Source: Amphiscolops sp. MND2022
Taxonomy: Eukaryota
Assembly (NCBI GenBank): GCA_964187785.1
Contig: OZ076410.1
Span: 53,630,001-53,694,000, forward strand
DNA length: 64,000 nucleotides
Direction: 5' to 3'
Notes under the pieces: model-generated
Told to the model about the DNA's origin: nothing
What the model saw: the letters and a program-made list of their open reading frames with translations, nothing else
Databases searched by the model: none
Shown: positions 1 to 64,000 of the stretch, one piece after another
Layout of the letters: the number at the start of each line of letters is the position of its first letter
Numbering within the stretch: the first letter of the stretch is position 1
Translations under genes and position numbers: made by a program

Positions 1-1133
1 CCTAGGGGGTTTTAATTGTGTACTCGGACACTCCTGAAACTGACTAAAAATCAATGTTTTCAACTTTTTCCTGTTACGAAAACGTACAAAACCTACTCAA
101 AGATTAATTTCTGTGCCATGGAAGGTGCCCCAAGCTCTTAGCAGCACGGAAGAGGCGATTGCAGTGCTATCCAGCATTCTTCCGGTAGCATTTCATAGTG
201 GTTTTTTGTCAATTTCGCCAAAAATCGGGATTTTTCATAAAAAATGCGTCCAAAAAAGGGACTCCAACGCCTTTTCTGGTGGACAATACTTTATGTAGCA
301 GTACTCTAGAGGTTTTGGGCTACTTTCCTTTATTTTTTTGCAACTGTTGTGGCTAATACCTAGAGCGCTCGCGCTCGTACCAAGAAAAACACTCAAAAAT
401 GCCAAAAATGACGTTTTTGCTACTTTTGCACCCAAAATTGGACTTTTCTCACTGAAAACGGCTGCAAAAGCACACATTAAGTTGCAACAAGGAAAAACTA
501 GCATGAAAAAACGACTCCCTATCAAAAAATGCACCATCGAAAATTTTTTTTATACCATACTCCGAAAAACTGATACTTCTGGAATGAGGGGTGGTACCTT
601 CGTCGTCTTTTTTCTCAACACCCAGACCAGCTAGAGAGAAACGGTTTGGATTGTCGGCAACATCAGCACTTGTTCTACCTTTCCGCCAAATCCCATCTTT
701 CTATGACGTCTGTAGGAGACATGAGAGAGGAGAGTCGGGAACACTCGTTTCAGCTCATCTATCAGTCGGATTGAACATGGTTCAACCATCAATTTCACCT
801 CTCGTACATAAGCGCAAATCACTGAAAACAGCTAGAAAAATCTGTTAAACACCAGCAGCGACGTGCTACTGTCCACTACGATTCTAAAAAGAGGACCCGC
901 TGATGGGAACCTTGCAATTTTAGACGATACCTGTCAACAAATACCGTTTACCAATATACCATCGGTATTTGGGAAAGTCACCTGAATAACATGAAGGAAA
1001 ACTCTGCGTTAACATCTAAAACCAGAGCCAGGTCGTACTTGGCGTCAATCACCAGAGGGTTGGCTCTTTTAAAACCATTAAGGGAAGCACTTCGAAGCGA
1101 TCCCTCTGTGGTCGCCAAAAAATGATGTCTCTA

Positions 1134-1899
1134 TGTAACGACAAGCTCTCACCATTGTCTCCGTAACCTTAAGAGTTAGAGGAACACATGATATGGGTAT
1201 TTGCCCGGGACAGGCGCCCATGACCATGAGCTCATTTTGCCTCTTTCGGGTAAAAAGTGTCCCGTCAGAGGAGGATTCCGCTTCTTGTGAAGTGCTCGCC
1301 GGCCTGATCCAGTCTTTAATTGCTGTCAGTAGCGCGAATTACGCTTTTTCTTCGAAACCATCACTTAGACAGCCTTTAAAAACGTTCCGAAAAGAAATTA
1401 TGTTAAATTTTCGTTATTCAGGGTGACTTGGGGAATAATATCTAAAATTACGAAATAAGATCTAAAATTGTCAAAGTAGCCACAAACTTACAACAATGTA
1501 CAGCAATCTCGTCCACAACAGCGATTTGGCGACATCCACATTCATTCAGCTCGCAAGCTGGGGCACCACAGGCACGGATTTGTGAATTACACGAAAAGAC
1601 TCATTTTTACGGTTTTCACTACTTAAAGTAGCATACTGCTGAAATCAAGGTTAGCACCTTCAAAAGAGTCTAATTTCAGAGGTTTTTGCAGTTTCTGGCG
1701 TCTGTTCGGGCGGCTGGCCTTATGTTTTTTCTCGATCTTCGCTCTTGTTGTCGAAGTACCTGCCAATTTCGTTGAAACAGCGAAAAGAGCAATCACATGC
1801 TTAGTGTCACGTCAAACATCGAATTAGAACTTTTCAGAAATTTCTGAACATGTTCAAATCCAAAGTTCCAATTTTGCTGTCTCAGAGGGTGCCGTTACA
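1134..1899 (-). mobile_element. Non-autonomous TIR element (~766 bp), older diverged copy, inverted relative to 3710-4482
   Basis: Ends TGTAACGACAAGCT (1134) and GCCGTTACA (1899). The interior is the reverse complement of 3710-4482, e.g. 1745-1810 vs 3805-3870. No clear TSD. Confidence 0.8.
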
Positions 1900-3667
1900 G
1901 CATCTAAAGTGAATACAATGTTCTTCTAATAGGCACTATGCAGTTAAGGTTCATTGCCCCATGATGATATGAAAAAACCCAATTGAAGGAAAAAAGTTGG
2001 AAGTTCATTCTGACGGTGGAATAGAAAAAAAATGAATTAAACTACTCACTGTTAAATTTGCATCTTTTTCTCCAACAGCGCTGATTAAATTAGAGCGATT
2101 GATGTTTTTTTTTAAATTTTAAACTCCTCTGCTTGAAAGATCCTCAGTGTCATGAACGATTTTAAAAGAACAGTAGCAAACATTTTTCGTCTTTTTTTGA
2201 AAACGAAGGAAAACAAAAATATTCGAATTAATTGCGGTGTTGTCAGAGTTGAAAATATTTTTCCAATGCAAAAAACCTGAGGCGAAAAAGTTCTGCCGCT
2301 GTTTGGTTGAGAAATTGTAAAAAAAAGAGAAATAGTATCAACGTTTTCAATTTTTTGTAGTTTGATTGATGGTTTCGGGAATGATCGTTGTAGACGCCGA
2401 GGTAATTTTTTCGCTGCATAACAAAAAGTACCTCCATAACGATATCTAATGTTGAAACGGGAGTTAGATCAGATATAAAACGCCAAACGGACGTCTCCTG
2501 ATACAAACAGGAAGATGCTACTTTGCTGCTTTTAGGAAACTAATGAGAATTCACTTGAGATGGAACGATTCAAACGGGATGTATCAATTGATAATGAAGA
2601 AGATTCCCGTAATTTGATTCCCTTGATTGAATTCCACCAACCCATTGCAATTAAGTCTGAGATTTCTGACGTCGAGGCGTTAGACAGACGCAATTATACC
2701 TAAGTATCATTCACCTCAGCTTAATTTAGTGAAGTGCCGAGGCTTGAAATCGTGTTTTAGTTCACTTCGAGATTTCGATTCATTTTGTCTTCCTTGTAAT
2801 AAGATTGAAAGCGCTGAAAAGGTTGAAAAAATAGTGAATATGCATTGAACATTCCCTCATGCAGACATCGTCGTGACACACACAGACACAGAAAATAGAA
2901 ACCATATTCACCCAATATACCTCTCTTCGCCTAGGATGATCAAAACTTTGTGTGAAAAGCGATTCTTTTCACCGAAATTTGGATTTCGGGAATTTTTTCA
3001 CTCAAAGGAAGCATCAATATTAAGGGTGCTTCAGCTGAAGGCAAAACAATGTGAAAACACTGGAACATTGAATCAAACACAAATTCGTCTCGATGAATAG
3101 TTGATGTTGCGCTTGACATGATACTTCTTAGGTAATAACTTCATAGGAAACTATAAATTTCGCTATATTTTGAAGAAATTCAATCAGCACAATTTCATTT
3201 CATCGACCGGCTTTTTATCTTGTAACAAAAATGTCGTCAAGAGGAGAAAACTCGCAATTCCGATCATTTCTGATGAAAAAAAGAAAGCTAATTGATCAAA
3301 ATTACGATCAAAGGGATTCATAATTCATAGACTGCATAAAAAATTTTATAGTAAGCTTGCGCAGTGAAAAACTTCCAAAGACTTGATTAACTTCACGAGG
3401 AGTGAAAAAGTTTTTCATTTACCATCATAAACAATGACTGAGAAAACTAATGGGTATAAAGGAAAATGCGCAAACATTTGGAATCCTACAAAAGCATGGC
3501 ATTTAAATTTGATTAAATAGTCCCGACATGTAGTCATGCGCATGACTTGGTTAAGACTATTTAAGCAATTCAAATGCTATATGCCTGTTAGGATTCACGA
3601 AATTTGAAAAACCTTCGGCCATTTTCTTTCAACATTCATGTAAAAATAACATTTTAACGTTCTTAAT

Positions 3668-4641
3668 TGTAGTTCATATGTTGTATTCTGTATTATTATG
3701 TGAAGAGGATGTAACGGCAAGCTCTGGTACAGCAATATCAACCGATTTTGCAACTTTGACATGTTCAGAAATTTTGTCAAAAATTCTAATCCGATGTGTG
3801 ACGTGGCACTGAGCATGTGATTGCTCTTTTCGCTGTTTCAACGAAATTGGCAGGTACTTCGACAACAAAGAGCAAGAACGAGCAAAAACACGGGCGCGCC
3901 GCCATGGCAGAAGCCAGAGACGGCAAGAACATCCGAAAATAGACTCTTTTTGAGGTGCTAACCCAGGGTTTATCGATTTTCAGCATTATGCTACCCTATG
4001 TAGCGGAAACCGTAAAAATGAGTCTTTTCGCCTAAAGATTGTTGTTTGGTGCTTGGAGCCCCTGCGCCCCAGCTTTTTAGCTGTGTGGTTTGCCATATTC
4101 GTGCCTGTTTTCATGTATTTTCAGTGATTTTGGCTGTATTCAGTAGCGCTAGCGCTAGTTTAGATCTTATTCCCCAATTTTAGATCTTATTCACATGTCA
4201 CTCTGGAACTGGAAATTTACCTTATTCTTGGCATTGTTTTTATATGCTAGTTAAGCGGTGGTCTTTAGAGAGTCAGAAAGATGCCCGTTACTATTAGCAA
4301 TCAAAGACTAGGACCGGTTGGACAGTATTCGTCGAAGCACCCGCGGCCCCGGGACGTATTTCACCCCTGGAGGCAAAATGGATCTGTGGCGATGGGCGCC
4401 TGTCCCGAGCGAATCACCCATTCCTGCAGGTTCCTCCACCTCTGTTAACGTGTTAAGCGACCGATAACAGCTTGCCGTTACAGGACGTCAATCATCAAAC
4501 TGAATTGTTCTCTGTCTTCTTTCAATATGAATAAGCTCACGCTTCTTCTGCACTTATTTGGCAGGTACTAATATAATAACATAAATACAAACAATACAAA
4601 TGCAGACTAATTAATTTAGGCACTCTGAGTTCTCTACTACA
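3668..4641 (-). repeat. 3' LTR of Gypsy-1 (~200 bp once the MITE is removed)
   Basis: TGTAGT...ACTACA inverted termini (TG...CA). Matches 9387-9532 once 3710-4485 is excised. Confidence 0.75.
3710..4482 (+). mobile_element. 773-bp non-autonomous TIR element inserted in the LTR
   Basis: Perfect 14-bp TIRs TGTAACGGCAAGCT / AGCTTGCCGTTACA. GGA is duplicated on both sides. The empty site GAAGAGGACGTC is visible in the sister LTR at ~9421. Confidence 0.9.
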
Positions 4642-4654
4642 CTCCCTCATCCAC
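4642..4654 (-). promoter_or_regulatory. Polypurine tract of Gypsy-1
   Basis: Minus strand reads GTGGATGAGGGAG immediately before the LTR start TGTAGTAG. Confidence 0.6.
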
Positions 4655-5499
4655 TATTGGCTGCTGATCGACCAATGGGACTATGTTGAGTTCCTTTGCA
4701 GCTCTTGTTCCTCCACTGTTCCATTGTTTGGAGGACGGGTAACAGTTTATCGTCTTTGTAGTTGTCACGGTATCTATTAGGCCGTAACGTCTGATTAATG
4801 TTTGTTGGTCGGTCTATGGTGGGTTGCTGCCTTCTATCTCCGGCTTTTTATCCAGTTGAACGAGTGTGGCTTCTGCGTTCAGCCTTCTTACGGTGTTTCC
4901 TGCAGTCATGACATTCTGGGTTATTTGATCTCACAATCGGATTAGTTCTTGTCAGTCTTTTTGATCTGCGTTCAGTTTTTGTTCTTAACGTTGAAGGTTA
5001 GTTTCTAGTTCAGTACTTGAGCTCAGGTTGCTTGCTAGTTCTAGTTCGAAGGGTTTCTAGGCTCCTTCCTTTCCCTGTGTTGGGATGTGAAGTAGGACGT
5101 TTGAATACCGTACTGCTTTGGTTTTTCGTCAACGCCTTTAGCGTCGTCTATATCACGGTCGATCTACGTGTCTGTCAAATGGGCGGTAACAATCGTTACC
5201 GGGCCAGTGCTGTCGTCTAACACTGGTGTTTTCCCCGGTGAACTTAGAGGAGAGTTTGAACTGAGCCGGTCTCTTATCAGATCAGAAGGGTCTGGTTTCT
5301 GGCGATTTACCTGAATTTACACGAAAACGACCCGATATTAAACAATTTATATAAATTAGTTCAAATATTACCTATGCGTGAATTTTGTTAACCCTAATTT
5401 AGGTGAAATTTCCTATTAACAAATGTTATCAAATTGTCATTTTGAACCTAGTCATTCTTCATCTAACGATTGTTTGTAAAAGATGTAATTGTTTCTTTT

Positions 5500-6110
5500 T
5501 CAGATTGTCGAGTATGGTAGAAACTAAAAGTGTGCCGGCTGCAACGATACGCAAACCTCACAACACCTGCTTCAAGTCACAGCAAGCGGAAAAGATGTTT
5601 TGCAAGCTATGGTTTTGTTCATTCAACGTGGAGCAAAAGAGCCAGTTGGATCAAAACGTCAAATGCAAGGAGCACCACACGAAAATATTTAACCAATCGC
5701 ACTCCCAATCTACAACATCAGCTGCTTTAGCGGATGGATAGTTCGTACATACAGAAACCATGCGTGCTACTTTTATGAGAAAAATGTTCAGAAAACTCGA
5801 CATACAATTGGAAAGACGGGTGTTTACTTCATAGTTGATGAAACAACGGATAGAAAGCAACGATAGGTTTTCAATATCGTAGTTGGTAAACGAGATGGAA
5901 ACGCCCCTGCAAAAGGTATGTTAGTGAATGCTACTTGTGAAAATCTTCTTTGCGACATTCAAAATGTCCTAAATCTTTTACAGAAAGATGTTCTTAAAAC
6001 GCATTCCATACTAGAAAGAAACAGTGGATTTCTTACGATGGCCTCAATTGCCTGCAGATGTCTTGAACATGCAATTATTGCCCCGGGAATTATCAAATTT
6101 TAATTGTGTT
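5500..6110 (+). pseudogene. hAT-superfamily transposase remnant (CGGBP1/BED-like N-terminus)
   Basis: FCKLW...VKCKEH zinc-finger-like segment, VYFIVDETTDRKQR*VFNIVVG (first catalytic Asp motif, with a stop) and IACRCLEHA (CxxH-like). Broken frames. Confidence 0.55.
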
Positions 6111-6399
6111 CCAATAACAAGTGGGAGGTTGAACAAAGTTTTTCGAAACAACAGTGTGTTTTGAAGAGAGAAAAACAAACATGGACTTTTCATAATTGCA
6201 AAAAAAAGTCATTGACTGGTAAAAATTTTTGATATTGTTTTAGCCATAATTACCTTACAGCACTTAGATCTACCTGAATGGATCAAACTATTTACCTTAC
6301 AAGCCAGACCCTGATTTTCAGTTTCGGTCTGACTCAACCGAATGTGCTCTTTTTGATTTGACCGTTCTACTGTTTGCTTGCTCCGGAGTTCTCGACCTT

Positions 6400-7480
6400 T
6401 CTTGTCCCATCAGTGGTGTGACTGGTTCGTTTTTCGAATCAAACGTGATTGTCTTCTTTTGTTTCATTGGTGATTTTGTATATCACCTGTCTGGTCCCCT
6501 AGCTAAAATCAGCAAATTGTTCACAAACTCCCTTCTTATGTATTATCTTTCCGTTTGGAGTGGTAACCGCATGGTTTGAGCCCGAGCAGGCTTATTTGTG
6601 GTTATCGAAACATGCGCCGTTCGAATATAGGTTTTTGGTGTTTTTTCAAAGAGTGAAAAGCGTATTTACTAACATTGTTGGTAATTTTCTTTGTATTTTT
6701 GAACAATTGGTCAGACACACCGCCAGCTCCACTGAAGGAGTATATCTGTAAGGTGTCGGGTTTCGCTGAAACAGAGTGTTTTGTTAAATTTCCCAACATA
6801 TCTAGCTTCAACAGGTTGCTTCTCTGTTGTATTGGGTTTTCGTCCATTATTGGAAATCAAATGTTGATTTTCTAGCCTCATATGTAGTGTTTTTTTCATC
6901 ACTTCCGAGAAAAAGACCAATGCGGCACCTTATGTTTGCCTGCTCTGATATTGTTTGGAAATTTCTATCAAGGTTCTAACTCCTCGTTCTACCAGGCCTG
7001 TGATAGTTTGTCTATACGGTGTCCGGTATATTATTTCGATATAGTGTTTTTCAAGAAAATAATGCGAAAAAGCTGCCCGTAAATGCAGTAGTTTTGTTTG
7101 CTCTGGTTGTTTCCGGTATCATTCAGTTGAACATAGTGTTCGAGAAACCTTACAGCCGTTTCTCCGTCCGTAGATTTGCCAAATGTTCGATGCGCATTCA
7201 AAAAAATAAAATTGGTGATGGTTTCCTGTTATTGGTTTGATGAAATCCAATAGGATATTTTCATTTGGACCGTTCAATAGCGGTGGCTTAATATTTTCTG
7301 TGCTTGGTAGGTTAGATTTATCCTTTTTACGGACGTTTTGCAAGGGGTGCATGTCTCGCATTTGTTTTGAATTGCATCTGCCTTCTTTGGTCACCAAAAT
7401 TGACGTACTGCGTGTAAATCTTTTTTGTTTTCTACGTAGTGTGTGGAAATCTTGCGGCAAAACCTTCATGTAAGAGGCTG
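6400..7480 (-). pseudogene. Gypsy-1 integrase remnant
   Basis: Fragments across shifting frames: NENILLDFIKPIT, STDGETAVRFLEHYVQLN, TPYRQTITGLVERGVRTL, GRKPNT. Confidence 0.75.
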
Positions 7481-8479
7481 ATGACTGTGGTTCGAAGATC
7501 TTCGGGACAATATTTTGTCTTCTAGGAAGATCAGGCCGAACCTGCTGGATAGTTTCTTCTTGTGTGCTTGATTTTCCGCCGGTATCATGTCGTGCTCTTG
7601 TCGTTCTAGGCCTACCAGGGTCTTCAGCAGAATGGGAACGTTCGTGGTTTGTCCTTACCGGCTGTAATTGCGTATAAAATTTCTTTTCGGTTTCTCCTAC
7701 GCTTGTTCTAACATCCAGTTGTTGTCGTCTTCCGCCAGTATTCCCAGTGCCCAGGGTCCCATTTCGACATGCTGGACTGTTTTGAAGCCAACGTATCTTG
7801 CCCCGTTGGTTGCTGGAACTTCTAAGACTGACGGATCTTGGTCTGTTTTGGAGTTAATTGGTCGTTCTTCCGTAGGGATCAGTATATCACGGTCCTGGCT
7901 AGTCGAGGCAGTTCTTGGGCCCGGTCTATTGTTACACTGGCTTGATTGTGGCGGTGTTGGCTGATCCAGTTTCCAGGATGGATCAACAGTTTTTTGCTCC
8001 TTGGTCTTGTTTGGTGTTGAAACACACCTCTATGCTGTGGGCCATTTCGTTGGCGTAAAGCTCCTTAATCGAGATTTTTGATGATCTGCTGTAATCGTTC
8101 ATCGAAGACTTTTCTCTTGTTACTTAGGAGCTTGGGCTCGTGATATCGCTTTCATCATCGCCTGGCCATTCGGTAAATACCGGGCTTGACATTTCTCTCC
8201 ATCTTCCAAAGCACCTCAGGGTTGTCAATTGATCTTGCATCCATTGATATGTTATGGTTTTTCGAATTGCTGATTTGGATTGAATTTACGCGTGTGTGTG
8301 CTTGTTATAAAATGGCGGTTTGTTCACACGCGTGTTTTGACTGTAGTTTGGTGTTTACTATGCGTTCGCTTCCGTTCGTTTCGCTTTCTGATTGGTCGGT
8401 GTGATTGCTAAGGCAACCGTGTTTGTAAATGAAATAGAAATATAATTGCGGCAAAAATTTTATTGATGACTTTTTCTAC

Positions 8480-8880
8480 GATGTACACGTCTTTTGCTTG
8501 TAGCTGCGTCGTCGAATTTCTACTCACGTAAACCGTGAGTGCCTAATGTTTACCGGCTACATGGTTTGGGTTAATAGAGAATTGTGCTAATCGGTCCAAC
8601 ATTTTCGTTAACTGTGCGCTGTACGTTTTCCTAAAGCGGCTCCGTTTAATCAACGGCTCTAATGTTTGATGGTCCGTTTTTATTTTTATAGGATTACAGT
8701 AGGTGATTTAACGAAATGTACTAAGCCCGTACTATGGCTAGCAGTTCCAGTTGATTATTGCATATTTTGTTTCAATCTCTGACAATAAAACGCTTACAAC
8801 TCCTACTGGGTTTTTCTTTCCGTCAGACTATTTTGCCAAAGATCTGAATCGTAGCCTTTTGTTTTTGTTTTAGTTGTTAG
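8480..8880 (-). pseudogene. Gypsy-1 RNase H remnant
   Basis: LWQ...KNPVG...ETKYAI; PIKIKTDHQTLEPLIKR...LDRLAQF...HVAGKH*ALT. Confidence 0.7.
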
Positions 8881-8889
8881 GACGTTCGG

Positions 8890-9330
8890 ATAATTTGAGT
8901 TGTAGTAGGCCAGTGGGTATTTCCGTGATTTTTTTGGTTGAGGTTTCCAATTGCTCTGCTATGTTGTACATTTCTTTCTGGCGTGATATGCAGCCGATAT
9001 ATTGTGAATAAGTTTTATAGTGGTAGTGAAGTCAGTTCTCATCCCCCTGAAAGGTTCCGTCATCTCTGTCATAGCGTTTTGTCCAATCGCCCATACAAAT
9101 ATGCCCTTTAATCTCCTGTTGATCACGGTTTTGTGGCAGTGTTTCCTAGCTGTTTGTACTGTACAATCTTCCGCCATGACATGTTTGCATCAGTTTGATC
9201 CTGTTTTCCATAGCGTTGGAATGGCAAGTTTCTGGGTCCTATTTAGTGTATCATTGGGTAGCAGTTGTCCACTTCAACGTGGTTCCGTCGCCGTCTTTGT
9301 TCGGCTGTTGCTCCGCTCTTTGGGGTTGTT
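8890..9330 (-). pseudogene. Gypsy-1 gag remnant
   Basis: Fragments FVWAIGQNAMTEMT and PERNVQHSRA lie between the 5' LTR and RNase H. Confidence 0.45.
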
Positions 9331-9386
9331 TCGGTATTTCCTTGCCCATCTTTCAACATTCATGTATGATAATTATTATTCCTAAT

Positions 9387-9532
9387 TGTAGTTCAAATGG
9401 TGTTTTCTGTACTCTTATGTGAAGAGGACGTCAATCATCAATTTGAATTGTTCTCTATCTTCTTTCAATATGAATAAGCTCACGCTTCTTCTTGCATTTA
9501 TTTGGCAGGTACTAATAAAATAACATAAATAC
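9387..9532 (-). repeat. 5' LTR of Gypsy-1 (truncated by the gap)
   Basis: Starts TGTAGTTC. Near-identical to 3668-3709 + 4486-4590. Confidence 0.75.
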
Positions 9533-9732
9533 NNNNNNNNNNNNNNNNNNNNNNNNNNNNNNNNNNNNNNNNNNNNNNNNNNNNNNNNNNNNNNNNNNNN
9601 NNNNNNNNNNNNNNNNNNNNNNNNNNNNNNNNNNNNNNNNNNNNNNNNNNNNNNNNNNNNNNNNNNNNNNNNNNNNNNNNNNNNNNNNNNNNNNNNNNNN
9701 NNNNNNNNNNNNNNNNNNNNNNNNNNNNNNNN
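9533..9732. other. Assembly gap (200 N)
   Basis: Run of N bases. Confidence 1.
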
Positions 9733-10171
9733 AACTAAGCACTTGCCATATTCCGCACAGGAAAGAAAAGTTAATTTCTCAGACGCGAAATCCTTTCTGT
9801 TTTTGCCATCTTCCAAACTGTTTTCAAAAAAATTCAGAACTCAACGACAAAAAATGAGGTTCGTAACACTTGTATTTGTGGAGATATTTGAAAAAAGTGC
9901 CTGAATTGAAGAAGCTGCAAATTGTCCCAAATACAGCGAAAGTTCCAAAATTTTTGTTTGTTTGACTTAAGTTTTAAATTCGTTTATGCAAGTTTTGTAT
10001 AATATTTTAAAGTCTTCGTGGGTATGAAAATCCTCATAGTTGAATAAGATAAGCTACTTGGCATATTTTTATATAAAACTTCGAAGTTCTTTCATTAAAG
10101 AAAGCGCCTAACTTCAGTGAAAAACCTTGAAATTTTTAAAAGTGTTCGATCTTTTTAACTTTTTGTGCGTA

Positions 10172-10596
10172 CCGTATATTCCGGCGTATAAGCCCCCCCC
10201 CCCCCCTTCGTATGAGCCCCTTCCCCAGATTTGAAAGGGTAATTGTTGATTTACGGTATGTTCGTCATATAAGCCCCCTGTGTACATATTCCCCTCTAAA
10301 TCAAGAAAAATAAAAGAAAATAAAAGTTTAATAAGTGTGAATTGGATGAATTTTCGAGGTATAAATTCAATTTTCCATTCTCAGGCACTAAAATTGGAGT
10401 CATTTCCTCTAGCTCTGAAACTTTTTCGGAAAGAAAATCAACTGCAACATCATCCAACTCATCATAGGGGTGAATGCCAAAATTTAGATTCTGAAAAAAA
10501 AACGGTCTTCGTTTTATGTTCGTCGTATAAGCCCCCTCCCCAAACTTTTGACCACCAAAAATTCAAAAAAGGGGGCTTATACGCCGGAATATACGG
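10172..10596. mobile_element. Tc1/mariner-superfamily (Tc2/pogo-type) MITE, 425 bp
   Basis: Perfect 26-bp TIRs CCGTATATTCCGGCGTATAAGCCCCC, TA duplication (10170-10171 and 10597-10598) and internal repeats of TATAAGCCCC. Confidence 0.9.
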
Positions 10597-10777
10597 TACT
10601 CTGCAGTGTATTGGTTACGCTTATATTGTCGCTGAAATAAGATCACAAAATGAAGTCGCGAAAAGATTTCTTGAGAAATCATTTCAAAAGCTATTAATTA
10701 CTTCAAATTTCGTTTCTGAAACCTGTGTGTGTGGGGGGGGTTGAGGTTAGGAAATAGTTCTCTCATTCTCACATTCA

Positions 10778-11097
10778 TCAGCAACAGAGGAAGTTGAGTT
10801 TTCTTCGAATTGCCGTCTTGGTGTATTCAACAAACTTGTAACTGTTTTCCCGGAACTGCTGACTGAGAATGGAGTAGATGAAGGGCATCAGGAGAAAATT
10901 GAGGTTGTAGAAAAGTTGCAAATACTTGACGGATAGAATTGACAGGGGGTCATTGGTCAGAATTTCGGGCTTCAGACTCACTAACAATGTCAAAGTTCCA
11001 TTAGGTAGGAAGCATACCATGTATACTGCTGTCAGAATGACCGAAATCAGAGCTGATCGATTCCTCATCGCTTCCATTTCAGTGCGGTTGCGAACTC
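10778..11097 (-). CDS. Class A (rhodopsin-like) orphan GPCR, exon 2 (TM6, TM7, helix 8)
   Basis: AVYMVCFLPN (CWxP-like) and LNFLLMPFIYSILSQQFR (NPxxY-like plus helix 8). Acceptor TTTTTTGGTCACAG|GA, phase 1. Confidence 0.85.
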
Positions 11098-12930
11098 CTG
11101 TGACCAAAAAAGTAAATGAATGCATTTCAAAAAAATTAGCTGCCCATGGCCTTCCAAATTTGTCGGTTTTCGTTTCAAATCTGACTTTAATTTTGTTTTG
11201 CCAACAAGATGAACAAAATGATTCATTCAATTGACTCATCAAGCAAGAAAATTATAAATGATCACAGCCTCAGTGATGCATTGTTTCAATAAAAGAGCCT
11301 GAGTATCAATTTTGGAGGTGCAGAGAGCTATTTGATTTACGGAGCCACTTTTGAAGTTCTAAAATAATGAATGAGAGCGCTGCTTAGGATAATTTATTTT
11401 TGTGAGCTAGCTTAGGAAAAGCTTTTCCAAAGAGCGGTGTAGAGATTTATGAAAATTTCCTGTAAACGGTCTGATTTCCCAGTATCCCCAAATTTGCTTA
11501 AAGGTTCTGCAAAACACTTCAATTGACATCAAAACTTGTGTTTTATTTCTACGACAATTACACTTCATGAAATCTCACGTATGGCAAGTAATTGGGCAAT
11601 AATACTAGATGAACCAAAAAAACGGAACGCATAAAAGTTTTCGAGCTCTCAAAGCTTTAAATATTTATCAACAAAGGTTTCATGACAACAAAGCGACAGT
11701 GCTTTCACGCATCAAACGTGAGTACAGAAAGACTGGTTAGGAAGACTTAGCCTTTTTTCAGAAGATTTGAATCATCTTTAGTTGAAGATGCGGTTTCGTA
11801 AATTGTGCTTCATTCTGAAGGATAAACAGAAAACTGATAGAATTTCAGTGTCTTGTTCACAAAAAATAGCATTTCATGCACGCAAATTTTTGTGCTTCGT
11901 TTTTTGTTCACCCAGTAAGCAACGACGTAGACATGTCACGTAGATATGCATATGGTTTTTCATGCGTTCGTAATACCTCGATAACTTAGACAGCAAATAG
12001 TTGAAATCCGGTTCACTTCTCTTTTCTTTTGAGACTTAGAACGTCCCGAACTTACCAATTTTATTTCAGTCATATTCAGCCCATGCAGGGTTACACAATT
12101 GTTTTTTTGTTCAGCTTTGTTTTTTTCTTCTTCAGTGAAATGGCACCAAAAATTTTCATTTCATTTGATGGAAGAAATAAACACTTCTTAAAAGATATTC
12201 ATGCCACTAGTCATTTGGACAGATCATATAAAAACGCCGAGCTCTGTTTTTAAAATGAGATGACTACATTCATCTCAAAATTGCATTGTAAAAAAGGGAC
12301 TACTTTTATAAGCCAAACTTAATACAGTGCCTCTACATGTTCAAATGGTATGTAGGTCTCATAAAATAGCAGAGGCTAAGGATTTTCAAAATTTTTGAGG
12401 TACAGAGAAGCGTCCTAGCTGAATAATCTTAAGACTCTTGAGAGCTCTCTATCTTAAAAAATCTTGGAACTCTTTGAACTTGAGGTCGTTTGAGGAAATT
12501 CCTCAACTTTACTTGAAAATCGAAGTCCCTAACATAGTTTTTGGACAACTCTGAAGGACTTTCGATACCTTTCCAAATTAGCAATTTCTACAAATATCCA
12601 ACATTAAGCTATCGCATGATACTGAGTTTTCAGTGGTACGTTGACTATTCCTGTGAGATGAGCAATTGTATATTGATCAAGACTCACAGGGGCCTATGTC
12701 CCTCGATGGAAACCTAGTTAAAAATACACATCTTTAGAAAAAATCTTAAAACTAAGATCTTGCGAGAAAGGTCATTATTTGACACTAACTCTTACAAGAT
12801 TCTTGCAACATTTCAAACTCCAGCTGAAAACGATACAAAAGTTGCATAAATTTTACAAAGTCCTTTCAAAAGTTGCATCGTTGATGACACGAACCCTTGA
12901 TCAACTGCGATTAAGTTTACTCATACTTGC
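11098..12930 (-). other. GC-AG intron (1833 bp) of the GPCR gene
   Basis: Donor CAG|GCAAGT and acceptor CACAG|. The phases match, giving ...SSGST-G-VRNRTE... Confidence 0.65.
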
Positions 12931-13762
12931 CTGTAGATCCACTGCTTCTGCATGTATTAATTGTCCCACTGCCGGGTTTAGCTGAAGAAATGTTGGGTGC
13001 GCATGTTACTTGGGTTAATTGTTGAGCCTGTTCCGATTCAACTTTTGTAGCGGTTGCATGATTTTGGCGGGTTCTCAACTCAAAACGATCCTCATTTCGT
13101 CGTCTGGAAAGAATCACACGTTGACATAAGCGAGCAAAGATAGCCGAGTACAGAATGACCATGAGAAATAGGTTTCCGAATATGAATGAAGTGTAAACCA
13201 ATAGAATGGTCTCGTTGGTTTGCCAGTAGAGTACTACAACAACTATAACCACAGACGTAAACGAAGCACCGATGCTGAGACCTATACTTCGTCGGTATGT
13301 AAGAATATTACTGGTTGGTCGACATACTAAAAGGAATCGGTTGAGAGTTATGCACTGAAGAGCTAGTGTCGAGAGAACTTCGAGAAAAACCGTCAAGCCG
13401 AAGGAGAAATCCGAATCAATGGCGTTGCAATCGCCAGACCCGAAATGAACGCATTCTAGTGGGAACAAAATGGAACAGGCCAAGAGATCCGTTATTGTTA
13501 GAAAAACGAAAAGTGAATCTGAAGCAGATTTCGTCCTCTCGCGACTCATTTTGAAGATGAAGACCATCAACACGAAAAGCTGAACCACTGTTCCAATGGC
13601 GCCACATACGGCAAAACCTAGGAATATGTTGAAACATTCTTGATCCGAGTAAGACAATTTGGCCATCCATTGCGCAAGCTCAGACATTTCTGTAGCTGAT
13701 CTATTTGTGATTGAGATGGTAAAAACCCCACTTTTATTGGAAAATGCAGGGGTAGATTCCAT
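12931..13762 (-). CDS. Class A orphan GPCR, exon 1 (N-terminus, TM1-TM5, ICL3); spliced product ~383 aa
   Basis: Five hydrophobic segments, N-terminal NxS/T sequons (NKS, NRS), LTITDLL (TM2) and ITLNRFLLVCRP (DRY position reads NRF). Confidence 0.88.
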
Positions 13763-14467
13763 GGCAACTGTATGAATAAACCGATGACCAAATCAAATAA
13801 TCAAATAATTGCAGATTGTCGAGCTTTTTGGAGCTGAAATGGAGTGAAAAATTCAAATGTAGAACGAGTTTGAAATTCACTAATCAAAAATTATATTCGT
13901 TTTTTTTTGTCTGATGTTTTTCGGCCTGTTATTACCTAGATTGTACTGAGTCGTGGTTAATGTGAGAACGAAAACATAAAATTGAATTGCCCAATCGTGA
14001 AGGCTGAAGTTGAAACTGAGAATAAATTGGAGTCTTGATAATCGAAACAGAAGGGGAAATATCAAGGGTACATTTTTCAGTTGTGCTTGGCAAAATGATC
14101 CATCAGCGAACAATTCGTGTGGGGTAGAAACAAAATTGAAATGAAAATTCAAAAAAACCAACCAAAAAGCGAGAAATTTTCATTATTTTGTTTTCACATG
14201 AACAAACCAACCAAAAATGACCAATAGAAAATCTTTAAGATCATTTTCCGTCTTGGCGCTGTTAGGCTTTAAGGGAATATTTGGCAAATTCAGCCAATCA
14301 AATTTTCTTACAGCTTTTTTTCGAAAGAAGGGGAAATACGTAGACTCGGCCATGAGTGATGTTGGCTTTGTAGCAGCAACGATTTTCAACTCCCTTTTTC
14401 TAATTATAATTTACCTATTCCCTATTACTGTATTCCCTAAATTGAACTAAACGGGACCAATAATTGC

Positions 14468-14521
14468 ATTGATTAGGTATCTCTCGTATGCATATATGCA
14501 TTCGAGAGATACCTAATCAAT
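14468..14521. repeat. 54-bp near-perfect palindrome
   Basis: 19-bp perfect arms plus a 14-bp palindromic core; one T:T mismatch. Confidence 0.95.
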
Positions 14522-16913
14522 ACAAATATACACAAGTCTCTTATTCATTCAAAACAAGAAAAGACTGAAGTCTTGCCAACTGTTTCTAAGAAACATCTAA
14601 GTTCACGATAGTTGAGTTGACTGAAAATAACTGATTTTTTGTTCATGACAGCTAGCCAAAATTCGGACTTTTCCTGTTTTGCAATAAATCATGGACTTCT
14701 ACATACTTTCGACGAGAGATGACTGATCAAAGAGGACAATCAGTGTGTTTTGCGAATACAGAAAATTATAAATAGAAAGAAGAAGTTGGAATCTTTGCTT
14801 TTTCTCCTTTGTTCATAGTTTCATAACAAAGTCAAATTAGCTGCATAGAATTATTCAACTGTGGTAAAAACAGACTCCAAAACAGCTCGCGGGCGTAAGA
14901 ATTAGAATGAAACACAGAATAGAAGATATACTTTTGTCTTTTCCCGAAAAGAGCTGATGAAATGAACGAAAGTCTCTTTGTGCTCAACAGCAATAATTCA
15001 GGCGTCACACCCGAGGAATTGTTATTAATCTCAAACAAAGCAAAATTTTTCCATCGAGAAATTTAAAACTGCAATTCAATCTCGCCCATTAATAGTTAAA
15101 TGCTCATAAAGGATTACCGGAATTTTTATTGTTCCCACTAAAAAAATCTAAAGTCAAGTCAGAATTTCAAATAAGTATTAGAGGGGAAAACAAAAATGAA
15201 CTAAAAAGAATAATGGATATTCACTTTTGCGGCGTTTAGCACAGTTGTGTCACCTTGCCCGTAATCAAATTCCAGCTTGAAAGTAATCAAACCCAACTTT
15301 CGATATGCAAAAAGTTCATTGGTTCAATTTTAGGAAGAGTCGTTGCACCTTGTGAACATTAAATGAATATATAAATAGCTGGACCTGCTGTCAAAAGTGC
15401 AATACGTCAGAAATAAAACAGTTAAATTAATTTGCACAGAAGTTATAGTAAAGTGACTTGACTAAAACTATCCGTTGTGAAATCCTATTCAATGCATCCA
15501 TAAATTTGATAGGAAAGATTCCCAGATCTTGCAAAAATGTCAAGGATCTTATAGCTGTCTATAACTGACAGCTCATTTCATCGTGACTCGTTTGAAAGAG
15601 ATTACAAGCCCCAACAACAACTTTATTTGCCAACTTTTCAAACATACGAACACTCTAGCGACTTTTTTGTTTGGAAAATGTATCATCTCGAAATACACAT
15701 TGCTTCCTGTGTTACATGAGGGTAACTAAAGAACGCATCAACAGAATCACATGGCGGAAATTGAGCCGAGTATCATCCACTACTAATTTGTTTCCATTTT
15801 AAGATAAGTTACCGATTAGAAAGAAATAATTTCCGGTGAAATGTTCTGAGCTAATCTTATGATGCGTAGAAACATAAATTGAACAACTGACTTGAATGTA
15901 CTGTCTGTCTTGAACAGAGTGCGATGCTGAGAAACAATTAAAGATCAAGGACTGAAAAATCTGTAGCACTGGTTGTGAAAAAATTGGTATTACCGTGGTA
16001 CTGAATTTATCATCAAAAAATTGCGTCGTGTGATCAACAAACTACATGTAGATATGTAAGGGCAGATAAGTTAACATCCTCTCGAGGTAGCGCTACATTA
16101 CTATGTGACAAAACATACCCTAGTCAAATCTACATAGAATAAAACTTCAGCAGAAGTATTACCATTTGGTTACTGACTCCATCACTCTATCTTCACACTT
16201 TGGTTTTTCAAGTACCCGACTAATAAAATCACCGTTATCCAAAATGCACGCTGCAATAGACGCAAATTTGCAGTTTATGAAGTGACTGAAGTTGCTTCGC
16301 ACGAAATGGACAGTAAATTAAGTACTCAGTAAAAGGCTGCATGTAAAAAATGAGCCAATATGACAAATAAACTGAACGTTTATCCGTGAAAAACACTTTG
16401 GAACGAAACAAACTCTAAAATTTAGCATCAACAAGGGTCTTCAAAAATGAAATGAACAAACATTTTACAATTTAGTTGAGAACTTGAAATGTTGGGTTGC
16501 AGAAGATGAAGAACCTTCTTAAATTCATTTTTTCCTCGAAAGTATTTGCTACTCAATTTGCATGAGGGACATAATTTTAGATAATTGTGTAACCCTTGGC
16601 TACTAATTTCCTAGTTTAGTCTTTTGGACAGGTAGTTTGTTATCCTTTGAGGACATTTGACTGATTTGAATCAAAAATCTAAGTATTTTCATATTTTGTA
16701 AGCATTTTTCCACTCTTCCAGTTAAAAAATAGCTGTCTTGAAGCGTAGAGCTCAGACTTTTCTCGCAAAACCATCATTTGATTTTTCATGTTTGATTTGA
16801 CAAATTTCACAAAATTAACAGATTCCGCTAATCACGGCGACTTTATCCAATATTGAAATATTCCTTGTTTTTCAGTTCTCTGAACTTATGAGTAAATTAG
16901 AGATAAAAAGAAA

Positions 16914-17232
16914 CGTAGCGTCAAGCTAGCGGCGTGCATACTAGAGCTGGGATAATGTCTAGGTTGCCTTGACAAGAGACCATGGTACAACCATACTACA
17001 ACAAAGCGGTCTCCTTGGGGCTTTCTAACGTCGAAGAGGCTCCTCATTTAGAGCTCCGTGGGGACGTGCTGGCACTCTCAAAGTCCGGATACGTCCCACA
17101 AGCAGGTAAAAACGAATCCTTAGGTTCCTGCGACTTCCTACATAATCCCGAGGTCCAAAAGGGTATTTAGCTAAAGTACTTTCTATTAGAGAAAAATGAT
17201 GAAAATAAAGGATCTAACAGATCCGACATCAT
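16914..17232 (-). repeat. Truncated copy of the LTR-like family also at 24467-25170 and ~63175-63822
   Basis: Shares GGCACTCTCAAAGTCCGGA...CGACTTCCTACAT...GAGGTCC with both other copies. Confidence 0.75.
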
Positions 17233-17540
17233 CATACACCTATAGGAGGAGTGGGATAAAGAGGATTCCGTTTTTCAAGTCTGGGCCAGACGAACTCTTT
17301 GATAACTAACTTCGCTGATACTAATTGAGTTTTCTTCACTTCTATTGGTATACAGAGTAGGGATTTATTTTTTTTCAAGTTGACATTTGTTTTCAAGTCG
17401 CCTGGTTTTTTTCCAGAATTCCGTGAAGCATTTTGGAAGAAGCATTACACACCCGGCGGTAGTTTATATGCGTGCAGTTTTGCAGAAAGTAACTGTACCC
17501 CAATGGGCAAAGCTTCTCAGGACGTCAAAAGCACAGTAAG

Positions 17541-18087
17541 TTTTTAGTCGGCGCTTTTCGAAGAAAAACGCAGACTATAGTAGTGACTTCTTTTTTTTTT
17601 AAGACCAACGAACTGACAGATTTTATAAAGAGTTATAAACAGCTGAGCTGACTTCACTGCACTAACAGTAACTGCAACGCTAGCTATCACTGCTGGCACT
17701 TGGCATAGAGGTTAATTAAGCTTTTTGAGGTCTGCCAAGCAGAAGGACGTGGGTTCGAGTCCCGTCCTTGATCAAATTTTTTGTGCAGGTTTTTTCGGCT
17801 TTGTGAGACTTTTTTCGCAAATTTTTTTAATGTCTCCAAAGGGTCCACCCTTCATTTTTCTTCTATTTTGCATAAGAATGGATGTTCAAAACCTCCCAGA
17901 GGGCCCCTTTTACAATTTTTCGGCACTATGCAACTTACCGGAGACCAAAAAATTTCGAAAAAAAATTCGGATTTTTTTAAATTTTTCCGCACGCGGGTAC
18001 TGTAGAGAGAATACTTGACACTTTGAAGTCCTTTTGCTATTTTTGAGCCTTAGATATGGCGCCGACTTGGGCCGTTCCCGGCTTGTT
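17541..18087 (+). mobile_element. Helentron-associated non-autonomous element (HINE/DINE-1-like)
   Basis: T-run followed by the subterminal inverted repeat AGTCGGCGC (17546) / GCGCCGACT (18059). 3' stem-loop GCCG-TTCC-CGGC then TTGTT. No TSD. Confidence 0.65.
17701..17762 (+). promoter_or_regulatory. Pol III type-2 internal promoter (tRNA-derived A and B boxes) inside the HINE
   Basis: A box TGGCATAGAGG, B box GGTTCGAGTCC ~40 nt downstream, T6 run shortly after. Confidence 0.65.
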
Positions 18088-18277
18088 TTGATTATCAATG
18101 AATTTTTAATGAGAAAATCGAATGAATATAAAAACTCAGTAGTATTACCAAATTTTACATTTTCACAGCTAAAAATTCACACCCAATTAAAACTAATTTA
18201 CATATCAGTTCTGGCATTAGCAAAACAAAATACATTAAGTTCTCAGTGGAACAACTTGTCAATGCATCGTTTCAAAT

Positions 18278-18654
18278 AACAAGCCGGGAACGGCCCAAGT
18301 CGGCGCCATATCTAAGGCTCAAAAAGACTCGTAAACCACTTTTTCTACAACTGGAGACAACAAAAGCTCTCAAAAAACTTAAAATTGAGAAAAAAAATTC
18401 CGAATTTTTTGCATTTTTTTCGAAGTTTCCGGTAAGTCGCATAGTGCCGAAAATTGTAAAAGGGGGGACGCTTTTTATCTCATGTTAGACGCTTTGGATG
18501 CGTTGAAAATGAAGTACTAAGTACATATGGTAAAAGTTGGTAAATGTGCATTAATTGCATTAATGCACAAAAAGTGGACGTTACGCGTTGAACTGACGAA
18601 AAAAAACTAGCCACTGTAAGAGTCGGGATTTTCTTCGAAAACGCCGACTAAAAA
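18278..18654 (-). mobile_element. Second HINE-like copy, tail-to-tail with the first
   Basis: The terminal ~48 bp is a perfect inverse of 18040-18087. 5' end TTTTTAGTCGGCG...CCGACT hairpin. Lacks the A/B boxes. Confidence 0.65.
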
Positions 18655-20005
18655 TGAAATGAATATTCAATTTGAAATACTAAGTTCAATTTCATTGAGA
18701 GAAAAGAGTGATGAAACCACCAGTGGTTATCGTCGGGGTGTTTGTCTAGAATGTTTTCACTTGTCGTAATGCTTATGTCGTAATCGGTAATTAAAGTGAT
18801 ACTTTTTGAGGGATTTTTTTGGAGACGGACTTATTATGCTTTGCAAAGTGCTCAAACGGTAAACGGTATCTTTGGTTGCCATCAAAGGCTTAGCTAGAGC
18901 CATCAAAGCTAAAGACAAAACGAAGTGCTCAGGGTGTTGAGTTCATTGAAAATACTTCCTGCAGGGTTTACGGCACGTGCCAATATCAGTGTTCAACTCC
19001 AAAATGTCAAAAATTGGCGTTTTTGCAACCAAAGTATGAAAACCATCCCTTATTTTTTTCGTTCTAAAAGTGTGTAAAACTTCCCACTCAGGTGCAAAGG
19101 CTCATAATGACTTGAACAAACGCTTCCTCAAAATTGGAAGCTATCGGATATTTTATGTACCAAATTCACAAAAAGTACAAAACTGGATTGAACTAATCGT
19201 AGTTTCTTGTCCTCTTTTCTAATCATCCACAACAGCTAAAACAAATATAGTTGGGCTATTAACTCCCTATTTCACTTCGCTCGAACGTCTCCACACAAGA
19301 AAAAGAATAGTGAGTGGGTATTTTTTTCAGACCATTTTTTACCGATAGCGAGTACTGCTCATCTTCCAACTACACTTTTCGTTGAAAGTTAAAGAGCTAA
19401 AAACAGAGTTAAACAAGTTGTGAACACGTGCACCGTGGCTTTCGAGCTGCGCGTCAAACCATTTATGAGGGACCCGCTAACCGAACTATGCAATTTGCGA
19501 CGATACTTCTCAGCAACTACAATTGGCATTCACAAAACAGCTGTATTCGCGAGAGTCCCCAGAAAAAAATTATCACATGCTAACACATACATAACATTTG
19601 AACAATTGGGAACCGAACATTAAATGAGTGCCACTGCCGCGCCCGGACTGGAGTGCGGTTGGAGACGATTCGGTGTCGGGAGAAGCAGTGGATGCACCAC
19701 AAAACAGGTTAGGATTTATTATTAAATTACGGTTTAACTTAAGGAAATCAGCTGTGACTAGCCCGAACTAATCCAATCTAAATATGAATGAAATATCAAA
19801 AACGGACATTTAGTGGAATGATGATTCAATTACGCCGGAAACAACTAATCCACTTGAGAATAATCGAAATACACAATTGGGAATAGTCATAGTCAGATCT
19901 AAGAGAAGGAACTACATCAAAGTTTCAACAAAAGAGCATTACGTTTCCCGAGTTTCCCTCCCATACAAAAACAAGTCAATCATACTCTGCCATCATACTC
20001 ACAGT

Positions 20006-20147
20006 ATGATTCCAGGCTGATCATACTCTGGACCACAAAGGTTTATGGTTCCAGTCTGACCATATTCTGGGCCATATAGGGTTCAGTCTATGATCCGCCT
20101 GGAACCATAAACCTTTATGGCCCAGAGTATTGTCAGCCTGGAGCCAT
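20006..20147. repeat. Imperfect inverted repeat (~49-bp arms) built from a ~39-bp unit
   Basis: 20006-20054 is the approximate reverse complement of 20099-20147, with a partial tandem unit between them. Confidence 0.7.
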
Positions 20148-20470
20148 AAAAAGAAAATTAGGATAATGTAGCCAATTAACGCATACACTGATGAAATAAC
20201 AAGATATTCCTCAACCACAGGTCCAATAAAATCACCAAATTGAAAACAATGCAGCAATCATCAATTTTGGACATCTTTTGCTGAACTATTGGTATTTTTT
20301 CTCGAAGTAATCGAAAATCATACTGCAAAGTTGGTAATGATATAACAAAAGAGTTAGTTATTAACTAAGGAGTGGCTGGGAACAAATTGAGTTACTATAG
20401 TTTGTTTTTAACTCCGCTTAGAGCCTAAAGTAGTTCTGACCTGCAATGTATCGTTCGCAGATGGAGCTAT

Positions 20471-20492
20471 TATATATATATATATATATATA
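20471..20492. repeat. (TA)11 microsatellite
   Basis: Read directly from the sequence. Confidence 0.95.
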
Positions 20493-21616
20493 TTGTATAT
20501 AATTATGTAAATATTAATATATATTATTTTAGCTCCGATATTTTAAACTATTAGTATTATATTAGCACAGAACAGTTGTATGTCAATTGTTTACGTGTCT
20601 CTTTGCTTTATTTTACTCCCATTTCCCATTACTCCCATATAAATATACATAAAGTGTACCAACCAATATGAAGCTATTGTGCAGTTAATAATACTAATAC
20701 AGTGCTATGTAATTAATAATAATCGAATCACACCGCTTAGCAAGCGGCCTGAGAAATTTTTGGCAGAACTGCGGCCTGGCAGCCGGCCTCCAATTCGAGC
20801 AGCGAGGCGTCGGCCTGGCGAGCGGCCTGAGATTGAAATACACTGTACGCTACTAACCAGCAGTAAACGCGTTACCATTGCGTGCATATAAACTCGCTGA
20901 AGTGTTTTCCGTACAATTTAAATGATGCAATACATGTAATTGTGCTAACGATTAAATATTAATGATGATTGTATGAAGGTCACATACCGTGGCCTGAGAC
21001 ATGGCCCGAGATCAAAATACATAAAAGTCCACTGAATAAACAGAAAATGCTGATGCTAACGATGATTTCCTTTTCCGCATGATTTCTAAGTCCGTCACGT
21101 ATAACCATGAATGATAACAGTTTGTTAGATGTAATTTATACCATTCTTTTCCTTGTAAATCGAGTTAAAGGTTGGGATAACCCAGGCCACGGCCTGGGGC
21201 TAGGTTTTGTTGCTTTCATAGTAATTTGATGATTATTAACACCACATGAAAGGTATTTCGAACCAATCACTATTTAATCGAACCATGTCAACCTAAACAA
21301 TGTTTCCCGTGTGATTTCAACCCGTGAAAATCTCAACTGCAGTTACAATGATCTTATTCTGGTGTACTATTCAACATAATTTTCAAACACACAGAACCAC
21401 AGCCTGGGACGGTGATTTCTCTAAATCCCATTTTACACGAATAAATGAGCTTGATTGCCAGTTTGTCAATATTAACGATATGTTGCTCAGTTTATTTCAA
21501 GTTGCTGAATTAAAATAAATTATTCTCTAAATATTGAGTGTCATTGTCAAATTTTGTGATCTTTCCATCAACTATAATTGATTACTCACTCGAAATTTCA
21601 TTGCCAAGTTCAGCTT

Positions 21617-22366
21617 CGGCGTCACGAAAAGGCGTGAATTGGAGGTGAAAGGAAGCGGAGTCGCAACTCAGACAGGAAGTGGACGCGTGCCTTCCCCGTA
21701 AGGCAAGAAAAAACTGAAGGTCTGAGTTCGACTAAGCTGAACTGAACTTCCGGTTTCCCTGCCTCGGAAGGACGCCGGGCTGAACGAAGCGTGAAAGGTT
21801 GCTCATTTTTCCCCCATTCTTGAGGGCGAAAAGCATATTTAGTTGGAAAATTTAAACTGATTTCAGTTGTTAATTTCATATTTTATGAAACTTTTGTCAC
21901 TTCGCTTTTGATATTCAATAAAGTTTAAAATCGTCAATTTCTTTCTGCTTAGCGAAAAATTTCAGATTAAAATTCTTTAAACTCTTCAATACTCAAGTAA
22001 TTGAAAATGCCTGAAAGATCTTCTGAGAAAAAAGTCAGAAGAGAGTTCTTGACCAGCTCACTGGGTGAACCAGAAGCCTCGAGTCTAAGAACGGAAAATA
22101 TCCCGAGCATCTCTGATAGAGACTTCTCGAAGATATCTGAGAGAAGCGAAAAATCCATCAGCAGGAGAATAAAAGATACTGAGATCGGACAGAGGGAAAG
22201 TCTCAAAATGATTGAAAACCTGTCCTCAAAGATAGACTCTCTGTCAGGACAAACGTCAAGCACCGTAGATCTGGATGCAAACGAAAATCGCCCTGAAAGT
22301 CTGATACCTACTTCCAGACCGATTGAGGTGAATGAGTTGATCAGAGGAGAAGTTCAACACAGTTAG
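21617..22366 (+). mobile_element. Probable 5' remnant of an LTR retrotransposon (degenerate PBS plus gag-like ORF 22001-22366)
   Basis: CGGCGTCACGAAAAGG resembles the tRNA-Ser(CGA) PBS TGGCGTCACGAACAGG (2 mismatches), just after ...GTTCA. The downstream ORF is charged and coiled-coil-like. Confidence 0.4.
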
Positions 22367-22640
22367 TGTGAGCTGAGTGTCAATTTCCCTGCCAGTTCAC
22401 GCAGTGAAACAAGAAATCTCACAAAAAACATGAGAAGCTTTTCCGGTTTTACGAAACGAAGTAAAAACTACTTCCGGCTTGAAGAAATTAGTACGACACC
22501 AGTGTGAAAAAATTTGACGATAAGAGATTACTAATGCAAATCTAACTATGGCGATTGTGAATACTGACAAAATAACCACGTAGATTGAAATATCAAATGA
22601 ACATTGTCATGAAATTACCATGTCTGACTAAAATCGTGAA

Positions 22641-23464
22641 GAAATTGAGGCTGCGCGAGCATCAACAGATGTGCTAGGAGAGTATATTCAGCTTAAATTT
22701 AGTGAATTATTCATTCGAATCCGACCGTTTCAACCGATTTTAACTGTTTTAATCGATACCTTTTAATCGACGTTATTACGTCGTCAATAAACGATATCCA
22801 AATTTCCAGCTGTTTTATATTGTTTAGTACAAAACTCTAAAGTGTAAATAATATCTGCCATTCTACTGTTAATCAAAATGTGTTGGCATATGATATAAAA
22901 GTAAATAATATTTTTGAAATATGGCCAGTTAAAATCAAAATCACATTTGTAAATTAATTGACGCTGTCATTCCGTTGCCTAATGTTTTGTTTGATACGAT
23001 GGTTGGTATATCATTAGTAGTAAACGTCAATTACAATTTAAAAAAAGGTATGCATTCAATATTTTGATTCTCTCTCCTAGCGTCATCAAATTGACCAAAT
23101 CAGGATGAATAGTCGTGTTTTCTGAAGTTAAATTACAAAATCAGGTGTTAGTTGTAACAAGCAGTAAGACAGGGAAACATTTCCGGTTCGTCAGACTGAA
23201 GTAAAATCTACTACTTCCTGCTTAGAAGGAAATAAAAGGACGCCGGATTGAAATGCTTTGATTCTAGGTGATGACTAATATTAATGTAACTATGGAAAAA
23301 CACAAAAATTGACGAATTGCCAACATAGATCGAAATACTGAATATTTCTTGATGAAATTGAGGCTACGCGAGCATCAATAGGTGTTGCTCGGAGGGTATA
23401 TTCAGTTTAAACTTTGTAAATTATTCATTCCAATCCGACTGTTTCAACTGATTTCAACTGTTTC
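22641..23464 (+). repeat. Diverged ~110-bp direct repeat pair (22641-22750, 23354-23464)
   Basis: GAAATTGAGGCT..GCGAGCATCAA...AATTATTCATTC.AATCCGAC.GTTTCAAC in both copies. Confidence 0.75.
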
Positions 23465-24466
23465 TATACAAGTGCTTAAGATAAAATCTCAATGCAAAAG
23501 ATGAATCATTATTCCAAACAACTATTTCTTGAAAGAGGATGTCAACTAAATGTCAAAATAGAAAAGTTTTCAAACAGAATTTCAGTGAGCTTTGAAGTTC
23601 AAACCTATTTTTTTCCAATTTTGGTCAGAAACGTAGATCTAGGTCAACAGAACGTCATGATTGCAATCCTTTTAACCCAATAGTCCCCCATAGTTGAGCG
23701 TAGTGATTTGGAAAGCATAAAAGTGTCCCTGAAAGAGAAACAACGTCAGATGTGAAGAGCCTACTTGTAAAATTGCCAAAAAAAAACTTTTAAAGCTCTC
23801 GAAATCTAAAAACGAAACTAGGGAAATTCACACCCCCACCAAATCTGTCAGAATAACCCAAAATAGCGGACCGAACGTAACCAGTATCAATGAGGTCTCG
23901 ATGTAACGGATGCTGCCGTGTGGCTGGACGTTGGTAGAAAAGTATGAAGAACCTAAAAGGATGGAGCTTCCATCTTCCACTGGTTCCATTTCCCTCCTTG
24001 GGATGTTGTCCGTGAAGAGGTCCTGCTTCCGGTGGATATCCTTCGCTCAGTCTAAGTCCTAAACTGCAAAAAGTAACAGGCATTTGCCCACACAATGCAG
24101 CTGTTCCGATAGCCTATTGAGGATGCTGATCGAACAAACCGGAATATTCTGCCGAAAGAACCTTCAGTGGAAATTTCTACATCGAAATCTCAGAAAACTT
24201 GGCACATGTGGTGGTTGCCCAGAGCATTGTCAAGCAATCCGCTCCTAGTGGATTTAGTCAGCGCTGTTTGTCACAGAAAGTTTCCGTCTATAGATACCAG
24301 TCTAGTTTTTTTGCTGAGACTTTTTTTGCAGTTTTTTGTTCTATATGTTCAACTTCATCAGTGATTTCATATGGACATTAATCAGCTCTAAAATACCTTT
24401 ATGACCAATTTACGAGGCTAAAAAGTGGCAGAGAGCCCCTTTTTTGAATTGTTTTGTTAGTGTGCG

Positions 24467-25170
24467 TGTAACGTCTACCTTGCAGCGTCCATCTTAGAAG
24501 TGGGACAATGTCTAGATTGCTTGAACAAGAGACCAGTGTCTTACTACAACCTAGACATTAGTTTTTGTTCCCAAAATAGTCTCCTAAGGGGACTTTTCAT
24601 ACGTCTAAGGAGACTCCTCTGTTAGAGCTCCGAGGCAAGGTGCCGGCACTCTCAAAGTCCGGACACGTCCCACAAGCCTGTAAAAACGAATCCTGGGTTC
24701 CTGCGACTTCCTACATACTCCCGAGGTCCGAAAACAGGCTTTAGCGAAAGCTCTTTCTATTAGGTTAATAGTATCTAAAATGAAATAATTAGGATTTAGT
24801 AGATCCGGTAACATCCCCAATCTGCTAAATAACATTCAAAACGACAAAAAATTAATTGAAATCAGTAGTTCCAGCATTCTCGCGAAGTCTTCTGGGTCTT
24901 CCAGGCGAACCTTCGAAAGGTTGCTTCTTTCTTCTGTGTCTTTTTAGACAATTTCTGGGGTAAGACGGTAAAACACTACGTTTTTCCATCGATTTTCAGC
25001 TTTTCTGGGTTCTCCGTCTGTCTTTTCTGGGCTTTCACAAGTTTGGGGGTCTTCTTTCGCGGTCTTCTTAAGTCTTTTTTTGAGTTCAGGGACCTGCCAG
25101 GTCGGCCATTTTGAATCGCACATTTTTTGACTTTTCATCGAATGTTTGGTACCAACTGGTTGACGTTACA
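24467..25170 (-). repeat. Full-length LTR-like element (704 bp), candidate 3' LTR of Gypsy-2
   Basis: TGTAACGTC...GACGTTACA 9-bp inverted termini. Homologous to 63175-63822 and 16914-17232. No TSD and no obvious PPT. Confidence 0.65.
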
Positions 25171-25612
25171 ATTCATTTTGTTCTGTAAAACATTGTCTTA
25201 TGGATTATTTGCTATAAAAAGAGAATTGTTGCCTGGAGAGAAATACAGCAATCTGAAAACAAATTCGTTATGAAAAATTTCAAACTTTTCAGTTTGTTTC
25301 GTTTCAAAAAACTGGATTTTGACTCCTTCGAATTTTTTTTGAAGTAAAATCAGTTTGATTAAAAGATTTCAACCTTCATTCCTTGCCGTTTTGGTCAAAA
25401 TATCTTTTTTTGCAGTGGTACCTCGCGCGGCACTAACAAAAAACTACAAAAGAGTGGTGTGGTAAGACTGTTTTATTTTCGAATTTTAGGCAGAGAGGCA
25501 CCAAGTTGGGACCCACCTACTAGGTGGTATCTAGATCAACAAACGATCTACCGACCGCTAATTCATCTGGGGGGACCTCTTCAGTCATCTCGACTTCGGC
25601 AGCTACCTGAAC

Positions 25613-28600
25613 CTAGATCGGATTTGCTTGGCTTGAGTCCACGAATGATGGGTAGGAACTTTCAGTGGCAGCTGTCTCTAACTCATTGGTTTCTTTAGTA
25701 GGGCTCTCAAGCGACACTTCGTGCAATTTATTAGCAATTTGTTGGTATCCATATTGCAAAAACCAATCATTGTATGCCCTATTTGCTTTGGCGTAGCCCT
25801 CGCCCACTGAACTTCCGCGCTCTCGCTGTCGACCTAATAAATCCAGAAAGATTTTCAGAACCATCTTTGGATTGCTTGGATTATACTTGCTCACTGGTTG
25901 CTCATGTTTGTTCTAACAATAGGCTCCCGTGCTACCAAAGCATAGTTGTTTTCATTGTCTGATACTGCAGATGGATGGCTTGGTCTACCAGTTCTGGCTT
26001 TGTCCAGTAGGTGATGTGATTGTTTCTCAATATGGTGGCAGTGTTGACACGGGGTTCCGCCCTCGCGCAGTACATCCTTGATGTGTCACACATATAACGA
26101 TAATGCAAGCCACTGGGCGCCCCTCCGCGTATTCTGCCGCCTAGTTGCTGTATCACTGCTGTTAGGTGCGCAGGATCACCGCTACATACCACAACCCAGT
26201 CAGGAAAATCATCTTCCGCACCTGTTTTTGGGTTGAGAGGGATATGTAACTACCCAACTGGATGAACTCCTACGGTCAGGGGAAGAGCGCACCGCGCTCG
26301 TGCTCGTATCAGCGTTGAATAATTATATTCCACTCGCTTCCTGTCTTTAATGATTGTATAGGCCAATAGAGACAGCAAATTAGCGAATTTACGAATTATG
26401 GCCCGGAAAGTGCTCGTCTCGAGTTGCCACAGCTTACAAATTACAAAATTGAGAATGTGGGGGCATTGGCAGCAACCTTCAAAGGTTGTGTGGGGTATCT
26501 GAGAGCCACCACGGCACCAAACATGAGCAAACTATCGGAGCATTGAGCGGGAGCAGAACAGGTCCTCTGTTTCCACTAGCTTGAGACTAGCTATTTGAGA
26601 AGGGATTAAGAATACAGGAAATTATGTTGTTTCTCGTCTTCGGAGCTTCTACGTTGTTGTCTAACTGCGTTTTCAATTGCAAGGATCACGCTGGGTCGAT
26701 GGTGTTGATCAGTCCATGAAGCCAAGTTCCATGATTCATTGCAAACACTAAAAAGGTGAATAAACATGTGTTGGTCTTGTTCAATACCATTCTCTTGATC
26801 AGATGAGTTGGGCTTTAGTATACAGCACTGAGGCCTACTGACATCAAGTATGCCAAGATTTCACTCTCAGAAGCCTCTTTTATAGCCTCTTGGTACAATT
26901 GTGTCTGCTGGTCAACCCAAGTTCTTTCTACTTGTGCTTTTCCACTAGGTTCGGAAGCCAGAAGGGAGAGATGTTATATCAGAAAAAGAAAACGGCATGT
27001 TGTGTCGCTCTGCAACCTGAGCCAGTGTCTCTTCCAGTAGTAGATGCCATGTGTGGTACGTTTGTCTCGGATCTTTCGTATTTCTGCGTACATCGTCTCG
27101 TGTCATTATGACCAGTAGCGCCAATGTGGGGGAAACTGTGCTTGTGCATCTACTGCTGGTGTAGTTGTAGTGAAGACGGTTTATCCAGTCTCTTCTGCCT
27201 TGTTCCTTCGTTTTTTTTGAAAATGGCTACTTGCTCTTTGTAGCACTTAGGCTTGTGAGTCATTTCGTCCAGCGTGGAGTCATCTCTTCGCTCAAGCTAG
27301 AGGTTGTCTAGCATGTTTCCTTTCTCGACTGGGGTCAAATCACTGTCTTGACGAACTCCATTCTCGCCCAACGATATGTGAACCTTCTGCATCCCAAAAT
27401 CGAATGCCGTATATTCATCGACGAGCATCCGAGAGTTTCCTTTGTATCCTGTGTCAGCCTGCAAGGTCTTCAATTTTTCCGGCAAAAATAAGGCAAAATG
27501 GATAGGGCGTCTCGCAGCTGCATCACGAACTTGCACTGATATCTGAGGTTTGGCTCCACTATGTGAAGGCAAGGGTCGCGTGCAAAAGCTGCCTCTGTTA
27601 CTAGGTACAGGAATTGTTGCACGGGCCTGGGTAGTTGGATTTCGCATGATGGAGAGACAAAAATGACTCCCGCCTTTGTTTTCTTGTTTCTGACGGAACG
27701 TACTGCGTTCTTCATGGCTTCAAATTATGCTATCACTTGGTCTGTCATGAAACCTTCAGTTAATCGTGGGTGTTCTGGCTCTAAATACCTCAATGTGCCC
27801 CGCAGTGCGAAGTGATCTATCACATTGCAGTAGATTAGGGATGGGGGAAAGGGGAGAAAGTCTCAGCTGCTGCAGGACCGAAAACCTTGCACATCACGTC
27901 GGTCTTGTCTTCTACCGAAGAACAAGGCATATTCGTCACTCGCACGTTCATGAGGGTGTAATGCATGTTGCTGGAGGACCTCATGGTTGAGTCTACAAAT
28001 AAAACAAATCCTGGCCTTCTGCAGAACTTCTTTTCCTATAGTGAGCAGACCCCTAATGAAGTCTTTGTTGCGGAAGAGGCTTTGTTCATATCGGCCAGCT
28101 TGTTGCTTGCTTAATTTGAGGTCCGGGGTAATGGCTTGATGTAAGGGGAGTCAGCTTTTTGTAGATTTGCGCGCAGCCTTTCAAACCATGGTGGGTAACG
28201 ATCTGGTTGGAAAACTACCCTTTTGACCAGACGAAGGTAATGAGCACCAATCGTGGCTTTTTCTAGAGTCCTCTCCTTTTCCCGGTCTCCTCTACTGGTC
28301 ACTTCAAATCTCAACAAATTGTGATGATTTTTCTCAGCAATTACAGGAATTTCGTGCTGCAGACGCACTGCGTCTCTAGCTGTGATGTCTAACTGCTCTG
28401 CATCGGATGATGAAAGCAATTTCCTGCCTAATCTAACTCTTCTAGCCTCGGGCTGTTGTGTGCGGAAGGGGTTTGGAGTTCGATTTGCGTTGGCTTGCTT
28501 CCTTGCTTTCTTGTTTGTACTGAGTATGGTCCTGAGATCTACAGGGGTTTTGGCAGCATGACTTTCAGCATGTTGCTGTTGCTGTTGGCGCTCCTTTAAT

Positions 28601-29541
28601 TGTGGGTCCTTTTGGTACCCTATCAGTGGTTGTGGATCACCTCTAGGGGCCTTGTCTTTAGACGTGGATGGTTTCATTGCGACGTATGAATCTTGGAACG
28701 TCATTGTCCTGGGTGGTAGATCATTCACTGCAATTTGCAAAGAATGAAGCGTATCTTGTGGTTGTTCGGGAAATTGTTCTGGAAGTACTTTGTTGACCTC
28801 TATCCCAGCTCCCCTGGAAAGCTGAAAGAAGCATGAAGTTCGAGCTAGGTTGCATCGAGAGGCGAATGCTGGCGGATGCAAAAGGCATGAGAAGGGTTAG
28901 GGTAGGATGTGGGATTACGGGCAAAGTACAGATAAAGTGTGGCAAGTTTTGCGGCAAGACTGGAGGCAGAGGCTTGTTCAAAATGCCCTGGTAGAGAGGA
29001 AGGGTGTGGGGAAGTGAGGGTTTGCTTTCGTAGAGAACGTTCTTGATCCATAGAAGGCCAAATAGGCTCGTCATAGGTGGAGTGGGATCGAGGATTGCCA
29101 AAACTGTGGGTTAGAATGTAGTCGTGCCAGACTCCATCTCGAAAACGTGCGGCACACTCGGCAGATCCAATGCCACTGGAGACCGTTGGAACGAGATGGG
29201 GGTGGTCAGTTTGCGCTTGCATTCGTGCAATGAGCATGGCAATGCCAGCAACTAGGGTCGGAGTAGCCACAGTCTGTAGGGTATTCCGCATAAGCGCCAA
29301 GTGATCGACTCGGCATTGATTTCTCCTGGAGAGAGCGTGGCAGGCGATGTTTCTGGTTGAGGTAGCTGCTGACGATTGGTTGTCTTGTCTGATTGGAGGG
29401 CGCGGGCATGCGCTGGCGGGAAGATTTATCCATATTGGATAGTTGTACAGATGGTAGCACTTGAGGCCAGTGATTACGACAATCATAAGTAGGGGCAGTA
29501 TAGCGCAAAGGGAATGCAACAGGACTAAAAATAGGCGCCAA
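25613..29541 (-). pseudogene. Disrupted accessory ORF(s) of Gypsy-2: Cys/His finger, disordered linker, possible SGNH-like alpha/beta domain
   Basis: CWHC...CRVC near 29150-29240; Q/P-rich 28111-28881; LIYCNVIDH...AMKNAVRSVRNKKTKAGVIFVSP at ~27650-27830. Confidence 0.35.
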
Positions 29542-29724
29542 TTAATTTCACAACATTTTTAAACGGATAGACTTGAAGGAAATCGAACTAAAACTAGGAG
29601 TACGAAACCACGCTAGGTGAACGCACCTGAAGGTAACAAGCGAAAATATTAAAATTATGAATAAAAAATGAGGTTTAAAAGAGACGTCAATTTCCTTTCA
29701 AGGAGCTCGTATTGGTTCCATCTG

Positions 29725-30189
29725 TTATCTACCATTTGTGGCTGTTGCTGATGCTATTGATACGTAGGCACGGCCTTGAAGCACTATTTCGGTGTTTGAT
29801 TCGGTGAAATGATCTTTAAGTATTGCGTACCAGGTTGGAAGTATGTTGTTCGAACATTCGGGATCGTAAATGGGAAAACGGACTTCTGCAATGCAATTTT
29901 GATCGAGTTGGCGTATCAGATTGAATAAACATAGATGTAATACTTCATGTAACATAGGATGTTTGTTAGAAGCTCTTGTGAAAAGTAAGAAGACTTCGTT
30001 AGTCGAAGGTGCAATTGGTGATTTAGCTAGGTGGACGGCTTCTCCGATGACTGGACGGAGCTGAAAAATCTCCTCTTGTCCATATTCTCGGATTACGTAG
30101 CGCGTCATTGCCAAGTAAGACACATTGTCCGCAGGACAACACAAAACTAGCGTGCCGGTAATATGTCGGTATCGGCATAAGATATCCAA
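29725..30189 (-). CDS. Putative TARG1/OARD1-like macrodomain (154-aa open segment)
   Basis: DIL..TLVLCCPAD..REYG.EEIFQLRPVIGEAVHL..VFLLFTR..HP..LHLCLFNL..IAEVRFP..W..ILKDHF....IVL follows the recalled TARG1 secondary-structure pattern. Confidence 0.45.
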   Translation of the reverse strand: MDILCRYRHITGTLVLCCPADNVSYLAMTRYVIREYGQEEIFQLRPVIGEAVHLAKSPIAPSTNEVFLLFTRASNKHPMLHEVLHLCLFNLIRQLDQNCIAEVRFPIYDPECSNNILPTWYAILKDHFTESNTEIVLQGRAYVSIASATATNGR

Positions 30190-30875
30190 GGCAAGTAGTT
30201 TGCTCTAGTCTTGGGATGCCTGATCAACCTTTTACTTATGGTGTTGTTGGAGTTTTTGGATGATGGTGGTGCCAGGTGCTCAAAAAGAGCCCTTCCCTCC
30301 TGCCACACAGTACAGCGCAAGGGTCGGTGGGCCATACTGCTGCAAGAGCAATCATGGTCTATGGAGAGTGCTTCAAGCACAGTGATTGGCTTCTAAAGCG
30401 TGTAGGTATGCTGGTCCAAAATACGTATTTGCGCTTGTCGGCAGAAACTAATTGCCACTAATTAATGCCAATGTTGGCTGAAGGAAGTTTTCGCGATTTT
30501 TGTCCGCTAGGTGAAAGCAAAGAGTGGTGTTGAGTTGTACTAGAGTTCGCAAGTTTTCCAGGCAAATCAACAATGTGGTTGGTGATACAGGTGATACTTC
30601 ATCCAAAGAGGTGACTTGTGGCCACCAACCGTTGGTATAGGTCTCGTGACGGTGAAGCAAGGCGATATTGTTTCCATAATTGCTGTGCAGTGATGCAACA
30701 AACTATTGCCCTCTCGCCATCCTCTGGATCGATTTTTCCAAACACCATTGTGGGTGGTAGTGGAGGTGGGACAGCGGGTAATGTGAACTCGAGATCACTC
30801 CGGTCATGTCGCGTCCATTCTTTAAAACGATAGTTGAGACAATCGGAGGGAGAAGTGTAGTGCATCAATTTCAGT

Positions 30876-30881
30876 GTGGTT
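30876..30881 (+). repeat. Polinton target-site duplication, left (GTGGTT)
   Basis: Identical to 52354-52359. Confidence 0.92.
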
Positions 30882-30955
30882 AGAAGAATACAACTGCAAA
30901 TAAAACAGGTACCAATAACATTTATGAACCAGTTAACATTAAGACTATTAAACTA
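30882..30955 (+). repeat. Polinton left TIR
   Basis: AGAAGAATACAACTGCAAATAAAACAGGTACCAATAACATTTATGAACCAGT; 3 mismatches in 52 bp against the right TIR, weaker match for ~20 bp further. Confidence 0.88.
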
Positions 30956-31069
30956 TGAAAAAAAAACAAACCAAAGGTAGATTGATTGACGGAAAAAGTA
31001 AAGACGAGGACAATAATAGTTGTAGAAAAAAGTAGAAAAAAGGCTTTTTCCGGGAGGCAGGTGAAGGAG

Positions 31070-31903
31070 CTATTGCCATGGGCAGCTCCAGAAGTCTTTG
31101 TCCTGCTCACAAATTGCCTCAATGTGACGAGCAGCCTGCGTGAGTTCTACAGCAGTAAAACCTGTATTTACGCTCAGGAGACGTGGGAACTTGATCCCCA
31201 ACTTGTAAAAATGTTTCGCTTCGGAAACTTTACTTTTTCCGAAGGAAACTGAAAATTTTTTTAGTTCCTCCACAATCACTTTATCTTTTCGGGAACCTAT
31301 CCCCTCCTGTATTATCTCCAAATTTTTTTGCTATCGCAAATAGCTGAGGGGTAAACCCTTTGTCCCGCAAGCTGTCCAATTCTCGGAGATTTTTGCAGAT
31401 TCTCGCCATAGTTGAGCGCTCTGCGAAGAGGCTTTCATCCAGCGGACTAACTACTATAGGGGTCACGCTCATTACCGCTGCCGAAAGTCGAGCTCTCACT
31501 TCCGACTCCGAGAACTGCACATTTAGTTTTTTGGCAGACGAAGGACCAGCTGTAGCAGGGGAAGTTCGGGTGCTCTTCACGCCGATGGGTGAAAAGACAC
31601 CAAACTCAGACAGCAAAAAGGCAGGGGAAACTAGTTGAGGCGTTGCTGGCAATCTGTTAATGAGTGCAGGAAGGCATCCAACTCCTTGCAGAGTGGTTCG
31701 CGATGTTGTTGATACTTAAAAGCGACCCTCAAGAACCGAAAGCTGTCTATGAGACAGCAACCCCTCCAACAAAGCTGCTTTACACGAGCAAAGAGACTCA
31801 GCCTATCTTTGCGGCAACTAAACAAAAAACATGTAAACAAGAAATACGTACAATTCAACCGTACGTAGACAAAACTTGAAGAAGTTACAGAAAGCTGCAT
31901 CAA
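31070..31903 (-). pseudogene. Polinton accessory ORF fragments of unknown function
   Basis: Overlapping minus-strand ORFs 31070-31321, 31281-31652 and 31631-31903; no motif recognised. Confidence 0.3.
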
Positions 31904-31962
31904 GTAGCTGACACACTGTTATTAATTTTAAAATCACTTTTTGTACAAATCACGGGCATGTA

Positions 31963-32444
31963 TCAAAAATTAGTGCTGATGAATCGCAAAATGTCTTCTT
32001 CTGTGGCATAAGCTGGAAAAGTGGAAAAGTCTAATAAAGTGTTATTCGTTTTCAATGATTGCTTAGTCCTATAAAAAAATGAGCAGTATAAACACAGTAT
32101 ATGCCACAGAGTTGACTTTCAACGGGTTGTAACATAGTTGAAGCTGGTATATATTGATGAATTTTTTGTTTGGTTGACTTTGTACATTCGTTCACTTTGT
32201 TGTATATTACTCCAAAAAACTGCTCAAAGTCTCGACCGAAGCTGTCATACAGTAAAACATTGTCGTTTTTTGATGCTATAAGTAGCCAATGTTCCCCTGG
32301 TTGGTTGAAGGCATTCGTAATAACAATATTAAACTGATTTGGCGACAATTTAGGGAAGGTGTCTCGTGAAAAACATCCTCGGAACTTGAATTTCAGCAAC
32401 GGGTCTTTGTTGATTAGGTCAGTCCTTTGAGTGTTGTCAACCAT
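31963..32444 (-). pseudogene. Adenain-like cysteine protease (Polinton PRO), frameshifted near the C-terminus
   Basis: FRGCFSRD..P, GEHW, YDSFG and Q..ESQLCGIYC catalytic motifs; C-terminal tail (FPAYATEEDILRFISTNF) in another frame. Confidence 0.88.
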
Positions 32445-33765
32445 TGTAAATGCTCGAATTCTTGATAACTTCCCAATTGCGATCGACCAACACGACGGAA
32501 CGCCTCTCACCCAACACAATGAGACGAATTGGTTTTGAAACAGCTTTTGAAAACTTGAGCTCCAGCCCCAGTTGTGCACCAGTGAGTTCTGGACGAATTG
32601 TGTTGTCTTCTATATGATAATCGGCAGTGAGTTTGAACACGAGACAGAAATGATTGCCAAAGTTGTCTAAGGGTATTCCATTCCCTCCATGCTCAAAACC
32701 TAATGATTTGAGCGTGTTAAAGTATGAACGAACCAAATTGTCGTTCAAGTGCATCGGTGTTGCGCCAACAAGCGCTCCTTCTCGGTTCAAGCGAAGTACT
32801 TCAAGATCCATTTGTTGAAAATGGAAAAGATTTGTCTCAAAATTCCCGCTGAAATTTGTTCCGGGAACCATGGACAAAACTGTAGGGGCACGATTGAAAA
32901 TGTCATCTCGGTAAAACATTGTTACTCCAGAAGAAATGAGAAATGATTTTGAAACTGTTTCTCGAAAGTCATAATGAGCTGTTTTCCTCGAAAACATTAG
33001 TTCAATTGTCAAATAAGTTTCGTTTTTTAACTCTACCTTGTGTACTAGTAGCGAGGCACTGACAATTTGAACGGACAAATCGGCTTGTGAGTCTTTCGAA
33101 ACATCGCTGTGCATCATAACAAACTGATCTGGCGCTCGATATAGTTTGACTCGTACCTCAACTCCAGCCAGCAAGAACTTGTGGTTGTCTGCTAGGAAGC
33201 TATCAGCAAGCCGCCCATATAAACTCCACTTTGACGTAAGTATTTCCCCGAGCTTTTTACCGTTGGAAAATGCTTCATCTGACACGTCACAAGGGTTATC
33301 TTCAAACTGATATCCCTGGCAACGCAACCAGCCCTCTTTACAAGAAGCGTTATGCGACAGTTCTGCCTCGACCAATGCCTTGTAGGGATCTAAATTGTTT
33401 GGTGAAGATACAGGTGCTCCGTTCAAAGAAATTTCTACGTTCTGAAATAGACTATGCATCAAATTGTTGACAAAAACGGGTTTCTTGTCTATTTCAAAGT
33501 CTGCTTCAGTTTCTTTTCCGGTATATTTCATTTTGACATCGAGTTTCAAAAACAAATTGACCAAATCTATCACTGTGCCACCAATATCAGTCTTGGATCC
33601 CTGGAAGTCAAATTCCAACACTGTCCCGTCAGCACTGTTGGGGGTGAATACTTCTTCATGATATCCTCGCTGAAAGTCGACTAGTATGTCGGATGCCCCA
33701 AATAAAGACAAACCGGAGTGCATTCCCGGTGTCGGTGGTTCTGAGTAAACAAATGTCTCGGGCAT
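32437..33765 (-). CDS. Polinton major capsid protein (double jelly-roll, PY), 442 aa, open ORF
   Basis: LSLF..DILVDF, VLEFDF, NNLMHSLFQNVEISLNG, PYKALVE, FLLAGVEVRVKLYR and FKLTAD; size and position are typical. Confidence 0.88.
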   Translation of the reverse strand: MPETFVYSEPPTPGMHSGLSLFGASDILVDFQRGYHEEVFTPNSADGTVLEFDFQGSKTDIGGTVIDLVNLFLKLDVKMKYTGKETEADFEIDKKPVFVNNLMHSLFQNVEISLNGAPVSSPNNLDPYKALVEAELSHNASCKEGWLRCQGYQFEDNPCDVSDEAFSNGKKLGEILTSKWSLYGRLADSFLADNHKFLLAGVEVRVKLYRAPDQFVMMHSDVSKDSQADLSVQIVSASLLVHKVELKNETYLTIELMFSRKTAHYDFRETVSKSFLISSGVTMFYRDDIFNRAPTVLSMVPGTNFSGNFETNLFHFQQMDLEVLRLNREGALVGATPMHLNDNLVRSYFNTLKSLGFEHGGNGIPLDNFGNHFCLVFKLTADYHIEDNTIRPELTGAQLGLELKFSKAVSKPIRLIVLGERRSVVLVDRNWEVIKNSSIYNG

Positions 33766-33965
33766 TTTGTAAAATGAAACACGATAAACTACTAATAGGA
33801 AAAAAGATTAAAGGCAATTGGTCAGCAAAGTAAATGTTTCAAGTGCATCAAATTGTTTCTGTATAGGGTTAATTACGCGTGAGCAACAATGGATGCAAAA
33901 AAGTGTTGACGACTTCTTTTTTTTTCTTGTGGCGTTTACCAGCTGGTTCCTGGGAGCGTTTCTTC

Positions 33966-34419
33966 TTAAATGCTCTCTTCTATTTTTTTCGAAGGTGTGC
34001 GTTTTCGAAATTGACGATTTGACTTATTTGATTTTGCAAACGATGGTCTTTTTTTCTTTGATGTCTTTTTTCTCTTGTTTTTTGACACAGCTTTCCTCTT
34101 TGTCCTTCCCCGACCACCTCGAATCTGCTGACGAATGGTCTTTTTGACGGCATTTTTCATGGCAGTTTTCGGCTTGTTTGTCCCATCTAAAATATTGAGG
34201 ACTTCAGGTGCAGCTTGCGTCAGAAACGATTTGGCCACGAAGGCCATACCGTTTGACCATTGGTATCACAAAACCTCTAAGACCGGCTTTAATTGCTGCA
34301 CCTATGCCACTGCCACACTGTCGATATGGTGATCCTTGGAAATAATTCACATTCGTGGGATGTACTCGGTTGTGATTGGGAAGGGAACCTGATGATGTTC
34401 GAGACATTGGGTTCGACAA
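33966..34419 (-). pseudogene. Basic putative DNA-condensing core protein, frameshifted
   Basis: FQGSPYRQCGSGIG (QxGxG motif) followed by a very K/R-rich tail; lies between penton and MCP. Confidence 0.6.
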
Positions 34420-34590
34420 GGATTATAGGGGAGGCAACTGATATTTTCTTTTAGGAGTTGCTCTAAAAACTCGAAAAGAGACCGAGAATTCCACATACGG
34501 CTGATTTGGGGCAAACGATTTGGGAAAAATGGAAAGCGATAATTCGAATAGAGTAAAAAAATTGATACTCTAAAAACATCAAAAGAAAGC

Positions 34591-35414
34591 TCAGTTTTTC
34601 CGACAAAAGGAAAGTGTGACAGTCGTGGGGCCGACACCAACGAAAGGCAACAAATCTCCTGTGTCGGTGCGCAAATCAATGAGTATGTCAATCAGATTCT
34701 TTCTCGAAACATTTTTGAATGTTGGGTTGGGGAAGGACACAAAGGAGCAGGCGCCATACCCGAAGGAGCCTCCAGGTTTCTCTTCCTCCTCCTTTGGTGG
34801 CATTTGTTGTGGGTTGAATAGAGGAAAAGTGTTTAGGAGTGGAGCTCGTCTGTTGCCAACAAATTGTTGCTCAATGAAGTCCCCGTACACGTATACTTGA
34901 TGCCAATGATGAATGTCTACAGAAAAGTATGATGGCATGTCATGATAGAGGGGTGGATGCTTCCAAGGATTTGTAACTTGCTTACATCCGAGAATGTGAA
35001 AGAGATCGGGGTACTTGGCAGCAAACCTGGCGGTATCTGGATAATTCAGCATGAATTTGCCCTCAAGGTCGATTTTCCAACTGAAATGTTTTTTTAACTG
35101 TTCCTTATTCCACACATCCCGTGCATAATGAATGCCTCTGTTCATCTCTTCAATGATCTGTTCAATGTCTGTATAGACGCCTCTCCCAACCTTGCAATTT
35201 TTCATCCACTTTTTTCCACCCACATGGTAATAAAAATTAAAAGTAGACTCTCTCACGTTGTATATTTTTCGGGGATAGGTAATCTCTGTCAATCTGACTT
35301 CCCATTTTCCGTCCAGTTCAATTGTTGTCGGGTTCTGAAAGATGCCAATGTATTCGTGGGATACACGTCTGAGGACGCGTTAGATGATAGAGTAACAGTG
35401 AAGTTGTCGGTCAT
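34591..35414 (-). pseudogene. Polinton minor capsid protein (penton, PX), frameshifted near the N-terminus
   Basis: FTVTLSSNASSDVYPTNTLASFRT; EITYP; VYVYGDFIEQQFVGNRRAPLL; IDLRTDTGDLLPF..VTLSF. Confidence 0.85.
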
Positions 35415-35489
35415 TGTCTTCAAACTTTTTTTAGTTGAAACGGTGATTGAAAATTGACTTTGGGTAGGCAAATAGCATGTACTTGGTGA

Positions 35490-36450
35490 TTACTGAATTG
35501 TTAAGGTTATCGTATTCACTTTCAAAAAGATTAGAACAAAATTTTTTGATGACGCGACTGACTGCGATCTTGTAAATAATTGAACTGAGTAAGCTCGGGC
35601 TGATAGATTCGGCCTAAGATAGGTTCATTGTCAGAATCAAGCAGTTTGTATGTGACGGGACCCTTCTTGTACTGATGTACCTTGACAATTTTGAATACTT
35701 CACTCGTGTTTTGTTGCTTTTATTCTTTGCCGAATGGCATAACTTTGAGCGCGATACGAACACGATCCCCTACCTTGAAACGTTCAGCAGCCTGGTTGGT
35801 CTTCGTTTCTAACTTGGCTGTTTGCAGAGCGAGCAACTTTGGAACGTGTCGTTGTGTAACTTGACTCGCTGTTATGCCAATGGATCGGTTATACCTGTTA
35901 TTAACCAATTCAACAAACTTTTGCAAAAATAAGATGTATCTGAAAGTTCGACGCGCTTCGAAAAACTTGTGTAGGAGTGACTTTAGGGTTCGTATGTATC
36001 TTTCAGCCATGCAACTTTTGGTCTCACTGTAACTGTGATAAATTTCTATAGCATTGTTTGAACGAATTTTTGGGAATTCAACTTGAAATTCTTTGCCTTG
36101 ATCAACCCAAATTTTGATTGGAAAATCAAGTTTGTCAAAATTGATCATTTTTTTCAGTGCAGAAGTGGCAGCATTTGATGTCTTGTCTTTCAAGGGTTGC
36201 ACTTGATTTTTTCGAGAGAGAAAATCAACTGCAAGAAGCAAGTATTTGTAACCATCGTTGAACTTTTGCAGTTTTTCCATGTAAGCAACTTCAAGGGACC
36301 AAATATGATTGATTCCGAGGGCTATAACATGAGCCGCTGAAAACGTCGGCGTGAAGGTTTGAATTTTGTAAAAATTGGTGAGCTTTGTAGGTAAGCCAAA
36401 ACTTTTTTCTCGGTAGGTCGCTCGCTTTCACCAATTCTTAACACTACCGA
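35490..36450 (-). pseudogene. Polinton retroviral-like (rve) integrase, frameshifted
   Basis: YKYLLLAVDFLSR, IWVDQGKEF, SCMAERYIRTLK, NNRYNRSIG and FKVGDRVRI; core ORF 35720-36280. Confidence 0.9.
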
Positions 36451-37236
36451 AAGCAGCAGGATTTGAAAGGGAAGTGTAAATACCATGAAGTTTTCTATAT
36501 TCCGTTTCCGATAATGGTCGGTCATCTGCTTTTGATGGTGTCATCAGGGATGTTGCAATCTTTGTTGATGCAAGTTTCTGTTTATAATGTGACTCAAACA
36601 ATTTATGTTCACAATGAGGTTTCTGGCAAGCTGAACAGAATTGTGACTTTCCGCGGGGAACAGTATATTGAGAACTAAAAAATAACTTTCAGGAACTCTC
36701 TTCTGATAAATTTGCAAGTCTCGGCGAAATGTTCAAAAGTCTAAAGTTGTGTCCGTAGAACGACCGGTATACTCCTCAACTGAGCCGCTGGCTGACGGTA
36801 AGTTGAACGAAGATGTCGACGTGTTGAAGGTGATTTCTTCACACTGGATAAGTAGGTTCAAAACTCCTTGTATCCTGGTTTTTCGAGTCGACATAGCGGT
36901 TTTCTCGTCAATCGCTCGATGCCGTTTTTTCACAGGCAACCCTTGAACTTCAACAGAGTTTGCCACGTCCTGCAGCCAAGTTGTTGCAGCTGGATTGTCT
37001 GTAGTGCTACGTGATGACGCAATTTCTTTCTCAATTAATTTTGCTGGGTTGCTCACTGTTTTCGAGGGATTCTCTTCTAAACTCAATGCAGCATCGTCAT
37101 CACGCGCTGTTGATTGCTCCGATTTGCAATTATACTGGTTAAAAGGTTTTTCATAAATTGACAAAGGTATGAGGACAAATTCTTCCATTGACCGTTTAAG
37201 GAATTGAGGAAATGGTGATGGAGGACGCTCAATCAA
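36450..37236 (-). pseudogene. Polinton hypothetical protein between ATPase and integrase
   Basis: ORF 36733-37236 (MEEFVLIPLSIY from 37188), apparently continuing in another frame. Confidence 0.4.
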
Positions 37237-38277
37237 ACTTGGTCAACCACACAAAAAGAACACTTGCCATATAAAACTGAAGTAGAGGAAACAGAAGATA
37301 TTGGAATTACAGAATAACTCTCTTTCAACGCGTCAGGCAAGTTAGCGTGATCATTCAATTGCTCAGATCTGGCATACTGGGAGACAAGTTTTTGAGGAAG
37401 GAGAAAGGTTGTTGGCTCAACAACTGAAATCGAAGTTCGGTTATCTCTGTTTTCCAGAGCTACTGATTTGGTTACTTTGCAGTTCTTCGTGATGCAGCTA
37501 AAATGTTTGGGCGAATTCTTGTATTTAGACAATTTCTCATCAAAGTTACAGATTCTGGTCGCGGAACGTAATGAATCGTGGCAAGTTGCACTGAGATCAA
37601 TTAGTAAATGTCCATGCGTCACTGAAGTAGCGCGCTGATAAGCTGCTTGCGAGAAATTGGAATCGGCAAACTCTAGTTCTGAACAAAGAATTTTCAACTG
37701 CCTGTCAATTCTGGGTGATTTCAAAAAGACGAGATGTGTTGTGTTTTTGTCAGCAGTGACGCAATAACGACCCTGGTGATAGAGATTGTTTAATGAAAAT
37801 TACACTGACAACTTTGTGCCGACCAGCAGTTGCCAAATTAGCGAAAGATGAACTTTCTAAAACTTCATCACAAGAGTCATCAAAAATTGCTGAATTTTGT
37901 CGTTGTTTTCAACAGTTCTGAAATCGCTTACACTAGACTGATGATTCAAAAGTTCTTCAATGAGTGAGTCAATGTCAACCGAAGAGTAGCGTGACTTTGC
38001 CTGTTTTGAATTCAATGGATTTTGGGTTTCGTTTTTGTTTTGATGCTCTTTGCTTTTCTGAAAAGATGCTGACACTTTACAGTTGCAAAAAAATCTGGCC
38101 GGGAACTTCTTTCTGAAATTGATCATAAATCGGTTGCCAATAACGATAGTAATAAACACTTTTCTTGAACGGTCGTCTGAAAATGCCACCGTCTTCAGAG
38201 TTGCGTGTCAGTAAATCAAAAAGTAGGCGTGTTTTACCAGATCCACCCGAGCCACAAATGCACATGAAAACTCTCAC
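37233..38277 (-). pseudogene. A32/FtsK-like genome packaging ATPase, at least 2 frameshifts
   Basis: Walker A GSGGSGKT, Walker B AIFDDS, TAGRH, NTTHLVFLKSPR and HGHLLIDL. Confidence 0.9.
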
Positions 38278-38461
38278 TTGACTTTTGACTTGACTTTTCT
38301 CACTTTCATATAACTTTATTCATTTCATTTGAGGGGTTTGTAGAAGGAATCTGCGTTGGGCAAAAAGTATGCTATACAGGTTGATAGAATCATGAAATAG
38401 GCTGTATTCTCCTCGCAACTTAATGACTTCACGAAAAGCAGCCTAGCAACAGAAAAAATAA

Positions 38462-40431
38462 CTAATATGAAAACGAGAATAATTTGTGAGAAAAATATAT
38501 GAGAAACTCACGACCAACGATGTAATTGAAAAGAACCCACTGTTGATCGGTAGTTGCTTGTTTTGAATGCGAACCTTCAGTGTAGGTGGGATGAGATGTG
38601 ATCACTTCAACTAGAGTACTATCAGCAAAATCAAGATCTTTTGAATGTGATTGTATTTCCGATTCTGATAGTTCCAACCGTTTTGACTGTCTATTGATAT
38701 CGGCCGTTTTACAAGAAGTCGCAGAAAGATTTTTGTCGTAAATGTTTTCAGGCAATCTTGGAGGCGGTAATGAATAACCTAATGTTTAGCTCAAGAAGCT
38801 CTTATATAAAGACGTGTCTAGACACAATTGTTGGTCGGATTCCTCGCAGCCGGGGCTTTGCTTATATTCGTAAAAAACTTAATTTCAGTTAACAAAAGGT
38901 GTCCAAAATAACAATAACAGACAGCTGCGTGAGGTAGAGAATTTGAAATAATGGAGGCAGCTGTTTAACTACTTTGTTTCGGAAGATGGTGCCACTACCT
39001 CTGCTGCGCTCACAAAACTGCTCGTCCCCTGTACTCTCTTCGGATTTATGTTCTAGCACCCTAACATTGTTCACGGTTGTAAGCTGCAAGTCAGTGTTAG
39101 CATCTATGGAATTCGAATGACTAAGCGTTGCACAATCACCAGTAACTTTTAGAGAGTCTGATGTGGAAGGACAAAACATGTCATCCAACATCTGAAAAAG
39201 ATATGGTTAAAAAAATTGTCGCAAGCTTCATTCAATTTTATGCTTGTTTATTCTCGGCAAAGAATACGATGTTCTGGAGAAAAATGTTAGTTTGACACAA
39301 AGAGAAGCATTATAAAAGAAGCATGGACAACATCAAACATCATTTTTTTCTTTTTACAAAGATTGTTTCCTAAGTATTTTGATCAAGGAGTTGAGCCCTT
39401 TCTCCTTCGCCTGTAGCATAAACTCGTTCAGGAGGGTTGGCGCTATTTGGAGAGAGTCGCGTTGTAGAGAGGTTAATTTCTCTTTCTCTTTCGTCCTCGT
39501 CGTTTTCATACTCGCTCATTATTTCATCTTGATATTGAATCGGAAGGTGAGCAGGATCATCACTTTGTTCATCAAGTATGGACGGGAGAGCAAGGGTACT
39601 GTTGCTTGAAACCTCAGGTACAACTGCTGACATTGTCGGAGACCTGCTACCGTTGGTCGTTGAAACATTCGAGTTGTCAAGGCTCTGAGTGGGTTAGCGC
39701 CGAGTGTCAAAAAAATTGGTCATTGAAGTGTTTAGGTTATTTTGAGGTTGATTAGCATTTCCCAAGTGTTGATGCGAAGATGTAGCCCTTTCACTTTGTT
39801 GTTCTGCATATTGTCTTTGAATTTCTTGACTAGGCCAATTTCTGGGCTGAGTTGAACCAGGTACGTTATTCCAAACTGACGATTGGTTCATATAGGGTAA
39901 AAAAAGTGAGATGCGGAGTACTCAGTCTTGCATACGGGCGACCAACGTACCTAGTGTATTTGGGGTTTGTTTGATGAAAGACTGCATGACCACCGGACGG
40001 CAACGTAAACTTCGGAAGGTTTCCTGTAGAAGCAGTGTTTAAACTGGTTTTATAGTTTCCATTGTAAAAACTGGATGTCAAAGATTGCGAAGCTGTATGA
40101 TTTTGAATCGCCAATCCGTATCGCATCCTGCCGCCATCTGTCTGGGAGTTAGTATAATCTCTGAAAGGGAGATGTTCAGAGCAATGGGTGTACTTTGCAC
40201 CAAACAGCAGTATTCTTCCCAACTTATCTCAATACTATCTGCTCGCCTTGACCCAATCAATCCAGCACTACTGCATAAACTCTTTGTGGCATACCCTCTA
40301 CTGATTGTAACTCTGGGATACGACGTAGACTGCGTCGAATTATTCAAGTTGTTTTGATCGAGAGGCTGATTGGTGTTGGGAAAGTGAAATCCTAGTTGCA
40401 AGGTATTCGACAATAGTAAGAAGGCCGTCAA
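38462..40431 (-). pseudogene. Block of Polinton accessory ORF fragments of unknown function
   Basis: Seven short minus-strand ORFs, S/T/N/Q-rich; no motif recognised. Confidence 0.3.
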
Positions 40432-40518
40432 TTCCTCATTAAAGGCTTTCTCTTCGAGCCAATTTTACTTGAGTAGAGACTCACGGTATCTGAAAGCAGC
40501 ATAATGTCTACTTTTCAA

Positions 40519-41090
40519 TCAAAGAAAAAATATGAAACCAGTTATATGTCCCAACCAAAAACAAGCGTGTGTATAGCCTGGTCCTTTTTTGTGGACCTGA
40601 TACAAATGACCATGCGCATCGTGGAATACAGTGTGTAATTTTAAAATAGGGAATAACGGAGCCATCAAGGAGTGAGTTCGAACTGTTATCCCAGGTCCGA
40701 TAATCCCGCCCAAGGAGCTCTATGTGAGAATTCATTGCATTTGAGCAACTTGTTGAAAGCACACGAGGGGCAGATATTAATACATGAACATCTGTTAGTT
40801 TCAACCAGAAGCACGCTCACAAAAAGTATGTGATTAAAATACAACAGGGAACATACATACATGCCGGGAACAGCCACGTCGAGACGTAGGTTGAACATTG
40901 GAGAAATCAATCCTGAATCAGTTTCCGATTCAACGGTTTTCGCGGTTAATTCTTTGAGCACGTCGTTGTTGTGGTTAGTACAATGTTTATGGAGTTTTTT
41001 GACAAGTTCGTAAATTGATTCAATTTTCAAAAAAATTGAGCAGAACATACTGCATGTGACTGAATTTAAAAAGCAAACGACGATCCACAA
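40519..41090 (-). pseudogene. Phospholipase A2-like protein (parvoviral/adintoviral PLA2-type), frameshifted
   Basis: GGIIGPG (Ca-loop-like), LHTVFHDAHG (HD catalytic pair) and GPGY; Cys-rich N-terminal part in ORF 40686-41090. Confidence 0.5.
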
Positions 41091-41300
41091 AATTTGAAAA
41101 AAATTTAACTGTTCATCTCCAGGATGAGCTTAACATAAAAAGTAAAAACACTATTGTAAGTAAAACTATTCAAACTCAAGAGAACCGAAAACGAGACAAG
41201 ATATTCAATTATCTAACTTATTTATCTAAACAAGACGACAAGAAAACAAGACGACGAGAACGAATAATATAAAGCATGAAGTATGACAAAGTATAATTTT

Positions 41301-42148
41301 TCACCGACGTTCGTTTTCCCAGATGCAATGGAGTTCCCAGGTCACTTTTGGCCTCATTTTCGGTGCCCGTTTCGGGAAAAATTCTCGGTTTACGTAGTCG
41401 GTTGACTCCTTTTTCCAATCGTCGGCCATTTGTTTCTCGAAAATATTTCCATGCAACAGCGTGAAATTGTCGTTGGTACAGCCCCAGAAACTGCTCCAAA
41501 TTGAATAAGGACACCAAACATTGCGTTGTTGTACGTGAAATCCCCCAAATTCCTCTTTGTTTCTCAAAGTAGTCTGAAAGATCTGTTGAATTTTGCGGAC
41601 GGTGCTCTCCAATTCCCAATTCACCGCTGTCTCTCTGACCAAAAAGTGCGAGCCTCTTTTACTGAGTTGACATCCCTCCGCAATTACTCCACTCTTTTGC
41701 TTGTCTGAAGAAGTTTGTTGTTCACGATTATCGAGCTCGTATTTCAATATAGAATCGGAATCGCCCAGTTTTGTTGAACTTAACTCTTCATCGCATGGGT
41801 TTGCTTTCAGTTCCAGTTTAATTTTCTTGCTACTGTTACCTGGTTCAAGGTGTGACTCCTTACAGATTCCATCGTTTTTCTGTAGTTGTTCTGGAGGCAA
41901 AAACACTAGTATATGTAAATTATTTTCTGTGGCCGTGCTGTCTCGAGGATCTGGTAGAATGTAACACCTTCCTGAAGGAAAACGACCACTCTGCAAATAC
42001 GGTGACAAATCTTGAACACATTGAACACCGTCGTCCTTGAAACCACATTGTTTGTTGCAACAGAAGAGATGACCGCCAATAATAAAACCAGCACCCACAT
42101 CAGTCGAGAGTTTACGGATGCTGTTACGCACAAATAGGCATTGGGCAA
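41301..42148 (-). CDS. Polinton hypothetical protein (276-aa open segment)
   Basis: Long ORF directly downstream of pPolB; Cys-containing N-terminus; no family recognised. Confidence 0.45.
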
Positions 42149-42471
42149 CTGCTTTTTTCTCGAATTTTTGATTTGGATAGAAAACGAAATGACTGTATAG
42201 TAATGACGTTTTGCGTCTAAACTCTATGGGCGTTTTCTGAAAGCAAGCAACAATTAGTTAGGAAAGGACTATCTATGCATTTGTAATGTTTTGAAAAAGC
42301 ACCTGTTTGCTACCTTCGAACAACAAAAAAAATAAATTGGTAAAGAACTCTACTGAAAAGAAACGTAGATAAACAAATAAATATACTTTCGTCAAAGGCT
42401 ACTAAAATAAACAAAAGGCGCCGATACACCAGTTTTTTGTCGAGCACACGCTTATTGCTCGTCACACGAGC

Positions 42472-45400
42472 CTACTTTTCACAAAAGCGAGTTTTTATTT
42501 GACCAGTTTTCACACATCTACTCAAGGATGTGAAAGGACTTCTTAGCTCATGTGTTTCTCCAAGAATTAGTTTTTTGAAAGTGTCTGGGATGAAGGTTTT
42601 CTCCGTCGCCCTGTTTAGGGTGACACCTTTCACTTTGAAGACGTTGTATTCGAGGCCTGAGAAAACATTGTGTCCCGACAAGCAGTAAAATTTGGGACCG
42701 GCACTCCAGATTTTGTCGATTAAAACATCACCGGGAAGCTCATTCGTCATTTCACCCATAGCTGATCCCAAATGTATGTCCTGTACTCCATCAGATTTGT
42801 CATGCACGTACATTATGCTATCTGTGTCACAGTAGAGAATGTTTTTAGGATTTCGAACACATTGCATGTTTTCGTAAAGAATCACCCTTGCATGAGCTGT
42901 TGTGAACGCGGCCAGAATGACGTTGGTTTTTCTTGGCGAATCTGCGGCATCGTCAAGCAGCTGATTTTGCAGAAGCATCAAGTCGTCACCGACCAAAGTT
43001 GCATCAGTCACACGCTTGGTCCTGGATGTGAAGTACTCAACAACTTCACGGTAGTTGTTGGCGTATCTAGTTTTGGGCATGTTGTCTCTCATTCCCAAAT
43101 AACCCCAAAAACTATTCAATAAAATCTTGGCAATGAATCGGAGGCCTTCGTTTTTTTCAATACTGTTAGGGTCCAGCGTGATACCTTCTTGCGCCCGTAT
43201 GTCATCCAAATATTTCTTTTTGTGCAAGCACAGTGTTTCAACTAATCCAGTCTCTGTTTACCAACATCCTTCAGAGGGCCAAACAGATGCCTCCATCTTG
43301 ATTTTGAGGAAAGTGTCAATGTAATCTTTGAAGAGACTGGTGGATCGTTTGCACCGGGACCAGCTCCAAACTTCTGCCACATCAAGAACGCGATAACCTG
43401 TTTCAATGGCTTTTTTCAGTTCCGGAGTTGCAAATATACCCCAAAAACCTCGTTCTCTCGGTTTGAAATGATTACAGAGGTTAGAATTCAACTCCAAGCT
43501 TCGGTGATCTAAGACGTTGCTTCTCTCTTCAACACACCGCCTGCAAAGAGGAAAGAAAAGTTTTGATTGATACTTAAACGGTAAAATTGGTAGGTGGAGA
43601 TCAGAAGGAGGTAATACTTCGCACTTAATGAGGCCGAAGAAGTCCTCATTGAGAATTTTGTTTTCCACTATTATGTATACATATTGGGAAAATCTCAGAG
43701 CGGAAAAGTCCGTAACTGTTGTCTCCACTGCTTCATCTGTAATTTTTGCATCAGTTTCTTGTTGGTTTCTCGAAAAACGTAGAATTGTCTCGCCTTGTCC
43801 AAGGAACAGTATTTCGGTAACTTCATTTTTGTTGACAGGACACGAAGGCGAGTTTGGACCATCAGGTACTTGTGATGTTGCTTCAGCTTTTCCTCGATAA
43901 GTGACAAGGTGTCGTTGCTCAATTTCAATTAACACTTGATCAGGGTGACCAACTGGATACATGCACCGCGAGTTGACGTAAGGGTACAGGGAGCAGACGT
44001 CGACATAGCAGACAGTTTGTGATTCAGTTTGCCTTGACCAAAAATTCACAAAATCTTCCGTTCTTCCACCAACGAAGGCATCCGTAGGCTGTAGAGGCCT
44101 GTACCGTCTAGTTTCCGAGGAGCATTTAATCAACTGAAACAAATTCGTTGGTGTGTATAAGTCTCTTTCGTCCAATGTGTTTGATTTGGTAGAGCTGCTG
44201 ATCCTCTCCATCAACGTAGTGGGCAATGTGAAGTTCGTTGACTCCAACGACTCCGAAAATCCTGCTGGGCATGCATCATCAAATGCCTTCGCTTGAAGAA
44301 GTTGGTTCATTTCACACTCCCATATATGAAAGACACTTTGAACGTAGAACTCGAATTGGTCGGTTGTTGTGAATACTTTCTCAGTCTGGGTCTGTAGATG
44401 CAGCCAATTGAGTCGGTCCACAACAGTTGTTGTATATAAATCATGCATTGACATACCATTGCGTTTTTTGTTCATCTCAATCCGGTCAGATTAGCAAGTT
44501 GGACATCCATGATAATAGCACCCAAAAAATTCCAAAACAATGGAAGTATGTACCATTTTCTTGTGATTTTTTGAAGTTATGGCATTGTCAGAGTTTGTGT
44601 TGCTTCTCCTCAGAAGCAAAAGCCCATCCACTTTGAAGGAACCTAGTGTCTGTTCCTTTCCTCTGCCTTTTTTAGAGCCACCTCCGAATTTGTAAAGTCT
44701 CACTTCACAAAAAATCTGATTGGTTTCAAGAGTCTCCCAAGCAATTTTTTCGATCCAAGTCATCCATAAAGCAGCAGGAACTGAAGTTAGCTCATTTCCA
44801 GTGTAACCGTGATTCGGCAAAATCGCAATTGAGTTTTTTGGCATGAAAAGTTGCCTGTAGATGAAGTTACAGGCAGAAGCAGCGGTACATGCAACTTTGA
44901 AAGGATCTATTCCTCCGCAAGTAAAATTAATCATCCTGCGATATTCTAAAAACGTTCCTTCAAAAGCTTGACATCCGATTCACAGTAAGATATCAAGTCT
45001 TGTTCAAAATTGTAAGTTTTGGAGTTTTCTTTGTAGTATCGTTTCTGTTGTGTGTGCCATTCCAAAAATTTTGTGACAGTTTGTCCGCCTTTCATTGAGT
45101 TGATTGCGTACAGACATGCTGGAGGAAACTGCCCATGTTTGAAAGCAAAGTCATCGTCAACTGTATTACTGTGTGCCAGTGATGAGCTTGCAGTCGAGTT
45201 GCAAAAAAAGAGTTGCAACGACTACAATCTCTAGTTATAATTTGGCGGAGACTGCAATTTACTCATTTTACACAGTTTTGAAAGCTGTGAATTTTACCAC
45301 TGGAATCGGGATATAGCGCTTCTGAGGAAGTTAGATAGTGGGGGAAATACCCTTTCTTCAGTTCTCTTAGGTTGAATGTTGAAGTGAACTTGGATAAAGG

Positions 45401-47280
45401 GATAGGTATGAACAGATAGGAGTCAATAAACCTCTTGTTGCCCACTCGCATTGAAACCATTTTGTTACCTCTCAAGAGAAACTTGGGAATATACTTGTGC
45501 TGTTTGTATAACCATTCTAGAATTGGTAAAAAATCGAATCCACTTCCAAAATGAGCAATGAACCATTCCGTTTTTCGCACTCTTTCATGAGTACCAAATA
45601 CCGCTTGGCAAAATTTGCTGACACATTCGTATCCAACATACACAGTGTGTTCTCCAATCAAAGACTCATCAAGCAGCAAAATTGGTTTATGAACTCCTCG
45701 ATTGCCACAACTTTGATCTGTTTCAATATCGAAGGTCCAAATATCACGGTCGGGAGGTTTTTGATTTGAACGTCTAGCAAGGGAATCATGAACCTCTCAA
45801 TCATGTTTTACGGTGAGTTTTGCTTTTTTTGCCCCGATTGAGTTTCCATCCCCAACACTACTCTCCAGACCATCATTCTAACCAATCGCGTCCCTATGAA
45901 TGAATTGAAGGCTTGGACTGTCATTGTTAGTGTTTCCTTCGTACGCCATATCTGTCTGACTGCACTCTAATTTGGTCTTACAGTGCTGTTGAACGAAGCA
46001 CCGATGAATAGGAACCACTGCTCCACTGTTCTGCTTTCGGTCTGGAACGGGTAGTATTCGGAACATATGTCGCAGCGCTTTTTTGAACAAAAGTGATTGG
46101 AAAAAGCCCGTTTGGGAACAGTGTTGTTGCACAAGGGACACTGGGTGTACAAATGACAAACACCCGATCTGATATGACACTGCAAACAATTTAGACTGCG
46201 TAATTTCAAATGAAATCGATCACATTGGAATAAAACAGTCCCATTAACAAGACTTGCTGAGGTATTGATAAAACTTGTTCTGTTTAAACAGTCAGATTCT
46301 TTACAAATCATGCAACCACTAGCGGAACATAAGTGTTTGATTGTCGAAAAAGCACGGTGACAGCTGTAGCAGTAATGTCGAGCGTCAAACAAGCCCCTCA
46401 TTGATGTAATAACGTCCACATGGCAATTTGTGGCGTCATAAAGAAGATCAATGTGTTTTTCTGCAGTGATAATGTAGCACATCAGGAAAGTACCCATGAA
46501 GTTGCTGTCGTATACTGATATACAAAAAGGTCGTAGTGAAGATGTAGTGGCAAGATATTCGAGGTCTCGAAGAACCAGAGGTTTTGCAGGACCCAGGGCC
46601 TCCTCTGTTGATTCCGATCTCACTGAGACTGAAGTTGTGTTGTTCCTTGATAGCGAGACAGAAAAATTTATTGAAGACACAATGTTCTTCTCAGCATTCA
46701 TTCTCTGCATGAAAAGTTGCATCTCTCTAGTTTGCACGGAAGCGCGATCAAGGTGTAGGTTTTTCTTTCTGGTAGACTTTGATGATGACCTTTCTCCAAC
46801 TTTGAGAGCTATTGCAAGAGCTTTCAATAGACATTCGTTTTGTTCACTTTTAATCACAATCACAGATTTTTTTTGTTTGGTGAATTGCTTGATGTCGGGA
46901 ACCATTCTGTTTTGTATTCCACCTATCCGCTTTCCACCCATTGTAGGTAGGGATACGCTGAGAACATTGACTTTAATGTTGTTACTTATATCAAACGATT
47001 CATTCGAATTCACCACCCTATCTATTTCTTTCAGCACAATGTCTGCATCGAAATCTTCTGCAGGCGAAAAAGGAATATGAATGGGGTAATTCGAAGTGGG
47101 AGCGTTCAGAACCAATCGAATTCTGTGATCATGACCCGGAAGATCCTCTTGAGTTTCAGAAATCAGTGTGTTTATCATATGGTTGAATATTTCCCGTAAC
47201 TTGTCCAAAACGGTCTCAATTTTTGTGAAGTAAACTTCGTAATATCTACTAGCAGCATGCAACAGACTTCTCTGCGGCAT
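42472..47280 (-). pseudogene. polB: Protein-primed family B DNA polymerase (pPolB), split over at least 6 ORFs
   Basis: Exo I TFDIET, Exo II AHFGSGFD, Exo III YCESDV; motif A YVDVCSLYP, motif B KILLNSFWG, motif C YCDTDS; GPKFY and KVKG; VSR-like VDG..EFFGCYYHGCPTC insert; N-terminal OTU-like and Zn-finger region. Confidence 0.95.
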
Positions 47281-47624
47281 GCGATTAAACTATAAAAAAT
47301 TCTCTGGACTGAAAGCGGCCATTTATTAGCTGAAAAAGGAACAGGATGTTGATTGAGAGCAAGGTCCCAGAACGGTATTGTTGAGAAAAATACAAAACGA
47401 CAAGATGAATAACATGTAAAAAATTGAAATCAAACTACACAGTCACACAGTCACACAATAAATTTATACTTATTTGAGTAATAAAGTTAATATTATATGC
47501 AAAAAGTTGGTGAAACCATAATACAAAACGCGCTCGTTGGACTTGCGTTATTCATTTTCAATTTATCCGCTTCCTTCACAATCACCATAGTATTTGAACT
47601 AGTTCATGAAGACATCATCATTCT

Positions 47625-48260
47625 CTAACTCGTTGTCGTCTCGACAGCTTGGCCCATATCCATCTGGGTTTGTACGCGGTAGCCAACGTCGCACCCGCTC
47701 TCGAAACGTTTGTCTTCGTTCCCATGGTTGTGAATGTCTGCTTGGTGCTGAGAAACAATAGTGTGTTCGTCTCCACTATTGACCACCTTTGATGACGATG
47801 CTGCCTTGACAGTCCTTCTTTTTGCAGTCTGTGAGCTTGTTACAGGCCTGATCCCAATGGCTGCATTTTTAACAGTGTTCAAAAGCGATCGTTTTCTTTC
47901 CGACAAAAGATGCGACAGAACCGCTTGTGTCATCATTGTCTTTAACACAACACAACACAAAGCACTTTCGAGAAACCGATTGAATTCTTGAGGCACATTC
48001 TGACCAAATCCAGCAACCTCTACTGCGGCCTTGTCGCCCAAGCCTAAGCAAGTCGCAAAGCAGGTCAGTTCATCAATTGTGAAGGAGAAGTGACTTTGAC
48101 GGTTCCACTGACCACTATCAAAGTCTGGTTTGCATAGACCTAGACCAATGTATGTTGAAGGACCAGAACTGCTGGCATTGTCATATGTTTTGATACCTAC
48201 TCGGACCCAGCGATTGTGACTCATAGAAATGTCCCACCACTTGTCATGCGTACTTTCATC
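47625..48260 (-). CDS. Polinton ORF with possible PC4-like ssDNA-binding domain
   Basis: WDISMSHNRWVRV..TYIGLGLCK..GQWNRQSHFSFTIDELTCF fits a beta-beta-beta-beta-alpha PC4-like pattern. Confidence 0.35.
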   Translation of the reverse strand, partial: DESTHDKWWDISMSHNRWVRVGIKTYDNASSSGPSTYIGLGLCKPDFDSGQWNRQSHFSFTIDELTCFATCLGLGDKAAVEVAGFGQNVPQEFNRFLESALCCVVLKTMMTQAVLSHLLSERKRSLLNTVKNAAIGIRPVTSSQTAKRRTVKAASSSKVVNSGDEHTIVSQHQADIHNHGNEDKRFESGCDVGYRVQTQMDMGQAVETTTS

Positions 48261-48945
48261 TGCCTCCGGCGATATTTTCTATGAAGAGACCAGACATTTG
48301 TTGTCCGTGCCCGAGAAAGCAGACTTTCGCTCACGCTTTTGTTTCCGAACTAGTTGACAGCCAGTTCATTGTCATTTTTCAACTTCGATATCTGAAAAGT
48401 TGGAAACAACCTATTAGATACTATATGCTGGTTGTTTTATAGACGATTTCACCAGATTACAAGATTTTAAGTTCTGAAGTCTTCGATTCGCCTCTATATT
48501 TTTTTTGTGAACGCGTTCAGTCCTTCAACAAAGCTTACTGTTCAAACTTTTTGAATGGAAAAAGTGAGTATGTAGTGTTGACAAGGATCATAGTAAAAAA
48601 AGCAAAGTGAAAGACCACAAGAGCTACAAAGGAAACGAAGTTGACTTTTCTTTGCAACAAAAAAGAAATGTGGATGAAAAAAAATGAATTGATCCGGCTA
48701 TATTTCATAATGGAGCAGCAGTTATGAGCAGACTTCATCACAGCTAATTCAAACGATTTATTCAAACTAGTTCATGCGCAAAAAATGGTTTCTCGATTGT
48801 CAGTTTAGAAGCTTGAACAAGCGCTTTCCTTGCTTTCAACATCGGTTCTCTCTCGCTCTTCCTGTCCTCGGCAAATTCAAAATAGTAACCATCCAAAAGT
48901 TGTTGGGTGAATTCGTCTTCTCCAGTGAATCTGCTAAACACGTCG

Positions 48946-49640
48946 TCAGCTTGCTCTTGGTAATTTGAGATATTGGCAACATGTCTCTTTTAAAGTTTTA
49001 CGCTGGTTGAATACTTCCAGAAGCATCAAAGCTTCGCAAGCTTTGCCATAGTCGACTTTAACTGTGTACCACTGATCTCCTGCAATCGGCAGCACGTAGT
49101 CAAACATTCTGTTGTTGCAACCGAAGCCTAAAAGTGCTTGGTCCAGATCGATCGCCAGGATGAATTCCAAAACTCCCCTGTTGTTACCCCTCCGAACCAA
49201 GCATCATCAAGTTGATCCATCACTTCTTCAATTGGTAAAAACTTCACAGAGAAATCGTTCTTCGTCACAACATGTTGGGAAATATTCCACATGTAACGGA
49301 GGCCCGGCGAATTTGGAGACATTGTTTCCAAACCAAATGACAGCCGACTGTCTCCGAGAACAATTGCCGGATGATTCTCTGTTTTGATGAGAACTTTGAA
49401 CACACGAACACCTTTATTTAAATCTTGCGTAGACATTAAGTTGAATGTTCTAGCGGTACCTTCGTAATACATTTCATCGTCATCGTCAGAATCAAGCCTG
49501 TTGAATAAATTTTCGAAGTCAGCACGAACTTCCGATTGGTCAACCCCAACAACTGTGTTTTGGAAACCTCTTTTGTTATAAATATCCAGCCTTGCCGAAG
49601 TCTTCCATTCTACAGGCTCAGTGCGAGCAGTTGTACTCAA
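48946..49640 (-). pseudogene. First Polinton ORF downstream of the regulatory arrays, unknown function, frameshifted
   Basis: ORFs 49128-49640 and 48946-49200 overlap in different frames. Confidence 0.4.
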
Positions 49641-49908
49641 AAAACCATCGAAGCGACTGCGTTTTCTGATCTCCGCTTCTGTTTCAATGTCGGGCTATCT
49701 TAACAGGCGCACTCTGGCTTCACACCCAAGGAAAACGTCGCTGTCGTAATATGGAAAAACTCTGACGTGATGACACAAATTGACACAGCCTCGCTTAGAG
49801 TAATCATATAGATCTTGCTGGACAACTCGGTTGGAACTAAATTTTGCTACCTAAACGTCAAAGCTCTTATGTCACTTTCATAACAACTATAGAGGTGTTC
49901 AACAGGGA

Positions 49909-50485
49909 GCAGTAGGGTTGGTCAAAAAAGATTTTAGGTGTCAAAAACGTGTTTTTTCAACTTTTCAACGTTTTTATGCAATTTTGAGACAAAAAAAATT
50001 TTGACCAAAAAAATGTTTCCGTACCCTCGCATAACCCCTCACAGGGTGTACCGTATGCAGTAGGGTTGGGCAACAAAAATTTTTGGTGTCAAAAACGTGT
50101 TTGTTCAACTTTTTCAACGTTTTTATGCAATTTTGAGACAAAAAAAATTTTTGACCAAAAAAATTTTTCCGGACTATCACATCATCCCTCACAGGGGGTA
50201 CCCTATGAAGTAGGGTGGGGGAAAACAATTTGGCGTCAAAAACGTGTTTTTTTCAATTTTTTCAACGTTTTTATGCAATTTTGATACAAAAAAATTTTTG
50301 AACAAAAACATTTTTCCGGACCCTCACATCACCCCTCACATGGGGTACCCTATGCAGTAGGGTTGGGCAAAAAAAATTTTTGGAGTCAAAAACGTGTTTT
50401 TTCAACTTTTTCAACGTTTTTATGCAATTTTGAGACAAAAATTTTTGATCAAACCCTATGCAGTAGGGTTGGGCAAAAAAAGGTG
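49909..50485. repeat. ~148-bp tandem repeat, ~4 units
   Basis: Unit anchor G(C/A)AGTAGGGT at 49909, 50057, 50207, 50354 and 50460 (last unit shortened). Confidence 0.92.
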
Positions 50486-50549
50486 ATGGGTTATTCCGTA
50501 TGATACAGAAATTTTAAGTGGGATTTTTTGTTAGAAAATCTAGCTACAA

Positions 50550-51117
50550 TTTTTCCCGCGCCGCGGGGGAAAAATTCAGTTGTTTGTAAGAAAGTTCAGG
50601 CTCAAAACTTTCCCGCGCGGCGCGGGAAAAGCTCAGTTGGGGTTGTGTGTTACAAAATCAAGGCACAAACATTTTCACGCGCGGCGCGGGAAATATTTAG
50701 ATGACTGTTTGTTATAAGTCTAGGCAGAAACTTTTTCCCGCGCGGCAAGGGAAATGTTTAGATGATTGTTTGTTATAAATCTAGGCAGAAATTTTTTCCC
50801 GCGCGGCGCGGGAAATCTTTAGTTGATTGTTTGTTAAAATTCTAGGCAGAAAATTTTTCCCGCGCGGCGCGGGAAATATTTAGATGATTGTTTGTTATAA
50901 ATCTAGGCAGAAACTTTTTTCCGCGCGGCGCGGAAAATATTTAGTTGATTGTTTGTTAATATTCTAGGCAGAAAAATTTTCCCGCGCGGCGCGGGTAATT
51001 CGAATGAAGGGATGCTTTCCCGCGCGGCGCGGGAAATTAAAATGAAGAGCTCTTCATTTTAATTTCCCGCGCCGCGCGGGAAAATGGTGCGACCTTTTCC
51101 CGCGCGGCGCGGGAAAT
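50550..51117. repeat. Array of palindromic TTTCCCGCGCGGCGCGGGAAA motifs, including ~61-bp tandem units
   Basis: 11 copies counted, six of them spaced ~61 bp apart; includes a perfect 68-bp palindrome at 51016-51083. Confidence 0.92.
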
Positions 51118-51133
51118 CCAGTTAAGAACGTTT

Positions 51134-51502
51134 TTAACTTATATTTCTATTAATATTGTACTCAACAGCGTGTCTGTTTTTCCAGACAAATATTAGTTTG
51201 AACGTTGTAAAATTAAGAAACTTACTACTCGGTGCAACCTTCTGGATATCGATTTCACAGTTTAGTTTTGAAAAAGTGCTTATGGAATGTCGCTCAGATC
51301 TTATATTAACCGTCATTTTTACGACAAATCTTACCTCGGTCAGAGAAGCTAGATCATTTTCATCGGGGTACACTGTCTCCTCTGGTGGCAGAACTGTTGC
51401 CAGATTCAGAATGGCCGAGTCTGATGTTGCAGAATCAATAACGCTGCAAAAAGTATTTTTGTATTTCAATACGTCTATTAGGCTCAATCGAGGAAAAAAC
51501 AA
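51134..51502 (-). CDS. Hypothetical 122-aa ORF between the two motif arrays
   Basis: Open ORF with a (GA)n tract upstream near 51865-51882; no motif recognised. Confidence 0.25.
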   Translation of the reverse strand: MFFPRLSLIDVLKYKNTFCSVIDSATSDSAILNLATVLPPEETVYPDENDLASLTEVRFVVKMTVNIRSERHSISTFSKLNCEIDIQKVAPSSKFLNFTTFKLIFVWKNRHAVEYNINRNIS

Positions 51503-52035
51503 AAAAATCCCAAAGTATTTGAAGAAACCAAACTCACATCGATAGCTCAGGGTCGTCTTCCGTTCGAGGTGTATTTAAAAGGCTCAAATCCAAGCTGCTG
51601 AGGGAGTTGCTGGTGCTGCTGATATCGTTGTTGAGAGACATTGTCTAATGTGGAATTTCAACTTAGATGTGCTACAATTTTGTTGATTAAGTTACAAAAA
51701 AATGCGAGTCAATTTCTGAACTATGTGTTTTCTAATTTTTTGAAACTCTAATCAACAACAATTTGCAGTTTATCTCGGTTGAAATCCCACTGTAGTTTTT
51801 GATCGAGAAATTGAGGTAGAGTTGGAGAGAAGAAAGAGAGAATCAAGTCAACTACTGGAGACAAAAGAGAGAGAGAGAGAGAAAGATTGTGGTAAAGAGA
51901 AAAGCGGTGAGTTCGAGCAAAGTGAGAGTGCGTTTAAACGTTAGCAAGAAAGGTGAAGTACTGAGCTGTTGTAGCGTTTGATTACTCTATGTAGTTCGTA
52001 GCTCAAATTCAATTAGTTGATAAGAAACGACAAAA

Positions 52036-52228
52036 TTTTTCCCGCACGGCGCGGAAAAATATTTGCTAGTGCGGATAAATTCCCGCGCGGCGCGGGAATT
52101 TGCTGTTCGGGCAAACAATTTTCCGCGCCGCGCAGGAAATTGTTGTTCGTGTGTATTATTGATTCATTTTGTTACTCATAAAAGCCATTATGCCGTAGTA
52201 GTACACATCCCCGCGCCGCGCTGGAAAT
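52036..52228. repeat. Second cluster of the same palindromic motif (4 degenerate copies)
   Basis: Copies at ~52036, ~52079, ~52119 and ~52209. Confidence 0.85.
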
Positions 52229-52279
52229 TACTATAATAGTTTGTCTTTGAAGTTCCAATTTGTAAATGAACCAGAAATG

Positions 52280-52353
52280 AAATTGTTTATTAGCCTTTTA
52301 TACTGGTTCATAAATGTTATTAGTACCTGGTTTATTCGCAGTTGTATTCTTCT
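52280..52353 (-). repeat. Polinton right TIR
   Basis: Ends ...GCAGTTGTATTCTTCT and is followed by the TSD GTGGTT. Confidence 0.88.
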
Positions 52354-52359
52354 GTGGTT
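52354..52359 (+). repeat. Polinton target-site duplication, right (GTGGTT)
   Basis: Identical to 30876-30881. Confidence 0.92.
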
Positions 52360-53149
52360 TCTAGTGGTGGTACCACTCCTCGTTCTTTGCTGTCGTACGT
52401 TTTCTCCACGGTGATTACAACGTGGTGCACTAAGGGAGAAACGTATTTCTTCTCCATTGAATTGCTAGGATTGCATATCGCGGGTGGCTGTGTCCAGGTG
52501 CTCGCGTAGTTAAGGGTTCGCAGGCAGGGTCGTTCACTCCCCGGGCCAATCGATGGTCCGGTGTTTCGCTCATGACTAGATTGACACAACTGCAGTCACG
52601 GGAACCGCAGGTTCCACACCTGTATCGTGGTGCTCTGTTTCTTCTCAACTGATAACGTTGTGTTTGCGAACGGGTTGCCTGTTCAGTATTTTGCTGGGTT
52701 GATGATTGGCTCTCTGGAATGTTGAGTAAGTTCATTGCTCGTTCCAGAGTTCCTGCGTGACGGAGCTCTGGTCCTGGTCCTGGTTCGAGTTCTCGGGCCT
52801 CTTCTTGACCTGGCTGCTGGTCCTCTCCAGGTCGCGGTGGTCTTACTTTAGGAATTGCTACTTCCCCTTTTGCGGCCTGGTGGCTGGCCTCTTGGTCGAC
52901 CTCTTCTGTGTGTTGCTCTGTCTGGTGTCGGTGACTGGGTTGGTATCAGGGACTTGGTCATCCGCGTTAATATCTTCCTGTAGTTCGTTCAGGGGGCTGT
53001 GGGTCTTTAGTGCTCCCAAGTTGGGAACTGAATAGTGGAAGTTACTGAGAGTATCGGCTAGGGATGGGGAAACTTGTCTGGTTAGTTCTAACTCGAACAA
53101 TGCCTATGACAGCTGTTCCGGCAGGAAAGAGTCTCGCGAGATGTCAGAC

Positions 53150-54400
53150 GCTATTTCTCTGTGACTCTCTTTGACATAAGGATCAGCTATGACGGCTACG
53201 TTCTGATCCGGCCCAAAGGGCTGATGTGCTGCCCAGTCCCATGGTGCCGGGACTTGCTTTTTTTTGCTCGAAATTGACCTTTTGGCCAGTGTCCAACACG
53301 TATAAGCGTCCCATTTGCATGACTTTGCGGGGACCGCACCAAGCGCGAAATAGTTTGCGGGTGCCTCGTTTTGGTATTATATGGCAAAATACCCAACCTG
53401 CATCGCCTACTGCATGCGCTTTCGCTTTTAGATGTTTGTCAAGTTTTGCTTTTGCCCCAACTGTGCCAGAAGTGTATTCCTACGAACCAACTCGTGAATT
53501 TTTTGTTGTCTGACTAATAGGTGCTATACGAACTCTTCCTTAGACTCAAAACCTCGCGCTGTAAATTCAGGGTTTATGATCGATAAAGGAATCGTTTTTT
53601 AGCTCCATGTTGGAGCATGTAGCGCGAAACTCCTGTTGTTGCATGGCGGGTCGAGTTGTAAGCGCCCAAGACTCCATCTATGTCCTCGTCCCAATCTTGC
53701 AACCTGCGCAATGTATAGACTCAAAGTGAGGAGTGTTCGATTTTGTCGTTCCACGAGTCCATCTCCTCTTGGGTGAGCAGGGGTGGATGTGACTTTAGTG
53801 ACTTCCGACACCTTCTTGAGTTCTTGTGCTATCTCTGCTGTAAACTTGGTCGCGTTGTCAGATTGCACCCTAGCTGGAGTGACATGCCTGGCGAACCATT
53901 TGTTTAGGATTATCTTCGATGTCGTTTGTGCGTCTTTCATTGTGGGCACACGGAATTGCTTCAGCAAACTTCGTGAAGTGATCTATAGTGACTAGTAGTA
54001 CTGTATTTCCTGTCTCAGTTTAGGTAGTCGAATTGTACTAGTCATTGAAGTTGCTGCTGTTGACGCTTTGTAGAGGAAAGCAGGGGTTCCCAGCTGGGTG
54101 CTTGGATTGATGTCATGTTAAGCTCTGCTTGATATGATTTACCACATCACGCTCGATGCCTGGCTAGGTGTATCTCTTATGTATTCTCGCTAGCTTTTCC
54201 CCTACGCCCTGTTGTCCTGATTCATCGTGCACTCTATAAAGGATTTTATGTTTGTATAGTTGAGGCATGACGATCATGCACGGTCGCACGTGTAGTGCAC
54301 GCTGTTGCGGAACGTAATTGACGCATTGAATGTCATCGGGATCCAAGTAAAGTAGGTCTTTCTTCTGATGGTAATAACGCTTCGCGAAGTCCTGCACATC
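53150..54400 (-). pseudogene. Gypsy-2 integrase
   Basis: VHDESGQQG (HHCC region), VQSDNATKF and STPAHPRGDGLVERQNRTL. Confidence 0.88.
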
Positions 54401-54895
54401 CTCTGGAAAGAACGAGTCTTCTAGAATCTCGCTGTTTATTAGCTTCTTTAGTTGTTCATTAGCTTCTTTAGTGTCAGAAGGTGGACATCTCGGAGTTGAG
54501 CTGAGTGTATTTCTTTCAGACCGTGCTTGGTCAGCTGGTGTTCGTTTAGCTCAATTACTACCTTTCTAAAGACTTCTCTGCTTGATCTTGGCATGTGATG
54601 GGCTAACTGCGCAAAATTTGATCGTTTTACGCTGTGTCCAGTCGTGCCGGTGGCACTTTTTAGGTTATACTAAGAATGCGATTCGGCGTGTCGTCTTCGT
54701 CAAGTGTCGGAGTCATTTCCCATTGTACTTCTGGACACCATGGAATGGTTCGTTAGATTAAACTGGAAGTCGTGCTCGAGCTTCTGCTGCGAGGTCTGGA
54801 TGATCTGGTATTAGTCGTTCATATTTATCGAAGTATGGTACCGTGGGAAGCTCTTCGTAATCTATTTGTGTCATGAAGCTGAAAACCCTGCTCAC

Positions 54896-55122
54896 TGAGT
54901 CATATATTGTTAATAATGTGAAGAATCCACAAAACGTTTTCCTCATTTCTTGAAAATTTCATTTTTGCACTACTAATATTATTGTCTGAATTCTTCCGTC
55001 CAACTGGCGGCACTTTGAAGTTCACTTTTTCCTCATTTCTATAAAACACATTTTGGTAGTAGCAAAAGCCAATTTTCCTGAAATCTTGAAAAACACAAAG
55101 TTCCCTGTTTGGCGTCGTAATG
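54896..55122. mobile_element. 227-bp AT-rich insertion in Gypsy-2 pol, flanked by a CAC duplication
   Basis: Removing it restores TLPEV-SRVFSFM continuity; CAC at 54893-54895 and 55123-55125; no TIR seen. Confidence 0.6.
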
Positions 55123-55125
55123 CAC

Positions 55126-55665
55126 CTCTGGTAACGTGTCAATGATCCTTTTTCAGTGCACCTAGTCGTTAGTTCTTTTACTAAGGCTATCAGCGTTTCG
55201 ATGCTGTGTGCGGTGTCGGTGGACTGTCTTGAGGTGATATTGGGCGAGACACGCAAGCTAGTGTCCAATCATGGCTTGGTCCATGGAGTAAATTTTCAAC
55301 CACGAAGAAGCCTGGTTATCCACGCGAATCGTGAAGTCTTGACCTGCTAGGTACAAAAGGAATTTTTCAAGGAAGTAAAATACTGCGTACACCAGTGACT
55401 TGCTGCCATAAACAATGGGTCGTGGGATGGTTTTTCCGTTGTGTTCTTGCTCTTGGTGCAGAATTCCGTCTATGGCTACTGCAGTGACATCCGTACGTCC
55501 TTCATCGTTCGGCGCAGCCAAAGCAGTAGCTTCAACTACTGCTTGCTTCACTGAATTAAACGCTTCCTGATGCTTCTCATTCCGGTAGAAGTGCTGATTC
55601 TTTGTGGGTAGTTCCTGCATAGGTTGTGCATGGCAGCATGGAACGGGATGAAGTCCCGGTAGCAA
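55126..55665 (-). pseudogene. Gypsy-2 RNase H
   Basis: TDVTAVAIDGILHQ, RPIVYGS, FTIRVDNQ and HRNADSLS; internal deletions. Confidence 0.85.
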
Positions 55666-55739
55666 TTGGCAAACCCCAGAAACCTTTGTAGTTCCCCTTT
55701 ATTCCTTGGAGAGATCCACTCTTGGATCTTGCTTACTGC

Positions 55740-56568
55740 TTATGGATCTGGCTTGATGCCTTCAACTGAAACTACTCGTCCCGGGTATTTAGTCTCAGTG
55801 TGCATGAAATTGCATTTTTCGGCCCCGATCTTGAAACCCGCCTCTCTGAGACTTTCGAACACTTGTTTTATCCTTACTATGTGATCTTCAATAGTTTCGG
55901 TAGCGATGACGATGTCGTCAGTGTTGGCATGACGACACCCCCGTGTCGCTGCTTGATCTTTTGTGAGGCTCTGGTGTGGATCGCCGGAATGTTGCTGATG
56001 CATTGCATAGCCCGAAAGGCATGCGTCGCCCTTCGAATAAACCTAATTAGCAGGGTAATGCCGTCTTTCGTCTATCACTCTTTTTCAATGATATTGGCCA
56101 GAAGGCCCATGCTAAGTCAATGCTCGTGAAGATTTTCGCATTGCCAATTCTGGAAATGCTTTCATCTATCCTGGGCAATGCAAACGCGTCTTTCACTGTT
56201 ACATTGCTTAGCGACCGGAAGTCACAGCAAAGGCGAACTTCCCCATATTTCTTTTTCACCGTGACAATTCCACTGGCCCATGGCGAGTAGGAGGGTTGTA
56301 TCAGACCTGTTTCTAGTAGGTTCTGTACTTCATGGTTCGCTTTAGCCGTCTTGTCGGTAGACATGCGTCTTGCCCATTCCCTTGGAAGTATAGCCTCTGG
56401 CTCTAGTTCGATGCGATGTTTCGCAATTTTGCAACTCCCAATGTCGGGTTTATGTTTCACGAATAAGTCATCGTACTCATATAAAACGCTTGCTAGTTGG
56501 TCCCTTGCCTCTTTTCCCCAGAAAGTAAAAACGGAAGAGAGGTCTGGGCCAGGAATTGTTTGTACCAA
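55740..56568 (-). pseudogene. Gypsy-2 reverse transcriptase
   Basis: SPWASGIVTVKKK, RLCCDFRSL, DAFALPRID and SIDLAWAFW; YxDD mutated to NTDD. Confidence 0.92.
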
Positions 56569-56618
56569 TTGACAATCAATTCTCGCACGTTTTTTGTTTT
56601 CTGATAGGCCTTCTCTAA

Positions 56619-57713
56619 CTAACGAATATGGTTAGTTTGTTCAAATGGAAGTGCCGAGGCTTCACCTCGTTGTTGAACAAAAATTGGTTCGAACACAAAA
56701 GTTGACAATTCAGCTTTACCAATGACAATTTTTTTCTTGACGACGACATTGTCGGTGGCAGTCTTTATTATGAGGGAGAGGGAGACTGTTCCATTGTCTC
56801 TGACGAACTTCAAGGTGTCTTCTGAAACAAATGGGCACATGGTGTGCACCCCACAGGGGCGGATCAATACGTTGCTAAATCGGAACTCCTTGGCGTGCTG
56901 GGATATTACCTGGGCCCTTACTAACTTCCGTTCGAACGGACCTAGGGTTATCTCTTCGGTGGACACAACAAAGAATGGGTCTTGGTTACTAACCTCGTGC
57001 ACGGGCTTGAATTGTCGTGGAGGTTTTGATTCTCTGATGGTAACCCTCATGGCCGCGATGTCCACCAAAACATTGTATGTTCGCAAAAAGTTGTGGCCCA
57101 GTAGGAAATCCTCTGCACCCAAATGGTCGGCGATAAGAATGAAGTTGGTTTTTAGCGTGTGGCCCCCCAGTTGGAAGCCTATGTCTTCAGCAATGCCGTT
57201 TGAAGCATAAAGCCAGATGTCGTATGACAGGAGGCTGAGAGCATGAGAGGAGGTAATTTTTGATGAGCGCTCAGGGACAATGGAAACTCCTGAACCGGTG
57301 TCGATCATTCCGTACAAAGGAATGAATTCCTGGAAGGTTGTGCCAAAGCCAAGTACCAAGGATGTCCTTTCATATTTGCGAGCTTCCCCTTGTGGGTCCT
57401 GCACGCCAATGTTATAACATCGCAACTCTTGGCGGCCCAGATATAATCCTTCCGGGAAGTCTGATTGTAGGACGACTATCGCGTCGAAGTTCAAATTAAC
57501 GCCATCGACGTTGATAACATCCGGGACGAGTGGAATTGTTTTCACTTTTTGGCTTGGTGCCCACTTCGGTTCGTCGTCTCTAATGGAAAGGGGAAGTGGC
57601 CTGGAGGCTAATCTATACCTAGTGTTTCCACACAATTCTTCCTTCATTTCGGCTAGAGTTAGTCCTCGGCGCGACTTCTGTTCTGCTATTAGCAGCAAGT
57701 GGATGGAAATCAA
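56619..57713 (-). pseudogene. Gypsy-2 aspartic protease region
   Basis: MIDTGSGVSIV active-site motif and FLLGHNFL. Confidence 0.85.
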
Positions 57714-57839
57714 AGTTTCCGTCCAATCTGGAGCGAGTTTTTCTAATGTGGTGAGTCAGAGATGATTATGACCGGGCGCGATGGCCCTCCGGCATCGGCT
57801 ACAGAAATTACACTCACTTGATCGTCCGACTCCACATCG

Positions 57840-60226
57840 TCAAAACGAGCAGGGGAGGGAGCGTACCACGTCGCTCCTAATTGGTCCTCTTGCCCGCACT
57901 TTCTCAGGCGCCATGCACTCAGATGCAGAAAACCTTGTGCGACCACAGTTGATACAAAAAGCTATAGTTTCTTGCACCGGCAATTCCGCTGGGATCGCAT
58001 CGTGATTCATACCATGTGGTTTTGAAGGACATGTCCCTCCTGCAGTAGGGTTGGTGTTGCAAGAATTCACTTGCTGCAGCACGGGCTTCTGCGCGAGATC
58101 TTCCAGCAGACAATCAATGACAAAGTGTGACGGTTCTCTGCAATCAAAGCATGCTGGATGTTGTTGCTGCCTATTGTCCCCAGGCTGTTGAGGTGGTTGC
58201 GGGGAATTGGGCGCTGACGGGGCTCAGCAGATGTCTGTTTTTGTTGGTTGGCGGATGCTGACTGTTGTTGCTGAAGTGGTATAGGTTAATTTTCGGAACG
58301 GGAGGAATCACGCATGCGTAGGTACTGCTGAACCATTCTACTGTTGGCGGTGCCTCAACGTATTGTTCCTGTGCATACATAAGTGCTAGGTTCTGTTCCA
58401 GCTCATTGTATCTCACTTCTTCAGTGAACTTCTGCATCATTTCGTAACGTCTCACCGCTACCTCTTAGTTCGGGAAACCTTGGGTACGTACGCCCTCGAG
58501 GGCATTGAGGTATTGCATGTAATCCTCGTCACTATTCTGGTTGCGCGGACGGAATTGCTGTTGAATGTGGATCTTATTTGATCTCGTGCCGAATCTTCGT
58601 GCGAGTATTGCGAATACTTTTTCATCGGATTCCCTTTCGGCCTCTACCTTGTTGTTGATGTATTCTCTCGTTTCGGTCTCTAAAATCTCAATTATGGTCC
58701 ACGCTTTATCGAGACGGGTAGTTTTCGCATGTGTCTTTTCTAGATGCCGCTTCATTAACATCATCCAGCCATCGGCAATTCCGTCTCGGGCACCTCTATA
58801 CTTTGTTGGCTTGTTCCTTGTATCGCTGGCCGCTAGTAGTGGTTCTAAACCTTTAGACATGTCTGTTGAAATTGCTTCTGCTAATGCTTGTCGTTGCACA
58901 GTTCTTGGAGTGCCTGCAACATCGTCTTTGGCTTCTGTATCGTCTTGGCTCAGGGCTAAGTTTCTTTTTGCGTTGACTTTCCGCTGAGCGCTAGAGGCCA
59001 CTGGCCGCGGAGTAATTTCTCTGAAGGAAAACGTCGGTGGGTTGGTGTTTGCAGTAGACGCTAACGTTGAAATTTAGTCAGATTTTCTTGTGGTCAGACC
59101 ACTCGTTGCGTAGTAGTAGTCTCCTGTCGTCGGGCACCACGGGCAATTGGATCAATTGATGAAAAGTCTGTCATTGGGTCAGTTCCCGCGTCGCGCGATT
59201 TGGTATGCATCACTTTCCCCATCTTGTTCGCCTTGGTAGGCTCACTTCTGTAAGTTGCAGGCGGTATCAGCTTGGGCTGCTTGACTTGTTTTCCATTGGG
59301 TTGAGCTACTTTCCTATACGTGGTTTGCACTGGGGGAGGTGCTGCAGTGGTTGAGGGCATGCTCGCCGAGTTCTGTGCCACCGCTATTGGTGAAGGGGGC
59401 GTCTGCGCTGCAGCGGTTTGAGGTACTGCCGCTCTGACAACTAAGGTTAGGCCTTGCGTGGTGGTCATCAGCTCCACCATGCGGTTGTTGGCATCAGAAT
59501 CCTGACGTTGCATGAGTTCGGACATGGTTTCAGGCGTTCGTCTGCATGGCGATCCCTCTCTTTCATGATGGCTGTCATCTGAGACATGCGTGTATCGACT
59601 AGATTATCGCGTTGTCAAATCAGATCATTGATTGTGGCTATCGACGCTTCTAATCTTTCTTGACTCATGCGTCCTTCAGCTTGTATTTCTTTGAGTCCTC
59701 TTCGCATTTCGTCCATGTCCCTCATGATCGCATCATCCCGCAGAGCGTGCTCATTGTTCTCTTCAGCGAGCCGCGATTGCACCTGTGTAAGCTTGGCTAG
59801 GCTTCGTCTAAAATCTTCTCTTATGGCCTTCGGTTCTTTTATGCCTTTAGTGATGGTCGAGTAAGGGGCGTTCGCGCTAATTCTAGAACCCGGTGTATGG
59901 TCCAACTGTTCTGAATCAGCTATGTTGGTACTTGGGCCTGCCACCGGCGGTGTCCGAAACGTGAACCTTAGTGGATTGTCTTTAACAGGGTTTTTCTGCT
60001 TGTCTACTGGCCTAGCTTGTGGGTTAGTCAGTGGAGTGAATCCGTGCAAAAACGGGTTTTCGTTTTCACTGCTAGTTGACGCGTGGGAACCCGATGGTTC
60101 TCTTTGCGTTGTCGCATTTGGGAGCGCCTCCTCAGCTGTTGCGCTTGCAGCTTGTTTGATGTATCCACTCATTGGTGGTAGATTGTTCATTTGAGAACCT
60201 ATTATTGGAATTCGGTCAACAATCAA
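57840..60226 (-). pseudogene. Gypsy-2 gag (disordered N-terminus, capsid domain, two zinc knuckles)
   Basis: QQFRPRNQNSDEDYMQYLNALE; intact CFDCREPSHFVIDC (~58110-58155); degenerate CINCGRTRFSASEC. Confidence 0.8.
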
Positions 60227-63174
60227 GGCTATAGTTGGTGACCTCTAGGGGCGGCCAGGCGTTGCTTTGGCTCGTTGCCTCAGCTCCATCCACAGGATTG
60301 GTGCTGTCGGGGAAGCTCGCGATGATTCGGGCTGGCTCGCCGGAGCTATCTCTGCGTTTTGATCGGCGTTGCAGACGTTGCTTGACATGATTTCTAAAAA
60401 TGTTCGCAATCATCCGTTGTATCTTCAGTATGAGCCTTCTAATGGGAAACTGTCTCTACGTTCCTTGCGAACGAATTGGTGGCATGAAGGCTAACTGCGT
60501 TCCCTGAAGGACTAACGCATGGGTTGTAAGTACTCCCACTACCTCAAGTCCATCATCGGTAGCTAGCTGTGGTGGGTAGTGTTTGGATTATAGCATTTTT
60601 GGAGAATGACTTTGGCTTTTAAATGGCTTGCCTACTCCTTCCCTCGTGAAAATTTGGACTAGAGATGCGTGGAGGGTGTAACTGAAATCTATGGTTTTGT
60701 CGGATCTGGAGATCAAACAAATGGTAATTAGAATTTCGAACTTGTAGCTCACAATGGCATTTTAGTTTCCGGATAGAAATGGTTGGCTTCTGGGCTACGA
60801 ATGGCGCTGTTACGACTGGCTAGGGGGGACTAAGGACTATAAAAACGAAGGAAAGATTTCGATCCTTACTGGGTAACAAAAATAAATTTTTTGAAGTACT
60901 ACGGGAAGGGGTTATTAAGGTAATCTAGACACTAATCTATTTTTTCTTCAGCTGCAGACTGTGTGACAAATATGAAAAAAAGTTTCGACGCTTGAACCTA
61001 GACTTGGGGTGTTTTTCAGAGAAATCACAACTTGGCTCGATTCAGGCGCGTCTTTCTTTGCTCATGCTGCTCTTTTTCGATGAGCACGAGATGAGAAAAA
61101 TTGACTAAATTAGGACTAGGGCAGACCTTGGGGATGATTGTGGAGGCGGAGACTGAATTTTGTATGATTTTTCTTGGTAAGGTAGCGGGATGCTTGGAAA
61201 GTCTAGTTCCAAGTGTAACAGTTACTACTGAATTTGACTTAGTTTCTCGAAACGTACTGTGTATTAACACTTGTGTGCCTTGCGGGTTAAGTCGTACACA
61301 CTTATGGGCGTGGGGGAGGCTGCTGGGAACTTGGTGTGCGCTGTTTTTAGTGAGGTTGCGCACCTAGAAGACTCTTATTGGCAAATATGAGGAACGATTG
61401 GTTCTCAAGTTTCTTACTAGTACGTCTCGTTAACTGTTTTCTCAGGGACCGAAGATTTTAGAGCCGGTTTAGTCTCACTTCAAGTATCTCACTAGGACGT
61501 GCCACACAGAGGAGTGATGTAGTACTAGGGTCGTTTGAGCCTTTACTAGCAACCACACTTGCAAAAGGCGTTTTTTTGTCAAGATGCAGGTGGGAAAGGT
61601 GAAAAGTGCTTATAGCGCTGCTAGCAAACTTTTCACACCGTATACTACCCTGGCCAAAACGTGGGAAATAAACCTCCAATTGCGCTAAAATTGATTGTTT
61701 GAGATGCGATGCCTTGACAATGTTGTTGGAAATTTCGACTATATTGTGAAATTCGAAAAAAGTTGTCAAAATCGCCGCCTAGACGTCCTAGCTACCTGAA
61801 ATTTCGTATGCGAGCGTTAATTACGACCACGTAACCGAAAACCAAAATAGCAAGTTGCCCCGGGCAGTATTCATTAATCCGAGTTGACAAAACTATGATG
61901 GACCCTTAGTACTGCTTTTACGGGTGTACGGAAATGCTAAAATGTCAGTGCTGGGATACCAAGTGCACAAAATAGTGCACTTTGCTCAACTAAAATTCGA
62001 TTTTTTCGACATGTTATACGATTTTTGAGCAAAACTGCGGATAAGATTTCTCAACCACTAGTAGTGCTAACGCTACGAAATTTACCCAACAAACGTAAAG
62101 TTTTGCGGTCTACGCGGTGCGATCTGTCTCAGCAATCATTGGTCGGAATCACTCGCGGTCTTCTGCGTTAGTAACAATATACTCTATACTAACAGGAACG
62201 CAAAACCTGGTACGTTTCAAATGAGGTCTCTCAAAAAATTACAGATCACACTTTTTACACTCTCGGAACAGTACTGAAACAACGTATTTCCACCAAGAAA
62301 ATTATATTTCTATGTACCCAGACGTTTCGAATTGTTTTACCAGTACCGTAAGAAATTGTTAGAATTTTAGTAGGGGACTGGAGTTATTTCAGATCTTATT
62401 TTTGATGTGATTATTCTCTGGTCTATGGCGTCCTCTACTCAGGTCTAGGTAGAACAGAAGAAAGACACATTGAAAAAGTTTCAATTTATATTGGGGAACG
62501 CTAGAAAACGTCTTGCCAGCAGTGTTTCGTACTACCAAGCAAAAAATTAGGGTTTTGGGCTACTCTGAAGTCTCAGGTAAAAATGCCTGAGGCTTTGCAT
62601 TCGTTAAGTTCGGACCAAAAGGCCAAATCTGACTATTTTCCAACAAATATTGTTAAATTTTTTGGTGTTTTCGCAATTTATCAAAACAACTTTTTCTGTT
62701 CCCTACCTGAAAGGTCCGATGGAACGTTTTTATTGTATTCCCACCGGCCGTACCTTTGTCTGAAAATTTTCGGCTTTCGAAAGTCACTAAGTGGAAAATT
62801 GTGCTATATCAGGTGTTATGACTAGCTCGCTATAATTTTTCAGTAAACCTCTGGGTATTTTTCTCAGTTAGTGAGGGTACAGGAAGGCCTGTTAATACGC
62901 TTTTAAAGCTACTATATACAAAAAGAACGAAGTAACCCAGCAGCTGTTGTGGGTGTTGCATATAATGCCTTTATGAAGGTAGAGCCGCGAAGGATGCACC
63001 TTTTCGTCGCTGCTGGTGGGGATCTTCACTCCGCGTCCTCTCAGTTCCAATATATTGCAAACAAGCTGAAATGAGACTGGTAAACCCTTAAAAACAAGAT
63101 CCGGCGAGGCCGGATGAAAAAATCCGAAGGGTACAAAGGGAACAAACGGGGTGCTCTGTTGTTAATTGTCTGAT

Positions 63175-63822
63175 TTTCGTTCCAGATATCCGAAACATGC
63201 AGGAAACGCAAGAATTCTGTTAGAAGGGAGCCTAATAGGCTTGACTAAGGCAATGTGCCGGCTCTCCGGGGCAAAGCTCCGAGGAAATGTGCCGGCACTC
63301 TCAAAATACGGACACGTCCCGCAAGCCTGTAAAAACGAATCCGGGTTCCTGTGACTTCCTACATACTCTCGAGGTCCGAAAACATGTATCTAGCAAAAGT
63401 TCATTCTATTAGGTTAATAGTAACTAAAACGACAAATTGGAATCTAGTAGATCCGGTACCATCACCAATATCCTAAATAACATTCAAAACGACAAAATTA
63501 ATTGAAATCAAAACTTTCAGCATTCTCACAAAGTTTTCTGTGTGTTCCGGGCGAACCGTCGAAAGGTTGCTTTGTTCTTTTGAGTCTTTTCAGACGTTTC
63601 CTGGGGTTAGACGGAAGAACACCATGTTTTTCCGTCGATCTTCGGCTTTTCTGGCTTTTGTGTCTGTCTTTTCTGCGCTTTCATGGGTTCCGGGGTCTTC
63701 TTTTGCGGTCTTCTTGCGTCTTTTTTGATTTCAGGGACTCTTTGCAAAGACACTCGCATGGTTCACCTGGCGATTTAATTTTCTGGGAGATTTTGACTTC
63801 AGATTTTCAAACTTACTGACGC
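63175..63822 (-). repeat. LTR-like copy, candidate 5' LTR of Gypsy-2
   Basis: Roughly 85-90% identical by eye to 24640-25100 over the core; termini degraded; no PBS found. Confidence 0.55.
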
Positions 63823-64000
63823 ATTTCCCACCAGGGCTGCCCTGAAGGTTTCGATGCACACAATCTGGGAAAAGTCACGATTGCCTAACTAAAGCCAAAT
63901 ACTGCTGGGAATAGAAGATTACAAACCAAGTGAAACTAATGAAGCTAAAGTAACCAGTGACAAGATATCACTTTGAAAAACGAAATTCAAAACCAAAATT

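Follow-up and report, generated by a model that had tools for sequence, protein, structure and literature searches.

A tandem macrodomain module with a TARG1-like fold at the end of gag-pol in a Gypsy-type retrotransposon clade of Amphiscolops sp.

The minus strand of the window, the whole 64,000-nucleotide stretch of contig OZ076410.1 analysed here, carries an old, decayed Gypsy-type element whose working relatives end their gag-pol polyprotein in two successive domains, both with the alpha/beta/alpha macro fold in AlphaFold2 models of an unbroken copy. Our verdict is that this tandem acts like a pseudo-enzyme accessory domain and falls outside the TARG1 hydrolases. The best reading, to which we give about an even chance, is that the pair forms an interaction module, blind to ADP-ribose, at the tail of the integrase which, together with AT-hook-like motifs, would tether integration to chromatin; it builds on the observed fold, fusion, selection and residues, and we infer the loss of binding and the tethering. 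Where a retrotransposon lands is decided by the domain on its integrase tail, and only a few kinds of such domain are known, with the chromodomain as the classic example. A conserved tandem in which a binding-dead substitution known from the laboratory has become fixed in nature would be a new kind of integrase-tail domain.

The broken copy in the window and its working relatives

The window element lies between a 5' LTR remnant (63259-63738) and a 3' LTR with TG...CA ends (24467-25170), both on the minus strand; these repeats share only 85% identity over 469 bp, and the insertion is therefore judged old. Its fragments match Pfam profiles in the order protease, RT, RNase H, integrase, and its parts were placed by mapping onto a natural unbroken copy from the same genome. 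Along the minus strand, a broken gag region (58277-60400) is followed by the aspartic protease (57020-57350), a broken RT and RNase H (55230-56380) and a broken integrase with H2C2, DDE core and GPY/F-type module (53200-54265), the limits of the last three being approximate. In the linker beyond the integrase stand a cluster of RGRP motifs (52863-52907), which has no profile match and is called AT-hook-like because we take RGRP to be the AT-hook core, and a basic stretch with a Cys4 motif, CxxCxxxxCxC (52586-52657). A Polinton/Maverick-like insertion (30882-52353) then splits pol about 40 codons upstream of the first macrodomain. The original prediction had removed this insert before reading on, rightly so: it has inverted repeats (30882-30933 and 52302-52353), a 6-bp target duplication (30876-30881 and 52354-52359) and pPolB and integrase matches.

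Beyond the insert, conservation and mapping place a highly conserved lead-in with an RFKEWT...GLEF motif at 30761-30881, and model and mapping place a shortened pseudo-macrodomain 1 at 30413-30760 and a conserved two-helix linker, with one stop in this copy, at 30198-30412. Pseudo-macrodomain 2, at the gag-pol C-terminus (29770-30197), takes its fold from copy L031, to which it maps at 67% identity, and its TARG1 profile matches have E 0.06-0.31; all four features are on the minus strand. The original prediction had seen an open segment with macro-like periodicity here. An open frame of 159 codons, stop to stop, does exist (29728-30204, minus strand), but its first ~15 codons are off the family frame, which is followed only from about 30156 down; the first strand of domain 2 lies in another frame, across a frameshift near 30157 with an adjoining stop. 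The second, degenerate macro-like stretch that had been proposed is also real: it is spread over three frames with in-frame stops, and domain 1 itself has frameshifts near 30634 and 30481 and one stop. Both domains had been placed after the integrase once the Polinton was taken out; the order holds, but they do not adjoin the integrase, a linker of ~360-500 aa standing between. This copy is dead, and the biology resides in the working copies of its clade.

Searched against its own genome (1.07 Gb), the open macro-like stretch matched in all 150 of the 150 loci scored, drawn from 3,250 candidates, and a hand count places 39 of these matches within open frames at least 3,000 aa long. Working copies have a single gag-pol frame of ~3,050-3,300 aa with the module at its end. 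Three further subfamilies, with 39-44% identity in the module and frames of 3,050-3,300 aa, make five subfamilies in all. That intact relatives would fuse the domains in frame to pol had been anticipated, and PR-RT-RH-IN followed by the tandem module is indeed found in L031, L038, L040, L077 and L087. The fusion recurs in a related family from another source, at 29-34% identity, as an RNase H-integrase-linker-module frame (P0316, P0337); this family was not found in the genome itself, where the best of 131 scored matches, from 3,604 candidates, reached 36%. Among the matches listed, which for two of the searches are the best 120 of 313 and of 338, no relative stands outside retroelement-like proteins. 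In a scan of JGI metagenomes P0185 had no match and P0345 matched one 1-kb contig, and a look for expression of the clade gave 2 short contigs from one run. Clade LTRs measure 720-790 bp, and four LTR pairs are 99.6-100% identical, so insertion is recent.

Purifying selection acts on both domains. In the four unsaturated pairs of the 12 compared, dN/dS is 0.06-0.11 for domain 1 and 0.08-0.13 for domain 2, with RT and integrase core lower, at 0.00-0.05, and the linker higher, at 0.14-0.27. That the captured macrodomain is a decaying relic without function is hardly credible: the window copy is broken and catalytic residues are absent, but these ratios, and motifs invariant across five subfamilies and another source, speak against it. 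For the clade the relic reading is refuted by dN/dS, and it holds only for the window copy.

Two further features of the clade were observed. Evenly spaced module matches, 9.5-17.6 kb apart, occur at three places in the genome (G000 C3:36.04-36.09 Mb, C7:28.94-28.96 Mb and C1:34.05-34.11 Mb) and suggest tandem arrays of whole elements. An optional second ORF of 1,100-1,480 aa follows pol in subfamilies B, D and E (L088:2919-7352, L090:3086-7000, L037:5657-8908), with 1,300-1,480 aa in unbroken relatives, and the young copies of A and C that were examined lack it; the window holds remnants of it without a family match at 27482-29312, minus strand. It is ~41% identical between subfamilies D and E, has no match in Pfam, Atlas or PDB, and displays an SGNH-like pattern by eye alone.

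Fold and pocket of the two domains

Folds were modelled on L031, a natural copy of this genome whose frame is unbroken, and not on the window copy. The tandem model (last 378 residues, 39 sequences) has pLDDT 76 and a pTM of only 0.44, too low to fix how the two domains are oriented to each other. It matches TARG1 through domain 2, the top Foldseek matches all being TARG1 (E 2.7e-9; TM 0.85 on the TARG1 target), and this domain aligns with human TARG1 at Z 17.3 (rmsd 2.3, 137 aligned residues) and with DarG at Z 16.1. Domain 1, modelled alone, has pLDDT 86 and matches TARG1 in Foldseek at E 1.5e-5; its alignment gives Z 12.0 (rmsd 3.2, 118 aligned), with 2AFC and DarG within 1 Z. For both models, Foldseek ranks 1-8 are TARG1. 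The proposal of a TARG1-like macro fold present twice is thus borne out by structural alignment. Sequence searches reach less far: Pfam Macro (PF01661) matches 0 of the 39 alignment members and none of the window frames at E<=1, and a single-sequence search of the PDB with the domain gave 0 matches at E<=10. An alignment profile run against 177,635 PDB sequences returned human TARG1 as its sole 5 matches, weakly (E 0.25-0.31), and a second profile placed TARG1 in the top 5 of 9 at E 0.06-0.07, neither result being significant alone. The profile of domain 2 matches motif-intact TARG1-like domains of other retroelements (96% probability, E 4.5e-9), with a score of 57 where none of 20 column shuffles exceeded 21. 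The likeness between domains 1 and 2 is weak (74% probability, E 2.8e-5), consistent with an old duplication. ESM Atlas matches, to phage hypothetical clusters at 0.90-0.92, one of them with Macro in 14% of its members, are a mere lead.

Human TARG1 (OARD1, C6orf130; 4J5S, 2LGR), the top structural match for both domains, and DarG (5M3I, 5M3E), of the ALC1-like class, share this minimal macrodomain fold; class definitions follow the accessible text of PMC7050489 and PMC8501950. The retroelement module differs from TARG1 in being a tandem, in belonging to a polyprotein and in its identity of only 12-16%. A fold so near TARG1 would suit a catalytically dead decoy that keeps the outer surface of the class and ties up proteins of host ADP-ribosylation or silencing, and the module evolves faster than RT and the integrase core, and in most cases faster than gag, as host-facing domains do; however, the tandem domains are only 10-23% identical to motif-intact TARG1-like domains and the pairs measured gave no positive selection, which makes a decoy improbable.

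Pocket residues were counted in 19 family representatives of 25-85% identity; counts from 125 domain-2 sequences were left out for three positions that the extraction pattern fixes. The register comes from an alignment to TARG1 that has no gaps between the Pro preceding the diphosphate loop and the last helix, and its six-residue offset returns Lys84, Gly123 and Asp125 with the numbers used in the accessible text of PMC9411070 and PMC5928194. In domain 2 the Lys84 position is Arg in 17/19 and Lys in 2/19, and all 19 have Asp at Gly121, Glu at Gly123, Arg at position 124 and Gly, Ser or Pro at Asp125, the dyad residue of TARG1 that is absent in DarG, whose catalytic Lys is Lys80. Ser-Ala stands in the first glycine loop of 19/19, Ala taking the place of the glycine, as mapped through the motif-intact retroelement domains and not directly to TARG1, and the first-strand Asp is kept in 18/18. 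No columns of the domain are better conserved than these pocket positions, and the altered residues do not vary even at 30% identity. In domain 1 the first glycine loop is missing together with its helix. The register of domain 1 is less secure (profile probability 5-9%, with a score of 22 where shuffles reach at most 17.5); in that weaker register, Lys84 is replaced by Ala (11), Ser (4) or Met (1) in the 16 sequences with residues, position 121 is aromatic in 17/17 and Gly123 is kept in 16/17. The original prediction had noted that neither the Gly loop nor the catalytic Lys and Asp appeared conserved, and for domain 2 this proved correct.

What it made of these losses fared less well. In the available part of PMC5928194, TARG1-G123E has lost ADP-ribose binding and catalysis, gained stability and kept RNA binding. 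The Glu that domain 2 fixes at this position in every representative, and the missing loop and helix of domain 1, do not support an anti-ADP-ribosylation role; nor is the fallback that the module may only bind ADP-ribose supported, since this is the binding-dead substitution of human TARG1. We infer that neither domain binds or hydrolyses ADP-ribose; for domain 2 the loss of binding would follow from one known substitution and the sequence register. Its pocket is probably self-plugged, with Asp, Glu and Arg in the diphosphate loop where TARG1 has glycines.

Some points were counted against a dead pocket. SCO6735 is active although it lacks both TARG1 catalytic residues (accessible text of PMC9411070), and domain 2 keeps the first-strand Asp and a basic residue at 84. 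The invariance of the pocket would also fit a new ligand or new chemistry. The pocket may thus have re-evolved, its invariant Asp, Asp/Asn, Arg, Asp, Glu and Arg binding another nucleotide or ADP-ribose conjugate, or hydrolysing by a new mechanism, and so countering host ADP-ribosylation; four other Gypsy families with intact motifs suggest that ADP-ribose matters to such elements. We consider this unlikely, though worth keeping in view, given the G123E equivalent, the second acid at Gly121, the first-loop glycine changed to Ala throughout and the lost first loop of domain 1.

Integrase tail and insertion sites

The linker between the GPY/F-type module and the tandem spans 360-500 aa, an acidic part followed by a basic part. 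It holds 1-3 RGRP motifs in all 7 representatives, which have no such motif upstream of it, and 6 of the 7 also have a Cys4 motif. In working copies the tail of gag-pol runs from the integrase through an acidic spacer, AT-hook-like motifs and a basic/Cys4 motif to two TARG1-derived pseudo-macrodomains. In the preferred reading, of an ADP-ribose-blind interaction module, the pair would remain on the integrase and now serve as a surface for binding macromolecules; together with the AT-hooks it could tether the integration complex to host chromatin, much as chromodomains do in chromoviruses. Tethering is proposed because of the position and the neighbouring motifs, and the acidity of domain 2 makes a protein the likelier partner, ahead of nucleic acid (net charge from +1 to -9, acidic in 18/19 representatives). 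Chromatin targeting had been offered in the original prediction as an alternative, and the adjoining AT-hook-like motifs lend it indirect support. The tandem at the polyprotein end does occupy the position of chromodomains in chromoviruses. These (e.g. MAGGY) likewise have an accessory domain at the pol C-terminus after the integrase (10.1101/2021.11.30.470311, accessible part); here it has a macro fold, follows a long linker with AT-hook-like motifs and is accompanied by no chromodomain, and targeting is a prediction.

Alternatively, the module might be cut off by the element protease, or act before integration in RNA packaging, particle assembly or localisation, with RNA bound away from the pocket. 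The retained RNA binding of TARG1-G123E, the G-quadruplex binding of the SARS-CoV SUD in the accessible text of PMC2674928, and a long low-complexity linker parting the module from the integrase core all agree with this. An acidic domain 2, unlike 3 of 5 motif-intact retroelement domains (+9 to +10), and adjoining AT-hook-like motifs that favour DNA or chromatin, make it a rather doubtful account.

By domain order (PR-RT-RH-IN), a GPY/F-type motif in 7/7 representatives and LTRs with TG..CA ends, the clade belongs with Gypsy/Metaviridae; its knuckle is CX2CX4HX4C with zf-CCHC (PF00098) matches. Its target duplication departs from the 4-6 bp of that group, being 3 bp. Chromo domain profiles had no match in 5 full polyproteins scanned, and membership of the chromoviruses was rejected because no chromodomain follows the integrase.

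A 3-bp target duplication with TG..CA ends was read in 14 of 16 subfamily A insertions, where the chance per site is 0.02; none of the 16 had 4 or 5 bp, one had 6 bp and one was unreadable. Subfamily D gave 2/2, C 1/2 and E 0/2, one E insertion with a single mismatch and one with no clear call. The loci read for the clade are L093-L122, L079/L080, L088/L089 and L135/L136. Control families had a 5-bp duplication in 2/5 and no clear length in 3. The accessible text of PMC12440569 gives a 4-6 bp rule, with Troyka alone making 3-bp duplications. Troyka also shares the single gag-pol frame; membership was rejected on the TG..CA ends, the GPY/F-type motif and the CX2CX4HX4C knuckle of our clade, with its LTRs of the length given above, vs CG..CG termini, no GPY/F motif and a CX2CX8-10HX4C knuckle in Troyka. 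The word 'macro' is absent from the accessible text of that paper. A geometry of 3 bp and TG..CA falls outside the 4-6 bp rule as that text states it, so tools requiring 4-6 bp could miss an abundant family.

The duplications are AT-rich: 14% of their bases (6/42) are G or C, and the flanks have 36% (P 0.002). In the nearest 10 bp around the insertion sites GC does not differ from background (0.34 vs 0.36, P 0.26). The low GC of the duplications was counted for the tethering reading; the ordinary GC of the nearest 10 bp, and the fact that integrases commonly give AT-rich duplications, were counted against it. The 34 flanks of young copies had no repeat in common among those compared and no common target, and tRNA genes were absent from 30/30 insertion loci.

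Motif-intact domains in other Gypsy families and known systems

In a Macro search of the same genome 294 candidates came up, of which 150 were scored and 24 matched; among 20 loci examined, 3 were host-gene-like and 17 were Gypsy copies in four families (L048-L070). Each family has a single TARG1-like domain, after the integrase in two, between RNase H and integrase in another and between protease and RT in the last, and Lys, glycine loop and Asp are kept in 5/5 representatives. These four families are better candidates than the tandem for the anti-ADP-ribosylation idea. Their RT-RH is 22-35% identical to that of the tandem clade, which forms one group (100/97) in a tree of 9 elements, all from this genome; no donor or order of events can be drawn from it because of its long branches and lack of an outgroup. 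One genome with both tandem and intact domains affords an internal comparison, and makes animal ADP-ribosylation against retrotransposons testable. Some insect retroelement proteins have database annotations of Poa1p-like macrodomains, so that a single intact domain in Gypsy pol is probably no novelty. Two of the four families have a weak dUTPase match (E 0.003-0.03). In the family with its macrodomain between RNase H and integrase, an ORF after pol (L068:2-1213) has a signal-peptide-like start and is possibly envelope-like, with a sub-threshold Pfam match (E 0.096).

Basta et al. reportedly described macro domain ORFs in fish epsilon-like endogenous retroviruses in 2009. These elements, compared here through the accessible text of the citing paper PMC4977317, are likewise reverse-transcribing elements with a captured macrodomain, but they are Retroviridae and not Gypsy. 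SUD-N and SUD-M of SARS-CoV nsp3 are likewise tandem macrodomain folds in a viral polyprotein, and SUD has no ADP-ribose binding in the available part of PMC2674928; there it binds G-quadruplexes through lysines, whereas domain 2 is acidic. The modelled folds make an origin independent of SUD likely (Z 7-8 vs 12-17 for TARG1). As far as these partial sources go, macro domains in retroelements, ADP-ribose-blind tandems (SUD) and C-terminal targeting domains (chromoviruses) are each already known. The literature searched, with thin coverage of subscription papers, Repbase Reports and supplements, did not describe any Gypsy element with a TARG1-like or tandem macrodomain.

Taken further, this would be an undescribed LTR lineage of 3-bp/TG..CA geometry whose integrase has a tandem pseudo-macrodomain as its tether, and this tether would be a targeting module of a new class, made from an ADP-ribose eraser. 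Together with the four intact families, it might record host defence by ADP-ribosylation and a counter-defence enzyme later recycled for docking. We offer this wider account tentatively and well short of an even chance.

Several other features were seen in the window. The Polinton-like insert has degenerate pPolB and integrase and a capsid-like frame (32437-33807), with tandem 61-bp and 148-bp repeats carrying GC-rich palindromes near its right end (49916-52228). A short fragment of a related LTR, a solo-LTR remnant, lies at 16910-17209. Nested inverted repeats at 1199-4414 and 17904-18466 suggest a DNA transposon of ~3.2 kb and a MITE of ~560 bp, and an open frame of a host-type rhodopsin-family GPCR is found at 12917-13792 (PF00001, E 6.5e-7).

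Follow-up and report, generated by a model that had tools for sequence, protein, structure and literature searches.

The window, by which we mean the whole 64,000-nucleotide stretch of Amphiscolops sp. DNA analysed here (G000:C2:53630001-53694000; positions given without a prefix count from its first letter), contains a decayed Polinton/Maverick lying inside a decayed Ty3/Gypsy retrotransposon. The Polinton proper occupies 30882–52353 (21,472 bp) and is collinear with a sibling copy at G000:C1:83732143-83755231 (~94% identity). It has AG...CT ends, opening with AGAAGAATAC and closing with GTATTCTTCT, and its 52-nt terminal inverted repeats (left, 30882–30933, plus strand; right, 52302–52353, minus strand) match at 49 positions, with three mismatches. 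The insert is flanked by two plus-strand copies of a 6-bp target-site duplication, GTGGTT, at 30876–30881 and 52354–52359, which is single copy in uninterrupted relatives; the probability that two random hexamers from the window would be identical by chance is 0.0004. The ends and both GTGGTT copies confirm the proposal, made earlier in a sequence-only reading, of a Polinton with exact limits. The interval given there, 30876..52359, places the junctions correctly but counts in both copies of the duplication, which lie outside the element itself.

The hallmark genes of a Polinton were found on the minus strand, bearing out its identity through profile matches in the window copy (DNA_pol_B_2, rve) or in the 94% identical sibling (Pox_A32, rve, Peptidase_C5). 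The gene for the protein-primed family B polymerase (pPolB; 42407–47289) is broken and matches DNA_pol_B_2 in three pieces (E values of 4e-10 and 4e-8 in the window) and phrog_1907 (E 4e-20). The rve integrase gene (35537–36523) carries four breaks (rve E 3.5e-6; sibling 2.8e-11), and the A32-type packaging ATPase gene (37305–38368) is broken by four frameshifts (sibling Pox_A32 E 1.5e-10). An adenovirus-type protease gene with one frameshift (31978–32513) is identified by its sibling ORF (Peptidase_C5 E 3e-4; 20.9 bits, slightly below the cut-off of 21.3), the window copy itself giving no Peptidase_C5 match. The ORF at 32440–33798 (445 aa) is open, with no breaks and 81% identity to intact P0034, and is probably the double-jelly-roll major capsid gene: the Capsid_N profile matched eight of 20 homologues weakly, with a best E of 0.004, and a PDB sequence search with this candidate gave no match. 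Beside it, a putative penton or minor capsid gene with one frameshift (34597–35417) is suggested by position and size and is kept in a related Polinton family; it had no profile match. Between the two lies a small Arg/Lys-rich ORF (33969–34386, minus strand; 76–78% in the related family), possibly encoding a DNA-condensing core protein. Gene order is the same in the related family.

Two further minus-strand ORFs, at 47628–48278 and 48798–49844, are kept in the related family at 42% and 27%, respectively, and had no Pfam or PHROGs match; the first may be PC4-like. The right arm (49909–52230) is non-coding and holds tandem arrays (148 bp × 3.6 and 61 bp × 6.4) and 15 copies of a GC-rich palindrome, possibly as a replication or binding region. 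The palindrome occurs in 4–11 copies per tile in sibling Polintons and is absent from the related family, while the 148-bp array reaches ~23 copies in the C1 sibling.

The available text of two accounts of animal Polintons/Mavericks, or polintoviruses (Barreat and Katzourakis 2021, PMC8097293; Krupovic et al. 2014, PMC4028283), defines Mavericks by such a gene set together with inverted ends and 6-bp duplications. The window element resembles those described there in its pPolB, rve integrase, packaging ATPase, adenoviral-type protease and probable capsid genes, in its AG...CT inverted ends and 6-bp duplication, and in being decayed, as are most genomic copies. It differs from vertebrate Polintons, as far as these are described, in having short, 52-nt inverted ends that start with AGAAGAATAC rather than (AG)3 or (AGT)2, and from known Polintons in having all matched genes on one strand, several unnamed ORFs, and the palindrome and tandem arrays of the right arm.

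The host element lies on the minus strand and has the gag-PR-RT-RNaseH-IN order of Ty3/Gypsy. Its 5′ LTR is a 464-bp remnant with both ends missing (63275–63738; 85% identical to the 3′ LTR), the outer end of which did not turn up within the following 46 kb. The decayed gag-protease-RT-RNaseH-integrase region and the first part of the pol tail follow at 52356–60244. Beyond the Polinton come the broken end of the pol tail (29752–30880, corresponding to residues 1587–1966 of the public protein P0008), with two TARG1-like macrodomains (one probable, the other well supported), a decayed accessory ORF (25712–29487) and a whole 3′ LTR (24467–25171; TG...CA, 705 bp). Young relatives of this Gypsy have LTR pairs 0.4% apart. 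A third, partial LTR-like copy of the same Gypsy LTR family lies at 16915–17189 (75%).

In intact relatives the accessory region is one ORF of ~1,430 aa with motifs that appear SGNH-like by eye (a conserved D-S and a later N-x-x-D-H). It had no significant Pfam match and no relevant PDB match; Lipase_GDSL_2 matched weakly (E 0.16) in 2 of 16 members, in the first of these outside the motif region. The GDSL/SGNH-bearing ORF3 of bdelloid LTR retrotransposons is likewise an extra ORF after pol, as described in the available part of PMC5408684, but the ORF here is distinguished from it by its ~1,430 aa and by having no obvious final catalytic His. We regard the SGNH/GDSL link as a lead only. It had been suggested that the nesting is what exposes the Gypsy accessory genes; this is not needed, since many young uninterrupted relatives show the genes directly.

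Both flanks of the Polinton belong to this one Gypsy. A search of the 1.07 Gb source genome with the left flank gave 41 places (best 40 of 651 candidates scored), from which 19 relatives were fetched. The left and right flanks, searched apart, abut in these relatives with the overlap predicted by a duplication. Of the 19 relatives tried, 12 could be mapped at both anchors, and in each of these the anchor-to-anchor distance was the expected 37 nt. The right-hand anchor had no DNA-level alignment in the remaining seven, of which six belong to a younger, more distant subfamily; at the site these six read E-T-T-L-K-A-M, within ORFs 410 to >894 codons long. The empty site in uninterrupted relatives holds one copy of the hexamer and mostly has this same reading. 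Against the intact pol P0008 (1,980 aa; RT, RNase H, integrase), residue 1587 is both where the right half stops and where the left half starts. The earlier claims that DNA 21 kb apart forms one element, and that uninterrupted relatives should be collinear across the rejoined junction, were therefore upheld by the exact spacing in every mappable relative and by the halves meeting at one codon. That the two elements move as one composite unit, or that the junctions reflect an assembly join, is scarcely credible: a Polinton end is missing at this site in all 19 Gypsy relatives, each sibling Polinton has its own separate flanks, a mis-join would not be expected to give a perfect duplication at both ends, and the Polinton and Gypsy parts are both decayed.

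The insertion site lies ~500 codons past the integrase core and ~40 codons ahead of the first macrodomain fold, and the hexamer falls in the same codon phase of the minus-strand ORF at either side. The proposal that excision recovers the broken frame accordingly stands at the junction, where the phase matches, but only locally. Of the two ORFs named in support of it, 52332–52589 follows the pol frame only from ~52463 to the junction (~36 codons) and 30599–30868 only from the junction to ~30632 (~83 codons). Counted against intact references of other subfamilies (52–81% identical, so that some breaks may be alignment effects), frameshifts and stops number 45 over 6.31 kb of host coding sequence, or 7.1 per kb, as against 19 over 8.83 kb, or 2.2 per kb, in the Polinton. 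Intact core ORFs are absent from the Polinton, and of the genes counted the capsid gene alone is unbroken. The insertion is one lesion among dozens in the host Gypsy, and probably a late one.

The order of events, Gypsy first, agrees with the sequence-only reading: the Gypsy is older than the insertion because the Polinton, as the guest, carries the duplication. For timing, the host LTR pair differs by a K2P distance of 0.154 over 463 nt (~15%), a date that uses a pair whose right member lacks both ends and with which a recombinant host may be compatible. The Polinton and its nearest sibling differ by 0.046–0.053 over ~18.6 kb, an upper bound on twice the Polinton's age. Host and Polinton thus stand at ~3 to 1 by both break density (~3.3 times) and divergence. 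On these values the Polinton would have arrived when roughly two thirds of the host copy's age had passed. About two thirds of the host breaks would then be older, and we infer that most of them predate the insertion. Because the host has more breaks per kb and its LTR divergence exceeds that of the Polinton, the Gypsy was probably already dead when the Polinton arrived.

A different sequence of events, in which the Polinton knocked out a still-intact Gypsy copy and the insertion was the killing lesion, draws on the position of the site within the pol ORF, with matched codon phase on either side, and on an LTR date that is not secured by the Gypsy's own target duplication. We consider it improbable given the ~3.3-fold excess of breaks per kb in the host, its ~3-fold greater divergence per copy, and the identity of just 79–82% shown by the best relatives among the 40 candidates scored in each search.

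Polintons are common in this genome, as a capsid query gave 99 matches across several families, and both element types abound in it. Searching with the left Polinton end gave 15 matches, which yielded five other two-ended copies (4 to 31 kb) and two single ends. All five two-ended siblings have a perfect 6-bp duplication, each different, and one copy of the related family has one as well. The seven duplicated hexamers from the window, the siblings and the related family share no consensus. One sibling (L061-L062, G000:C3:86816001-86836000) contains a second, unrelated Polinton with its own pPolB, rve and A32 ATPase, and a similar case is suggested for the C5 sibling (L068-L069). In the sibling at G000:C12:56765058-56769044 (L059), the terminal 800 bp and ~430 bp of flank are tandemly duplicated. 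Dozens of open, nearly identical capsid genes mark a distant Polinton family (34–35% capsid identity) as young.

Some flanks could hint that this Polinton family favours retrotransposons, or this Gypsy family, as targets, as in the Ngaro-virophage affinity in Cafeteria: one further sibling end adjoins the RT region of a different Gypsy (26% match to RT), and several sibling flanks match repeats. Yet only one of 13 flank stretches (seven siblings, a small sample) matched any of four Gypsy proteins, none matched the pol tail of this Gypsy family, and the hexamers lack a shared consensus, which makes such a preference improbable. We are instead highly confident that an exactly bounded Polinton, flanked by its 6-bp duplication, inserted, likely by its own rve integrase and with no site preference, into the post-integrase tail of a Ty3/Gypsy pol, long after that Gypsy likely died. 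The integrase would have made a staggered 6-bp cut, with gap filling then producing the GTGGTT duplication, a route established for Mavericks in the available text of PMC8097293. Both elements would now be inert.

Nesting of this kind is ordinary, and the Polinton is a new copy of a known element type. In the available text on plant LTR-in-LTR nests (PMC6911290), nesting is common in repeat-rich genomes, and there too the order is fixed by an older element being interrupted by a younger one that has its own duplication. Ngaro retrotransposons inside virophages, as far as described in the available part of PMC8547959, similarly place a younger element inside an older one in fixed order; in the window the roles are the other way round, with a DNA virus-like guest in a retrotransposon host, and there is no sign of targeting. 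The nest itself is of little weight: it cleanly marks, for two repeat families, which came first and how their ages compare. Elsewhere in the window, a 291-codon ORF (12917–13792, minus strand) matches rhodopsin-family GPCRs (7tm_1, E 6.5e-7) and is likely a host gene. Nested inverted-repeat arms at 1199–4414 and 17904–18466 are probably small DNA transposons or MITEs.

The pol of the window Gypsy family is predicted to end in a domain that folds like TARG1, an ADP-ribose eraser. The predicted macro fold of this last pol domain is closest to that of TARG1/C6orf130/OARD1 (PDB 4j5q, 2lgr); the macrodomains in the tail are probably in tandem. TK and GCGLD are the catalytic Lys and Asp motifs of TARG1-type macrodomains. 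They are replaced by TR and YDPER in the window lineage and kept in L085, L098, L099 and L100. Searched genome-wide, the Pfam Macro profile matched six times, and three of these matches fall within long retrotransposon ORFs. The macrodomain of another Gypsy lineage matched human TARG1 with E 2.5e-26, both motifs kept, and aligned by profile with the last domain of the window family (probability 68%, E 5e-5).

This canonical TARG1-like domain occurs in at least 150 places in the genome (all 150 of those scored, from 1,441 candidates; canonical loci L085:1-2049, L087 and L090-L103 of G000). Among 15 of these places, picked with long ORFs favoured, the domain lies after the integrase in 12, between RNase H and integrase in one (L098) and before RT in one (L100), with one unassigned. 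Their RTs fall into three groups on long branches, distant from one another as well as from the window family, and two copies in the first group likewise are without the motifs.

Our literature searches turned up no account of macrodomains in LTR retrotransposons, although supplements may list such fusions. The available text of a review of accessory domains (PMC6338049) has no macrodomain passage, and in that of a chromatin-domain survey (10.1101/2021.11.30.470311) we found no macrodomain-transposon link. The nearest precedents are the GDSL ORFs of rotifer Gypsy elements (PMC5408684, available part) and the macro-domain ORFs of fish epsilon-like endogenous retroviruses (PMC4977317, available part, citing Basta et al. 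2009). In the fish retroviruses the macrodomain is described as an additional ORF, whereas here it is fused onto a Ty3/Gypsy gag-pol as its last part. TARG1 takes ADP-ribose off protein and off DNA and RNA ends, according to the available text of PMC11088682.

We tentatively suggest, as a possibility we hold to be well short of even, that Gypsy elements of this genome have repeatedly captured TARG1-type macrodomains (in at least four lineages and three places in pol, some with the motifs and some probably non-catalytic) as an undescribed ADP-ribose module. Intact forms would remove ADP-ribose marks set by the host on the RNA, cDNA ends or proteins of the element. In its altered tandem form, which occupies the position of the chromodomain in chromoviruses, the module would recognise or protect these marks, and it could direct integration. 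ADP-ribose-erasing macrodomains are counter-defence modules of RNA viruses. The Polinton, if the module exists as proposed, would only have split a dead copy beside it. The macrodomain-bearing Gypsy families are a by-product that could matter more than the nesting: intact and degenerate natural variants are available for comparison in vitro, and a recurrence of macrodomains in Gypsy pol would suggest that ADP-ribosylation serves as a defence against retrotransposons.

Follow-up and report, generated by a model that had tools for sequence, protein, structure and literature searches.

Which trigger, and which cell type, allows an animal Polinton to leave its host genome is an open question, and the literature we searched describes no cis-regulatory array for these elements. 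The locus analyzed here raises that question in concrete form: In a 64-kb stretch of an Amphiscolops sp. contig (OZ076410.1; 64,000 nucleotides, hereafter the window), a palindromic 21-bp sequence recurs near one end of a Polinton. We ask what these repeats are, how they multiplied, what might bind them, and which gene they might control.

The element spans 30882–52353 on the minus strand (21,472 bp) and is a Polinton/Maverick. Its terminal inverted repeats (TIRs; left, 30882–30956, plus strand; right, 52282–52353, minus strand) agree over 52 nt at 94% and over 76 nt at 85.5%; the ends read AGAAGA and TCTTCT, and the target duplication GTGGTT stands on either side. TIRs with AG...CT ends, a 6-bp duplication, PolB, integrase, capsid, protease, and an ATPase remnant are all present, and by these features the element falls under the Polinton/Maverick description in the part of PMC8097293 used here. 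The first-pass annotation had placed the sites inside a Polinton near one terminus, and the TIRs, the duplication, and the genes bear this out.

The protein-primed PolB gene (42433–47322, minus strand) matches PF03175 above the cut-off and is broken, with three frame changes relative to the intact sister P0121. The retroviral-type integrase (35525–36544, minus strand; PF00665, E = 3.5e-6, under the curated cut-off) is likewise broken; its sisters are 341 aa long. An open frame encodes the double jelly-roll (DJR) major capsid protein (32437–33765, minus strand), which has 33 homologs and Atlas values of 0.97–0.98 to DJR-like clusters. The adenain-like protease (32052–32609, minus strand) has a sister, P0053, that matches PF00770 at E = 4.4e-4, just under the cut-off, and the packaging ATPase persists as a remnant with a weak AAA match (E = 0.008). 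Directly upstream of PolB lies a weak PC4/Pur-alpha-like ORF (47625–48278, minus strand) whose best fold matches are PC4 and Pur-alpha (E at least 0.05). Frames that received no Pfam or PHROG name include one of 318 codons at 41301–42257 (minus strand) and, in the stretch from PolB to the ATPase remnant, various fragments (38900–41130, minus strand), some with splice-like signals.

This copy shows decay: The TIRs differ at 3 of 52 positions, and PolB, at 89–93% identity to P0121, has the three frame changes noted above. One PolB frame change is not shared by P0119, apparently another assembly of the same locus. Protein clusters place close sisters on several other contigs; no sister locus was recovered from metagenome contigs, or from viral contigs when the queries were the capsid, PolB P0100, and alignments of PolB and of the capsid. 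The Polinton sits within a Ty3/gypsy-type retroelement with reverse transcriptase and RNase H matches at 55–57 kb. Retroelement open frames at 30599–30881 and 52354–52589 (minus strand) abut both Polinton ends, consistent with one interrupted frame, and 469-bp direct repeats of 85% identity (24626–25093 and 63275–63738) bracket the block formed by the gypsy element and the Polinton; part of a third copy lies at 16915–17189, and the repeats may be a dispersed family or old LTRs. The window also contains three TIR-bearing host elements, one long-TIR DNA transposon-like and two MITE-like (1172–4443, 17904–18465, and 10169–10599), an open frame with a weak rhodopsin-family receptor match (12917–13762, minus strand; E = 6e-7, just under the cut-off), and a second receptor-like fragment without a Pfam match (10778–11251). 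The rhodopsin-family frame, together with the spliceosomal introns predicted below, indicates an animal host.

Fifteen copies of the 21-bp motif occur in the window at three or fewer mismatches, six of them perfect; 100 shuffles yielded none, and outside the array the best match in the window carries seven mismatches. Eleven sites form an inner cluster (50552–51116) and four palindromic sites an outer one (52038–52227), 126 bp inside the terminus. The first-pass annotation was thus right in its counts and coordinates, and also in setting the array at the end from which the genes are transcribed: Every gene identified reads from there, on the minus strand. Its spacing of about 61 bp in part of the array likewise held, with five consecutive intervals of exactly 61 bp between 50673 and 50978; the remaining intervals are 57, 64, 38, 47, 33, 942, 41, 40, and 88 bp. 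The array is strongly nonrandom, sub-terminal, and located in a bona fide Polinton.

The arrangement of the sites records how the array was assembled. Within the inner cluster, eight sites lie in ~61-bp tandem units (50552–50999), two make up a perfect 68-bp palindrome (51016–51083), and one stands singly; Tandem Repeats Finder reports the 61-bp unit in 6.4 copies at 50609–50999. In the outer cluster, three sites build a nested palindrome of ~124 bp (52027–52150). Together, the tandem units and the higher-order palindromes indicate that the array grew by tandem and inverted duplication. A separate 148-bp A/T-tract unit, in 3.6 copies (49909–50453 by Tandem Repeats Finder; 49909–50481 as a feature), adjoins the inner cluster, has no clear ends, and contains no copy of the 21-mer. 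As a separate observation, the 68-bp palindrome, with its 32-bp stem, is as large as a pre-miRNA and lies within a predicted intron. A sigma-70 promoter scan, irrelevant to a eukaryote, gave chance-level results and was set aside; six of its eight terminator-like matches were the motif itself.

The motif is an odd palindrome: a 10-bp arm, a single G or C, and a second 10-bp arm. That centre base is G or C in 15/15 sites. The central 5 bp are no less conserved than the octamers (mismatches at 1/75 versus 15/240 positions), so in the description of two inverted octamers 5 bp apart the supposed spacer is instead part of a symmetric, conserved 21-bp unit. Sixteen of the 30 half-sites are intact 10-mers. 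Across all 15 sites, 16/300 positions are mismatched, against about nine estimated from ~3% decay per copy; this excess suggests that some of the variation probably predates the Polinton insertion.

Pattern scans for the motif returned 0, 1, and 0 stretches in viral contigs, 24 in metagenome contigs, and 23 in prokaryote genomes. A second site at three or fewer mismatches is absent from all 48 loci; four have one at 4 mismatches but at least 500 bp off, and three Polinton proteins compared with the loci found no encoded counterpart in any of them. We regard these matches as due to chance. A screen of sister arrays for ORFs called there spuriously gave six candidates, none at E ≤ 10.

Conservation of the unit is clearest between contexts. 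In six representative contexts, chosen by the analyst with one site per context, the core is 87% identical, whereas the flanks are 30% identical, compared with 31% for random local DNA. Inside the tandem family the picture differs: Across five 61-bp units the core shows 5/105 changes and the spacer 15/200, no clear difference in conservation. Short palindromes can multiply in the absence of selection, and the array could in principle be a product of neutral amplification, a GC-rich palindrome promoting slippage and template switching and so multiplying without function. The evident tandem and inverted duplications and the similar divergence of core and spacer within the tandem units suit this account, yet a core at 87% amid flanks at the random level in six contexts is hard to obtain by drift unless the 21-mer alone was copied each time. 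We consider neutral amplification improbable.

The same symmetry raises the question of whether the palindromes act as single-stranded DNA or RNA rather than as duplex protein sites, for example as a replication pause, a packaging or processing signal near the terminus, or long intronic hairpins that supply small-RNA pathways. The folding energy of intact 21-mers is about −9 to −10 kcal/mol, and the higher-order palindromes fold strongly (z = −5.3 for the outer and −11 for the inner). Two sites, 50917 and 52079, carry symmetric double changes that keep the palindrome while breaking the classical E2F match on both sides, and the array lies at one end only, like the adenoviral packaging region. 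The single sites are less striking, with fold z scores between −1.8 and −2.7, and at the outermost site just −0.15, and all 12 Rfam matches fall far under their gathering scores. Symmetric changes can also arise from template switching without selection. A hairpin, moreover, needs neither a fixed sequence nor centre-base symmetry, yet both are kept: The symmetry extends to the centre base, nearer than a hairpin loop could pair (the loop has 3 nt in the computed fold), in keeping with a dimer bound to duplex DNA. Structural roles of these kinds, taken jointly, therefore seem to us rather unlikely.

A further possibility is that the repeats were brought in from outside the element. The first-pass annotation had offered, as its alternative, binding sites of an unrelated inserted element with its own TIRs and target duplication, and neither TIRs nor a credible target duplication mark the array as a separate cut-and-paste insertion. 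Around it we found only motif self-matches, two 11-bp A/T-tract pairs, and three direct matches of 6–7 bp, by estimate about the number expected by chance; a 7-bp direct match flanking both arrays was judged to be one of chance.

Insertion by another route is conceivable if the units are Helitron-type 3' ends, a GC hairpin followed by CTRR, or another host repeat, expanded here along with the 148-bp array. Helitron 3' ends carry a 16–20-bp palindrome 10–12 bp ahead of CTRR, according to the portion of PMC3288121 consulted. In the array, CTAG follows the GC-rich palindrome at 8/15 sites, 10–13 nt past the 15-bp GC core (7–10 nt past the full palindrome), and CTRR at 9/15, over backgrounds of 3% and 18%, respectively, with a second tandem array adjoining. 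However, six of the eight CTAG sites belong to one tandem family and two share a single CTAG, which leaves about two independent cases; the T that follows CTRR in the Helitron pattern is present in only 1/9, and six sites lack CTRR altogether. Nothing similar to either unit was found in the rest of the window (best E = 0.09 for the 148-bp unit and 0.87 for the 61-bp unit), and because the motif flanks the predicted exons described below on either side, two insertions would be needed. We give this origin little weight, about as much as the structural roles.

The conserved core amid random-like flanks, the missing TIRs and duplication around the array, and the motif on both exon sides instead suggest that the 21-mer is a retained unit native to the element. 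We hold this with moderate confidence as part of a wider reading, in which a dimeric factor would bind the 21-mers, these have been multiplied through tandem and inverted duplication, and together they would control the first transcription unit. What that unit encodes and how it is arranged around the sites thus become central.

The first gene is SPRY/SOCS-box-like. Its main exon (48762–49850, minus strand), interrupted by a stop and two frame changes, would encode an SPSB-like ubiquitin-ligase adaptor, as indicated by homologs, Atlas placement, and fold. A representative search with this frame gave 16 matches, 12 judged relatives and four unrelated long proteins, and the Atlas places sister P0128 at 0.96, beside SPRY/SOCS clusters. 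The SPRY fold is recovered at E ~4e-6 from a structural model whose confidence is low overall (mean pLDDT 48) and better in the core. Pfam detected no SPRY domain, and when solved structures were searched by sequence with the SPRY alignment as query, a single match at E = 1.3 resulted. SPSB1 and GUSTAVUS are among the fold matches, with TRIM and ASH2L SPRY domains ranking above them. In one SPRY cluster, 4/6 members lie on contigs equal in size to contigs that bear Polinton capsids; among the members listed, the other two and the closest relatives, P0127 and P0143, have no such contig match. The gene may have arisen by capture of a Cullin-ligase adaptor.

Similarity between the SPRY protein and its homologs ends at 49850–49844 with no start codon nearby in that frame, so upstream exons are needed. 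We predict coding exon 1 at 51538–51641 (minus strand; ATG to a GT donor, phase 2) and exon 2 at 51335–51443 (minus strand; ending in phase 0, in agreement with an acceptor at 49850). Between them would lie a 94-nt intron, followed by a 1,484-nt intron (51334–49851), both with canonical splice signals. Exon 1 has no homolog found; exact look-up of its ORF and of two ORFs of the 148-bp array showed all three absent from the protein collection.

On this exon model the 21-mer sites flank predicted exons 1 and 2 on both sides, the 11-site cluster is probably intronic in the first gene, and the 148-bp array would occupy the same predicted intron. The idea of an array upstream of the whole gene cassette can hence apply at best to the four outer sites; for the inner cluster it gives way to the predicted 1,484-nt intron. 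Even the outer sites may be transcribed, given that the right TIR has a TATAAA at its inner end (52302–52297, minus strand; missing in the left copy) and that there is a pyrimidine tract ending in an acceptor-like AG (51855–51905, minus strand), possibly the mark of a leader intron or a trans-splice acceptor.

Among binders that can be named, E2F/DP is the strongest candidate. The classical site is TTTC[CG]CGC, with a SELEX-preferred GGCGGG core and A/T flanks, in the part of PMC4686757 used here. The half-site matches this consensus, as the first-pass annotation held: 17/30 halves fit, and an A/T-rich flank lies outside the core, as in E2F structures. The match is uneven, however, with 16/22 halves agreeing with TTTSSCGC in the inner cluster and 1/8 in the outer. 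Outside the array the octamer occurs four times, with about seven expected for the whole window. In SELEX, E2F/DP and E2F8 prefer a GGCGGG core, which is present in 0/15 sites. The E2F4/DP2 crystal DNA is 13 bp long (PMC4686757, same part), and two such footprints in 21 bp overlap by 5 bp; both halves may therefore not be filled at once, or the pair may be cooperative. Flies, according to the section of PMC4362205 consulted, have no E2F7/8-type factors.

Adintoviruses carry Rb-binding Oncoids upstream of PolB, as described in PMC8502044. A minus-strand scan with patterns from that paper gave two LxCxE and three CR1 matches, none of them credible: None has a CK2 site within eight residues after it, and none falls within a frame that has homolog support as an Oncoid. 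Decay of the element may hide one. A near-LxCxE peptide in the open frame 49860–49905 was rejected, having one extra residue and no homolog support and falling in the predicted intron.

The E2F-responsive switch of the first-pass annotation is plausible and fits only in part. In its favor are the 17 consensus halves and the A/T flanks; against it stand the absent GGCGGG core, the poor outer cluster, the overlapping footprints, the lack of an Oncoid, the conservation of the 21-mer as a whole, and the probably intronic position of most sites. Judged from these motif matches, E2F/DP is a tentative assignment as binder; the E2F family is the likeliest single candidate, and another host or viral homodimer is almost as likely.

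A different host factor enters if the sites are methylated, since methylated GCGGGA mimics the site of the Notch effector CSL/RBP-J. The motif GCGGGA, counted by eye, is present in 19/30 halves, and RBP-J binds its methylated form in vitro (PMC3185043); the same paper reports finding no sign of this in vivo. The sequence CGTGGGAA occurs in 0/15 sites. CpG observed/expected is 0.76–0.96 across the window and 1.79 in the array, with little sign of methylation decay, which argues against heavy methylation and a methyl-dependent reading by RBP-J. We regard this explanation as very improbable.

Returning to the favored reading, the 21-mer would be a dyad-symmetric binding site native to this Polinton lineage and multiplied in place into 61-bp tandem units and, by inverted duplication, into the 68- and 124-bp palindromes, with the sites kept while their flanks diverged. 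A dimeric or doubly loaded DNA-binding factor would sit on these sites, which jointly might form an enhancer or silencer block around the promoter and in the intron of the first transcription unit, leading to the SPRY/SOCS-box-like adaptor. If the factor is a host E2F-family complex, Rb/DREAM-type repression in resting cells and release in cycling cells would be expected.

A bolder version, which we think unlikely, is that multiplied head-to-head E2F elements let the Polinton lineage sense the host cell cycle. The integrated virus would be silenced by Rb/DREAM-type complexes, free E2F in cycling stem or germ cells would turn on a spliced immediate-early gene, and the SPRY/SOCS-box product would degrade a host silencing or sensing protein. 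Were this true, the Polinton would have a latency switch that draws directly on host E2F, and a captured ubiquitin-ligase adaptor would take the place that E1A and E4orf6 hold in adenoviruses.

Because both the 21-bp element and the neighboring first gene are defined, short oligonucleotides and reporters could be used to ask what activates Polintons. If E2F binds, a mechanistic link would follow to adenovirus-style cell-cycle control and to the amplification of E2F sites by plant transposons; without E2F binding, the site would still indicate some other, as yet unnamed dimeric factor. Separately, the SPRY/SOCS-box-like accessory gene offers a way into the question of how these elements counter host defence.

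Known systems supply several partial likenesses. Baculovirus hr regions and EBV oriP combine imperfect palindromes, ~60-bp direct repeats, and a large and a small cluster ~0.9 kb apart, as here; they bind a known viral dimer and serve as origin and enhancer. The present element differs in its protein-primed replication, which starts at termini, and neither Pfam nor PHROGs names a viral duplex-binding candidate in it. In the adenovirus E2 early promoter, paired E2F sites lie about 16–17 bp apart. The array shares inverted E2F-like half-sites with T-tracts outward, and it differs in having 15 pairs rather than one or two sites, at much closer spacing, and in that no E1A-like LxCxE protein was found. 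A control block beside the terminal repeat, ahead of a spliced first gene (here predicted), also recalls the adenovirus E1A/E2 arrangement, with the left-end E1A enhancer region described in the part of PMC13027316 consulted.

Against other Polintons, the element agrees with the portions of PMC8097293 and, for adintoviruses, PMC8502044 drawn on here in size, short TIRs, 6-bp duplication, PolB, integrase, capsid, protease, ATPase-like remnant, and accessory genes upstream of PolB. Its end motif is AGAAGA, compared with the two vertebrate motifs (AG)3 or (AGT)2, and introns are predicted in its accessory gene, whereas intact vertebrate Polintons are described there as intronless. The SPRY/SOCS-box-like gene stands at the place where those portions of PMC8502044 describe Oncoids. 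Our literature search, with most subscription papers and Repbase records and all supplements outside its scope, found no report of a sub-terminal palindrome array or a SPRY/SOCS-box gene in Polintons; gene maps in the PMC8502044 supplements may bear on the novelty of both.

The nearest parallel for the multiplication itself comes from plants. Brassicaceae MITEs amplify E2F sites that are bound in vivo (Henaff 2014, as cited in parts of PMC7329337 and PMC5950925), and, like this element, they carry many copies of one E2F-consensus variant, with a proposed aid to replication or transposition. Those MITEs are nonautonomous; the Polinton encodes a capsid, lacks MITE ends, and carries paired inverted half-sites whose binding is putative. 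By analogy, the array would work most like the amplified E2F sites of plant MITEs and the terminal enhancer blocks of viruses.
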